In this document: positions 1-64,000 of the stretch, piece after piece
Position numbering within the stretch: the first letter of the stretch is position 1
Layout: each line of letters starts with the position of its first letter
Assembly: GCA_043228905.1 (NCBI GenBank)
Contig: JBHGNT010000005.1
Coordinates: 14,322,001-14,386,000, forward strand
Source of the DNA: Azolla caroliniana
Taxonomy: Eukaryota; Plantae; Polypodiophyta
DNA length: 64,000 nucleotides
Direction of reading: 5' to 3'
The notes under the pieces: model-generated
Databases searched by the model: none
Told to the model about the DNA's origin: nothing
Seen by the model: only the letters and a program-made list of their open reading frames with translations
Program-made: the position numbers and the translations under genes

Positions 1-3000
1 GTACTGAACTGTGGAGATGACAAGATTGTAAATGAAGATATGCTCGGAACTGGTAAATTCAGCAATGATAGTGTGATTCCATTGGGTAAGTTCTTTAGTG
101 CAAACCAAGAGGAAGATATGGTGGAATTTATTGTAAATAGAGATTTTGAGACCTCTAATACTTTCTATGTTACAGATATTCATCCCACTTCTGAAGAAAT
201 AAAAGAATATCATAGTAATGGAAGCATAGATGATACAACAACTTCACAAGTTGAAATTTCTTGCTGTTCTGAGAAAACAGGCCAGGAATCGATAGAGAAA
301 TCTGTTACTTCACATGAAGATGCCAAAGAAGGCAAGGTGGATAATAGGGAAGTTAATTCTGGAGAGAAAGAAGAGACTTCACTAGAAGCAGATCATAATG
401 GGATCGGGAAAGAAGCTACTGGAAATGTGAAACAATGGCAAAATGATGAGACAGCTAACTTAGCCACTGGTGAGAGAGAAGAAATCCCGAAAAGGGAATT
501 GATGGATGAAGTTGTTGATCGAGAAGAAGAGAACACACAAAATAACAATGAGGAAGAAGCAGAAGCAGAAGAAAAAACATATGGGTTTTCAATCACAAGT
601 GTAGAACTGATTGAATCCTTGATTACAGAAGATATGCCTTCTAATTTTAATCAAGAACCTTTAATAAAGGCTCCTGGAATACCGGAAGTAGACGAGAATA
701 GTGGAGTAAAGACATCAGATGAGGTTGAAGCAAGGCCAAGCGAAGAAGTGATAGTTGAGAAAGACGAGATTGCAAATGCACCTCTGACAAGAGAAGAAAA
801 CAAGAAAACAGAAGAGATAATGAAACCAAAGAATGAGACAGGTAAGGTGGAGAGAAAAGGTAGTACTAATAAAACCATTTTGAGAAAATATCGTGTTTTC
901 TGAAAAACTCTATTTTATGATTGCAGAAGGAAACCCTAAGTCTTCAACAGGTCAGAGCTCCACCAATACACCAACGACAACAATTACTGGTGCCCCTGCT
1001 GGCCTTGGAAGTTCAATACCCTCCTTAGAGGCTACATCACGAATTATTCAACGAGGCAGTGGTAGATTCTCACGCCAAGCTCTGGTACCAAATGAAGAAA
1101 ACCAGTCAAATGATGAGGTTTCTGAAGGTGGTGATGAAGCAAGAGAGAAATTACATCAGATCCGAGTCAAGTTTCTGCGCTTAGCTCATAGACTTGGGCA
1201 ATCTGCACATAATGTGGTTGTTGCTCAAGTTTTGTATAGGCTGGGATTAGCAGAACAACTTCGCGGGGGTCAGAGTAGTGGTAGAACAGGGTCTTTTAGC
1301 TTTGAAAGGGCAAGCTTGCTAGCAGAAGAGCAAGAATCAGCTGGTGCAGAGGATTTGGACTTTGGATGTACTATCATGGTTCTCGGAAAGAGCGGTGTAG
1401 GGAAGAGTGCAACAATCAATTCTTTGTTTGATGAGATTAAAACTCAAACAAATGCTTATAGTCCTGCAACGAATAAAGTTAAGGAGATTGTTGGTACAAT
1501 CCATGGCATCAAGCTAAGAGTCATAGATACACCTGGTCTTTTGACTTCTTTCGGTGATCAACCCAGGAATCAAAGGATTATGTCATCAGTGAAGAGATAC
1601 ATCAAGAAGTCACCACCTGATATTGTTCTATATTTTGATAGATTGGACATCCCAAGTAGGGATTATGGTGATTTGCCTATACTCCGAACCATCACTGATA
1701 CTTTTGGTGCTGCAGTTTGGTTCAATGCCATTGTTGTGCTTACACATGCATCATCAGCTCCTCCAGATGGTGCTAATGGTGTACCCGTGAGTTATGAGAT
1801 GTTTGTTGCACAACGATCACACATAGTTCAACAAACAATTCGCCAAGCAGCAGGGGATATGAGACTTATGAACCCTGTCTCTTTAGTGGAGAATCATGGT
1901 TCATGCCGAAGGAACAGATCTGGACAACGTGTTTTGCCCAATGGCCAAGTGTGGAAGCCACAACTCCTACTTCTATGCTTTGCATCAAAAATCTTGGCTG
2001 AAGCAAATTCTCTTCTAAAGCTACAAGATAATACTCCAACTAAGCCTTTTGGGGTTCGATCTAGGGTCCCACCCTTGCCATTTTTGCTCTCATCATTGCT
2101 ACAATCACGAGCACCTTTGAAACTCCCTGATGATCAGATGGGTCGGGATGACGATGACGATGAATCTTCTGAGGATGAAGAATCGGATTCTGATGGTGAG
2201 GAAGATTATGATGATCTACCTCCTTTCCGACGCCTGACAAAGGATGAACTAAACTTGCTTGACAAAGAACAAAAAAGAATATACTTTGAAGAATTAGAAT
2301 ACCGAGAGAGGCTCTTCATCAAGAAGCAATTGAAGGAGGAGAGGATAAGAAAGAAAGAAATGAAGAGAAGGATGGCTGCATTGCCAAAGGATGTATCAGA
2401 ATATGTTGATGAGGTTATGGAAGAGGAAGAGAACTCTTCTGCAGTAGCAGTACCTATGCCAGATATGGCATTGCCTCCTTCGTTTGATTCAGACAATCCT
2501 ACCTATAGATATAGGTATCTTGACATGCCAAACCAATTTCTGGTTCGTCCTGTGTTAGAAACTCATGGTTGGGATCATGATAGTGGCTATGATGGTATAA
2601 ATGTAGAGAAAATGTTTGTAGTATCAAAGAAAATACCAGCTTCAGTGTCAGGTCAAATCACTAAGGACAAGAAAGAAGCTAATCTACAGATGGAATGTGC
2701 AGCATCATTCAAGAATGGGGCAAACAAGGTTAGTCAAGCAGGGATAGATATACAAACAATCGGGAAGGATCTTGCATACACTTTCCGAGGTGAGACAAAG
2801 TTCAATAACTTTAAGAGAAACAAGACCACTTGTGGGCTCTCTGTTACTGTGTTGGGTGACACTGTGGCTGGGGGTATGAAGGTAGAGAATCACAAAATGT
2901 TTGGGAAGAGAGCGAAATTAGTTGTGAATGGTGGTGCTCTTACAAGTCGTTCGGATGTTGCTTATGGTGGAAGTTTAGAGGCCACTATAAGAGATAAAGA

Positions 3001-3259
3001 CTACCCTATTGGGCAATTTATGTCTACCCTCGGACTCTCAGTCATGAATTGGCATGGAGATCTTGCAATCGGTGGGAATTTGCAAGTGCAACTAAAGGCA
3101 GGTAAGACTATGCTCATAACCCGAGGAAACTTGAATAATAGAGGAGCTGGCCAGGTTACTATTAGGGCTAGTAGTGCTGAACAAGTGCAGATGGCATTAA
3201 TAGGGTTGATTCCTTTGCTTCGAACTCTTATTAATAGTAGACAATCAACCTCCAACTAA
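1..3259 (+). CDS. TOC132: Toc159-family chloroplast outer-envelope import receptor GTPase (TOC132/TOC120-like), 5'-truncated; exons <1-841 and 927-3259
   Basis: Acidic N-terminal A-domain (open from base 1). AIG1/Toc G-domain with GKSGVGKS, DTPG, FDRLD and THA motifs. C-terminal M-domain (PDMALPPSFDSDNP, GWDHDSGYDG). A GT...ttgcAG intron at 842-926 joins ORFs 40..903 and 893..3259 in frame (G|AA GGA). Confidence 0.93.
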
Positions 3260-4806
3260 TCTTCAGCTTACTCTTGAGGTTTAACTTGGTTTAGGGTTAG
3301 AAGGTTAAGATTTAGGTTTCAGGATATATGAGGGGTTAAGGAAGATGGGAGGCTGATAATATAGGTGATTATGCATTGTCAAACTCTTTTTTTGTTTTGT
3401 TTTTGGGTATCGAGAGGATTTGCAAAATAAAAGCAGCATTTTTATTATTATCCTGGTAGGATGTATTATCTAGAGTTCTTAGTGTAGTAGGATATAGAAC
3501 CTTCTCCTCTCTCCTGACTTGCTTTGAGCATAGATTTGCCAGAAATGTTTCTTGAGATGTAATAATTTGAAGAGTATGTGGACAATGCGGCAAAGCAATT
3601 TTTTTTAGAACTCTTCTACATATCTTTTTTTGTATGTGGAGAAGTCTACTTTGTTTTGAGCTTCCTATGTCTAGTGTCGTGTCTAGGCTTGAATGTTCAT
3701 GTGTAGTTCTTTGAACTTGTTTTCTAATGTGTTTATATTAATTTTAATGTATTTCTTACCTGAACACCCTTCATATGAGCCACCATGCAACTGGTGGATA
3801 GATTCTACTGTACCAAATGTTTATTTAGAAATCTTCAATATTCTACTACTGTGTTGTCTAGGCGTAATAGTAAGTTGGGAAGATAGAGGATAAATAAAAA
3901 TGGGTTCTAGATAGATATTCTAAAAGCTGATTTTTGCAAATTGATTGCGAAAAAAATAAAAAGGATAGATTATGTTGAAAGCAAACGAATGGAAGACAAG
4001 AAGAAAAGGTCCTTTCTTATTGTAAATCGTTATATAGATGGCATCAATTTTTGTGGTTAAGTGGCATTTGTGTGTCCTATAGGTACATTATGATGTATAC
4101 AAAAGATTTAGATAAAGCTACTTCGAGTACCCCAAAAAGTATTCTAGATATCGCTCGATTAACTCCCCACATGTAACAAAGGATGTGATGTGGAGGGGTG
4201 GTTTCACCGTTCAACCCATTTGCTGACATGATTCCTGTACGTTCTGGGGTTACGTGACTTGCCATTAGTTTTCCATATGTGGATACATCCCTTTCTTTTA
4301 AGAGAAATTCCTGAATTATCATGTTTCACTAGCCTTTGTAGCATCTTAAGAGTTTTCATATAAGCACATGGGATGTCTTCCTTTTAGCACAAAATTGTAG
4401 CATCTCCTGGTCTCTTGCTTCCACTAAATAATTTACCTTTGAAAACACTCTAGATAGGTTCCCAAACACAAGTTTGCCTTCCCTAATACAGAGCATTACA
4501 TGGTCTCTTGCGCTCGCTGAAAATAATTACATTTATTATCAACTATAAGGTCACTAAAATTAAGTGTTGGATATTAATGTAGCTACAAAGTTATTTTAGT
4601 TCCAAAAAGGACTGGATGTTACCTTTTAGATGTAATAAAATTATGGAACGGTAGAAAAATGTAGATGCATTTACATGTGCTCCTAAACAGTCCCAAAGTG
4701 AGTTGGGACAGACCCAATGAGTCCCAAAACAAGCTGGTATGGGCTTGGGACAAACTAAGCAAGGTTTGGATTGGGACAAACCCAATCAATCCCAAATTTG
4801 TGAGTA

Positions 4807-5313
4807 GTCCCAAATGCCGTTGGGACTTGGGAAATACCCAATCCTAGACCATGCTATAGAAGCAACAATGTCCCAGTCTGAACAACCTGCCAAAGGGAAG
4901 CCCAAGAGCCACCTCATGGTCTAATGTCAAGGAAGACCAAGAGTCACTGGTGGTAACTGAATAGTCACCTGTTGGCTTATATATGGAGAAGCTTCTCCTC
5001 ATTTGGATTCACCTCTTAACCGAACAGTCCCAAACGCAGTTGGGACTCGAGAAATACCCAGTCCTAGACCATGTTATAGAAGCAACACCGACCTAGTCCC
5101 AATGAGCTGCCAAAGGGAAGCACAAGAGCCACCTCGTGGTCTAATGTCAGGGAAGACCAAGAGTCACCTCTTGGCTTATATATGGAGGAGCTTGTTCTCA
5201 TTTGGATTCATTCCCGAGTTCTCAATTTTGTCTCTCTCTCTCTGTAATAGGGGACATACCCTGGCTTATATATGGAGGAACTTGTTCTCATTTGGATTCA
5301 TTCCTGAGTTCTC

Positions 5314-5350
<37 letters not shown>

Positions 5351-5370
5351 TAATAGGGGACATACCCCAT
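4807..5370. repeat. Imperfect local direct duplications plus (CT)n microsatellite; probable LTR remnant
   Basis: ~4807-5010 resembles ~5026-5210, and ~5170-5260 resembles ~5262-5370. (CT)n at ~5317-5347. Followed by cacaaca and a Met-type PBS at 5520. Confidence 0.6.
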
Positions 5371-5519
5371 ACCCTTTTCTTTGATTGATCCCAATATTGG
5401 GATGGTTGTAACCTTGTATCTCTTTCATATAATAAAGACCATCTTTTTGTCTCACTTCTCGCGTTTGCAGTCGTGTTTCCGTGTGTTTCAAGATCCCCAT
5501 CATTTAGGGACACAACACT

Positions 5520-5531
5520 TGGTATTAGAGC
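5520..5531 (+). promoter_or_regulatory. Primer-binding site, tRNA-iMet type
   Basis: TGGTATTAGAGC (one mismatch to TGGTATCAGAGC), 2 nt after an AACA LTR-like end. Confidence 0.65.
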
Positions 5532-5694
5532 AGGGCACAAGCTTGCAATTGGGTGGTCTACACTTAGCCGTTCTTCCACTTGTCTTCTTGTCCAATCCTT
5601 CCTCAGCTTCTTCAACTGTTCTGAAATCGGATTCCTCATCTGATTGGGCTTCTTGAACTTCGTCTCTCTCCCTTTTGCCCTTGCTTCGACTTTC

Positions 5695-7537
5695 ACTTCT
5701 CCCCCTCAAGTTCGGCAGGTTGAGATGTTGTAAGCCCAACATAGTAAAAAATTGGTGCAACTTGTCTAGGCCGAGAGGTTTGGTGAAGATATCATCCAAC
5801 TGCCAATCTGTTGGAACATACATGAGTTCCACTTCACCGGAAAGAACTCAAGTGATAGTGCACCTCAATGTGTTGTGTGTGAGTGTGGAAGACATGGTTG
5901 TTGGCTAGCTGAATACTACTAAGGTTTTCACAATATATTACTATCGGATTGACGAACTCCACTCGTAGATCCTTCAATAGCCTCTTAAGACATATGGCTT
6001 CGTATGTCACAACAACCACTGCTCTGTATTCGGCCTCGGTGCTCGATAGTACAATTGTCGGTTGCTTCTTATTGCTCTAGATGATCGCGACACTTCCAAA
6101 TGAAAACTTATATTGCATGTAGACCTGTGATCGTTGGCCCAATCGACATCAGTGTATAGGAGTTCCACTTCACCGGAAAGGACTTGCTCGCGTACAAAGT
6201 GATAGTGCACCTCAATGTGTTGTGTGTGAGCGTGGAAGACATGGTTGTTGGCTAGTTGAATACTACTGAGGTTTTCACAGTATATTACTATCGGATCGGC
6301 AAACTGCACTCGCAGATCCTTCAATAGCCTCTTAAGACATATGGCTTTGCATGTCACGAAAACCGCTGCTCTATATTCGGCCTCGGTGCTCGACAATACA
6401 ATTGTTGGTTGATTCTTACTGCTCTAGGTGATCACAACACTTCCAAATGAAAACGTATATTGGATGTAGACTTGTGATCGTCGGCCCAATCGACATCAGT
6501 GTAGGCGACCAACTCTTCGGCTACACCGGTTTGATACATCAACGCCTTATCCTTAGTGCCCTTGACATATTTCAATATTCTTTGCGCACACTAAAGGTGT
6601 TCGATGGTCGGGTGCAACATAAATTGACTAATCAGTCCGACCGGGTGATGGTTAGATAAATCAGGCTTCCGAGTGGGCGAAGCTTGACATTCCTGTCAAG
6701 AGGACTTGAGACGGATTTGCAGTCCATCATTCTGAATTTGAAGAGCATACTCAACACATAATTCCTTTGGTTGATCAATGTGCATTCCAAGGTGTGGATC
6801 ACTTCGATCCTGCGCAAATAATGAAGGTCCCCCAGATCCTTCACATCCAATGATGCTGCTAATTGGGACTTGAGGCGGCCGAATTCCTCCACGTCGGCAT
6901 CGATGATGACCAAGTCATCAACATAAAGCAGGATGCTTATTGGCCCGTCCCCCATACCGGAGGAACAAGGATGAGTCCGACTTTGATAGAGCAAACCCCA
7001 TCTTTCGTAGTCGTTGCATAATCTTCTCATTCCAAAAACGGGGGGCTTGGTTCAGTCCGTAAAGGGATTTATTTAGTCAGCAGATGACTGACTCATTCAT
7101 TTTGGATTGAAATCTGGGAGGCTGCACCATATACACTGGTTCCTCAAGGTCTCCTTGCAGGAATGCGTTCTTAACGTCCATCTAGTGCAAATGTCATCCC
7201 TTAGTCGTTGCTACCACCAGCAACACCCGGACGGTCGTCATCTTTGCTACTGACACAAACGTCTCATCATAATTGATGTCGTGTTGTTGTGTGTAGCCCT
7301 TGGCCACTAGTCGGGCCTTGTATCGGTTGACGACGTCGTTGGCGTTGTACTTCACTTTGTACACCCACTTGCATCCGACCTGTGTCACACCTTTGGGGGT
7401 GTCAACCAAGTCCCATGTCTTATTCTACTAAGGCACACATCTCTTCCGCCATTGTGGCTCACCAATTGACGTCCTTCGCTACCTCTGCATAGCTCTTTGG
7501 CTCAGCCACTTCAGACACTTTTGCCATATACACATAA
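5695..7537 (-). mobile_element. Degenerate Ty1/copia RT-RNaseH fragment with polypurine tract
   Basis: Copia motifs GCKWVYKVK..RYKARLVAKGY, LLYVDDLVI, SSTEAEYRA, HIEVHYHFVRE and DIFTKPL. PPT TTGAGGGGGAGAAG (minus strand) at ~5696-5709. Many frameshifts. The RNaseH segment is tandemly duplicated (~5824-6160 / 6160-6500). Confidence 0.9.
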
Positions 7538-8989
7538 TGTTGCGCCATATATTCATTGCACCCGTACCAAATTATGGGGTTCTAGTCAAATATTGGTCTA
7601 TAATGTACATATTCACATTGTATCTTGGACAAACTAGATTTAGGACAAAATTGCAAATATGTCAAAGGGCAGTTGCCCTAGCCCAGTTAGTGTATAATGG
7701 GCTTTGTAACCTAGTTTATTGTTGTTGCTCATCTTGGTTATTGTCACCATTCGTTTGTAACTTTGAGCTTGAATAATACTGTTACATTGTGTGCCTCTCT
7801 CTCTCATTCTGTTCTTTGATCTGCTTTTACTTGTACACTCGGTGATCGTCATCTCAAGGTGTTGTTGATGTTTCCGCACTGACGGCCTCAGACTCCAACA
7901 TCTGGTATTAGAGCTAGGTTCTTCAACTTGCTGACAGGCGTCATCAGCCTTCAACAACATTCTTGCTTCATCTCCCTTGAAGAACTTGAGTTCAAGTTCT
8001 TATCTTGAGAAGAGAAAGAAAACAGAAGATTTGCACTCTACTAAGCTAGATCACCCTTAAGGTAAGCCAGCCGGTAACACCTTGGTTCTGTGATTGCGAC
8101 CGCTCATAGTAGAATCTCTATCAAATTGGCCTTGATCGTGCTTTTTTAGGTAGACACTATCTACTCACTTGTTGTAACCTCTCAAAGCAGATCAGGCTCC
8201 AGGGAACAATCCCAATCCATGTTTCATTTGGCTGAACGACACTCGAGAGGTCCAGTTGGCTCCGTCCCTCTCATCGTTGCAACCACTCGAAGTAGGATCG
8301 GTTTGCATAACTCCGAACAGAGCTTTCCAAAGCTGACACAGATGGCATTAACATCTGGCTCATCAGAGATGAGTCTAAGGAAGTTCGATGACTCGAACTT
8401 CAACTTCTGGAAGGAGCAGATGCAAGACTATCTAATAGTCAAGGGTCACATAGATCCAATCGAGAACGAAAACCCCCTAGAAGGAATCAAGTCGAATGAG
8501 TGGACGAAATTCAATAGAAGTCTCCAAGCCACCATTCGGATGCACCTATCAGAGTGAGTGTACTTCACAGTGCAATCATGTTCGACAACCTTTCAACTAT
8601 GGAAAACATTGTCAGACACTTATGAGAAGACGGTCGCCGCCACAAAGATATATTTGATTCGACACCTCTACAACCTGCAAATGAAAGAATCCGACTCGAT
8701 CCAGGCACACTTGAACGAGTACGAATGTTTAAGCTCCTAGATTTCGGCTCAGGGGACGACAATCGAAGGTGAATTGAGAGCAATGTTACTCATGAGTAGT
8801 TTCCCCTCTTCGCGGGAAACTTTCGTCACAACTGTGTGCAACGCGCGTCCACTGTCGTTGTGAAGTACACCGAAGTTACGAGCGCAATACTGATTGAAAC
8901 AACTTGGAGAAAATCGTTTGCAAAAGATTCGGCAGATGAAGTGTTGAGCGGACAAGCTCAAACGGATCCTAATCGGCTGAATAATCCAG
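7538..8989 (+). mobile_element. 5' part of a Ty1/copia element (LTR ~7538-7900, PBS 7903-7914, degenerate gag 8342-8960)
   Basis: TGTTG...CCAACA-bounded segment, then TGGTATTAGAGC. Copia gag motifs KFDDSNFNFWKEQMQDYL and YEKTVAATKIYLIRHLYNLQMKE. Confidence 0.8.
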
Positions 8990-11064
8990 TGTCATATTAG
9001 ATAGGATGCCACATGGAATTGTGGGGGTTGAACCCATGATCTTTTGATCTTATTGGGCAACCTTACAGTTAAGCTACATCTATCTATGCATTATTGTATT
9101 GTATAAGATTCAGCTTATTACATTGTAGATTGATCACTAGAACTTTCAAGAACCTTCTAGAGAATGCATCTTCATGCACTCTCTAGAAGTTTTCTAGCTT
9201 TCATGCATACCTCCACATTCTTATATAAATACACGTGTGCACCTTGATTACAATCAAGGTGAACAACACCAGTTACCTTCCCATTTGCTAAGCCTCAGTA
9301 TGTTGGATTGTACAGAGAGAATAAATCAGCTCATGGAAGCCATGCATCAACTTCAACTTGAGAATGACGTCCTTCGGGAATCGTTACGGAAGCTTCAAGT
9401 TGGAACACCTATGGAACTCGAAGAAAAAAACAACTCTCCTCCTACATTAACAAATGTTCTACCTATAGAGCCTAGTCCCTAGTCTAGTCTTTCTCCAACT
9501 CCTCCCCATCCCATTAACAAAAGTTCGATGGCACGAGGAAGCACTTTCAAGGGTTCATAAATCAATTTAAACTTATTATCCAACTACAGCCTCAACGGTA
9601 TGCGGATGATTTTCGTCAAGTTGGTCTCTTAGAACCCTTTTGTCAAGACCTGCACAAGCCTGGTTTGCACCATTGGTTGAAACTTCATCACCACTTCCAC
9701 AAAATTTTCTTGCCTTTCTGTTAGGAGGCAACATTTGGGGATACAGACCAACGCCAAACTGCCATTACCAAACTCTATTCATTACATCAAGGTATGCGTC
9801 CGGTATTTGTTTATGCTTCTGAATTTAGACAATTAGCATGTGATGTTCAGTGGGATGGCCAAGTGCTTCACGACCATTTTCGTCGAGGCCTTCGAACTGA
9901 AATTACAAATTTACTACTCAACTTTTCGGAGCCTACGTCATTGTCGCAAGCCATCACACAAGTAGTTAGTTGTGACAATCGGTTGTTTGAGCTTCGTCAA
10001 GAGGAACAAGCAACTTCAAGGTGGCAACCCTCTTCGAGATCTCCTCCATCGTCATCGTATGATGACCCCGTGCCGATGGAAATTGATCGAGCTCGCACCC
10101 CGCCACTCACCGAGGCTGAACGGAGGTATTGCCGAACCAACAGACTATGATTATATTGTGGTGCATCCACCCATCTAATTCGTTTCTGCCCAATCAACAA
10201 TAATCAACGATATATCTACAAACAATACGACAAGACGACCCCAACAACCGGAAAATGACGGTGCTCAACTACAGTAGGAGCCATGTGGTTGGACAATCCG
10301 CATTCATGTCGCTCCCATAGTTCGGCTACATCGATAGAAGATTTCTCTTTTCCGGTAAGCATCCATTTCAAGTCGATTTCAATTAGGTCCTTAGCACTTC
10401 TCGATTCCGGGGCAACAACATGTTTTATGGACGAAAGGTTCATTCGTAAACACAAATTTCTGATTGTCCGATTGTGCAAGCCAATCCCAGTGGAAGTGAT
10501 CGATGGACGCATGCTTTCTTCTGGAGCAGTCACCGAAGCCACTGTGCCACTTATCTTACAGCTTGGGGACCACCAGGAGGTCTTAACATTTTATGTTATC
10601 ACTTCACTGCGACATCCGGTCATCCTTGGTTTGTCTTGGCTAAAGGCACAAAATCCACTTGTCGATTGGCACAATCACTCGATTACTTTCTCCCAAACTA
10701 GCTCAAAGATGCAGGCAGTATCTTATGTTGCAACAACAATATGGCACAAATCGGTTTCAGGCATTCACCCTCCCATTAAAGCAGGAATCAGCTCCAAGGC
10801 GGATGCTCACGTCCCAGTCACAACAAGGAAAATAGTGCATAGTGCCTCTGACTCGAGCAATCCAATGAGGACAGTTGCCGACTACTACCGTCCAAGTATG
10901 AAGACTTCAGGGATGTGTGTAAGAAAATGAATGCTCATCGCTTGCTTGAGCATCGACCCTAGGACTATCTAATCCATCAGCAAGAAGGTGCTAGTCCTTC
11001 CTTCGGCCCAATTTATGGATTGTCAGAACCAGAACTCCAAGCACTCCGAATTCATCTCGACGAG
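8990..11064 (+). mobile_element. 5' part of a Ty3/gypsy chromovirus-type (Tcn1-like) element: LTR, degenerate gag, protease, start of RT
   Basis: Starts TGTCA at 8990; TATA at ~9223. gag motifs AQAWFAPL, YASEFRQLA and PVPMEID plus a degenerate CxxC knuckle. Protease ALLDSGATT and HPVILGLSWL. RT start EHRP..PSFGPIYGLSEPELQALR is cut at 11064. Confidence 0.82.
9021..9080 (-). ncRNA. tRNA-like (A-box/B-box) cassette, antisense in the Tcn1-like LTR
   Basis: Minus strand reads TGTAGCTTAACTGTAAGG...GATCATGGGTTCAACCCCCAC, with tRNA-like spacing between the boxes. Confidence 0.5.
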
Positions 11065-14000
11065 TGTTGTCCGCCGGAATAGTAACCGACGGACAAAAGC
11101 GTAGGAATAAGAAATTATATAAGAGCATAACGCATGTAACGGTTCACGCAGGAAGCATGAACGGCTAATTAGACCCTGCACATATAAAGGGCAGAAAACC
11201 TCTGATGGAGGGCGTGTAATTTTGGGGAATGTAAAGAAACGCCTGATAATAGAATCCTATCTTCTCTGATTTTCTGTGTATAGCTACGCCTAGTTCAGTG
11301 TGGGTGTCTTGAATACTTAAGCATTGTCGTACGTAAGTGTAACCCTTAATAGGGATTCGGTTGTAGCCGTCTTCCCTTATACGCTGATAGGTTACAGCGT
11401 AAAGCCCCGCGGAGGAAGAGGCTCGGGAAACATTTTTGGCAGCTTTACGCTGGCCCATCCGGGCAATGCTCAACAACAATAGCGTGAAAGGGGAAACGGC
11501 GGATATGGTAATTGAACGAGCGTTACAACTTGAGTTGGATGACGAGGAGGAAAGGTTTTCTATGTCCACCTTATGACAAGCGTTACCTCAGGAGGAGGAA
11601 CGCCAATTTCGTCAAGCAATCCAGTGCACGATTTGCTTGAACTCGGGGCATTCTGCAATGGAGTGCAATATGCGAATCCACTGCCCAATCCGCCACTCGA
11701 AGGCTCACACAGTCGACCAATGCGAGTACAATATGTTAAACAGAGCCACTCCCGCAGTCCGCAGCATGGACACACAACGTCAACCACACTGGGCTGAACA
11801 AAGGAGGCAAGAAGACCGACCCCGATATAAGGATCGCAACCCGCGGGAGGACTGGTACAACTGGAATCGTCGGAATCACAATGATTCCGAGGAGGACGAC
11901 CCAGAGGACGAGGATTATTGTGGACATCCGAGTTACGCCAAAGGGGGTCGGCGCTACGAGAATCAACGACCGACAAACAAACGGGGCGGCTTCAATGGCT
12001 ATCGGGGTAAGCCATGGCAATATAGGGATCACCGGCGTTACGATGAAAGCTCGGGGGATGAGCGGCACCAGGAACAACGACAGGACCAACAATAGCCACC
12101 GCGTACGTTCCGACAAACGAGGCCGGACCGCGAAGAGCAAGTAGCACCTGGAGAGCGGCACACACCACCTAGAGCCGAGAAGGGAGAATCAAGCATCCAT
12201 TGTTTTATTTGTCAGCAACCCGGACATTATGCCACGCAATGCCCAACACGCAAGGGAAAGGGGCCCGCTGTCAATACGATTACGACGGAGGTGCAACAAG
12301 TCACGACACGCCAACAAACAAAAACGGCGGATTGGGCTGCGCAAGACGAGGTACGCCGACAAGCCCAAGCGTGGGTGGAAAAAGCAAACGCGACCAATAT
12401 GGAACGTATGCGGCAAGAGTCCGCGAACACAATGGAGCGAACAGAGAACGAAAGACCGGGTCCGGACCCCATTTGGCAGGTGTTAGCAGGCTGTGAAATA
12501 ACGTTAACCATGGAAAAATTGCTACAGCTAGTTCCACGTTTCCGCCAGACCATGGAAGCACAGGTGGCAGGCATACCCGGGGCAAGCGTCACCACAAACC
12601 TAACAGACATCAGCGATGGACCACCGGTGGTGGATCAGCACAACCCGGCTATTACAGTAATATTGCACAGACAGGAAGTTCCTGGATGCGTAATCGACGG
12701 CGGCTCAGGCGTCAATGTAATTAGCGCGAAAACTTGCGAGCAGTTAGGCATTTCCGAATGGGAGGCTGTCCATTCTGGGTCTGCATGGCAGATATCCGCT
12801 CAGTGCGACCGTTGGGGTTAATTCGCAAAATAGGCATCATCGTGGGCAGACACCGCTTCGACATCTCGGCGGTCGTCCTCGCTTTGGAGGCCCCAGGAGC
12901 GTACCCAGTGCTTCTGGGCAGACCATGGCTTCGGACAACAAATATCAAGCAAAGCTGGCAAAACGAGTGTATCAGTTTCTGGCATGGACGCACCAAGGTT
13001 CGCGTACCTACGGAAGTTAGCACGCCACAACCTAAGGGTATAACACCGTTATACGCGGAGGACATAAATATGTTGGCTGGGGTGGAGGATGCAGAATTGG
13101 AGGCGTACCTCGACGAACACCCTCAAATTATTCCGCTGTTCGAAATAGATGTCATAGCAACCGCGGCAGAATATGCCACGACCACTGTTCTCCACGACGA
13201 GCCTTACGAACCAAACCCAGAGTCCATATTGGAACTCAGTAGAGCACGGGCGACGTTCAAAAGGGAAATGGAGATTTCACGACGAGTCACCGCTTCCGCT
13301 CTCGAAGAAGTAAATGTGGGTACGGAATCGGAGCCCCCGTTCATCTCCATCGCAAAGGAATTAAGGCCGGACTAGAGAATCACGATGATCGCACTACTCA
13401 CGGAATATAAAGATGTGTTCGCTTGGGCTCACGATGACATGAAGGGGTTAGATCCCAAGTTCTATCAGCATAAGATCAATTTAGCAACTAACGCGAAACC
13501 TGTCCAGCAGCGCCGCTACCGCATGAACCCCAATTATGCAACCCGCGTGAAAGAAGAAATTGACAAGCTCCTGAAGGCAGGGTTCATACGACCAGTTAAA
13601 CAAGCGACATGGCTAAGCCCGATAGTGGTCGTCCCAAAGAAAAACGGCAAAATACGGGTATGCGTAGATTACCGAAAATTAAACGTCGTAACCATTACAA
13701 ACGCATTTCCCTTACCCTTCACCGATAGCGTGATGGACGTCGTCGCAGGCCATGAGATGTACAGTTTCTTAGATGGCTTCAGTGGGTATAACCAGGTACG
13801 CATGCACCCCGAGGACCAGGAGAAGAAGGCGTTTGTCACGGATTGGGGAGTCTATGTGGTAGTCGTCATGATGTTCGGGCTAAAGACAGCGCCGATAACA
13901 TTTCAACGAACGATTACGGAGATCTTTAGGGAGTACATTCGGTGTTTATGCAAGTTTTTCTAGACGACTTTGTGGTATATGGGGAAACAATAGACCATTT

Positions 14001-15065
14001 TACGCACTTACGACTGTGCCTGGAACGTTGCCTCACCGCACGCTTAAGCCTGAATCCTAGGCCACATAGTCAGCAAAGAGGGAATAGTGGTCAACCCAAA
14101 CAAAATCTCCGCGATTACGCAAGCAAAAACTCCGACAAACGCCAAATCGCTTAGCCGGTTTTTAGGACAAATACGGTGGCATAGTCGGATGATACGGTAT
14201 TTGGCGGACTTCGCCACCCCGCTACACGCTGTCGTACATAAGACTCCTTTCCAATGGACTGCAACGGAGGATAAGGCCTATGAGGCACTTAAGATAATGC
14301 TCACACAGGCTCCCGTTGTACAACCACCAGTTTGGGCGAAGCCATTCCACGTGTTCGTCGACGCCTCGGATATAGCAATAGGAAGCGCACTAATGCAGCT
14401 CACCGAACCAAACTGGTACATGCCAGTATACTACGCGAGTCGTAAATGGTCAGCAACAGAGCGTAACTATTCCAGAACTGAGCGGGAGGCACTAGGGATG
14501 ATATATAGCATCAATAAATTCTGACACTATTTATTAGGAAGGAAATTCACGTTCCACATGGATCATTCGGCATTATTGTATTTGGTGGAGAAACAAGCCC
14601 TGACAGGGAAATTGGCGCGGTGGATGCTGTTGCTCCAGGAATTCGATTTCGTAATTCAGCACCGACCAGGGACGCAACACGCAGTGGCGGATTTTTTGAG
14701 CAGACTCGAGAATGGAGAAATAGTACAGAAAGATGATGACGATTTTCCGGACGCCGACATCTTGCGAGTAGTGACACTTGCAGAAAAAACGGAATCCACC
14801 TTTTCGGACCGATGGCTTATGGAAATGACGTACTTTTTAACTACAGGACTGCCTCCACCACAATTACGCACGGACGAGAAGAAACGACTAGCTGTCCGAA
14901 GACGTCACTTCTGCCTCGTCGAAGGCATTTTATATCACAAAGGAAGTGATGGCATTTGGCGACGTGGGGTTCGTCAGGATGAGAAGGAAGCAGTTTTACG
15001 GGAGGCACACTGTGGCACGGTAGGCGGCCATTACGCGGGCGACGTGACAACCCGGAAAGTATGGC
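11065..15065 (+). mobile_element. Athila/Tat-like Ty3/gypsy, internally deleted (partial LTR, gag with zinc knuckles, PR, RT, RH, start of INT)
   Basis: LTR start TGTTGTCCGCC is similar to the reverse complement of 28288. Motifs VIDGGSGVN, WLSPIVVVPKKNGKIRVCVDYRKLN, QVFLDDF, FVDASDIAIG and HCGTVGGH. Same family as 24629-28288 and 56593-64000. Confidence 0.9.
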
Positions 15066-16353
15066 AGGCACGGATTCGACAGCTCGAGCGAAGACCAGAG
15101 GACGTGGAGCGAGCGAAGGCGAAGTTGCACGTGGCAAGGACGAAGAACAAGAGCCGGTTCGACCGAACGCACCGCATCGACTACAACCAAAGGAGATCGA
15201 AGAAGGCGACTAGGTGCTGGTGTACGACAGCAGCCTCGACAACCAGCACAAGGCGGTGCGGAAGTTCGCGAGGAGGTAGTTCGGGCCCTACGTTGTAACG
15301 AGCACAAACGACAATGGCACTTACCATCTCGCAAAGCTCGACGGGACACGGATAGCGGTGCCGGTAGCCAGGAAGAGGATCAAGGCCTTCAAGAAGCGAA
15401 ACGAAGGCGAACCAAACCCGGCAAGCGCAAGCCACGACAACGATTGGGCCGAAGCAGACAACGATTCGGAGAGTGAAGGGAGAGCGCGGGCCGGTCTTCT
15501 CCGGCAAAGGATCTAATCTTGCGCATACCAGTGGATGCACGGTTTGGTGGGGGTGGATGTCGTGGAGAAAACCGGCCTAGGGTGGAATCGGTGAAAAAGG
15601 TGCATGAACCAGCCCTTACGCGCGAGCACAAGTATTGATAAGTTATACATAATTAGGGATAGGTCGGCTTATGTAAATATACTAGGTAGTACACATTTAT
15701 TAGCTAGGAAATCGATGTGTATCTCTGTCTGAAGGGACAGAGAATAAAGATGATGTATTCAGGATGTGACGGTCCTCCCCGGCGGCCTATAAAAGAAAGG
15801 GGAAAATGGCTGAAAGAGGTATCCCGTTTTGGGGAGGACGAAGTGTTGTCAGACTGGGAACCAAGCACTCTTCTCATTTTCCTTCATTGAGCTCTGTAAG
15901 TTTTGGTCGGTTGCCTCTACTCGAGGGAGAAGCCCGTGCGCTTCGACAAAGGCTCCACTACGTGCTGTGTAGGTGTGGGTGTTTGCGCGTGGTCGCTCAC
16001 CGACTTGCCGATTGTAATCTCGAAGAGCATTGTATTCACCTAGTTGTCTTAATCGATTCCTTGTTTGTGAGTCCTCTGCGTATTTGTGTGTGTGTCTCAG
16101 CCCCATTGTTGGCACGAAATCAGACGAGAGTGTGTCACTGTTCATTCTTCGTACATTGCCACGGTAGTCGTTGAGCCGGCAGGCACGAGTCGAGGATCGT
16201 TCACCCGGTGAGCACTGCGCACCTACTTGCCGGTAGCCGGTACTCGCCGGCCCATTGTTTCGCCTTGCTCCTCCCTCTATTTCGGGTAATCCTAAGTCTA
16301 GGGCCCCTGCAGTCCCGCCTTAGTTTCCTACACGAGAGCATAACAACACAACA
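15066..16353 (+). mobile_element. 3' end of a Ylt1-like Ty3 element: integrase C-terminus, PPT, 3' LTR 15558-16353
   Basis: ARIRQLERRPED..NKSRFD..GPYVV is homologous to ORF 51816-52874. PPT GGTTTGGTGGGGGTGGA at 15541-15557. The LTR starts TGTCGTG and ends AACAACACAACA. Confidence 0.85.
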
Positions 16354-16508
16354 CAGTGACAATCTTGTTCTCTTGCTTATGCTCTCACTCTGTCTTAGTA
16401 CTTAGCCTCATCCACCTGTTTGCGACAGCCAAAGCTAGATTGGTATCCGAAACGGAGAACCAGATTGGTATCCAAAACCAAGAGCCGAATCAGAGAGACA
16501 GATCGAAT

Positions 16509-17290
16509 TGGAACTGGTAGGTCGTTAGAGGCCTACGAATCTAGCCTAGTACGTAGGAATATTTTTGGGAGTCAATGTTAGTCACTCATATGAGCATTGA
16601 AGTAGATGCTAGTACTTCTGTCAGTTCATGTAAGGACTTATATAAAAGAGCTCAAAGTGTTGTTATTTTGAATTGAGTTTATGTTGTTCTACTCTCTCTG
16701 GCTCTCTTATGTAAGGTTTCCATTAAACCTGTGTCTATATATTCTTTAGCTATCCGGACGAACCGGTTTTGTCTTAGCTTCCAGAATCGTATTCTTTTAC
16801 ATGGTATCAGAGCACGAGGGTTGAGAACCTCTGCATCCGACAAGAGATTTCCGAAAGCAAACCCTAACACCCGATAGAGAACAAAAAACAAGGATACAAT
16901 GGAACTGGTAGGTCGTTAGAGGCCTACGAATCTAGCCTAGTACGTAGGAATATTTTTGGGAGTCAGTGTTAGTCACTCATATGAGCATTGAAGTAGATGC
17001 TAGTACTTCTGTCAGTTCATGTAAGGACTTATATAAAAGAGCTCAAAGTGTTGTTATTTTGAATTGAGTTTATGTTGTTCTACTCTCTCTGGCTCTCTTA
17101 TGTAAGGTTTCCATTAAACCTGTGTCTATATATTCTTTAGCTATCCGGACGAACCGGTTTTGTCTTAGCTTCCACAATCGTATTCTTTTACATGGTATCA
17201 GAGCACGAGGGTTGAGAACCTCTGCATCCGACAAGAGATTTTCGAAAGCAAACCCTAACACCCGATAGAGAACAAAAAACAAGGATACAA
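16509..17290 (+). repeat. 391-bp tandem duplication of a copia LTR end + PBS + leader
   Basis: Near-identical units start TGGAACTGGTAGG at 16509 and 16900. Each contains TGGTATCAGAGC (16802, 17193). Confidence 0.92.
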
Positions 17291-18340
17291 TGGACAGAGG
17301 AATGGCTAGCTCACTCCCGACGGAGAAGCTTGATAGATTCAACTACGCATCTTGGTCGTACAAGATGCACCAATACCTGTTCAGGCACGGTTACTGGAGT
17401 TATGTCGACGGAGCTAATGACATGGCACTTGATGTGGCACATAGGGACAAGCGGCAAGCAGGGAAATGTACTGCTTCGCGTCCAGTGTCGGTGATCAGTT
17501 GCTCAGCCATATCCGGGACGTCAAGACGCCAAAGGAATCTTGGGGAAACTTGAAGGTCTTCGCCGCAAGCACCACGACCCGGAAGCTACAACTCTAATAC
17601 GAGTTGAGTAATGTCCGACAGGACATGTCGGTGGCCGACTACACCGCTCGGATCAAAGACATCTACGACTCACTTGCCTCTATCAACATAATCGTCGAGG
17701 AAGATGAAATGGTGCCAGGTTTGTCTCGAGGGCCTAGCGTCAAAGTTCGGAACGTTCCGGATGGCGGTTTGTACAAGGGAGAATACACCCTCGTTTTTCG
17801 ACTTATAGTCGATTCTCCTTGTAGAGGAGAACCACGCAGGTGCGTCAACGAGCATGCACACCGATAGCAAGATGATGTACACGGAGGCGGATCGGCCCCG
17901 TGGTCGTGGTGGATGAGGCGGCTCGGCATGCAGTGGAAGCGACCGACAAGAGCTGAACTGAAGGCACAAGGATGGTGCCGACAATATTTCCAGATCCTCC
18001 ACAAGTAGGGGGAGTCAAGGCAGTGTCGGGAGCCGGCAGGAGAAGGCCGCAACGGAATGTTGGTATTGTGGTTGGAAGGGCCACAAAGAGAGTGAGTGTT
18101 GGAAGAAGCGCACCGATTCGGATAAATCCGGATCTGGCAAGACCGGACAAGGGAACCGGCAAAGCTCACACTACGTGGAAGGACCGGAAGGATTCGGTTC
18201 CGGAAATGGGCGGGCCTAACCTTTGTGATGAAACACAAGGCTAACTCAATGAAGACAAACACCTTAAAACCAAATTAGGTATGGTACGTCGATTCCGGAG
18301 CGTCAAACCATATGACAAGCCACACAGAGTGGTTTGCTTA
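17289..18340 (+). mobile_element. Degenerate Ty1/copia gag-protease
   Basis: TEKLDRFNYASWSYKMHQYL; MSVADYTARIKD; CWYCGWKGH knuckle at ~18058; WYVDSGASNHMT at ~18282. Confidence 0.85.
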
Positions 18341-19988
18341 TCTACAATATATCAATGCACATAGAAAATTGGATGATGCAAAAATCATTACTACCATTTA
18401 TGGACATTCAAGAAATTAATTATAAAATTATTCTTTGTATTTGCAAAACTATGTACAAATGTTGCTCCACATTACTCTAATTAGAAGTAGACAAGTCGTA
18501 CTTGGCAAAAAAATAGCCTAAACTGTCAAATCAACACAAATTGGGAAAGTGGCCATGTCTTAATTAGTCATATTAGAGACCAAACATACATCAACGAAGA
18601 GTACAGCCACTGGTTGTAAGAATGAAAACCTTGATGTACTAATCATAGTTAGATTGAAACGTAGGCTTGCATTATTTGTAGCACCACTAAGTGATTTCTT
18701 CATGTCGGCAAATTAAACCAAGAGAAACCATCACCATTCCTGATTTTGTTCTTGTCATGCCCAAGGACAAGGCGTTACAACCCATCATCTACTATGCACA
18801 ATGAATGAAGAGAATAGGGCTTCCATGGAAGCAAAAATGCAATTGTTGTGTGGTAGGGGTGCTTCTTGTCCGAGTGAGAGTAAAGCAACTTATCAAAACC
18901 TCAAAAACTAATGGAGAGCTCTAACTTCGTAAGTGATCCCCATGAGAGACTTCAAATGCCTCCAATTACATGGTAAAAATAATCAGTATAGTTAACAGAA
19001 ATTGGTGATCTAACATATTCACCAAGGCCTGAGTTGTGATAATTACTGAAAATTTATGAGTGGTGGTGACACAATGATTAAGTTAATGCATACACTCATA
19101 AAAATATATCATGCCCTCAAATTTTTATAATTTTCATGTGATTAGGAGAGGCCCAAAATTTGACCAAGCATATATAGAAAGAATTTGCAAATAAGAATAA
19201 TGTCCTAATAATTTTCTTCAAAGAATACAACATAATCCCTAGTATCCTTGTCTGTCTTACACATTGTAAATTGTGTAATATATTCTATGTACTAAAAGAA
19301 CAATAGAGCTAAGTGAAATAACCTGCTGCTACCTATGGCAATCATCATCTCATGCAGAAACTCAATTTTACTGAGACTTTCTTTTTCTATTCAAGTGGCA
19401 TTCCCAAGGGTCATTCATGTTTTCCCAAATTTGATTCAACTGCTGAAACTAGCATGGATGGCAGATAGAACTCGGTGAATAAAACAAACACGGCCATAGC
19501 AAGATGGATAGAGAGATATCCGGAAGAGCGGGCATGATCTACAGGTCGAAGGGAAGCCCATGGCAAGGATTGAACTTTGAGTTCTCGAAATTTTATGAAT
19601 TCAACACTACGATTTAAACCACCAAGCCAACAGCTAGACAGAGAGAGAGAGAGAGAGGGAGAGAGAGGGAGAGATTTCTAGCGTCCATGGGAGAGGCCAA
19701 TATTGACCCATGGGACCTAAGTACAGCGGTTTTGTTGATGTGTGTCTCCTTATTGAGAACTAATATTCACAGAGAGAGAGAGAGAGAGAGAGAGATTTGC
19801 ATATGAACATGAAATGAAGAAATGATATTAACAGTTCCATTTCTGATGTTACACATGGAATATGAAGAATATACTTCTCACTAACAAAGGAGACCTTAAA
19901 ATATTTCAACAGCTCTTCTCCATTGTTAAACATGATGACCAATAGATTTACATGATCTGGACGAAGTTATGAGGAACAAAAAAAACTA

Positions 19989-22900
19989 TTAAAAAATCAG
20001 CTTTTTCAGCCTCTTCACACCATCGGCAGCAGTCTTGTTCGTGGGCTCTAACACTAAAGCATACCTGAAATCTGAATCAGCACAGTACCACCAAACTAAC
20101 TAAAAGACCACTCTGACATTGATAATTGTGTAGGCTGAAAATAAAAATGATCAGTGAGTTAAGGGAACATATTAGGAAACACAAACCTTCATCAGATTCT
20201 TTGTAACAGCCCAGAAGCTCTCGAGCTGTAGCTCTTCTCAAGAAAGCTTTCACATTCTACAAGAATGTACAAAACGAAAAAAGCCAATGCAAATGTTATT
20301 TTTCTCACCATTCTAGATGATCGTTATGAAAAAGATTTAGACACCAACCTTCTTATCAAGCTCGATGGCCATTGTGCAATCAGCTTCTGCTTGGTGAAAA
20401 CTTCACATTCAATAACAAAAATCATAATATGCACCATACAATGCAAAGCCAGACATGATTTCAATGTCAAAAGAACAGAAAATCAAACAATAACATATAT
20501 AAATGCACAGAAAATTAGGGTTCAAGGCCAGATTGTGTACCTCCGCATAGCTAAATAAGCTGCCGCTCGATTGCTGTAAACAATTGCGTTTCCTTCATCA
20601 CGACGTATTGCTTCTGAATAGTATCGGACAGCAGATCTAAAATCTTTCCTTTTGAAGGCCATATTTCCCTGTAAAGTGATTAACATGCTCATCTTGGAAA
20701 CTGACATTGGTTTGCAAGATGTACTTGATTTTTGCTAGTTGAACTTTCCTTGTTAATTATTTTTTTAAATATAACTATATGTTTTCTTCCTCCCATATCA
20801 TTCAGCTTACCTTCTCTTTTGCTACCTCAGCAGCATCAGGTCTTCTTTGTTCTGTGTTGGCAATTGTAGCGCTAATTCTTTTATACACCTTGGCCTCTGA
20901 TTGCAATACTGGAAATAGCCTTGTCATGAAATCAAGCAAAAACTGGTCGGCTCCATGCTTCGCTATCAAAGAGACCGCACTCGGTAACTCATCACACCAA
21001 TCCATAGGTATGCTCACCTAGATATAGAAAGATTTGTATGGATTTGTTGTAATAATCATAAATAGAATGTTTTTTGCTTTGGTATAACAGTGCATTCTGC
21101 TTAGCTATTGACCTCACTAACGTCACAAACATACCTGGCAACTACCTGACATGCTAGCAATACTTAAAAGAGACATAATTTGCTCCTGAAGCTCTAGTTG
21201 CATGGCATCCTTTGTCCCTAGTTTCGGTGGCTGGGCTTGTACAGTAGGTATCACTAATATACCATCATTCTGTAGGAGTATTGCCAATGTCAATTTGAAG
21301 AAAATAATTTGAGAATTTGCAAAGACCGATAATATGGACACAAAATGAACATCAAAATCAAGCAAACCCATACAATATTGTCCGTCATAAATACATACAT
21401 TCCACATTCAATATCAGTGGTCTCAAATTGAAGGCCAAACTAGCAAGAATTAAAAATGAACCTAAAGTTATCAACAATAACCTCTTGAAAAGAAAATCAT
21501 TACCAGCAAAAGCTCATTCATAGCAATGCGGGCCTCATTTCTTAATTTCATCGCTTCTGACACATGCTCCAAACTGGTTTCTAAAGCTCTCTTCACTTGT
21601 TGAGAGGTTTGAATCCCAGATGCCAGCTTGACAGTTCGTATCCACTCCTCATGATTCACCTTGAATTCATGTCTGACATATTGATCGAAAACATAGGAAT
21701 TAGTACCAGAAGAACTTGTTTCTAATCGATAAACACAGTTCAATAACATGGACAAGCTTGGAAAACAATTCGATGCAAGGACGCAGCATCCATACCCTTG
21801 AAGCAATTGAAATGCATCTTTCAAAGATCTCAGAGCAGAAATTCCTCTTTGGACTTTCCCACTCTCTCCATCAACCCGAAAACAAACGAGGGACATCTTA
21901 AGACCGGAGAGTTTGGAAGCAAAATATTCACCCAGCTTTATTCTTGTTATTTTAGAACCTGAAGTATTAAAAAAACATCGACGGCACGCTGTTAAGGAAC
22001 CAGAAACCTGGAAAAGCTGTGCAATTAACATTTGAGAACACTATCGTGTACCTTGAAAGTTCTTCTCAAAGGTACTAGTGATGACTGAAAGATGTCTACT
22101 CCTATCATAATTACTCAGTATGAGATCGAAACAATCTTCCGCAATAAGAATACGCCCCGGTCGCTCAACTACAGAAAACGGCTGCGGAAGAAGAATTTGG
22201 CCAACATCTCGCAAAACCTTTGGATCCCTTGCAAACCAACCTGCAAACATTTTACTCTTAATAACACATATTATGGTCTATGTTGTTAAAGATTAAGGGC
22301 TTATGGTGCGACATAATTTCAAATACCAGCTGTATCTAGGCTTTGTGACACAGGCAGCATGCCATCGCATGTTACAACTCCATGAGATGGTCGATATCCA
22401 AGAATTCCACAATATACTGCTGGAACTCGCACCCCTCCACCAGCATCTGTACCTGTTTAATAACATATATATATATACAGGGACATAAGCATTAACCAAA
22501 ACACGCATTGAAACCAAATCATGCAAACTATTGCGTATATCATTGGACAAGTAAATTGACTCTCCAAAATTATTTCCACCCACAAGTTTAGAGTGCATAA
22601 TATTGAAATTTTACTTGACCACTTGATTTGAGATCAATTCAAATGTTGGAAGTAGCAAAGTTCTAAATATCCGTTTTAAATGCTCTTGTTGCGCCAGCCC
22701 AACTCTCTCAACAAGAGATAAAATGCTTGGCAAGATGTAAAAGTGATCTCTTCTGATGTCTATTAGACGTTATAGACTATAGGTAAACTAAGCTATAAAA
22801 GGAAACGGTTTAGTGGTAAAGCATATGCTTTATAAGCTTAAAGGCATGGGTTAACAGTCTAAACAAATGGGTCCAATGTTAGCTTCATTGTAAAAAACCA

Positions 22901-24182
22901 TTTCTATTTCAAGGTTTGAGATCATATCACGAATTACAATTAACTAATACCTCATAAAAGAATCCCAGGGTTGCAACTTGCAAGCAAATGTAGTATCACA
23001 GATTAGTTATGAAAACCAAAGAAACATCAAGCTTATTTAATGAGTTGATGACACAAACAGGGTGCGTGCTCAGATGCCGATAAGTGTTGTGTTTATATGA
23101 ACTCACCAAGTGCGAAATCAACGAGATTTGATGCGACAGCGACTGCTGAGCCACTACAACATCCACCAGCCACATGGGAGCTTGCGACTGGATTAATAGG
23201 AGATCCAAGATTCCTATTTTGTCCATTGGTGCTGGCCAAATAGAGAAACTAAGAAGGTGTCATTTAGGGTTTCTTGTTATAACAATTTGTGAGAAACATT
23301 TCTTCTTCTTCCTTTTTTTTTTTTTGGGGGGGGGGGGGGGGGATATACAAAGTAGGTTAGAGAAAAAGAAACTAGTAGAAGAAGAAGAAATTTTCTCACC
23401 TATACCCTAATTCATCCATGTATGTTTTGCCAATGCATGTAGCTCCAGCTTCAATCAGAGAGGCCACAATGGGTGCAGTACGCAATGCGGGCTGATGGGT
23501 CTCCTCCCACATACGGCACCCAAATCCCGTAACAAGACCTTCAATATCAAATCTGCAGCATACAAAAGTATACAGAAAAACTGAACACCTTAACAAACTT
23601 AAAACCCTGTAAGAAAGAGAAAAAGGTCATGGATACACTAAACTCTGAAACACCAAAGTTGATGGAAACACTAAACGAACCCCCAAAACCATGAGCATTG
23701 AGAAAGAAAATAGAGACACTCAACCTTAAATCACAAAAACCCTAAGTTACTTGAAAAACTAATTCCTAAGCTCTGAAACCCCTACAAAATACAAATAGAC
23801 AATAGAGATACAAATCCTTCATTCTTAAAACCAATTAAAGTTTAAACCCAATAAAAGAAATACAAAGGTAATAGAAAACATTAGATCCCAAATATATTAA
23901 ACCCTAAATAAAAATCCTAGATATCGTGAATTCTATAAAAGAGAGACACGGGCAGAGAGAGAGTTACACGTCTGCGATGGCAAAGGTAAGCTTGGCGAGG
24001 GGACGCAAAGGAATTGACGGACCCTCTTGGGCATGGAGCTGTAGCTGTGAAATGAAGGCCCTGAAACGATCCTCCTTCTTAGAAGAAGAAGAAGAAGAAA
24101 AGTTCTTTCGGCGAAAGACCAGAATTACACCTGTAATTCCCATCCCTATTAACACCCACAGAGTACTGCTGTTGCTGGCCAT
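19989..24182 (-). CDS. TOC64: TOC64/OM64 family outer-membrane protein (TM anchor + amidase-like domain + 3 TPR), 13 exons: 24182-23968, 23552-23400, 23231-23107, 22452-22327, 22240-22052, 21958-21796, 21672-21504, 21269-21135, 21017-20811, 20668-20541, 20400-20349, 20256-20187, 20071-19989
   Basis: N-terminal LWVLIGMGITGVILV anchor. Amidase-signature segments FAIADVFDIEG, GKTYMDELGY, GGCCSGSAVAVA and GTDAGGGVRVPA. TPR segments KEKGNMAF..YSNRAAAYL..AEADCT..KAFLRRATARE..ALVLEPTNK. All introns read GT-AG with matching phases; stop TAA at 19989-19991. The exon-6 acceptor has an alternative near 22007. Chloroplast versus mitochondrial paralog is not resolved. Confidence 0.9.
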
Positions 24183-24202
24183 GGCTCCAACACACGCACT
24201 GT

Positions 24203-24300
24203 CTCTCTATATGTATGTATGTATATGTATATGTATCTATCTATCTACATATGTATGTATATACATATCTATTTGTCTCTGTGTGTGTGTGTGTGTGTGT
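24203..24300. repeat. Compound microsatellite (TA/TATG/TG) upstream of the TOC64 start codon
   Basis: Visible ATGT/ATAT and (TG)n runs. Confidence 0.8.
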
Positions 24301-24375
24301 AATGTGAAGATAATATTGAGATGAAGTGGAAATGGCTCTTCGCTGCCACCTACAAACAGCCTTCCAGCAAGTAGT

Positions 24376-24580
24376 AGTCTTAGCAATTGGCAACACATCG
24401 GTTTGAACTGAACCGAACTGTGAAACTACGGCTTAATGGTTTAAGCAGTTTGGTTCGATTCGGTTCATGTTCAAGTTTTTGTCTTAGCAATTGGCAACAC
24501 CTCGGTTTGAACCGAACCGAACCGCATCATGACCGCTTAATGGTTTCCGTTTTAAACGATTTGAAACCGTGGTTTAAATA
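24376..24580. repeat. Duplicated (~105 bp) DNA-transposon-end-like fragment rich in AACCG/CGGTT
   Basis: TCTTAGCAATTGGCAACAC..CGGTTTGAAC occurs at ~24378 and ~24483. AACCG arrays resemble hAT/MITE subterminal repeats. Confidence 0.5.
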
Positions 24581-24628
24581 GTTGGGTGGTTTAGGGTTGA
24601 CACCAAATTATTTTCTTAAATACTTTCT

Positions 24629-27600
24629 TCAATATTTTTTGAGCAACCTTTTAATGAGGAAGACTTGCATTAACGTCGGGATGAAGTCGCCAAAAATCTC
24701 CATAATGGTGCATTGAAACGTGGTTGGGGCGGTCTTTAGTCCAAACATCATTACCACAACTACAAAGACTTCCCATTCAGTTACGAAAGTAGTTTTTTCC
24801 TTATCCTCCAGGTGCATACGCATTTGGTTATACCCGTGAAACCCATCCAGAGAATTGTACATGGTGTGGCCTACGACTGCGTTTGTACACTATCCATAAA
24901 TGGCAAGGGAAATGCGTCGGTGATTGTGACTGCGTTTAACTTGCAGTAATCGACACATACCCGTATTTTTCCATTTTTCTTCGGTACGACCACTATTGGG
25001 CTAAGCCATGTCGCTTTTTTTACCAGCTTTCAAGAGCTTGTCAATTTCCTCTTTTACGTGTGCCACATAGTTTGGGTTCATGCGATAACGTCTTTGCTTA
25101 ACTGGTTTCGCATCCATGGCCAAGTTAATTTTGTGTTGGTAGAATTTTGGGTCTAACCCTTTCATGTCCTCATGCGACCATGCAAAGAAATCCTTAAACT
25201 TCTGTAGCAACTTATTCATGGCCCTTTTTTCTCTTGGCGTCAGGTCCTTTGTGATTGATACTAGCCTTGGTGCCTCGGTTGACCCTACATTGATATCCTG
25301 CAAAGTCGACGATGTGACTCTTCACGAGATCTCCATCTCTCTCTCAAATGCCTCTCGTGCTCTACTCAGCTCCAACATAGATTTAGGCTCTAGTTCGTAA
25401 TCGTCCTCGTTCGGCGTGCTCATTGAAATGTACTTGCTAGCGGCCTTGAGGAAGTCTATTTCAAATAACGATATTATCCATGGATTTTCGTCTAGGTACG
25501 CTTCGAGTTCCGTATCCTCCAATCCTTCTAGCATGTTAATTTCTTCAGCGTATAGCGGTGTTATCTCTTTCGTAGGTGCGGATGTCTCCTGTGTCGGTAC
25601 CGGGACCTTGTTTCGTCCTCGACAGAAGCTGATGCAGTTGTGTTGCCAGTTCTGCTTGATACTAGCATACCACAACCATGGTCTTCCTAACTAGATTGGA
25701 TATGCCCTTGGAGCGTCCAAAGCCAACACAATTGCAGAAATTTCAAAATTGTGTTGGCCAATTACAATCGCTTGCTTCTGGATCAACCCTAATGGTCTGA
25801 TGGAAGGAGTGTCTGCCATTCGGAGCCAAAATAGGCATGCCTCCCATTTTGTAATACCGAGGCGGTTACATGTCATTTTACTGATCACATTCACCCTGGA
25901 GCCACTGTCGACAATGCATCCCGTGATTTCCTACCCTTGTAGCACCACTAGATTCTGTATAGTTGGCCGAGATCTCTGGTTCATCCATGCCCCGCATCCG
26001 GTTTTCCATGGTCTGTTGAAATCGAGGGACGAGTCCTAGTAATTTATCCATGGTCAGTGTAATTTCGCATTCAGCTAGTGCTTGCCATATCAGGTCTGGC
26101 GTTAGGGACAAGCCTTCCATATGTGTGATAGTGGGGCTAGACTCTTACCGCATGCGTTCCACATTGGCTTCATTCTCCTTCTCTACCCAAGCATGTGCAG
26201 CTTTGCGGATTTCCTCTTGCTCCACCCAGTCCGAGTTTTTCGCCTTACTACGTGTGATTGTATGCACTACTGGCCCTTTCCCTTTATCGCACCATGGGCA
26301 CTGAATTGCGTTATGGCCCGGTTGTTGACAAACAAATCAGTGCACGTTGGACTCACTTTTTTCTACGACCGAGGCTGCAGTGGTCTCCACAGGTGTTGTC
26401 TGCTCTTCCTGAGTTCGCTGAAACCGCTTGTTGTTGTAGGGCTTTTGGCGATACTCTCGACGCCTATCCTCGCGTCGTTCCTCCTCCAATATGTCCTCGT
26501 TATTACGTTGGTTTGATGATTGGCGGTTACCCCCATACGTGCGGGGCTCTGCCTGTCCACCATGATTGTTGGTGGTACGCCGGGTATCATAGTGGCGCCC
26601 TCTCCAAGGATTGTAGCGGTCATTGCTCAGATACTCCTCTTCTTCCTGTTGCTTCTCTTCGGAATAAGGGTCGCCGTTCCGATGGTGACAGTTCGGCCTT
26701 CCCGCACGTTGATTCTGCTTCGTGTTACAGTAGCGCTCCTCCTGCCCGGCTTGGTCATTATGGCGGCAGTGTCTTTGCGGCTCTATACGGCGAACTGACG
26801 GTGTTGGCCTATTCAACATGTTATATTCGCACGGGTCCATTGTGTGTGCCCGGGAATGACAAATGGGGCAATGTATCCGCATATTACACTCTACCATTGA
26901 ATGCCCTGAGTTCAAGCAAATCGTGCATTGAATGGCCTGGCGAAAACGGTAGTCCTCGTCCCTAGGGAGTGCTTGTCGTAATGATGCCATAGAGAAACCC
27001 TCATCCTCCTCTTCTAGCTCAAGCTACAACACCCGTTCTATGACTGTATCTGCCATTTAACCCATGATATTTTGCGTATTTAACGTTGTTCGGAGGGTTC
27101 GACATAATGCCGCCAAAATTGCTTCTTTTGCCTCTTCCTTCGTCAGAGCGCGTGTCATCTGTCGTTGTAAACTCTAGAACCGCAAGTTGAAGTCAGCCAC
27201 GGATTCTTGCGGCAGCTATTTGATTGTATAAAACTGACCGATGATCTCGCGTTGGCAGATGCTTCGATGAAAGAAGTGTAAAAACGAGGATTAGAGTTGG
27301 TCGAAGAATACGAACGACGTGATGTCGAGCTGGGAATGCCTGCAGCTAGCTCGCCCATCAAGGGTTAACCCGAACTCTGCGATTTTTGATGCGTGGGCTC
27401 CCACTTTCGGAAGTTGTTGTGACATATGATTCACGTTCAAACATTGAGGAATGACGGAACGTGTCCCTCAGCGTCAGTATCTCCGCTGAAGCGAGGTTAT
27501 GAGAAAGCCATTCCGGTCGATAGACTAGCACCTGAGGGAGTATTGTCGACGCGATGTAGGGTTGTCTGCGAAGTGGTAGTTTGACTATACTAGTCCAGTG

Positions 27601-28288
27601 GAGATAGGATTTCCTGCCCAATGATGCTCTGTTTGGTGAGTGTCGATTCTAATGTATACTCCGAGCGAGACAGAACGCAGTCATTGAGATGTGGTTTTCG
27701 CGTAGCGCGTTCTTCCGCTTTTCTGGTGTAGGACCGGGTCTACGGTCGATCTTGTCGAGTTGGTTCTCGGTTGCCTCGGCGGTTGGACATCCATTCCCTG
27801 ATGCTCGGATATGAGCATCACAGATCACCAAGTGTGCCAAAAGTGTTACCGATTAGGAACACTGCCTACCCTCAGTCTAGAGTAGTATGTCTAGTCTCAA
27901 CATACTACACGGATAGAGCGTCACTAACTGTTTGCGAAGGTAAGGCGTTAACCCGATATGGCTACAACCGATTGTACGTTGCTGAACATGGATGCGCTAC
28001 TTACCCTAAAAATAGATACGCTTAGGAATGACACACAGACAGAGAATGAGCAACATAGAGATTAGAAAAGACAGTACGACTATATTAGATGGGTTATACT
28101 CCCAAAAAATTCTCCCCTTACAATGTTCCTATGCCCTTTATATACGCAAGGCATAGTCGGTTACGCTTCATGCGTGAACTGTTACATGCGTTACTTTAAT
28201 GCTTCGTTTATAATAACACACCTACCCCCCTAGCCCGTTTCTTTACTTCTCACCTTTTTTCTCATTAGTCCACTTCTGGCGAACAACA
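24629..28288 (-). mobile_element. Athila/Tat-like Ty3/gypsy, 5' LTR (28288-27844), PBS, degenerate gag-PR-RT, truncated in RT
   Basis: LTR TGTTGTTCGCC...GGTAACA, then TTTTGGCACACTTGGTG. gag AIQCTICLNSGH..CPICHSRAH. RT FAWSHEDMKGLDP and MMFGLKTAP. Confidence 0.9.
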
Positions 28289-28815
28289 CACTTAGAGGCA
28301 CATGCACATGTAGACTAACGGGAGTGCATGGAAGTAAGGTGGTAATTAGTAGAGGGCATGGTAGTGTGTGTGTGTGTGAAAATGAGGGGAGAGCGAGTTA
28401 AGGCCCCATGAATCTCTGCTCTTAAGAATAAGGCAAATATTCCCCTTTGAACAGAGTGAAAGATTTGGCCTCTCCTTTTGTAATGAGCCTCACCCCTTTA
28501 TACTATAAAAGGGGGTGAGGGGTCACCAATGAGGGGCTCACCATTTTGCCATTAGAGGTAGACTGTTAGGGTATTTCTTCTTCATCTTATCCCTATTTCC
28601 TTTTAGGGTTTTCATTTTGGTCATCATGGTAGTAGTTAGGAAAGTTTGGGGTTTCCTTCTCTCTCTTTAGTCATTATCATTTCTTCTATTTATGCTTGAG
28701 TCCGGCCTAATTGGCCACGGTTGTAAACATATAGTGGCATCGTGGCTTATAATGGAATTAGTTTCATAAACCTTGTCTCAGTCTACTTCTTGTCATGTTA
28801 ATCCTTCATACATTG
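28289..28815 (+). mobile_element. LTR fragment related to the 39300 LTR family (continues at 34242-34330 after the copia insertion)
   Basis: Shares CACATGTA, TATAAAAG..GAGGGGTCAC, TTAGGGT and GGCCAC..TTGTAA with 39300-39828. The U5 motif CTCCCTAGTCCAATACCC lies at ~34299. Confidence 0.6.
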
Positions 28816-31800
28816 TGTTAGGATACAGGTCCCTCCGGATGGGAAGTGAGAAGAACAGTGTTGATGAGCAAACTCGGCCGAGGCCGATAGGCCAAGGCCG
28901 AAACCGGATGTGGTGTACCCGGCAACGGAAGACCCGGTGAGAACCGGATGTGGAGTACCCGGCAACGGAAGACCCGGTGAGAACCGGATGACGAGTACCC
29001 GGCAAGAGCCGGATGGTGAAGGCCCGGTGAGAAGTGCTCACCGAATGAAGGGACATATTCGTAAATATGTTTTCTAAAAGTTCATCGGGGCTATATTTGT
29101 AAATAGCCAAAAAGTCATATTAGTATAAATATGACTTAGGGCAAACTTAGTGGTATTGTAGTTGTCATTCTTGTTGGTGCAAGATTTGAGTGCGTAGCTG
29201 TGTATAGAGAGTGAGAGAGGAAGAGGTCGTTGCCTCTGTTGTAACCGCCGCCTGTGGCGATGATAGCAAGCTTGAGGTTGTTGCCTCGGTGCTCTACTAT
29301 TGTACATTGTGATATAGTGATAGTTTGCAGTCTGTGGGCTGCCGTGGTTTTTCCCTAGTTTGGGTTTTCCACGTAAACATCCTGTGTACTTCTCTCTTCA
29401 CTGTGTCGTGCGTACATTACCCGTTTTCTGTGTTTGATCCTAGACTCGGTTGTGGCCGAGCGTTGAGCTTACGGAGCGTGTATTTCTGTCAAAGTGGTAT
29501 CAGAGTGAAACCACACAGAAAAATAGACGATTCGTTGGGAGGCATGTTCAACCAACTATTCGGTGTGGAAGTCGAAGATGAGGGACATGCTCGTGGTTAA
29601 AGATCTTTGGTTGCCGGTTCAGTTCGGGGACAAGAGACCGGACAAAATCGATGCCACGATATGGGAGGTGATGCACATGAAGAACGGCTTACATATGGTG
29701 CTTCATCGACATGAGTCTATACAACAACTTCAATGAAGAGAGCAAGGCTCATGAGCTCTAGGAGAAGATCGGCATTATGTTTCAAAACAAAAATGTTGTT
29801 AATCAGGTTTCGATATTTCGGAAGCTAGTAAGACTCCGGTACTAAGATGGCTCCAGCATGGCGGAGCACATGAATGCCTTCCAGGGGCTGATCCACCAGG
29901 CAACATCATTGGAAGTGCCTCTCGCTGATGAGGTACTAGCGTTACTCCTGCTCAGTTCCCTCCCAAATAGCTGGGAGACGTTGGTTGTCACTTTGGGCAA
30001 CGCCGGGCCGGAAGGGAAACGGTTATCCCTAGCAAGAGTGAAGTCGAGCTTGCTAGACGAGGAGGCGCGTTGGAAAGATAAGGATACGAGCTCCGACTCC
30101 AAAGCGCTCCTTATCGAATCGGAATGTGGAAGACAAAGGAACCGTAGCCCCTAAAACCGGGAAACCGACTCCAAAGTCAAGGGGGAGGCCTACTTGCTTC
30201 TATTGTGGCAAGCCAGGACACTTCTAGAAAAATTGTCATCACTTTCGAAAAGACAAGGAAACCGACGACATCGATTCGAAGCGGACATCGGACCAGAACG
30301 GTAAAGACCGGAGGGGAACGGACCGAAAGGGAACGACGACAATCGCGGCAAGTGAAGAAGAGTTGATGCTCATCACCGAGGAGAGTGAGCTAAACCTTTC
30401 CGGCGACGAGATGACATGGGTGGTCGACTCCGGAGCGTCGTTCCACCTTACCCCGGACCGGAAATGCTTCTCATCCTTCTCAGCCGGTGATCATGGCTGT
30501 GTCCGGATGGGGAATGAAGGTACATGCCGAATTGTCGGCATAGGAGACGTGTGGTTGAGAACACCAACCGGATGCAAGCTGCTGCTGAAGGATGTTCGAC
30601 ACGTTCCGGAGGTTCGTCTGAACCTGATATCAGCTGGTTGGCTAGATGATGAAGGCCTCATGGGTAGCATCCGGAACGGTGTTATGAAGTTCAGCAAAGG
30701 GAGCCTGATTGTGGCTCGGGCCCGGAAGGTCAACACGTTGTACTTGATGAATGCCCGGCTATGCCCGAAAGAAGTGAACGTGGCATCTAACACTGCCGGT
30801 GAGCTGTGGCACAAGAGGCTGTGTCACATGAGCGGGAAGGGGATGAAGAGGCTTGCAGACGACAACCTCATTCCAGTGAAGAACATGCACTTGGAGAAGT
30901 GCACTGATTGTCTGGGTGATAAACAAAATCGGACCTCCTTCCGATCGAGGCCACCGATGAGACGTAATGCACCACTGGAGTTGGTGCATACTTATGTATG
31001 TCAAGTGGACACAAAGTCACATGCCGGATCACAGTACTTCGTGATGTTCATAGATGACCACAGCCGGAAGCTGTGGGCCACACCGTTGAAGACGAAGGAT
31101 CAAGTGTTATCCGTCTTCAAAGAGCTCCACGCGAGAGTGGAAAGAGAAACCGGCCGGAAGCTGAAGGCGGTTCGAGCAGATAACAGAGGTGAATACCGGG
31201 GGCAGTTCGAGGAGTACTGTCGCTCGAAGGGAATCCGGCTCGAATTTACCGTGTCGAAGACGCCAGAACTAAACGGGTTGGCCGAGAGGATAAACCGGAT
31301 CATAATGGAGAGGGTCCGGAGTATGCTGGCGCATGCAAAATTACCCAAGAAGTTTTGGGCTAAGGCGCTATCGACAACAACGTATGTGATAAACAGATCA
31401 CCCTCAGTGCCCTTGGATGGAGACACACCGCTGAAGGTGTGGACCGGTAAGGAAGTGTCCTACCGGCATCTGAAGGTGTTCGGGTGTCTCGCGTACGTGC
31501 ATGTAGCTAAGGACCGGAGAGGAAAGTTGGATCGAAAGACCCGGCCATGCATATTCCTCGGTTACGGCGACGATGAGTTCGGCTACTGAGTGTGGGATCC
31601 GGTTGACAAGAAGGTATTCTGGAGTCGAGATATTATCTTCATGGAGGACAAGACGCTCGCCGACTGGGAGTCGGAGAAGAAGATAATGAACTCCGAGTTG
31701 ACCGATAAGGATCGATTCTACTATGAGCAGACCCAACCGACAAGAGACCGGTTAGCACTCGATGAACCAGCCGGTTATGGTGAGGATACCGAACCGGCAG

Positions 31801-34236
31801 AAGAAGAAGTAGAGGAAGCTGAAACCGAAACCGGCCAAGACCCCGAATCGGATTCCGATGAAGAGCAAATGGAGGAGCCGGTTACCAAAGCCCAAAGACG
31901 GAGATATCCTCTCCGAGAGAGAAGCCCCCCCCCCCCCCCAAGATTTCCGGATGTAGAGCATGTGTTGGTGACCGATGAGGGAGAGCCATAAAGCTTTGAA
32001 GAAGCGAAGGAAGACGCCCACAACTGCAAATGGTTAAGTGCCATGCAGGATAAGATGGATTCCCTGCATGAGAACCATACGTACGAATTGGTGGAGTTGT
32101 CGAAAGGAAAGCGGGCACTCCGAAACAAGTGGGTGTACAAATTGAAACCGGGAGATGCCGGCAACCCCCCGAGATACAAAGCCAGGATCGTGGTGAAGGG
32201 GTTCCAACAGAAGAAGGGTGTGGACTTCGACGAGATATTTGTCCCAGTAGTAAAGATGACCTCCATCAGGACGGTGTTGAGTATAGCGGCAAGCATGGAC
32301 CTCGAGGTTGAGCAGCTGGACGTGAAGACGACATTCCTTCACGGTGACCTCGAAGAGGAGATCTACATGCAGCAACCGGAAGGATTCATGGAGAAAGGGA
32401 AGGAGCACCTGGTTTGCCGGTTGAAGAAGAGCCTGTACGGACTGAAGCAGGCCGACAATGGTACCGGAAGTTCGACTCCTTCATGACCGATCAAGGGTAC
32501 CACAAGATGTAGGCCGATCACTGCGTGTTTGTGAAGAAGTTCGAAGGAGGCGACTTCCTGATACTCCTTCTGTACGTGGACGACATGTTGATCGTCGGAC
32601 GGGACTAAGCCAAAATTCGGATGCTGAAGAAGGCTCTCAACCGAACTTTCGCAATGAAAGACTTGGGTCCGGCAAGACAGATACTGGGGATGGACATAAT
32701 CCGGGACCGGTCAAAGAAGCAATTGTGGCTGTCACAGGAGAAATACATGACAAAGGTGCTTCAGCGGTTCAACATGTTAGAAGCGAAACCGGTCGGATCG
32801 ACACTTCCGGCAAACAGCAAGTTATCCGGTAAGCAAAGCCCGAAGATGAAGGCAGAGAAGGTGGATATGATGAAGGCTCCATATGCCTCTTCCGTCAGAA
32901 GCTTAATGTACGCAATGGTGTGTACTCGACCGGATATTGGATACGCAGTTGGAGTGGTGACCCGGTTTATGAGCAATCCCGGCAAGGAGCACTGGAATGT
33001 GGTCAAATGGATACTCCGGTACTTGAAGGGCACTTTGGATATGTGTCTCCGATTCGGCTCCGGTAAACCTCAACTTGACAATTTTACCGATTTGGACATG
33101 TCGGCTGATGTGGATACCAGCCGGTCTACATCCGGGTATGTAATGACATATGCAGGGGGAGCTGTTTCGTGGCAGTCGAGGCTGCAGAAGACGGTTGCAT
33201 TGTCGTCCACGGAGGCGGAGTACATGGCAGCTGTGGAAGCCGGCAAGGAAATATTATGGATGAAGGACTTCATCGGAGAGCTCGGTATCCGGCAAGATGC
33301 ATACCGGCTCTATTGCGATAGTCAAAGTGCCATCCGCCTTGCTAAGAACGTAGCATACCATTCCAAGATGAAGCACATCTAGCGTAGGTATCACTGGATC
33401 CGGGAGCGAGTAGAAGATCGAGAGTTCGCACTGACGAAGATCCACACGGCCAAGAACGGGTTAGATGTGCTAACAAAAGTACTGATACCTGACAAGCTGG
33501 ATGCATGTCGGAAGCGGATTGGACTAGTAAGACATCCCATGCCGGAGTGAAGGGGGAGTTTGTTAGGAAACAGGTTCCTCCGGATGGGAAGTGAGAAGAA
33601 CAGTGTTGATGAGCAAACTCGGCCGAGGCCGATAGGCCAAGGCCGAAACCGGATGTGGTGTACCCGGCAACGGAAGACCTGGTGAGAACCGGATGTGGAG
33701 TACCCGACAACGGAAGACCCGGTGAGAACCGGATGTGGAGTACCCGGCAAGAGCCGGATGGTGAAGGCTCGGTGAGAAGTGCTCACCGGATGAAGGGACA
33801 TATTCGTAAATATATTTTCTGAGAGTCCATCGGGGCTATATTTGTAGATAGCCAAAAAGTCATATTAGTATAAATATGACTTAGGGCAAACTTAGTGGTA
33901 TTGTAGTTGTCATTCTTGTTGGTGCAAGATTTGAGTGCGTAGCTGTGTATAGAGAGTGAGAGAGGAAGAGGTCGTTGCCTCTGTTGTAACCGCCGCCCGT
34001 GGCGAAGATAGCAAGCTCGAGATTGTTGCCTCGGTGCTCTACTATTGTACATTGTGATATAGTGATAGTTTGCAGTCTGTGGGCTGCCGTGGTCTTTCCC
34101 TAGTTTGGGTTTTCCATGTAAACATCCTGTGTACTCCTCTCTTCACTGTGTCGTGCGTACATTACCCATTTTCTGTGTTTGATCCTAGACTCGGTTGTGG
34201 CCGAGCGTTGTGCTTACGGAGCGTGTATTTCTATCA
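28816..34236 (+). mobile_element. Structurally complete Ty1/copia LTR retrotransposon (Tnt1/Tork-like), coding region inactivated
   Basis: 676-bp LTRs at 28816-29491 and 33561-34236 (TG...CA, ~23 differences counted by eye). 5-bp TSD CATTG. PBS TGGTATCAGAG at 29495. PPT GAAGGGGGAG before 33561. gag-PR (WVVDSGAS)-INT-RT (LYVDDML)-RH order, with stops and frameshifts. ~40-bp tandem repeats inside the LTR. Confidence 0.97.
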
Positions 34237-34794
34237 CATTGCTCCTCCCCTTTCTTGATCGAAAGCCCATGAGGTATAAACTCTCATCCCCCCCTTTACT
34301 CCCTAGTCCAATACCCTCATGGTCCAACTTCTTCTTCTTATCTTTCTTATTCAAGAAATGTAGCAAATTTCTCTCGTAACTATGGAGACCGTCAACAAGC
34401 AAGAATATATGCGTGTATTGTCTGAGCTCGACATGCTAACAACTAAGTTTGTGGCATTGTAGCAAGAAAATCAAAGACTGCTCGAGGACCTACAACAAGT
34501 AAGTTCTTAGAAAGTACAACAATATGAAGAGTTATCTCAACAGGTGCATCAATTGGAGACTACTCTACTGCAACGACAAGCGACAGTGTCGCAAAGATAT
34601 GACAAAGATACATGAACTTGAGGCAGGACCCCGAGGACTCCGATCAGAGGATACCATATTCGTACGTTTATGTTTTATGAATTAATCGAAATGAGAAAGT
34701 TTGGTAATTTTCTATTAACAAAGAAAAGAAAAATTACAACCTATCCCAAGATTGGGATTCAGAAGTTTTAGGTATACTGAGATTAATAGATAAG

Positions 34795-35120
34795 AAAAAT
34801 TAGGGTTTTTGAGAGATATGGTTTTCGTAAGGAAAATTAGGGTTTTTCGAGAGATATGGCTTCCGTAAGGAAAATTAGGGTTTTTCGAGAGATATGGCTT
34901 TTGTAACATAAATTAGGGTTTTTCGAGAGATATGGCTTCCGTAAGGAAAATTAAGGTTTTTCGAGAGATGGCTTCGATAAGAAAAAATTAGGGTTCAATC
35001 AAGAGATGGCATTGATAAGAATAAAATTAGGGTTCATTCGAGAGATGGCTACGATAAGAAAAAAGTAGGGTTTATTCGAGAGATGGCTTAGATAAGAAAC
35101 AAAAATAGGGTTAGGGTTTC
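34795..35120. repeat. ~38-bp tandem array containing TTAGGGTTT (telo-box-like) in the LTR; sister array at ~41122-41480, shorter inverted version at ~49735-49830
   Basis: Unit AAAATTAGGGTTTTTCGAGAGATATGGCTTCCGTAAGG repeats about 9-10 times with drift. Confidence 0.9.
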
Positions 35121-35327
35121 TAGAGATAGATTTTTCCTTCCCCTCTATGAGAAAAAACATTGCTCTCTCCTTCTCTCTTCAGTGATAGATTTCTCTCTTC
35201 CCTTTTGTCAAATCCCCCCCAAAATTATCGTTCTCCCCATTAATTGCATGTTACCACTTGAAGATACACTTGCATGAAGGAACTCCAGTTTGCATGCCTC
35301 CCACTTGGCGTTTTCTTTAGTTCCATC

Positions 35328-35828
35328 GACGTCACGTTTAGTTACAGCGTGCCACATAATGTTTACTTTTTAGTTGCATGAACTCCACTTTCAGTTACGG
35401 TCCGTGCACTAGCCTGGCCGTTCCGAACCCTTCTGATCGTCCCGACCTGCGACCGATCAGTGCATCTCGTGACCAACCCGCACGTTCCGAAATTGACGTC
35501 ACGTTTAGTTATAGCGTGCCACATAATGTTTACTTTTTAGTCGCATGAACTCCACGTTCAGTTACGGTCCGTGCACTAGCCTGGCCGTTCCGAACCCTTC
35601 TGATCGTCCCGACCTGCGACCGATCAGTGCATCTCGTGACCAACCCGCACGTTCCGAAATTGACGTCACGTTTAGTTATAGCGTGCCACATAATGTTTAC
35701 TTTTTAGTCGCATGAACTCCACGTTCAGTTACGGTCCGTGCACTAGCCTGGTCGTTCCGAACCCTTCTGATCGTCTCGACCTGCGACCGATTAGTGCATC
35801 TCGTGACCAACCCGCACGTTCTGAAATA
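35328..35828. repeat. 167-bp unit x3 tandem repeat inside the LTR
   Basis: GACGTCACGTTTAGTTA starts at 35328, 35495 and 35662. Confidence 0.93.
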
Positions 35829-37490
35829 GTTTCGATCAATTCATCTACACTCGTCCTTCTAGGGAATTCAGCCATATTTGTCCGTCCGAACACTTCCCCC
35901 AAATTACCCTAACTATTCTATGCTCCAAACACACAAATATGAAGTAATGGGTTCTTGGTCTGCTTATATAATGCTGGATCTGATGTTGTCTTATCTATGT
36001 GGGATATCTTACAATTATGTTTCCCCCCATCTTCCTAAACTTCATACTCACATAACTTGATACTTAGTTGTCTATTTCATATGTAGTAAAATTCATTCCG
36101 AAGCTCTTGAAGACGTCCATATAAAATAATTATGTCATTAAGCTAATCTAAAATAATTATTTCATTATTTTTTATATCGTGTCTGAAGAACCACACGACA
36201 TTCACCCCCACCAAACCTGCACATCTACTGGTATGTGCCAAGTGTGGTACCGAGTTACATCCGCCTAGTTGAAATCTTTAATCCTTGTCTGAATATTTTC
36301 CTTTCTTTATAACTTTACTATCTATGATGGAGATTGACCTTGAACCAGCTCATTGGCTCCTTTGATCTCTTCCAATGCCACCACGACCATTCTTTCCACC
36401 ATAGCCATGGAGACCATCCAAACCACCAAATCCTTCGTCTGAGCTTTGCATCGCCAAGACCGGTTGTCGTGGCCTCTTCCGCCTTCCCCAAGCATAACCC
36501 TTCAGGTACCATGCGTGTGTCGCTTTCATTCACCATTTTCATGGACAAGACACTTCAATCTTTCTTCTTCCGTCAATCCAAGCTTGTCTTTGTTAGGCCT
36601 CATCCAAACATCGACTTTGAGTACTCTTTGTAGCCCATGCTTTAAGTTCATGCTCACATTTAGGCCCTTAGACGACCAGATTGCATGTTTTCCACTTTGT
36701 CTTTTCTCATTGTATGCTCTCATGGAAGAGTTGACCATCGGTTGTTTGATCTTTGTAATGGTGTCTCCTTTCGAGTTGGATATTGTGATCAAATCCCAAG
36801 AAACGCCCTTCCAATTCACTTCGTTTGTTTGGCCCTCATCGTGCACCATTGTGCTTTGTTTGACCTCTTCATCATATGCATTAGCTTTGACCTTGCTTCC
36901 TCGCCTCCACCTTCCTTCTTTTGGTTGTTAATTTGGTTCGGGTATGTCTCTTCGGTGATGGCCCTTTCTTCACCGTCCGATATGTTCCCATCTACCATTG
37001 CCCAAGTCTCTTGAAATAATGGGGAGGAAGTCTCGGTACATTTGTCTTCCTCCTTCATTGTGTTGTCCATAGCCAGCTCTACCTCTAAGTCGTTATTCGT
37101 GGCCATCTCTTCAAACTCATGGGCCTCGTACCCATTGACCTTCTTGATCGAGCATGCCTCGATTATGCTTGCCTCTTCATCGTTCACATCGGCTTTAACC
37201 TTCGCTTCCTCATCTCCACCTTCCTTCTCTTGCATCTCACGTTGGCTTTTGGATGCAACTACCCAAGTCTCCGGAACATGTGTTAAGGAATTCTCATCTT
37301 TAACAACTTTTGACTTTTTCATGGTGTCCATAGCCATCTCCTTGGCTATCTCTCTGTCACACACATCAGCTTTGACCCTTGCTTCCTCGCCGCCATTGTC
37401 CTTCTCTTGGGTCATACATTGGTTAATACCCAAGTCTCTATAACGAGTGTGGACGGATCCATACGTTTTCGTAGTTTGTCTTTGTCGCGC

Positions 37491-38731
37491 TATCGTGAAG
37501 ATTTTCAGCAATGGTGTGAAAATTGCAAGGAACATACAAAATCGAGTGTGGTTCTTCACACACGATATGAAAAAATAATAGTAAAGATACTATTTTAGAT
37601 TAGTTTAATATCTTGGTACGAAAAGATGGATTTCTTCAACAGCTTCCGAATATACTTTATTACATTTGAAACGGACAACTAAATGTCAAGTTATGTGAAT
37701 GTGAAGTTTGAGAAGAAGAAGAGAAAAACAAAACTATGAGATATCCCACATAGATAGGATAAATCAGGATCCCACAGTATATAAGCAGAGCCAGAACTTA
37801 TTACTTTTTGTCTATGTGTGGAGCACAGAAAGTTCTTGCGCTAAACTGTGGCTTAACTACTTGTAATGGTTTTGGAGGACCGGACCGGACGGACAACGAC
37901 GGAACCGGAACCGGAACCAGACGGACAGCAATGGAACCAGACGGACGACGACAGAACCGGGATCGAAACAGGACGGATGGCGATGGAACCAGGACCAGAA
38001 CCGGAACCGGAACCGGATGGCGAGGAACCGAAACCGGAACGGCTGGACGGCGCCGAAGCGGAACCAGATGGGGATGGTGAGCGAACCGGGACCGGCACTG
38101 GATTGGATCACCGGACCGGATAGATGGATGGATCGAACAAGTTGATCACGACGATTTCAGTGTGAAACGAACAAAATCATCTAGACTAAAAAACCTAGTA
38201 AAAATTTATATACAAAGGGATGCAAGCAAGGTTTGAACCTTGCACCTCGAAGATAGATAGAAATGTTTTTTCTATCATTATACTTTCACGTGTAAATTCT
38301 CATATTAGAGCTTGAATGAGTGACATGGTTATCATGCATCACATGTAATGTATGAGCGCCAAATGGCAAACATGCATGACATGCTTTCCATGCATTGTAT
38401 GCATGTCTTGTACCCTCACATGTATCATATGTATGGGGGCATCTATAAAAGAGTGGATGAAAAAGATCAAAGGGGAGCTATGTATTAATCAAGAGTTTAA
38501 TAAGAAGAAAATTCGTTATCCAATTGAAGATATATGTTGTTCCTCAAATCTAAAGTCAAGGGTTCAATCTTAATCTCTCTCTCCATTTCAATCTCTCTCA
38601 ATCTAAAGTCAAGCGTTCTAATCTATCTTAAATCCTTTCTCGCTAAAGCTAGTGCAAACTTCGAATCCTTCCGTTCTAGGACCCCGGCGATTCCGCCTCA
38701 CGATCCGCACGTAGTGACAGATTTTTCACAA
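37491..38731 (+). mobile_element. Solo-type LTR of the Ylt1-like family, homologous to 50724-51743 (reverse)
   Basis: Starts T(A)TCGTGAAGATTTTC and ends ..CCGCCTCACGATCCGCACGTAGTGACAGATTTTTCACAA. Contains an ACCGGA-rich array (~37870-38130) and a degenerate tRNA-like cassette (~38219-38285). A matching TSD was not found. Confidence 0.8.
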
Positions 38732-39828
38732 CCTTCCGTCCCTTGGGTGTTACATCAGTTAATTCCCAAGTCTCTAGAACCATTGTGGGGAAAGTCTCTT
38801 CATGGTCATCGTCTACCCTCTTCACCTCGACATCATTCTCCACGGCTATCTCTGCAGACTCATGGGCCTCGTACCCATTGTCTTCGTCGATCACGCAAGC
38901 TTTTCTCATGCTTGCTTCTTCATCTCTTGATGTTTCGGACACAACATGTGTTCCGAAACACTTGTCTATTCTCAAAGCGGCATTCCCTACTCTTGAGTCT
39001 TCAGCCTTATGCTTAACCGTTGTTTCTCTGCAATATGAGAAGGAAACTTGTTCCACACCTTCTCTCTCGGTATTGTCATACCAAATCTAAGCTTCTGCAT
39101 CAGCCACTTCATTAACCCACATTTCTCGAGAGGTCTCTTCTTCCTCGATCACCATTTGCCTCAGTTTTTGCTCCATTTTAAGCTCCTCTTCAGCATCGAC
39201 TTGCGCCTTTAAGTTCTCAAATGTTTCTCTCATCAAAGCTTCTATGTTTAGTGTCTTCCAATCTTCTCTCTTTGAGCTCTCTTCCTTTGGTGGTGGCGTT
39301 GTCGTGAAGATTTTCGTCAATAGGCGGAAACCGGGGTGGAAGGGGCAAGTCGGTGGTGTGCAACATGTGCACATGTATACTAGGATATGGTGTATAAAAA
39401 GAGAGGGGAAAATTTTGTCCCACATTGTAAGGTCCCTCCCTCCTTGGGCTATAAAAGGAAGGGAGGGGTCACTTATGAAGGGGTTACCTATTTTGTGTGA
39501 GTAAGGTATACCACTTAGTCTAGGGTTCTCCCTCTTCCCATTTCGTTTTAGGGTTAGGGTTTCGGTTAGGGTTTTCTTCTTGGGTTTCCCTTTAGGGTTT
39601 TGCGGATAGTCATTTTGGTGCGGCCATGGCGGCCACCATTGTTGTAACCGTTCGTTGTTTTAACATAACTTGTTGAACAACTTGCCTCCGCCGATCTCTC
39701 CTTCGATGTCGTGGTCTTATTCTTTCCTCTTCTCCTCTTGAGCTAAGCCTCCATATCATGTCCTATTCTTTCTCCTCCACTCCCTAGTCCAAGACCCCCG
39801 CGGTCCCGCCCCTTCTACACGCACGCGC

Positions 39829-40469
39829 TGTCGTGACGATTTTCGGCTACGGTGTGAAACCGAGTGAGACGAATAAACCAAGGATGTGCAACATTGCACA
39901 TGCACTTAGCAAATAAACCTAGCCTAGTGGCACTTGAGTTCATATAGAGGGGTGCAAGCAAGGTTTGAACCTTGCACCTCTAAGATACAAGACAATTGCC
40001 TTACCACTAGGACAACTATCATATAGTGTAAATTTTATGTATTTCCTTTTCATATACAAATTATAGACGAAACTACCATAGAAAACCATGTGCACAAAAC
40101 CATGGTTTTAAACCCATGGTTTGTGCATGACATAAGCAAACCCGTGTGCACAAAACCATGGTTTTAGCCCATGGTTTTGTGCATGTCACGAGCATGGAAA
40201 GACCTATAAAAGCCTCTAGTTGGGCTTGTGTAAGGGGGGCTCAATATGTGATATCACCAACACCATTATCATCAATATAAAATTTGTCTTTATCTTCTTC
40301 ATATTTTTCTACTTCTCAAGTGTACAATTTTTCTTCTTCTCAAGTAAACCATTTTCATTTAATCTTACATTGATCGTCATCTAGCGTCGATAATTCCGCG
40401 AACATCCTCCCCAGTCCAAGACCCCGGTGGTCGCTCGAGTAGCACACGCACGCGCGAATCTTCGCGACA
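39829..40469 (+). mobile_element. Nested solo LTR with 4-bp TSD GCGC
   Basis: GCGC|TGTCGTGACG ... TTCGCGACA|GCGC. TATA at ~40205. Antisense tRNA-like cassette at 39949-40020. Confidence 0.9.
39949..40020 (-). ncRNA. tRNA-like A-box/B-box cassette in LTR
   Basis: Minus strand: GATAGTTGTCCTAGTGGTAAGGCAATTG...GAGGTGCAAGGTTCAAACCTTGC. Confidence 0.6.
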
Positions 40470-40891
40470 GCGCGTAACAACGCGACAGCGTGTTGCCACA
40501 TCTCATCCTCCTTTGATTGTCCATCGTAGAACATGATGTTGTCGACAAGATTCCCATCTTTCTCTTGTCATATTGCCGACATACTCTTTCAACATAGGCC
40601 CAATTTTTGGTGAGGCCATTTGCACCATCATCATCCTCAAGTCGGATTCCAATGGACTTCCTTTCCTTTAGATTTATCGATTTCACGAACATTAGGATTT
40701 TATTCACCCCCACCAATCTTCGATCCCCCTCCGAGAGTTGAGCAAAGAGACTCCCGAACTCAATGAACGCATGCATGGCACTTTGGTGGGTCTTTAATGA
40801 TGATTCCCATTGGTCGAACTCGTATAGATTGCATCTCTTTGTCTCTTTGTAGCTATATGCCTCCATGAGATATCCTCCTGCCATCTCGTTT

Positions 40892-40907
40892 CATGTCGGG
40901 TTCACCA
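40892..40907 (-). promoter_or_regulatory. Primer-binding site complementary to the tRNA-Trp 3' end (second copy ~45393-45406)
   Basis: Minus strand TGGTGAACCCGACATGAA lies 4 nt after the LTR end. It matches the plant cytosolic tRNA-Trp 3' end (..UUCACGUCGGGUUCACCA) as recalled from memory. Confidence 0.75.
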
Positions 40908-41942
40908 AAGATGTCGTGAAGATATGACAAAGATACATGAACTTGAGGTAGGACCCCGGGGCCTCCGACCATAGGATACCAAATTCATGCGTTTATGTTT
41001 TATGAATCAATCAAAATGAGAAAGTTTGGTAATTTTCTATTAACAAAGAAAAGAAAAATTACAATCTATCCCAAGAGTGGGATTCAAAAGTTTTAGGTAT
41101 ATACTGAGATTAATAGATAAGAAAAATTAGGGTTTTTGAGAGATATGGCTTCCGTAAGGAAATTAGGGTTTTTCGAGAGATATGGCTTCCGTAAGGAAAA
41201 TTAGGGTTTTTCGAGAGATATGGCTTTTGTAACATAAATTAGGGTTTTTCGAGAGATATGGCTTCCGTAAGGAAAATTAAGGTTTTTCGAGAGATGGCTT
41301 CGATAAGAAAAAATTAGGGTTCAATCAAGAGATGGCTTTGATAAGAATAAAATTAGGGTTCATTCGAGAGATGGCTTTGATAGAAAAAATTAGGGTTCAT
41401 TCGAGAGATGGCTTTGATAAGAAAAAATTAGGGTTTATTCGAGAGATGGCTTCAATAAGAAAAGAAAATAGGGTTAGGGTTGCCTGTGATAGATTTTTCC
41501 TTCCCCTCTATGAGAAAAAAAATTGCTCTCTCCTTCTCTCTTTAGTGATAAATTTCTCTCTTCCCTTTTGTTAGATTCCCCCAAAAATTATTGCTCTCCC
41601 CATTAATTGCATGTTACCACTCGAAGATACACTTGCATGAAGGAACTCCAGTTTGCATCCCCCCAGTTCAGTTGCATGCATCCCACTTAGCGTTTTCTTT
41701 AGTTCCATGGACTTCACGTTGTCGTGTCTTTCGGCGCTGGATCGTTGCGTGAGTCAGATGGGAACCACTGGGGTTTTAGACTATGAAGAGGAAGAATTTG
41801 AGATGAGTCTAGATATGAATAGATTGTAAGAAAGAGAGATAGAAAACTTGTGAATTCCACAAGTATAATGAATCTTCTTAATCAATATATAAATAAGAAT
41901 ATGACTTTAGATTGAAAGAGAAGAATATACAAACCTCGTGAA

Positions 41943-42434
41943 TAGGGATCGACAACGGTTCGGTTTAGGCTTAGCCGGTTTGGCTTGGATCAGGCCAAAC
42001 CGGTTAAGCCTAAACCGTTTTGGGGATCTCAAACAAGAACCGGTTTGGTAAACGGCTTAGAAACTTGTTTTTGACCCGGCTTGGAAACCTCCCCCTCTCT
42101 CTCTCTCTCAGATGATGGACCACTATATAGTATACATTGTGCAAGATCTCCCTGAGACTCTCTCTCACGTCTGTGTGGTTTCGATTCTCCTTCTCTCTCC
42201 CTCTCTCTCCCCTTATCTGTTGTCTTCCTCCCTCTCTCTCCCTCTCTCTCCCCTTATCTGTTGTCTTCCTCCCTCTCTCTCTCTCTCTCTCCCCTTGACT
42301 GTTGTCTCCCTCCCTCTCTCTCCCTCTCTCTCCCCTTATCTGTTGTCTTCCTCCCTCTCTCTCTCTCTCTCTCCCCTTGACTGTTGTCTCCCTCCCTCTC
42401 TCTCTCTCTCTCCCCTTGTCTGTTGTCTCCCTCC

Positions 42435-42475
<41 letters not shown>

Positions 42476-42718
42476 CTTGTCTGTTGTCTCCCCCCCTCTC
42501 TCTCTCTTTCTCCCTCTCTCCCTCTCGCTCTACAATTTCTAAACGGCTTACCTACCTTAATTGACTTAGTATGCTAGCGCCGGTTTGGCGAGGCTCAAGC
42601 CAAGCCAAGCCGAGCTCAAACCGTTAAGGCAAGTTCAAGCCTAAACTGAGCCGCTAAGCCGCTTTAAGCTGGTTAAGACAAACAATTTAGGCTTGAGCCG
42701 AGCCGTTGCCGATCCCTA
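41943..42718. mobile_element. hAT-type MITE (776 bp) inserted in an LTR
   Basis: Terminal inverted repeats TAGGGATCGACAACGG / CCGTTGCCGATCCCTA. 8-bp TSD CTCGTGAA. Absent from the sister LTR (~45625). Internal CT-rich minisatellite ~42190-42530. Confidence 0.95.
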
Positions 42719-43087
42719 CTCGTGAATCCCACGAGTATAGTTTATTAATCGGTAATTTAGAAACATATCCAATTTCCAAAGATTTTCCCCCCTATTACAT
42801 TGTGCTCCCCATCCTTATATAGTGATGAGAGAGTATTAGCAATACATGCTTTTTCTCTAACTATGAACTTTATGATTTTTCTATCAATAGACTATATGCT
42901 TTCTCTAACATGTTTTTCCTAAAAGTGATTATGCGTTTTTTATGAACTATAGTGTTCATGCACGCTAGATATGCATGTGTAGCTTTTCTTTTATCACATT
43001 GCGTTTTCTTCTAACTAAAGCTTTTTTATCTAGAAAATATACATGAAATAACGTTTCTATGTGGGATATCTACTTTTTAACACTTAT

Positions 43088-43160
43088 GATGTGTTAGTAT
43101 AATGGTAAGGCTTTACATTATAAACATGGAGGTATAAGGTTTGAATCTTGCCCTATGCGT
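43088..43160 (+). ncRNA. tRNA-like A-box/B-box cassette in LTR (sister copy ~45976-46050)
   Basis: TTAGTATAATGGTAAGG...GGAGGTATAAGGTTTGAATCTTGC. Confidence 0.5.
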
Positions 43161-46100
43161 GTAATATATATTTTAATATCTCTTTCTTTTTCATCATATT
43201 TATTCAATTGGTTATTTTATATGTTTTTCACGTAGTGTACGAATTACACTACGACACTCGCCCCCTCCGAACCCACAAATCCTCCGGTATGTCCCAAAGT
43301 TGTTGGAGCTCGTTATTCTCCTTCATTCGTAATACCCTCTGTTTCTCCCGCAATGTTGGCTTTGTCTCTCCATTTTGAGCACGTCTATTCCTTCCACCCG
43401 AACCATTGTCGTCATCTGATCCACCATATTCTTCGTTCCCTCTTTGCATTGCCATGATCGGTTCTCATGGCTCCTTGTGGTCTTTTTGAGCTTAACCATT
43501 CATGTCTCATGCATGTGCCACCTTCGTTCCGACCGTCTCCTTGGTCAAGACACTCCGCACTTTGTCCACCTTCGTCGTACAATCTCGCGTTAGAGTTAAC
43601 AATCTTCATATTATACCCCTCCTTTGTCGAGATCTCATCCTCGGTAACACCCTTCAAATCCGCTTGGCCCGCTTGGTCCTTGCCATCCGTGGTAGTGTCT
43701 TTTCTTGGCCTCTTTCTTGTCTTCATCAACCTCGACTTCTTTCTGGATCGGTCTCGTCCAATCGGCTTTCAGTTGGATTAGCTTCTGATCAGATTCGTAT
43801 TCAGCCGAATCACACTCGGTTGATCAGTTTCGATCGAGTAGGCCCCCTTCCGGGTCAGGTTCGATCAATCAGTTTCGATCTGGGTTGTCTTTCTTTTACT
43901 CATGTTCATTGGGCTCAACCGGTTCAACCTCCGTCTGAGTCGGATTAGCTTCTTTCCCGATCAGTCTCATCCAATCTGCTTCTAGCTGGAACAATTTCCA
44001 TCTGGGTCAGGCTCGACCGATCGGATTTTGGCCGAATCCACTTCCGCTTGGTTTGGCTTTCGTTTAGATCAGAATTTCGGACGGATCATCTTCCATCCGA
44101 ACTGGCTTCCGACTTTACCTTCCTTGCCGCCATCTCCCATCTCTCCAGTCTCACGTTGGTTCTCGGACACAACCGTCGAAGTCTTTAGAATTAGTGGGCA
44201 GGAATCCTCGGTATTATCATCCTCCGTCGTTTCACCCATAGCCACCTTCTCGGCTATCTCTCCATCGTAGGCATTAGCTTCGACCTTCGTTTTCTCTCCA
44301 ACACCTTCCGTCTCTTCGGTCTCACATTACCTTTCGAACGCAACCACCAAAATCTCTGGAATTAGTGGTGGGAAAGTCTTGATACGACCATCAGCCATTC
44401 ACTCGTCCATAGGCACCTCTGATTCAATGTCATCTTTCGTGGCTACCTCCTCAGTCACGTCCGCCTCACACTCTCTATCTCCCTCGATCATGCAAGCATA
44501 GATTATGCTTACCCCTTTCTCACCCGATGTTTCAGACACTCGTATCCCGAAACCGTTTTCCACCCTTGAAGTAGCATTCGCCACTCTCAAGTCATCGACC
44601 TTATCCTTGATCGTTGTTCTTTTGCAAGAAGAGAGGGTGTCTTGTTCTATACCCTCTCCCATGGTACTGACGAATCGTACTTCGGCCTTCGTATCAGCCA
44701 CATCGTGCATCCTTAATCGATCATCCCTTATAACCCATGTTGTTGCCGATGATATCTCGTCTTCCTCTTATCATATCTTCGGCATACTCTTTCGACTTCA
44801 GCCCAATCCTCGGTAAGGCCATTTGCACCGTCATCATCTTCGAGTTTGATCCTGGTGGCCATCATTTCCCTTTGATTGATCGTTCTTACAAACATTAGGA
44901 CTTTATCCATCCCCACCAATCGTTGTTCCCGCTCCGAGAGTTGAGCAAAATCATACTCAAACTCTAGGAATGCTTGTGTCGCGCTTTGGTGGATCTTTGT
45001 CGATGCCACCCACTAGTCAAACTTGCATCGATCACGTCCCCTCGATCTCTCATAGTCATATGCCTCTCGTAAAGCTTCTACAAAGGACCCCCATGTCGAG
45101 TTTTGTTGCCGTATCTTGTGTATTCTCTCTTGTAGCTCATTCGTGGCCACCCGACTCAAGGATATCACTCGCAATCCTTCCGGTATCCCGCATTGCATCA
45201 TCTCCGCCTTGTAGTCACGTAGATAGCGTGACACATCATTTCCATTGAATTGTCCGTTTCTTTCCACAAGCCGCTCTACTGCCGATTTGATCTCCGACAT
45301 TGTGTGTTGTTCTTGTAGTATGCGGTTGAGCATCATCATCATCATGGTCATCGCCTCTTGTTGATTCTCCATCTCCTTGCCACCCGTTTTCCCGTCGGGT
45401 TCACCAAATGTGCCATGCCTTTCGGTGTCAAATCATTGCGTGAGTCGGATGGGAACTGCTGGGATTTTGGACTAGGATAAGGAAGAATTTGAGATGAGTC
45501 TAGATATGAATAGATTGTAAGAAAGAGAGATAGAAAACTTTTGAATCCCACAAGTATAATGAATCTTATTAATCAATATATAGATAAGAATATGAATTTA
45601 GATTGAAAGAGAAGAATATAGAAACCTCGTGAGTCCCACAAGTATAGTTTATTAATCAGTATTTTCCAAAGATTTTCCCCCTATTACATTGTGCTCCCCA
45701 TCATTATATAGTGATGAGAGAGTCTTAGCAATCCATGCTTTTTCTCTAACTATGAACTTCATGCTTTTTCTATCAATAGACTATATGCTTTCTCTAACAT
45801 GCTTTTCCTAAAAGTGATCATGTGTTTTTTATGAACTATATAGTGTTCATGCACGCTAGATGTGCATGTGTAACTTTTTCTTTTATCATGCGTTTTCTTC
45901 TAACTAAAGCTTTTTTATATAGAAAATATACGTGAAATAACATTTCTATGTGGAATATCTACTTTTTTACATTTATGATGTGTTAGTATAATGGTAAGGC
46001 TTTACATTATAAACATGGACGTGCAAGGTTTGAATCTTGCCCTATGCATGTAATATATATTTTAATATCTCTTTCTTTTTCTTCATATTTATTCAATCGG

Positions 46101-46334
46101 TTATTTTATATGTTTTTAACGTAGTGTACGAATAACACTATGACAACGTTTAGTTACGACATGTTACCACTCGATGATACACTTACATGAAGGAGCTCTA
46201 GTTTGCACCCCCCAGTTCAGTTGCATGCATCCCACTTGGTGTTTTCCTTAGTTCCATGGACTTTATGTTGAGTTACAGCATCCCACATAACGTTTACTTT
46301 ACTTGCATGGCCTCCACGTTCAGTTATGGCCCGT

Positions 46335-49300
46335 TGTCGCAATTTTCCGCGGGTACGTGTCGAAAGGGGCGGGACCACGAGGGTCTTGGACGAGGAAAAG
46401 ATGGATGTTGAGAAGCCGACTCCCTCCGGTCCCGGCTGCACCGGTTGTGGTGCAAACCGGTGCGATTCCGGACGCATACCGGCGGTTACTGAACATGGGA
46501 GAGGGAGAGAGAGAGAGACCACACGCGCAACACCGACTCAACACACGCCTCTTATGTACAGGAAACAAAGGGAAAGAAACACACTCGATACCAACAGAAA
46601 TACAAATATGCACAACCTTTTATATATTTAATTACAAGAGCAAGATACAACTCCGGCTTCAAGCCGGACCAAGGAAGGTTAGGTTACAACAGTCGTCTAC
46701 TGCCAAGTCGCCGATCTGGGAGCTCTCAGGCTCGTCGCGCCAAGCGGGGTCTTGCACAAGAAACCGAGCAGAAGCAAACCCCATTGAACATACAAGCTCT
46801 TCACCAGACTAAACCCTAAATATACACGAAGGAGAAGAAGAAGTCGAAAGCTGCCAAGATGAAACCCTAAACGAAATAGGGTGAAAAGACCAAAGTACAA
46901 ACCCTAAGGGAATAAGAGAAAGATGAAGACCAAGAACTGCCAAACCCTAAATCTACAAACCCTTCGCATCGTCCCGATTCTCGTTCCGCGTTGATCTCCA
47001 CTACCTTTGTCCCCTAGCCGCCACCTACCTTCTCCTTGCTCTTACATTGCCATGGAGACCGAACTGCCAAGGTCTCCAGAACTAGTGTGGAGGATCCCTC
47101 TCCGGCCTTCTATGTGAGATCCCCTGTGCCAGCAACCCATCGTCACGCCTTTATTCCCGCTTCGGCACCTCCGTGTGCCACACATCCCCTTATCGTGTTC
47201 AGCTCCATCCATGCCGAACTCTGGTTACTTTCCATGCACGCGTCATCGGCCCTCGCCCGAGCAGATCGTGCATCGCCGCTTCTCCGCGTACTGGTGTCCT
47301 CCGCGTTCGAGGAACACCCGATAGTAACCCACTTGGCCACTTTCGTCTTGTGTTGTTGCCTCAGGTTTGGAGCCTTCCGCTTGGCGTCGTCCCCTCGCCC
47401 CCACCAGCTTGTTACCTCGGGTTTGGCTTGCCACGCCAGTCGTTGCCACTCCGACTGCGCCGCCGAGATCTCTGAAGCGGGTGTGGAGGATCCTTCTCCG
47501 GCCCTTGATCCTGTTTCTGGTCTCCAATCCGTGCAGTCTGTTATGCGCTCATGCTCTCATTCCTAGCACCGTCGTGTGCCGTCTTCCGCCTTCCTTGTTC
47601 AACATCGCTTGTGTCGAATGTCGTCCCGTACCCGTGCTTTGCTTTGGCCCTTGCTGGCCACTTGCACGTCTCTTGCTCCACTCTCGGGTGTGCCCTTTCC
47701 GGCTCAGCACACCGTTCCTTGAGCGGGTGTCCCCGACAACTTATCCGAAGATCACCCTCGCCGCGTCTCGGCCCGCATGGCCTCCTTCATTCCCGTGACG
47801 CCTCGGCGATTCAGTGCTTTTGCTGTTGCCGCCTTCCATTACCCTCGGTCTCACGTTGCCACGTCGGCCGAACTGCCGGGGTTTCTGGATAGGTGTGAAG
47901 GATTCTTCTTGGGCCTCCAATTTGTTGGGTCACCAACTCGTGTACCGAGCGCATCCGATCTTTGTCTTGCGGACTCTAGTGGTTTGGTCTATATCCAGTT
48001 CGTGGGCTCATCGCTAGCCTGATACCTCTTTCCGCTCTTTTTCAGCCCTTTTGCTTGATCCCGTTCACCTACCGCCACCGTCCTTCTCTCTCTAAGTCTC
48101 ATGCCGGTTTTTGGGCCGACTGCCGAAGTCTCTGGATCGATGTGAGGATCTCCATAGGATCGCCCATCCGCACATCCCACATCGTCGGTTCCCGTTTCTT
48201 GCCACCACAATCCTTCTCACTCGGTCTCACGTTGCCATGTCAGCTTGAACTGTCGGTGTCTTCGGATCCGTGTGGGGATCCCATAGGACCGTCTTCCACG
48301 TTGTCTTCCGACCAGGTCGGTTCTCGACTCTCTGTCCTTCGTCCTTGCCGGAAGGCCCGATTTCAGTTAGTGGCCGCCTTGCCGGCCCTAAAACCGCCAT
48401 GCCCGCTTGTTCTCTCTTGCCGCATCGCCGGTTCCCATTTCCTGTCGCCACCATCCTTCTCACTCAATCTCACGTTACCATGTCGGTGTCTCTAGAACAG
48501 TGTGAGAACCTCATAGGACCGTCCTATCGTTGCCTTTGCCCTCGTCCCCTTACCGCCACCGTCAATCTCTTGGTCTTATGTCGACTCCGCTTCCGACCGC
48601 TGAAGTCTCTAGATCCGGTGTGAAGGATCCTCCTTGGGCCTCCCATTTTTCCAATCCTATCCCAGGTCTTCCTTCTTCGCATGTCGAGAGGGTAGCTTGC
48701 TCCACACCTTCTCTCATGGTACCGATGTACCGTGTTCCGGCCTCCCCGTAGGGCTGCTTCTTCCTCCCTTCCGGATCGGTTATTTGGAAGTCCGCTGTCA
48801 TGTTGTTTTTCACACACGATATGAAAACTATATAAAAAAATAATGAAATAATTATTTTAGATTAGATTAGTAGCTTGTTATAGGAATATGGATGTACTCA
48901 AGAGCTTCAAAACGTATTTTACTTGATACAAAATAGACAACTACATATCAAATTATGAGAACATCAAGCTTGAGAAGATAGGGAAATATGATTTATCCCA
49001 CATAGATAAGAAATTTAAGGCCCTGGCTATATAATCACATTGAGATCCCTTATTTCTCATTTGTGCTAAGAGCACTTTGGCTACTTTGTCTAGATGGATG
49101 AATGTGGCTAAGTTTCTAGAACTGGTCGGCAATGAAATGGGACTGGCTGGTAATCAAACTAGAACCGACCAGCAATCAAACTGGAACCGGTTGGTCGTCA
49201 AATCGGAACCGGCCGGCAATGAAACCCGAACTGGCCGGAAAGCAAACTGGAACCGGTCGGGAAAGCAAATTGGAACCAACCGGTAAGCAAACCGGAACCG

Positions 49301-50723
49301 GCCGATGAGCAAATCGGAACTGGCCAAAAAGCAAACCGGAACCGGGCGAAGCCGGCAACCGGAAATTGGCGACCGGACGGAACCGGTGATCGGGCGGAAC
49401 CGGCGACCGGACGAGGCTGGACGCAGACCGGACGGATCAAAGCATGGGCTAAACTTTACGGATTATTGGATCATGTGGCAAATTAAAGTAAAGTAAAGAA
49501 AACTAAAGTAAAGGCCATGTGTACGGTCGCATGCAACTAAAAGAAAAAGCCATGCAACTAAAAATGGATGCAACTAAAAGTAGAGTCTATGCAACTAAAA
49601 GTGGGCATGCAAAGTAACATTGAAGGCTATGATCAACGGAGAACTCCATATATATTCCATTTTTTTCCCTACACTCATCCTCTCTCAATTTTTATTTTCT
49701 TTTCCTTCTTAGCTCCCTTATCTTATTGAAGCCATAACACTCAAAAACCTTGATTTTCCCTACGGAAGCCATAACACTCAAAAACCCTAATTTTCCCTAC
49801 GGAAGCCATATCTCTCAAAACCCCTAATTTTTCTTTTCTATTAATCTCAGTAAACCTAAAACTTCTGAATCCCAATCTTGGGGCATATTGTAATTTCTTT
49901 TCCTTTGTTAATGAAAACGATTAAATTTCTTATTTTTGTTAATTGTTAAAAATATAAAAGCACGAATGTGATATCCTCTAGTCGGAGGCCCCGGGGTCCT
50001 GCCTCAAGTTCACGCATCCTCGTCGTATTTTCGCGACACTACTCCACCCGGTTCTCATCCGGGCTCGTCCGTCACTTTGCGTTGTCAGGTCTCATTCTCT
50101 TGCCGCCACCGTTAGTATCTTGGTCTTACGTCGGATCTGATTCCAACCGCCGAAGTCTCTAGCCTGGTGTGAGGTGTCCCATAGGACCAGTCTTTGTTCT
50201 TCGCATCCGGATCAATTGTATTGGCCGTGACCTCGGTATCCTCGCCGCCACTTTCCGTCTCTTAGGTCTTCCTTTAGTTCTCGGACGCAACCGCCTAAGT
50301 CTCGAGAACGAGTGTGGAGAACCCATACTTCAATCAACCGCCTCTTTCGTTTCTCCCCGCCTCCGTCGACCTCCTTCCTTGCGCTTCCCCACCATCTCCG
50401 TTCTCTTTTGGTCTCACGTTGCCACGCCGGCCGAACTGCCAAAGTCTCCAGTCAAGATGTGGGGATACCGATTTCGTAACGACTCTTGACGACTTGTCCC
50501 AGGCCACCGACCCTTTTAATGGTATCGGTGCAAAGCATCCGCTCTATGATTGATCAAGCCCCGTCTGGGCTTGATTCTCCAATGTCCGGAGTTTTAGCTC
50601 CGATGCCGATCCCGCCAGACTCGTTCTGTACTCTCGATCATCTTCTTCCCAATTCCCGACCTTCTCCCGATCGGTCTTTTGCCCCATGTAAAAGAGGGTG
50701 GCTCGTCCCGCACCCTCTCCTGT
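46335..50723 (-). mobile_element. Ylt1-like-superfamily LTR (U5 end at 46335, extends to ~46960) followed by a GC-rich degenerate repeat region
   Basis: TGTCGC terminus with the shared U5 motif (reverse GTCCAAGACCCTCGTGGTCCCGCCCC). AAACCCTAA repeats at ~46810-46950. About ten dispersed copies of CCGAACTGCC..GTCTCTGGATCGGTGTG.GGATCC between 47060 and 50470. Confidence 0.6.
48796..50038 (+). mobile_element. Solo-type LTR of the same family as 34587-36200 (opposite orientation)
   Basis: Both ends match the reverse complement of the 34587-36200 ends. ACCGG-rich array at ~49130-49440. Flanks CCGC / CTAC do not match exactly. Confidence 0.8.
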
Positions 50724-53700
50724 TGTCGTGAAGATCCGTCACTACGCGCGGATCGTGAGGCGGAACCGCCGAGGTTTTGGACCGGAAGGATTCAAAGTCG
50801 GTACAAGTTTTGGTGCAAGCTTTAGCGAGAAAGTACTTAGGATAGATTGGGAAAGAGAGAAGTTGAGATTACACAATTGAGAGAGATTGATTGAACTTTT
50901 AACTTTAGATTTAAGAAACAAGTTACACGATCAATTTGATAACGAATTTCTTCCTCTTAATTTTCATAAAAAAAAACCGTCTTTTTTTTTCTTCCCCCTT
51001 CCTTCTTTTATAGATGCTCTCATGCATATGATGCATGTGAGGGTACAAGACATGCATAAATTGCATGTTTGCCATTTGGCGCTTATGTATTACATGTGGT
51101 GCATGATAACCATGTCACTCATTTTAGCTCTCATGTATGAGAATTTACATGTAAAAGTACAATGATAGAAATATAATTTCAACTAAATAGCATGGCTTAA
51201 TGGTAAGCCAATTGACTCCTAACTTGGAGGTGCAAGGTTCGAATCCTTACTTGCCCTCCTTGTATATGTAAATATGTATATATATATATTTATCTAGCCG
51301 TCGGATGCCTGTGTCTCACTGGCGCCGGATGCCGTCCATCGGCTCCATCGCCGGTCCGGTTTTGGTTGGCCAAAACCCTTTACGAGTAGCTAGCCCACCT
51401 CCACTCTTAGTTCAAGTTACCTTGAACTCTCTATGCTCCATACATAGACACAAAGATAATATCTTTTGCTCCACCTTATATATGATGAGAGCCGTATTTG
51501 TCGTGCCTATGTGGGATATCTCAAAATTTTCTCTTTTCCTTTCACAAACTTTATACCCTAATATTTTGACATTTAGTTGTCCGTTTCTCGTGTAATAAAG
51601 TGCATTCGAAACCTCCATCATTTTGTACTTAGATATTAAATTGATTTAAAATGTTATCTTCACAACTATTGTACTATGTGATTCATACTCGATTTCGTAC
51701 GTTTTTTGGGATTTTCACACTATTGCCGAAAATCTTCACGACATCCACCCCCACCAAACCGCACGTCCTCCGGTACGTGCCAAGAAGAGAGAAAGTGAGA
51801 TTTCGGCTACGATGATCAATTAGATTCCTCCATGTCTTCATTTACATCCGCCCCATTATGTTCATCGTTGAGGTAGTCGAGGTCAGGATCCTTGTCTTGT
51901 CTTTTCTTGATAATCTTTACTCTTTTTCCCGCAATGGGTACGAACAACCTTGATCCGTCTAGTTTCGCAAGGTGGTATGTGGCATTATCGTTGGCACTTG
52001 TCACCACATACGGCCCGAACCATTTTCTTGCGAACTTCCTTGTTGTACTGTGTTGATTGTCAAGGGTGCTGTCGTAAACCAAAACCCAATCCCCTTCTTC
52101 AATCTTCTTGGGACAAAGTCGATGCGTGTTGTCGAACCGAACTTTGTTCTTTACTCGGGCGGCCTTCATCATCTTTCGCGCTTTTTCTAAATCTTCAGGT
52201 CTTCTTTCAAGTTGCCTTATCCGCGCCGCTAATAACTCTTCTCGGCTCATCTCGTTCTCCCACGATATCGCTACCCATGAGGCGATCGTCCTTTCGATGG
52301 GCATAATCGGCTTTTGTCCATACATAAGCTCCGTCGGCATATACCCTGTCACCGAGCTATGTGTCGTTCTATCGGCCCACAAGGCATAGGGTAATAATCG
52401 TGGCCAATTCCCGACTCGACCGTTGCATGCCCGTACGATGGCTTTAACGATAGGTCCATGCCCTCGCTCGATCTTCCCATTTGCTTCCGGATTGTAGGCA
52501 GTCGTGAGAGAGAGCTTCACGCCTAGTCTTTCGAAGAGCTCTGTCGCTTCGTGCGCGTCCAACTCCCCTCGGTCGGCCACTATCTTCCCTACACATCCAT
52601 ATCGGCAAACAACATCTTCAAGTAGAAATTTGCAAACAGCTGAAGTCGTCTTATTTGTCAAGGCTTGTCCTTCCACTTGATTTGTCAAGTCTTCCCTTGC
52701 CAGCGCTAAGTACTTCATTTGTCCCACTCCCATTGGCATCGAGACCAGATTCACCATCCATTTGAAGTGTATGGTGAGTGGGTATGTCGGCTTTAACTCA
52801 TCACGATGACGTATATTTGAATATACTTGGCAAGTTTCGCATGTGGACACGAAATGGAGTACATCTTTGTACATGCTTGGCCACTAGTACTTCTCCTTCA
52901 ACTTTTCGAACGTCGCCCATGTTCCTCTATGACCTGCCCAAGCACTCTCGTGGAATTCGGTCATCAACGTCTCTTGCTCTTCTTTCTTTACCACCACTCG
53001 ACGTGGTATTCCTGTCCTTCTTTTTGGATGTCGCCAAAGGAATCCTCCCTTCAAGAAGTATCGGTAAGCTTTCTTTCGGATTCGTAGGGCCTCCTCCTTT
53101 GTCAACGAAGCATCTGTCGTCAATGTTCTTAGGAATCTACCGATGAGTAACCACTCTCCTTCGTACTCGTTCTCGTTGAAGGCGTGGAGGGTTTGCATGT
53201 CCTGGTCTTCCGCCGACAATCGAGCCATCTTGAAGAAGTCGAGGGCGACATCTTCATCTTCCAAAACCATGTTACTTCCATTTGAAAATCTTGCCCTTGA
53301 CAGCATGTCAGCCATGGCGTTCTTCTTCCCTGCAATGTGACGGATTTCTGGGTTTAAAGATTTGATGTAGGCGATCCACCTTAGCATAGCAAGATCTGGG
53401 GTTGCACATCTCGAGAGCATTCCGAGAATTGGGAGACAATCTGTTTCTATTATCACTTCTGACCCGATCAGGTAATCTTTGTCCGTCTTCACTGCCGACA
53501 CAATACCCCAAAGTTCCCACTTGACTTGGGCATATCTTTGTTGCCGTTCGCTGAGAACCTTTGCTCCGAACCGGACGACATATCGCGCATTATCTTCACC
53601 TTCTTGATTGATGACCCACCCGATTCCGGTTGGGCTCGTATCTACGGTCACGTAAATTGGTTTCCCTTCAGCATAGTCGGCCTTCCTTAGTGACGGAGCT

Positions 53701-56592
53701 TCAAGAAGCAGTTTCTTTAATCTTCGCATCGCCTTTGTGTGCTCGTCTCGCCATTCGAACTTTATTCTTTTCTTTAGTAGTCCATATAACGGTTCGGCGA
53801 CATGAGCGTAGTGAGGAATCTATATATGATAAAACGCGCATGCTCCAAGGAACCTTCGAACCTCCGTTTGGTTTTCGCATTCTTCTTTCATGTCTTGGAT
53901 TGCGTTCACTTTGGATGGCGAGGGCTTCCGGCCGTATGCTCCACACAAGTGACCTACCACCAAGATCTCCGGTTGCCCGAATGCGGATTTTTCTCCCGAA
54001 AATGTCAAATTCGCATCTTCGAGCCTTTGAAGCACCTTCTCGCAATCTTTCATATGATCCGCAACGAACTTTCTACAACCTTCCTTATCTTTCGATTCAT
54101 CTTTCTCCTCATCCGAACATCCTTTTATCGGAATATCATCCAAGAATGGCATCGTGATGTCCGGAATGCAATCCTTCAAGACTTTATTCATGGCATTCAC
54201 CATATGAGCCACCGAGTTCGTTGCGCCTTGGGGTAAGGTACACATCCGCACAAGCCCAATCGGAGTCCTCATGGTTGTAATGTCCCGACTGTCGATCGCC
54301 AATTGGAATTGGTCATATCCGAAGTAGAGATCGCCAATGGAGTAGATGGACTGGCCCGCAAACGCGTCGGCAAATTCGTCCACGCTCGGACCGATTCCGG
54401 CATTTCGAATTGTCACCTTGTTGATGGGTTGAAGATCCTGGATGAATCGCAATGATCCATTCTTCTTCGGCACCGTGAACCACCTATTGGAATAAGGAGC
54501 ATTCGACGGTTCTAGAATTCCCATACTCACCTTCTCCTTTAAGAGCTCGATTAGCTTCGGAAGGTATGCTCTCGGAACCGGTATCGGTTTCAAATTCCAA
54601 GGCACATGAGGCACCGTGAAGATCACCATCGGCTCTATAACCTTTGGGTCGGCGCATCCGATTTCTCGTGGGAAGAATGCGAAAGCCTTCCCATGTCTCT
54701 CAAGCATATCGCGAAACATTCGCTCCTCTTCAGGGAGAAGGAAATCCTCCTTTCCAACTCGTAGCTTCCCCTTCGTCTCTTTGGTGAAGACATGACCTAT
54801 CTTCTTCGGATCTCTTAAGCTTGGATTGTTAGTGACTTCCTTCATCTTTTGCCAACTATCTTCCGGTAGCGGAACCGCAACTGGCTTGATCTTCTTATCC
54901 ACCGTTTTATATTTCGTGTTGATGTCAGCTTCCTTCATCGAGATGCTACGACGGTATTCATCGATGATAGCGTACATGTTGACGGAGTTAACCGAAATCA
55001 CGCGTTGGTTGTGAAGATAGCTCAAGTCCACGACGTCCTCGATTTCGCCGATGGTGTCGTTAAATGAGGCTTCTTCCATAATATGAGTCACGAACTCTCC
55101 TTCTTCTATTATGTTCTCTTCTTTCAGCATCTTCTCGAATTCTTGTATCCGGTGCTTGTGCTTCTTGTCGGGTAGTACTAGTTTGCATGCGCCACTAGGT
55201 GTGACACATGTTGCTTCTCCTTGCAATCCACGCACTCTTCTTTCTTGTGGGGTCTTGTGATTGCTCAGACTATTTGTGCCCCATGCTTCAATAGTCCGCT
55301 CTAAAAATCCGAGGATTCGCCTCCAAGACTATCTCGATTCCTTTCATGATTGGCTCACACCGTTAGGAATTGGACCGATCTTTGGTTGTCAAGACTCTTT
55401 ATTCGTGCGAAGGCTGCTCCATTATCGAACACTCTGGTCTCCATCCGAGATGATGTGATATAAGGTTGCCCTAGGATGACAGGATGCGACACCGATTCTT
55501 GTACGAAGAAGTGTTGATCCATCTCCACATCCCCGATCGTGACTTTGACATTGGGACAAGCTCCGTACAAGTCCTCCGTAGACTTTGTTGCCGTGCGAAT
55601 CTTCCATCCGTGGTTTGTATTGATTGGCCATCTTCCCTTTTTGTAGAAGTCGGTTGACATGAGGTTGATCTCCGAGCCGTGGTCGATCAAGGCTAGGACG
55701 GTCTCTTTCTTCTCCCCGATCTTCACCGGCGTCTCCGTTGTCGCTCGTGCCCAATGAGGTCGAGTGTAGTGGCTGTCCACCATATCTTCATCGATTTCGT
55801 CTCTTGCCATCGTTATGGCATTCGTTTTTGCTTTTTGCGGCTTCTCTTCTTCCTCATCCGATTGTTGTCTCTTTCTCTTTACAAGGTCCACGATCGTGTC
55901 ATGGAACTCCTTCTTCGTAATGCCAAGCAATTCCCTCAAGGACAAAGTTATGTGGCTATCAAGAACTCGTTCTTCGAGAATCTTCTTTAGGTCCGTCGTC
56001 TGCTCTATGTCTGACCTTAGCTTGTAGGTAGGTATAGTCCTTGTCCTCCGAGTGGGGTCTTCGACACCAACCTTCACGGGCCGAACCGTTTCTTCAACTC
56101 GTATGCTCGGCTCCCCTTTTCGGCTTGATTCTCGTTCCTTTGTTTGTAAAGGTCGAATCGTCTCCGCATCGTCCTTCTTTTTCACGTTCCTTGTTTCATG
56201 TCTTTTTGATGGCCCTTGCTCTTCTATTCTCTTTCTCTTTTCTTCGACGAACACCTCGTGGTTGTCGCACATCACCTTTGCGAGTATGGTGTTGTCGTCC
56301 ACCGGATCCGACCACCCGGTTATGCTTTGCACGCTTCGGTCTGCAAGCTCTACCTCGTTCGATGTGATTTTTCCCTTCTTCTTATATTCGAGAACGGAAG
56401 TCCAAAACTTTGCTCCCGCTCTAGCAGCTTCAATCTTGTCTTTCCCGACTCTTATTCTGGCCGACGCAGCATAGTGCATCGCATCCACATGAGTCGCATC
56501 GGCATCCTCGATAGATTTCTTCATTCCTCCTCTTCCGAAATTCACCCGTAGGGGTCTTCTAGTCTCACTTGAGCAGATCATGTTGTCCTCTA
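50724..56592 (-). mobile_element. Fungal (Ylt1)-like Ty3/gypsy element: gag C-terminus/PR (56592-55355), RT (55235-53820), RNaseH (53729-52884), INT (52874-51816), PPT, 3' LTR 51743-50724; 5' part displaced by an insertion at 56593
   Basis: PR ALIDHGSEIN. RT SNAPYSNRWFTVPKKNGSLRFIQDLQPIN, LPQGATNS and PFLDDIPIKG. RH VDTSPTGIG and ETDCLP. INT ADRGE..NGKIERGH and GPYVV. PPT at 51744-51760. Several stops and frameshifts. Confidence 0.92.
51186..51258 (+). ncRNA. Best-preserved tRNA-like cassette in an LTR (D-arm, partial anticodon arm, T-arm; no acceptor stem)
   Basis: TGGCTTAATGGTAAGCC (A box, GCTT/AAGC stem) ... GAGGTGCAAGGTTCGAATCCTT (B box in an AAGG/CCTT stem). Confidence 0.7.
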
Positions 56593-59500
56593 TGTTGTTA
56601 CCGGCCGGCAAAGGAGTCCAGAGTGGGAAACGGAGAGCTAATTAAGTAGTAGGAATGTGGTTGTAATTAAGCTATGAGTGTGGACGGACGGACCGGAATC
56701 GGTATGCCGTTCCGGATCCGGACCGATCCCGAACAGGTGCGGATGGCACCGTTTTGTAATACAGACCGAAACCTATTTAAAGGCTCGGATACAATGTAAT
56801 AGTTAGCGGTTAATTAATGAAAGCTTAAGCGTTGTTATCTCTCTGTGTTAATTGCCGTTCTGTCTTAATTGTTATATCTTACGCGTGTTATGAAAGACGA
56901 TCCTAATAAGTAACTTAATTAAGTCGGATTAAGCGTTGAAGTCTAATCCGGTTGCCGTAACACCCTTTGGTGAAGTGTCTCCCGTAGACACCCTGTGTTA
57001 GGCCATTGTCCGGCCCGAAGAGTTAACACAGTTTTTGGCGACCACGATTCCTGTTTTTGCAGCGAACAACGGCACAGATGGATGTCTAGATCAACGCACG
57101 ACCTGGTTACAGATCGAACTCGACGCCTTGCCGAAAGGCAAAGGAGACGCGAGGCTTTCCAGCAAGCGGCGCAGGAAATTAGAGCGGATCGCTCGTTTTC
57201 CAACGTAATCCGGAGAGTAGCGGAGGACTCCCTCTGGTTACAGCAAACATCGCACCCGGACGACGGCAGTAGCCTAAGCAGCCTCCGGGAAACCAAATCC
57301 CTTCTCCATGCGTTGGCAAACGGAGAAGGCGAAGCAGAGGCCTTTTCAGCATATGAATTTGACTCCGAAGGGGAATACAGCGTGCACACGAACTACCGTA
57401 GCAGCAACGAAACCCCGGGCGGACCGGAGGATGGAGGATCGGATACCTTACTGACACCGGAACCGGAACCGGAAGTGCTAACGCTGGAACCCCTGAAACC
57501 AGCAGAGGAAGAACGACCTCCGACACCGGAAGTCGAAGAGGAGAGGCCTTCGTCACCAAAGGAAGAGAAACAACCGACACCGGAATCAAATCGGGAAAGA
57601 CCACCGACACCGGAGAAAATTCCGGAATGAGCACCAACACTACCAGCCCGCGCACCGATACCGGACGACGACATGCCGTTCCAGTACTCCAAGTATAGAG
57701 ATGATCCGGACGCGGAAGCTCATGTGCACGCCTTTGAACAGACATGGGAAGCCAACCATGTGTCGCAGCGATTGACCCCAGAAGAAGAAGAACGCTCTAA
57801 GATAGCGGAATTTGGCGTCACATTGGAGGGACCAACAGCAAGATGGCACCGGACGCAGGACTCGTCTACCATCAACACCTTTGCAGATTTAAAAGCTAAA
57901 TTCATGCATTTTTTTCAAAAGGAGGTGGACCAGACCGTAATGGTAGGCTTATTTTATACCATCCGACAAGAGGCAGGGGAGAGCATTCCCCAATTTGTTG
58001 TCCGGTTTCAACGGATGCATAGTCAGATTGCCCGTGCACCCCCGGAGGAGGAATTACGGACGATATTCCTAAACGCGCTCCAGGAACCCCTACGCACGGT
58101 TTGCACGGTAATCGATTTCCGCACTAGTACCATCGACCAGGTCATTGATCGGGTGAGAGAGATGGAAAAGACAAGCTGCTGGCTCACACTGCACTTCAAC
58201 GGGCGTTACCGTCCGATGAAGACCTCCGGTTTCGGCAAGCAATACAGTGCACAACCTGCTTGAATTCCGGACACTCGGCTCTAGAATGCACTATGAGTAC
58301 GCAATGTGTAATCTATCAATCCAAGAGCCATACGACGGATAGGTGCGAGTATAATTTGTTGAATCGGCAAGCACCGCCCGTCCGACAAATTGAGCCACGC
58401 AGCAGCTGGGATGAAGAAGACGAACGCTGGCGGCGAATGGACCATGACCGACCGGCACAGGATGTCCGATATGGCGAGCGACGGGAAAATGATGTCCGGT
58501 ATGGCGATCGACGGGAAAATGATGTCCGATACGGTGATCGGCGAGATAACTATGACCGGCATGATCGGTACCAGGATTACAATAGACGATACGAACAGTA
58601 CGACCGGGAGCACTCCCCCGAGTATCGTCAGCAATGGGAGGAATACGGCAGATATAACGGGCAACCCCGTCAAGAGTACCGTAATAAGAAGAGCTATAAC
58701 AAAAAACGGCCTTTTAAAAAAGGCGGCTACCCCCGGGATCTGGAACAAGGCGCTCCAAGTAGCCAACTGGTACAAAACCCCGCGCGTACCGTAGGACCTG
58801 CCCCGGGTACAACAGACAATGCCGAATCTAGCAATACCCGGAAAGCCTACTGCTACTACTGCCGACAGGAAGGCCATTATAGTAACCAATGCCCGGTGAA
58901 GAGCTATGAAAAACGACCGGCGGTAAATATGGTAGTCCCTGAGGTGGCAGACCTGCAGCAGGTGACCACAAGGTCGAAGGGCATGGCCAAAGAATGGGAG
59001 ACACAGGAGACCATCCGGAAACAAGCAACGGAATGGGTAAAGAAAGCAAACGAGCAGAATGTCACAGACTTACAACAGCAAAAGGAGAACACCGCAGGGC
59101 TTGCCGGCGGTAGTCACTCCGAGAACGAGACATGGCAGGCGTTGCAAGAATGCCAGATTACGTTACCACTAGGAAGACTCCTACAACTCGTGCCAAGATT
59201 CACGGAAGGACTAAAGACGGCCATGACGGCAGGAGAACCATCACCGGCACCGATACTCTTCTCGAATTCGGAGGAGGGACCAACAGTGGTAGACACCAGC
59301 AGTCCGGTAATCACTGCCATTGTAAAAGCGAAAGAACTCCTCGGCACAGTTATAGACGGAGGCTCTGGGGTAAATGTAATAAGCCTCCGGACGTGTGATG
59401 ACCTAGGAATCCACGAGTGGGAGCCGTGTCCGTTCTGGTTGCGGATGGCCGATACAAGCTCAGTGCGGCCGACAGGATTAATACGGAAATTAGAAGTCAC

Positions 59501-62500
59501 CGTTGGCGGTCATACATTTCACATCTCGGCCGTAGTGCTACAATTACAGGCACAAGGCGCATACCCGCTATTGCTGGGGCGGCCATGGTTGAAAACGGCA
59601 CATATCAAACAGAATTGGCGAAAAAATATAATTACCTTCCGGCGAGGAAAAGCCATGGTACGGGTACCAACACATCCAAGGAAGAGCACTGGCAAGGAAT
59701 GTACACCGTTGTATGCGGAATGCGTCAACATGCTAGAAGGGTTAGCGGACGAAGAAGAAGCTCAATACCTGCAGGAAAACCCAAAGATCATACCCCTCTT
59801 CGAAATTGACATTGCCGAAGCCGTAGCACCATACTTACCACAACCGGAAGAGGTGGAAGCAGAACCGGATAAAGACGCAATCCGGGAGTTACGGCAAGCG
59901 CAGGAAGCGTTGGAACGGGAAATGGCCGTTTCACAGCGCGTAAAAGCATCGCAACTGGAAGAGGTGAATTTAGGCACCACGGACAAAGCAAAACCGGTGC
60001 ACATCGCCAAGGAGATGAAGTCCGGAGACAATACGGCGATGATAACACTTCTCACGGAATTTCGCGACGTATTTGCCTGGTCATACGAAGACATGCGAGG
60101 ACTCGACCCTCAGTTATACCAGCATCAAGTGCACTTGAGCAAGGACGCAAAACCAGTGGCACAAAGACGGTACCGGATGAATCCCAATTACGCCGCCAAG
60201 GTCAAGGAAGAAATCGACAAACTGCTAAGAGTTGGCTTTATCCGTCCAGTAAAGAAAGCGACATGGCTGAGCCCGATCGTAGTCGTACCGAAGAAGAACG
60301 GCAAAATTCGAGTTTGCGTGGACTACCGGAAACTCAATGCGGCTACGGTAACGGATGCGTTTCCACTTCCGTTCACAGATGGAGTGTTGGATGCCGTCGC
60401 CGGCCATGAGGTCTATAGCTTCCTAGACGGATTCAACGGGTATAATCAGATCCGGATGCACCCCGACGACCAAGAGAAAACGGCATTCGTCACCGAATGG
60501 GGGGTGTTTGTGGCCGTGGTGATGATGTTCGGACTCAAAACGGCACCGGCAACATTTCAACGAATCATCATGGAAATCTTTGGTGAATATATACTGGCTT
60601 TTATGCAGGTTTTCCTTGACGATTTCGCCGTCTATAGCCGGGAGGAGGACCATTTTTAGCACCTCCGTCTTTGTCTAGAAAAGTGTAGAGCATACCGACT
60701 AAGCTTGAATCCGGCAAAGTGTGTATTTGGTGTGTCTAGTGGAACCTTATTAGGACATATTGTGAGCCAGGAAGGTATTGCAGTCGACCCGGACAAAGTG
60801 AAAGCCATATTAGAAGCACCGGCGCCGGTAACGACAAAGGCATTAAGCCGGTTCTTAGGCCAGATCCGGTGGCACAGCCGGATGCTCCGATACTTGGCCG
60901 ACCTGGCTACACTGTTGCATGCCGCCATACATCGGACACCATTCCAGTGGACCGATACTGAGGATAGGGCATATAAAGCCCTCAAGGTACTATTGTCGCA
61001 GGCACCGGTAGTACAACCTCCGGATTGGAGTAAAGAATTTCACGTGTTCGTGGACGCTTCCGACATCGCAATCGGAAGCGTACTGATGCAGCTTACGGAA
61101 CCAAAGTGGTACCGGCCAGTGTACTATGCCAGCCGGAAGCTATCCCAAGCAGAACGGAACTACTCTACTACGGAACGGGAAGCTCTAGGAATGATCTACA
61201 GTGTGACAAAGTTTCGGCACTATTTATTGGGAAGGAAGTTTTCCTTTCATGTAGATCATTCGGCACTCCTTTACCTGGTGTCCAAGGCGTCACTCACCGG
61301 CAAATTGGCCCGGTGGGCCTTATTGTTACAGGAGTTCGAGTTTGAAATATTCCACCGACCCGGTATACATCATGTCGTAGCGGATTACTTAAGCCGATTA
61401 GAGTCCGGCGAGACGGGGGACGGAGTACCGGATGAGTTTCCGGATGCGGAGCTGTTTCGAGTCACTATGGAGACGGCAGCAGATGAGACAGTGGCCCAGG
61501 AAGACAAGTGGCTCACAAATATGCACCAGTTTCTGAGCACAGGACTGCCTCCGGAAGAGCTGAACCGGGATGAACGGTAACGCCTAGCGGTACAAAGCCG
61601 ACATTTCTGCTTACTGCAAGACACACTGTACCACAAGGGCGCTGACGGCATATGGAGACGGGTGGTGCGCAGCGATGAAAAGGAACTGATACTGAGGGAA
61701 GCCCACTGCGGAGTTGCCGGAGGTCACTATGCCGGAGATGCGACGGCCAGAAAAATATGGCAAAGTGGCCTATGGTGGCCAACGACATTAAGAGATGCGG
61801 TACGGTACGCAAAAGAATGTGACCTATGCCAGAGAATGGGCCAGCCAACGGAGCAGACTCGTATGCCACACCAGCTGGTACTACCACTCGAGCCATTCCA
61901 AAAGTGGGGGCTGGACTTTGTAGGACCGTTCAAGCCACCGGCAATGAGAACGGGTAATCGGTACGTTATCGTTGCTATGGATTATTGCACGAAATGGGTG
62001 GAGGCCAAAGCTTTACGGGATAACACCGCTGCGTCAACGGCAAAGTTTCTATATGAGTACATCTGGTGCCGTTACGGATGCCCCATTGAATTGATAAGTG
62101 ACCAAGGGGGGCACTTTCTCGGACAAGTAGTGGAAAGCCTAACGACCTTCTATGCCGTGGTCCACAAACGAAGCACACCTTACTATCCACAGGCGAACGG
62201 ATTAGCGGAATCAACAAACAAGCCGCTCCAGAATATCCTTCAGAAGATCGTCAACGAGAACCGGACGGATTGGGACACAAAGCTACATAGCGCGCTTTGG
62301 GCATACCGGACGGCATACAAAACGAGCATCCAAACAACACCGTTCCGGTTGGCGTTCGGACTCGAGGCGGTCATGCCGGTAGAATTCCAAGTACCTAGCT
62401 TACGGATCCAGCTACGGGAAAGGCTGAACGAGAAGGAGTCGGAGGCAATAAGGTTGACAGCGCTGTGTGAGCTCGAGGAACAACGACTGGCCAGCATCCT

Positions 62501-64000
62501 ACATTTAGAATTGGAGCAACGCAGACGGAAAGCATTTGTCGACCGACACAGGAAAGGTAACGAAAAAATGTTCGTAATCGGCAAACCGGTGTTAGTATTC
62601 CAAACCCGGATGGGCAAGATGCCGGGTAAACTAAGGTTTAGATGGACCGGACCATATTGGCTAACACAGGAGTATAATGGGTCCTACCAGTTGGGGACAC
62701 TTGCCGGCGAAGTTCTAGGCAAATGGGTCAACGGATTCCGGTTAAAGGCATATAGAGGACCGATGCCTAAGAACCCATTTGAGCAGAGGACCGACACCAG
62801 TGAGGGCAACGGCAACCACCAAGACGGCAGAGAAGGCGAGCCGGTAACTGGGGAGAACGACGCCGGTAAGGGTCCGAGAGGACCAACGGACAAGTGACGT
62901 CACAATAATAATAATAATAACTGAAAAAAAAAAAAAAAAAAAAACAATCATGCAAAAGCGAGGAAAGAATGGAGGAAAGAGCGAGGAGCGAAAAGGTACA
63001 TAGTGGGCATTTAAAGCACCACCACAGGACATAATGCTATTTTAAGTACGCGACATGCACACACTCGAAAAAGGCGCCAGAATGCACAGACAAAAACCAC
63101 TGCGCGTAGAGACCCTCTACTTTCGCGAACCCAGGAGCACAGAAGCACCAAGACGCTGCAAGATCATGAGACGAGAACCTGCGCACAGAGAATCCCCGCC
63201 TTCTGAACTCTCTCTTTCTCAACCCCACTCTCATCACCATCCATCCTCGCCACCGCAATCCGACCCCGACACAGAAATGGACCCGCAAACGCTGTCGGAA
63301 GCCGCCAAGACATGGTTGAAGCAACACGGGCTCGAGGGCTTCTTGATGATGATGGAAGTACCGCCACACAAAGAAGCCGACAAAGTGATCAAGGAAATCG
63401 ATACAACGGTCATAACGACAGAGGCGATTCGAGCGTTAACAGGCCTTCCGGAGGGAGGCATACCCACGATCGACAATCCAACCCCGGAGCAACTCATCAG
63501 GTATTTTGGTGAGTACTCTCTAGCCAGCAAGGGCTACCGGACACAGGGCGGCGGAGATATGTTGTTCCGCGAAATTGCTCGTGTGCTCCATGAATACGGC
63601 CACGTGTACCCTAGACCCCCTGTCATGCTGCAGAACCGGGCAGGGATGATCATCGCCACCTATGAAGGGATCAAGGTGGATTGGCCGGTATTGATTGCAG
63701 ACGGGTTGTGTGCGGCGATCGAGATCGTCACAGGCAAAGACGGCAAAGAAGGCCGAGACGGACGAAGGATATGGCACACCGTAACGCAGTGGCTCACCTT
63801 GCTGGTGCCACCCGTTCAGACCATCCAGCCCAAGAAGCGAGGAAGAGTGGCAGACGGCACCCCAAGGACGGCTTCCAAACGGCAACAACTGTTGGCCTCT
63901 AAGGCCAGTAAGGGAAAGGCGGCGGATGCAGAACAGGCGGCAGCAGGAAGCGGCAGCCGGAAGCGCCCAACGGAGGCGCAGGAGGAACCACCGGCACGGC
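56593..64000 (+). mobile_element. Near-intact Athila/Tat-like Ty3/gypsy: 5' LTR 56593-~57028, PBS, gag-pol ~57079-62897, extra ORF; runs off the window
   Basis: TGTTGTTA...TTAACA then TTTTGGCGACCACG. gag with three CxxC/H/C knuckles, PR VIDGGSG, RT QVFLDDF, RH FVDASD, INT HCGVAGGH..CDLC..DQG..NGLAE..GPY. Only three in-frame stops (57628, 60657, 61578) and one frameshift (~58190). Confidence 0.95.
63055..64000 (+). CDS. Extra ORF downstream of integrase (partial, open to the window end; likely start 63277)
   Basis: Manually translated open frame: MDPQTLSEAAKTWLKQHGLEGFL...ITTEAIRALTGLPEGG...YEGIKVDWPVLIADGL...KKRGRV. It is missing from the ORF track because it has no stop in the window. Confidence 0.75.
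   Translation, partial: MHTLEKGARMHRQKPLRVETLYFREPRSTEAPRRCKIMRREPAHRESPPSELSLSQPHSHHHPSSPPQSDPDTEMDPQTLSEAAKTWLKQHGLEGFLMMMEVPPHKEADKVIKEIDTTVITTEAIRALTGLPEGGIPTIDNPTPEQLIRYFGEYSLASKGYRTQGGGDMLFREIARVLHEYGHVYPRPPVMLQNRAGMIIATYEGIKVDWPVLIADGLCAAIEIVTGKDGKEGRDGRRIWHTVTQWLTLLVPPVQTIQPKKRGRVADGTPRTASKRQQLLASKASKGKAADAEQAAAGSGSRKRPTEAQEEPPAR

What the first reader, a model, noticed from the sequence alone, without database searches (positions are those of the whole stretch)
38219..51258. Antisense tRNA-like Pol III cassette built into LTRs of several Ylt1-like families
Seen: five LTR copies from three otherwise dissimilar LTR types (38219-38285 -, 39949-40020 -, 43088-43160 +, 45976-46050 +, 51186-51258 +) carry a ~70-nt module. 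It has an A box (TGGCTTAATGG / TGTCCTAGTGG / TAGTATAATGG) and the conserved GAGGTGCAAGGTTC/TGAA..CTT B-box T-arm. The module is always antisense to the element and lies in the U3 part of the LTR. The D- and T-stems pair but there is no acceptor stem. Known: Cassandra elements carry Pol III 5S sequence in their LTRs, and TFIIIC-bound B boxes can act as chromatin barriers. Inference: this is a retained functional module (Pol III antisense promoter or anti-silencing insulator) rather than random SINE insertions.
Basis: partly seen in the sequence, partly recalled or inferred. Interest (0 to 1): 0.8.

Follow-up and report, generated by a model that had tools for sequence, protein, structure and literature searches.

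The report
Backward tRNA promoter inside retrotransposon LTRs
Jumping genes from two unrelated lineages in this plant carry a backward-facing tRNA-gene remnant just upstream of their own promoter; between distant families mainly its two polymerase III signal boxes are kept, so it likely docks host transcription factors that help keep that promoter open.

Summary
Real, and wider than reported. The ~70-nt tRNA-like A/B-box module is a built-in part of U3 in several Phygy-type Ty3/gypsy families, both autonomous and gag-only: 2,232 exact genome matches against 0 for the control; 53 of 53 inspected copies lie in LTRs; all oriented copies are antisense, 105-265 nt upstream of the TATA box. Between families with 63% identical Pol the module keeps its place, boxes and spacing while the spacer is randomised. 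There is no stem covariation, so it reads as a DNA element. Against: 26 of 30 sampled Phygy LTRs lack it, boxes decay at the background rate in young copies, and expression could not be tested. One reported copy has lost its A box. Best reading (0.5): a retained TFIIIC/Pol III site serving the LTR's own promoter. Closest known: Helenus/TRIMp3, which are short non-coding elements. The scan noted Helenus-type and antisense tRNA relics in other genomes, but not this sequence.

The parts
51186..51258 (+). Module of family A, both boxes intact: A box 51193-51203, B box 51237-51245; antisense to the element
50724..51743 (-). 3' LTR (1,020 nt) of a Phygy element, family A; PPT next to 51743; TATA near 51012; CATG-rich block between module and TATA
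51816..56641 (-). gag (DUF4100) and RT, RNase H, integrase frames of the family A element, interrupted by stops in this copy
43088..43160 (+). Module in the 3' LTR of a family C element: A box 43095-43105, B box 43139-43147 with C56T
45976..46050 (+). Module in the 5' LTR of the same family C element: A box 45984-45994, B box 46028-46036 with C56T
41720..46145 (-). Family C gag-only element: 5' LTR 45411-46145, tRNA-Trp-type PBS near 45395-45407, PPT next to 43256, 3' LTR 41720-43256 with a later insertion
39949..40020 (-). Module of family B: A box 40014-40004, B box 39970-39962
39829..40469 (+). Solo LTR of family B (641 nt), 4-bp target duplication GCGC, TATA near 40205; inserted in a module-less LTR (39300-40487)
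   Evidence: orientation from full copies L045-L047
38219..38260 (-). Half module of family A2: B box 38238-38230 only; A box removed by a 36-nt deletion
37491..38755 (+). LTR of family A2 (ends approximate), TATA near 38444
9010..9083 (-).
8990..9280 (+). Chromovirus-type LTR fragment (family H) followed by gag remains at 9521-10192 (43% identical to family E Gag)

Best explanation
A tRNA-derived A-box/B-box unit sits backwards in U3, upstream of the TATA box, in several Phygy families and at the LTR tip of one chromovirus clade, and it is likely kept as a docking site for TFIIIC and the Pol III machinery that would help keep the LTR's own Pol II promoter open. Shown: position, orientation, inheritance with the LTR, box-specific conservation between distant families, absence of RNA covariation. 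Inferred: capture from a tRNA-derived SINE head or tRNA gene at least twice (once or more in Phygy, once in the chromovirus ancestor); TFIIIC binding; TFIIIB placed on the promoter side because the unit faces away; a nucleosome-poor or barrier effect on the promoter. Because U3 of the 3' LTR is copied to both ends, every new insertion would carry the unit between flanking chromatin and its promoter. The benefit would be quantitative, acting on which lineages found new families, not a requirement for each round of transposition. Any Pol III transcript (first T4 mostly 75-130 nt from the predicted start) would be a by-product.
For: Families A and G (Pol 62.6%, Gag 37.8% identical) align collinearly from TATA through the CATG block into the module; there the A-box end, the GAGGT stretch and the B box are kept and the spacer is at shuffle level (0.30 against 0.41). 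Between A, B and C the flanks are near shuffle level while the module is 66-79% identical. A14, not fixed by any search pattern, is invariant in 31 of 31 cluster representatives (representatives are related, not independent). The B-box CpG decays mostly to the damaging TG in single copies (15 TG, 6 CA of 82), yet the majority state is the tolerated CA in 25 of 37 clusters, CG in 7 and TG in 5. No covariation in any stem. A second lineage, 25% identical in Pol, has an antisense B box 6-35 nt from the LTR start in 20 of 20 integrase-picked copies. Precedent for the geometry: A and B boxes of a divergent tRNA-like sequence are needed for Leishmania U2 snRNA transcription (PMC4950102, passages); TFIIIB/TFIIIC limit silencing spread in yeast (PMC9540200, passage).
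Against: No binding, methylation or transcript data. Within family A there is no excess constraint on the boxes (Fisher p=1.0, 8 events in boxes). C56T stands in both LTRs of 4 of 34 pairs and T54C in 1, so damaged copies were probably transposed; a control CpG behaves alike. Both boxes are intact in only 55 of 82 LTRs. 26 of 30 PBS-picked Phygy 5' LTRs and 28 of 28 readable LTRs of the other chromovirus clade lack it, so it is dispensable for success. The CATG block is better conserved than the module. The B group has a one-base-off A box, and positions outside the boxes (43-52, T33) are also conserved, which TFIIIC binding does not explain. The CA clusters may descend from few events. The A-box-to-TATA distance is not fixed, unlike the trypanosomatid case. 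The passages read on plant barriers give no plant example of a tRNA-gene barrier.
Confidence: 0.5

Rival explanations
1. Passive relic: a SINE head landed in ancestral LTRs, the harmful sense insertions were lost, and the antisense remnant hitchhikes in U3 without a present role. Similar modules in dissimilar LTRs would be separate insertions of one extinct SINE, or LTR exchange between helper and gag-only elements.
For: Neutral-like decay in young copies. Most Phygy LTRs lack it. The label needs at least 3 changes on the Gag tree. A free two-headed tRNA-like repeat exists in this genome and one head matches the window's chromovirus module in about three quarters of 107 aligned columns. Six AT-rich metagenome loci (2 distinct sites) of another organism hold a similar head without LTR or transposon protein.
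Against: At an orthologous position in A and G the spacer is randomised but boxes and spacing persist. No SINE body, tail or own target duplication was seen. No free copy of the Phygy-type head among 53 inspected. The unit is retained across a chromovirus clade whose integrase ends are only 52-81% identical. Family G carries it twice per LTR.
Confidence: 0.25
2. The antisense Pol III transcript is the functional product: a 75-130 nt RNA complementary to U3 (in chromoviruses running into the PPT and integrase end) that tunes the element's own RNA or small-RNA response.
For: Both boxes are kept, not the B box alone. First T4 falls at 82-85 (C), 75-98 (A2), 107-132 (B') from the predicted start. 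Foamy viruses carry Pol III RNA cassettes in U3 (PMC6950176, passages).
Against: No conserved fold or covariation. Spacer and 3' sequence are free to change. The T4 position scatters from 76 to over 400 in family A. An antisense RNA acting by complementarity would not need a fold, so this is only a partial objection.
Confidence: 0.15
3. Self-restraint: the assembled Pol III complex dampens the neighbouring Pol II promoter (tRNA-gene-mediated silencing, recalled from yeast), so module-bearing families trade activity for persistence.
For: Module-bearing families are the minority among PBS-picked LTRs, 4 of 30. Pol III complexes affect neighbouring Pol II transcription (PMC4228148, search listing only).
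Against: Module-bearing families are recently active: LTR pairs 99.5-100% identical in B, C, E and G.
Confidence: 0.1

Closest known systems
Helenus / TRIMp3 (Kojima 2024, PMC10886601; main text parts 1-4 of 6 and passages read, supplements not read)
   Same: tRNA-derived sequence inside both LTRs; boxes A and B conserved; no functional tRNA; proposed origin from a SINE insertion into an LTR.
   Different: Helenus are non-coding TRIMs of 311-1,263 bp in which the Pol III promoter is proposed to transcribe the element itself; the paper expects autonomous partners to use Pol II and not share LTR sequence. Here the hosts are 3.4-8 kb protein-coding elements, autonomous ones included, the unit is antisense and cannot make the genomic RNA, and a TATA box lies downstream. 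The only plant Helenus reported is a 120-bp-LTR family in Selaginella. The text does not state Helenus orientation.
Cassandra and Ajax (5S-derived LTR promoters; as described in PMC10886601)
   Same: Pol III promoter inherited inside LTRs.
   Different: 5S-type promoter, non-coding TRIMs; Cassandra is transcribed from it into the element.
Foamy virus U3 Pol III miRNA cassettes (PMC6950176, passages)
   Same: Pol III unit in U3 of an autonomous retroelement, upstream of the Pol II start; dispensable for replication but beneficial.
   Different: Those make folded dumbbell pri-miRNAs of about 120 nt; here there is a tRNA-derived layout, no conserved fold and antisense orientation.
Divergent tRNA-like elements upstream of trypanosomatid snRNA genes (PMC4950102, passages)
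   Same: A non-cloverleaf tRNA-like sequence facing away, whose A and B boxes serve the neighbouring gene; open chromatin is one proposed mechanism.
   Different: The neighbour is a Pol III gene at a fixed distance of about 104 bp; here it is an LTR TATA promoter at 105-265 nt, in a mobile element, untested.
Phygy lineage of plant Ty3/gypsy (Neumann 2019, PMC6317226; passages and one supplement row)
   Same: 4-bp NCGN target duplication, tRNA-Trp primer site, short non-chromovirus element.
   Different: Described from a moss; no tRNA-like LTR unit and no gag-only derivatives in the passages seen.

Membership tests
Helenus (TRIMp3) | [quoted passage not shown] | tested here: met
Helenus (TRIMp3) | Short non-coding TRIM (311-1,263 bp) | tested here: not met
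   3.4-8 kb elements with Gag or Gag and Pol frames
Helenus (TRIMp3) | Pol III promoter able to transcribe the element itself | tested here: not met
   antisense in 18 of 18 resolved LTR pairs and 6 of 6 more
Phygy (Ty3/gypsy non-chromovirus) | 4-bp NCGN target duplication | tested here: met
   ACGT, CCGG, CCGT, GCGT, ACGC, GCGC against PMC6317226
Phygy (Ty3/gypsy non-chromovirus) | tRNA-Trp primer site; 7.7-10 kb; no chromodomain | tested here: met
   shared PBS in all families (its reading as tRNA-Trp is recalled, no Trp gene was among the tRNAs fetched); about 7.9 kb; no chromodomain
Phygy (Ty3/gypsy non-chromovirus) | RT-RH-INT groups with reference Phygy sequences | not testable with these tools
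   no reference set; named relatives are Riccia and Adiantum proteins at about 54-70%
Ylt1-like fungal Ty3/gypsy | RT/INT groups with Ylt1 | not testable with these tools
   no named Ylt1 hit among the 120 listed; PMC2864245 passages list Ylt1-like elements from fungi only
Tcn1-type chromovirus (families E, H, J) | Chromodomain and self-priming instead of a tRNA primer site | tested here: met
   Chromo and SH3_Tf2-1 domains; 12-nt complement of the PBS inside the LTR of family E; placement against reference Tcn1 not tested
tRNA-derived SINE | Free copies with body, tail and own target duplication | tested here: not met
   53 of 53 inspected copies have LTR flanks; 53 is a small share of 2,232
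tRNA gene | Cloverleaf with acceptor, D, anticodon and T stems | tested here: not met
Type 2 Pol III promoter / TFIIIC site | A and B boxes at workable spacing | tested here: met
   the A box of the B group is one base off
Type 2 Pol III promoter / TFIIIC site | Bound by TFIIIC or transcribed by Pol III | not testable with these tools
   only contig-level runs were offered

The most novel reading that the evidence does not exclude
Autonomous LTR retrotransposons of two unrelated lineages independently captured a tRNA-type promoter, turned it away from their own promoter, and use it as a portable Pol III-factor anchor that shields every new insertion from silencing: a cis-acting anti-silencing device built from host tRNA machinery, and a natural test bed for tRNA-gene barriers in plants.
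Probability: 0.35. Interest if true: 0.82.

Novelty: new variant of a known kind. Interest (0 to 1): 0.62.

Why it matters
Small-RNA-gene promoters in LTRs are described for short non-coding elements that are thought to need them for their own transcription; that account cannot apply to an antisense unit in protein-coding elements with a TATA promoter. If the unit protects or boosts the LTR promoter, it shows a new way for retrotransposons to resist silencing. It also supplies thousands of natural variants (intact, CpG-decayed, deleted, module-less sister families) to test whether TFIIIC sites act as barriers in plants. Some 4,000 such sites matched in this genome could also compete for TFIIIC and confuse tRNA and SINE annotation.

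Tried and rejected
tRNA gene: ARAGORN 0 and Rfam no tRNA in the window; 0 in 7 module loci. Parent tRNA: not assignable; only 62 tRNA matches were scored and the anticodon positions vary freely. Folded RNA: rejected (29 of 37 cluster representatives aligned, 8 near-duplicates or indel-bearing ones left out; the D stem was tested in the shifted register that pairs best in family A, and a gap shifts the T-stem register in 6 rows). An extended hairpin around the B box is visible by eye in A, B and C but in different registers. Expression: no RNA holder listed; both layings had contigs only, which show neither strand nor start, so no verdict. Relatives in viral contigs: none. Phygy LTRs of other named plants could not be reached. 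Free donor for the Phygy-type head: not found; the free two-headed repeat matches it only at the boxes. Landing pad for Pol III-targeted integration: not tested systematically; nested insertions seen lay at varied places. Splice-donor reading of the GGTAAG stretch: rejected, it is the tRNA D-loop and is altered in several chromovirus subfamilies. The module HMM missed families G and E, so further diverged modules may be missed. Paper searches found no description of an antisense tRNA-like unit in LTRs of autonomous elements; the library lacks most subscription journals and Repbase reports, and the Helenus supplements were not read.
Full report
Setting. The window is from a land plant (a TOC159 chloroplast import gene at 884-3259; genome 523 Mb). 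From 34.5 to 57 kb it is a nest of related LTR elements.

Observation. The five stretches are there. Four have an A box and a B box at tRNA spacing; a strict pattern finds these 4 in the window against 0.01 in shuffles. The fifth (38219-38285) lost its A box in a 36-nt deletion; 17 of 19 other copies of that LTR type have the whole module. Both family C copies carry C56T. No tRNA is called.

Genome-wide. A pattern joining the D-loop end to the B arm has 2,232 exact matches, and the reversed control 0. A looser pattern that excludes these adds 1,728, control 0. With the module masked, 53 of 53 inspected genomic copies have flanks that match LTRs, as do 73 of 80 metagenome loci; most of those are 70-95% like the families here. 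Six of the other seven are two AT-rich sites of another organism without transposon proteins.

Host elements. Of 20 regions fetched around close matches, 18 resolve into LTR pairs, and the module is antisense in all 18. Family A is autonomous: about 7.9 kb, Gag of 735 aa with DUF4100, Pol of 1,170 aa. Families B and C are about 3.4-3.7 kb in full copies, with one frame of 440-784 aa whose start is a Gag capsid region 32-36% identical to A. They share the primer site, the PPT type and a 4-bp NCGN target duplication. These are the features of the Phygy lineage (PMC6317226, passages and supplement row); named Pol relatives come from Riccia and Adiantum. 'Ylt1-like' could not be tested.

Who has it. 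From 60 of 150 RT-picked family A regions, 83 LTRs of 49 elements were recovered by a flank anchor; 82 carry the module and both boxes are intact in 55. Among the first 30 of 5,209 primer-site matches only 4 have it: 3 by HMM and one (family G) with two diverged copies seen on inspection. On a Gag tree of 54 rows the label needs at least 3 changes: it is in A and its relatives, C and B, and absent from a sister clade of 13 rows and from 8 rows nested beside B (G was mislabelled 'none' there). Module-bearing promoters are AT-rich, CpG-poor and rich in CATG (GC 0.32-0.40, 4-10 CATG; 9 LTR types), module-less ones are GC-rich (0.47-0.60, 0-2 CATG; 6 types). The unit thus belongs to one promoter architecture.

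Conservation. Between A, B and C, BLAST aligns only the module and the termini; flanks are near shuffle level, the module 66-79% identical. That alone could be repeated insertion of one SINE. The stronger case is A against G (Pol 62.6%, Gag 37.8%): the LTRs align collinearly from the TATA box through the CATG block into the module, where the A-box end, GAGGT and B box persist and the spacer is random. Spacing from G18 to G53 is 35 nt in 186 of 202 modules. A14, fixed by no pattern, is invariant in 31 of 31 representatives; the other invariant columns were fixed by the search and prove nothing. The B-box CpG decays mainly to TG in single copies (15 TG, 6 CA of 82), but clusters are mostly CA (25 CA, 7 CG, 5 TG of 37), the state that keeps the box consensus; the number of independent events is unknown. 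There is no consensus fold and no covariation.

Results against. In 34 LTR pairs of family A, inherited against post-insertion changes are 2:6 in the boxes and 46:155 elsewhere (p=1.0). C56T is in both LTRs of 4 pairs and T54C in 1, much like a control CpG. So a copy with a damaged B box can probably still give offspring. The CATG block is better conserved than the module. Most Phygy LTRs do without it.

A second lineage. The loose pattern brought up family E: 5.7 kb, chromodomain, 5-bp target duplication, a 12-nt complement of its primer site inside the LTR as expected for self-priming, Pol 25% identical to A. Its module is antisense at the very start of the LTR. Of 50 loci picked by the integrase SH3 domain (the top 30, plus 20 that I chose from the rest of the 150 listed to spread over families), the 20 in the E/J/H clade all have an antisense B box 6-35 nt from the LTR start (17 by pattern, 3 read by eye after a parse failure), and none of 28 readable LTRs of the other clade has one. 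E shares no flank with Phygy LTRs. The window holds one such LTR at 8990. Its module resembles one head of a free, roughly 200-nt repeat made of two convergent tRNA-like heads in (GA)n tracts (1,663 first-look candidates, 15 loci read), a possible donor or derivative.

Mechanism. Shown: an antisense, box-conserved, unfolded tRNA-like unit 105-265 nt upstream of the TATA box, inherited with U3 in two lineages. Inferred: TFIIIC binds it; facing away, it puts TFIIIB on the promoter side and sends any transcript away from the Pol II start; the complex keeps the promoter accessible or bounds silencing from the flank; the gain is small per round and visible only between lineages (0.5). Rivals: passive relic (0.25), functional antisense RNA (0.15), self-restraint (0.1). 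The geometry has a tested precedent in Leishmania U2 snRNA (PMC4950102, passages), though there the neighbour is a Pol III gene at a fixed distance. Expression could not be tested: only contigs were available.

Comparison and novelty. Helenus/TRIMp3 (PMC10886601, parts 1-4 of 6) already shows tRNA-derived promoters in LTRs, but in short non-coding elements thought to be transcribed from them, and expects autonomous partners not to share them. This unit fails two Helenus features (size and coding; orientation). Foamy viruses have Pol III cassettes in U3 that make folded miRNA precursors (PMC6950176, passages). Nine paper searches found no report of the present arrangement; subscription journals, Repbase reports and the Helenus supplements were not seen. 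Earlier notes of this scan mention Helenus-type elements and antisense tRNA relics inside retrotransposons of other genomes, none with this sequence. Verdict: real, a new variant of a known kind, function likely but unproven; interest 0.62.

Noticed in passing
   Followed up: yes
L342-L356 (about 1500-1700 in each): Free repeat of about 200 nt made of two convergent tRNA-like heads, inserted in (GA)n/(TC)n tracts, sometimes in tandem; 1,663 first-look candidates. Mode of spread unknown.
   Followed up: partly
L041-L047; window 41720-46145: Young gag-only Phygy derivatives (3.4-3.7 kb in full copies, LTR pairs up to 100% identical) with a capsid-like start and a long tail without Pfam match; resemble TR-GAG elements (name recalled). 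L043 is a tandem array sharing LTRs.
   Followed up: partly
L326, L327; L308, L338-L340: Family G carries two modules per LTR, 165 nt apart; relatives show further tandem copies, and L049 has two copies 463 nt apart.
   Followed up: partly
window 51012-51180 (-) and matching parts of A2 and G: A CATG-rich block of about 170 nt between module and TATA box is 73-83% conserved between families with 63% identical Pol; likely the enhancer; contains RY-like CATGCA motifs (label recalled).
   Followed up: partly
window 34587-36200, 40912-41720, 48796-50038: A further Phygy LTR type shares the start of U3 with A and A2 but has no module and carries 38-nt and 167-nt tandem repeats.
   Followed up: partly
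window 39919-39970 (+): In family B the near-palindromic B arm gives a weak sense-strand A/B pair as well; not seen in the related B' family, probably chance.
   Followed up: no
L322:2282 and 2517: One contig of run X1 joins the LTR self-priming complement to the primer site on opposite strands; a weak, single-contig hint of the self-priming duplex.
   Followed up: no
L391, L394, L401 (LTR start): In family J the B box sits in the loop of an 8-bp inverted repeat that begins at the first base of the LTR.
   Followed up: no
L203, L207, L234, L261; L260, L265: Two AT-rich metagenome sites of another organism hold a head like the Phygy module outside any recognisable LTR.
   Followed up: partly
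L081, L088, L089, L098, L099: Tandem arrays of tRNA-Lys/Asn, tRNA-Ile(TAT) and tRNA-Arg(TCT) genes in this genome.
   Followed up: no
window 41942-42718: Insertion with inverted-repeat-like ends and a (TC)-rich tandem core inside the family C 3' LTR; probably a MITE.
   Followed up: no
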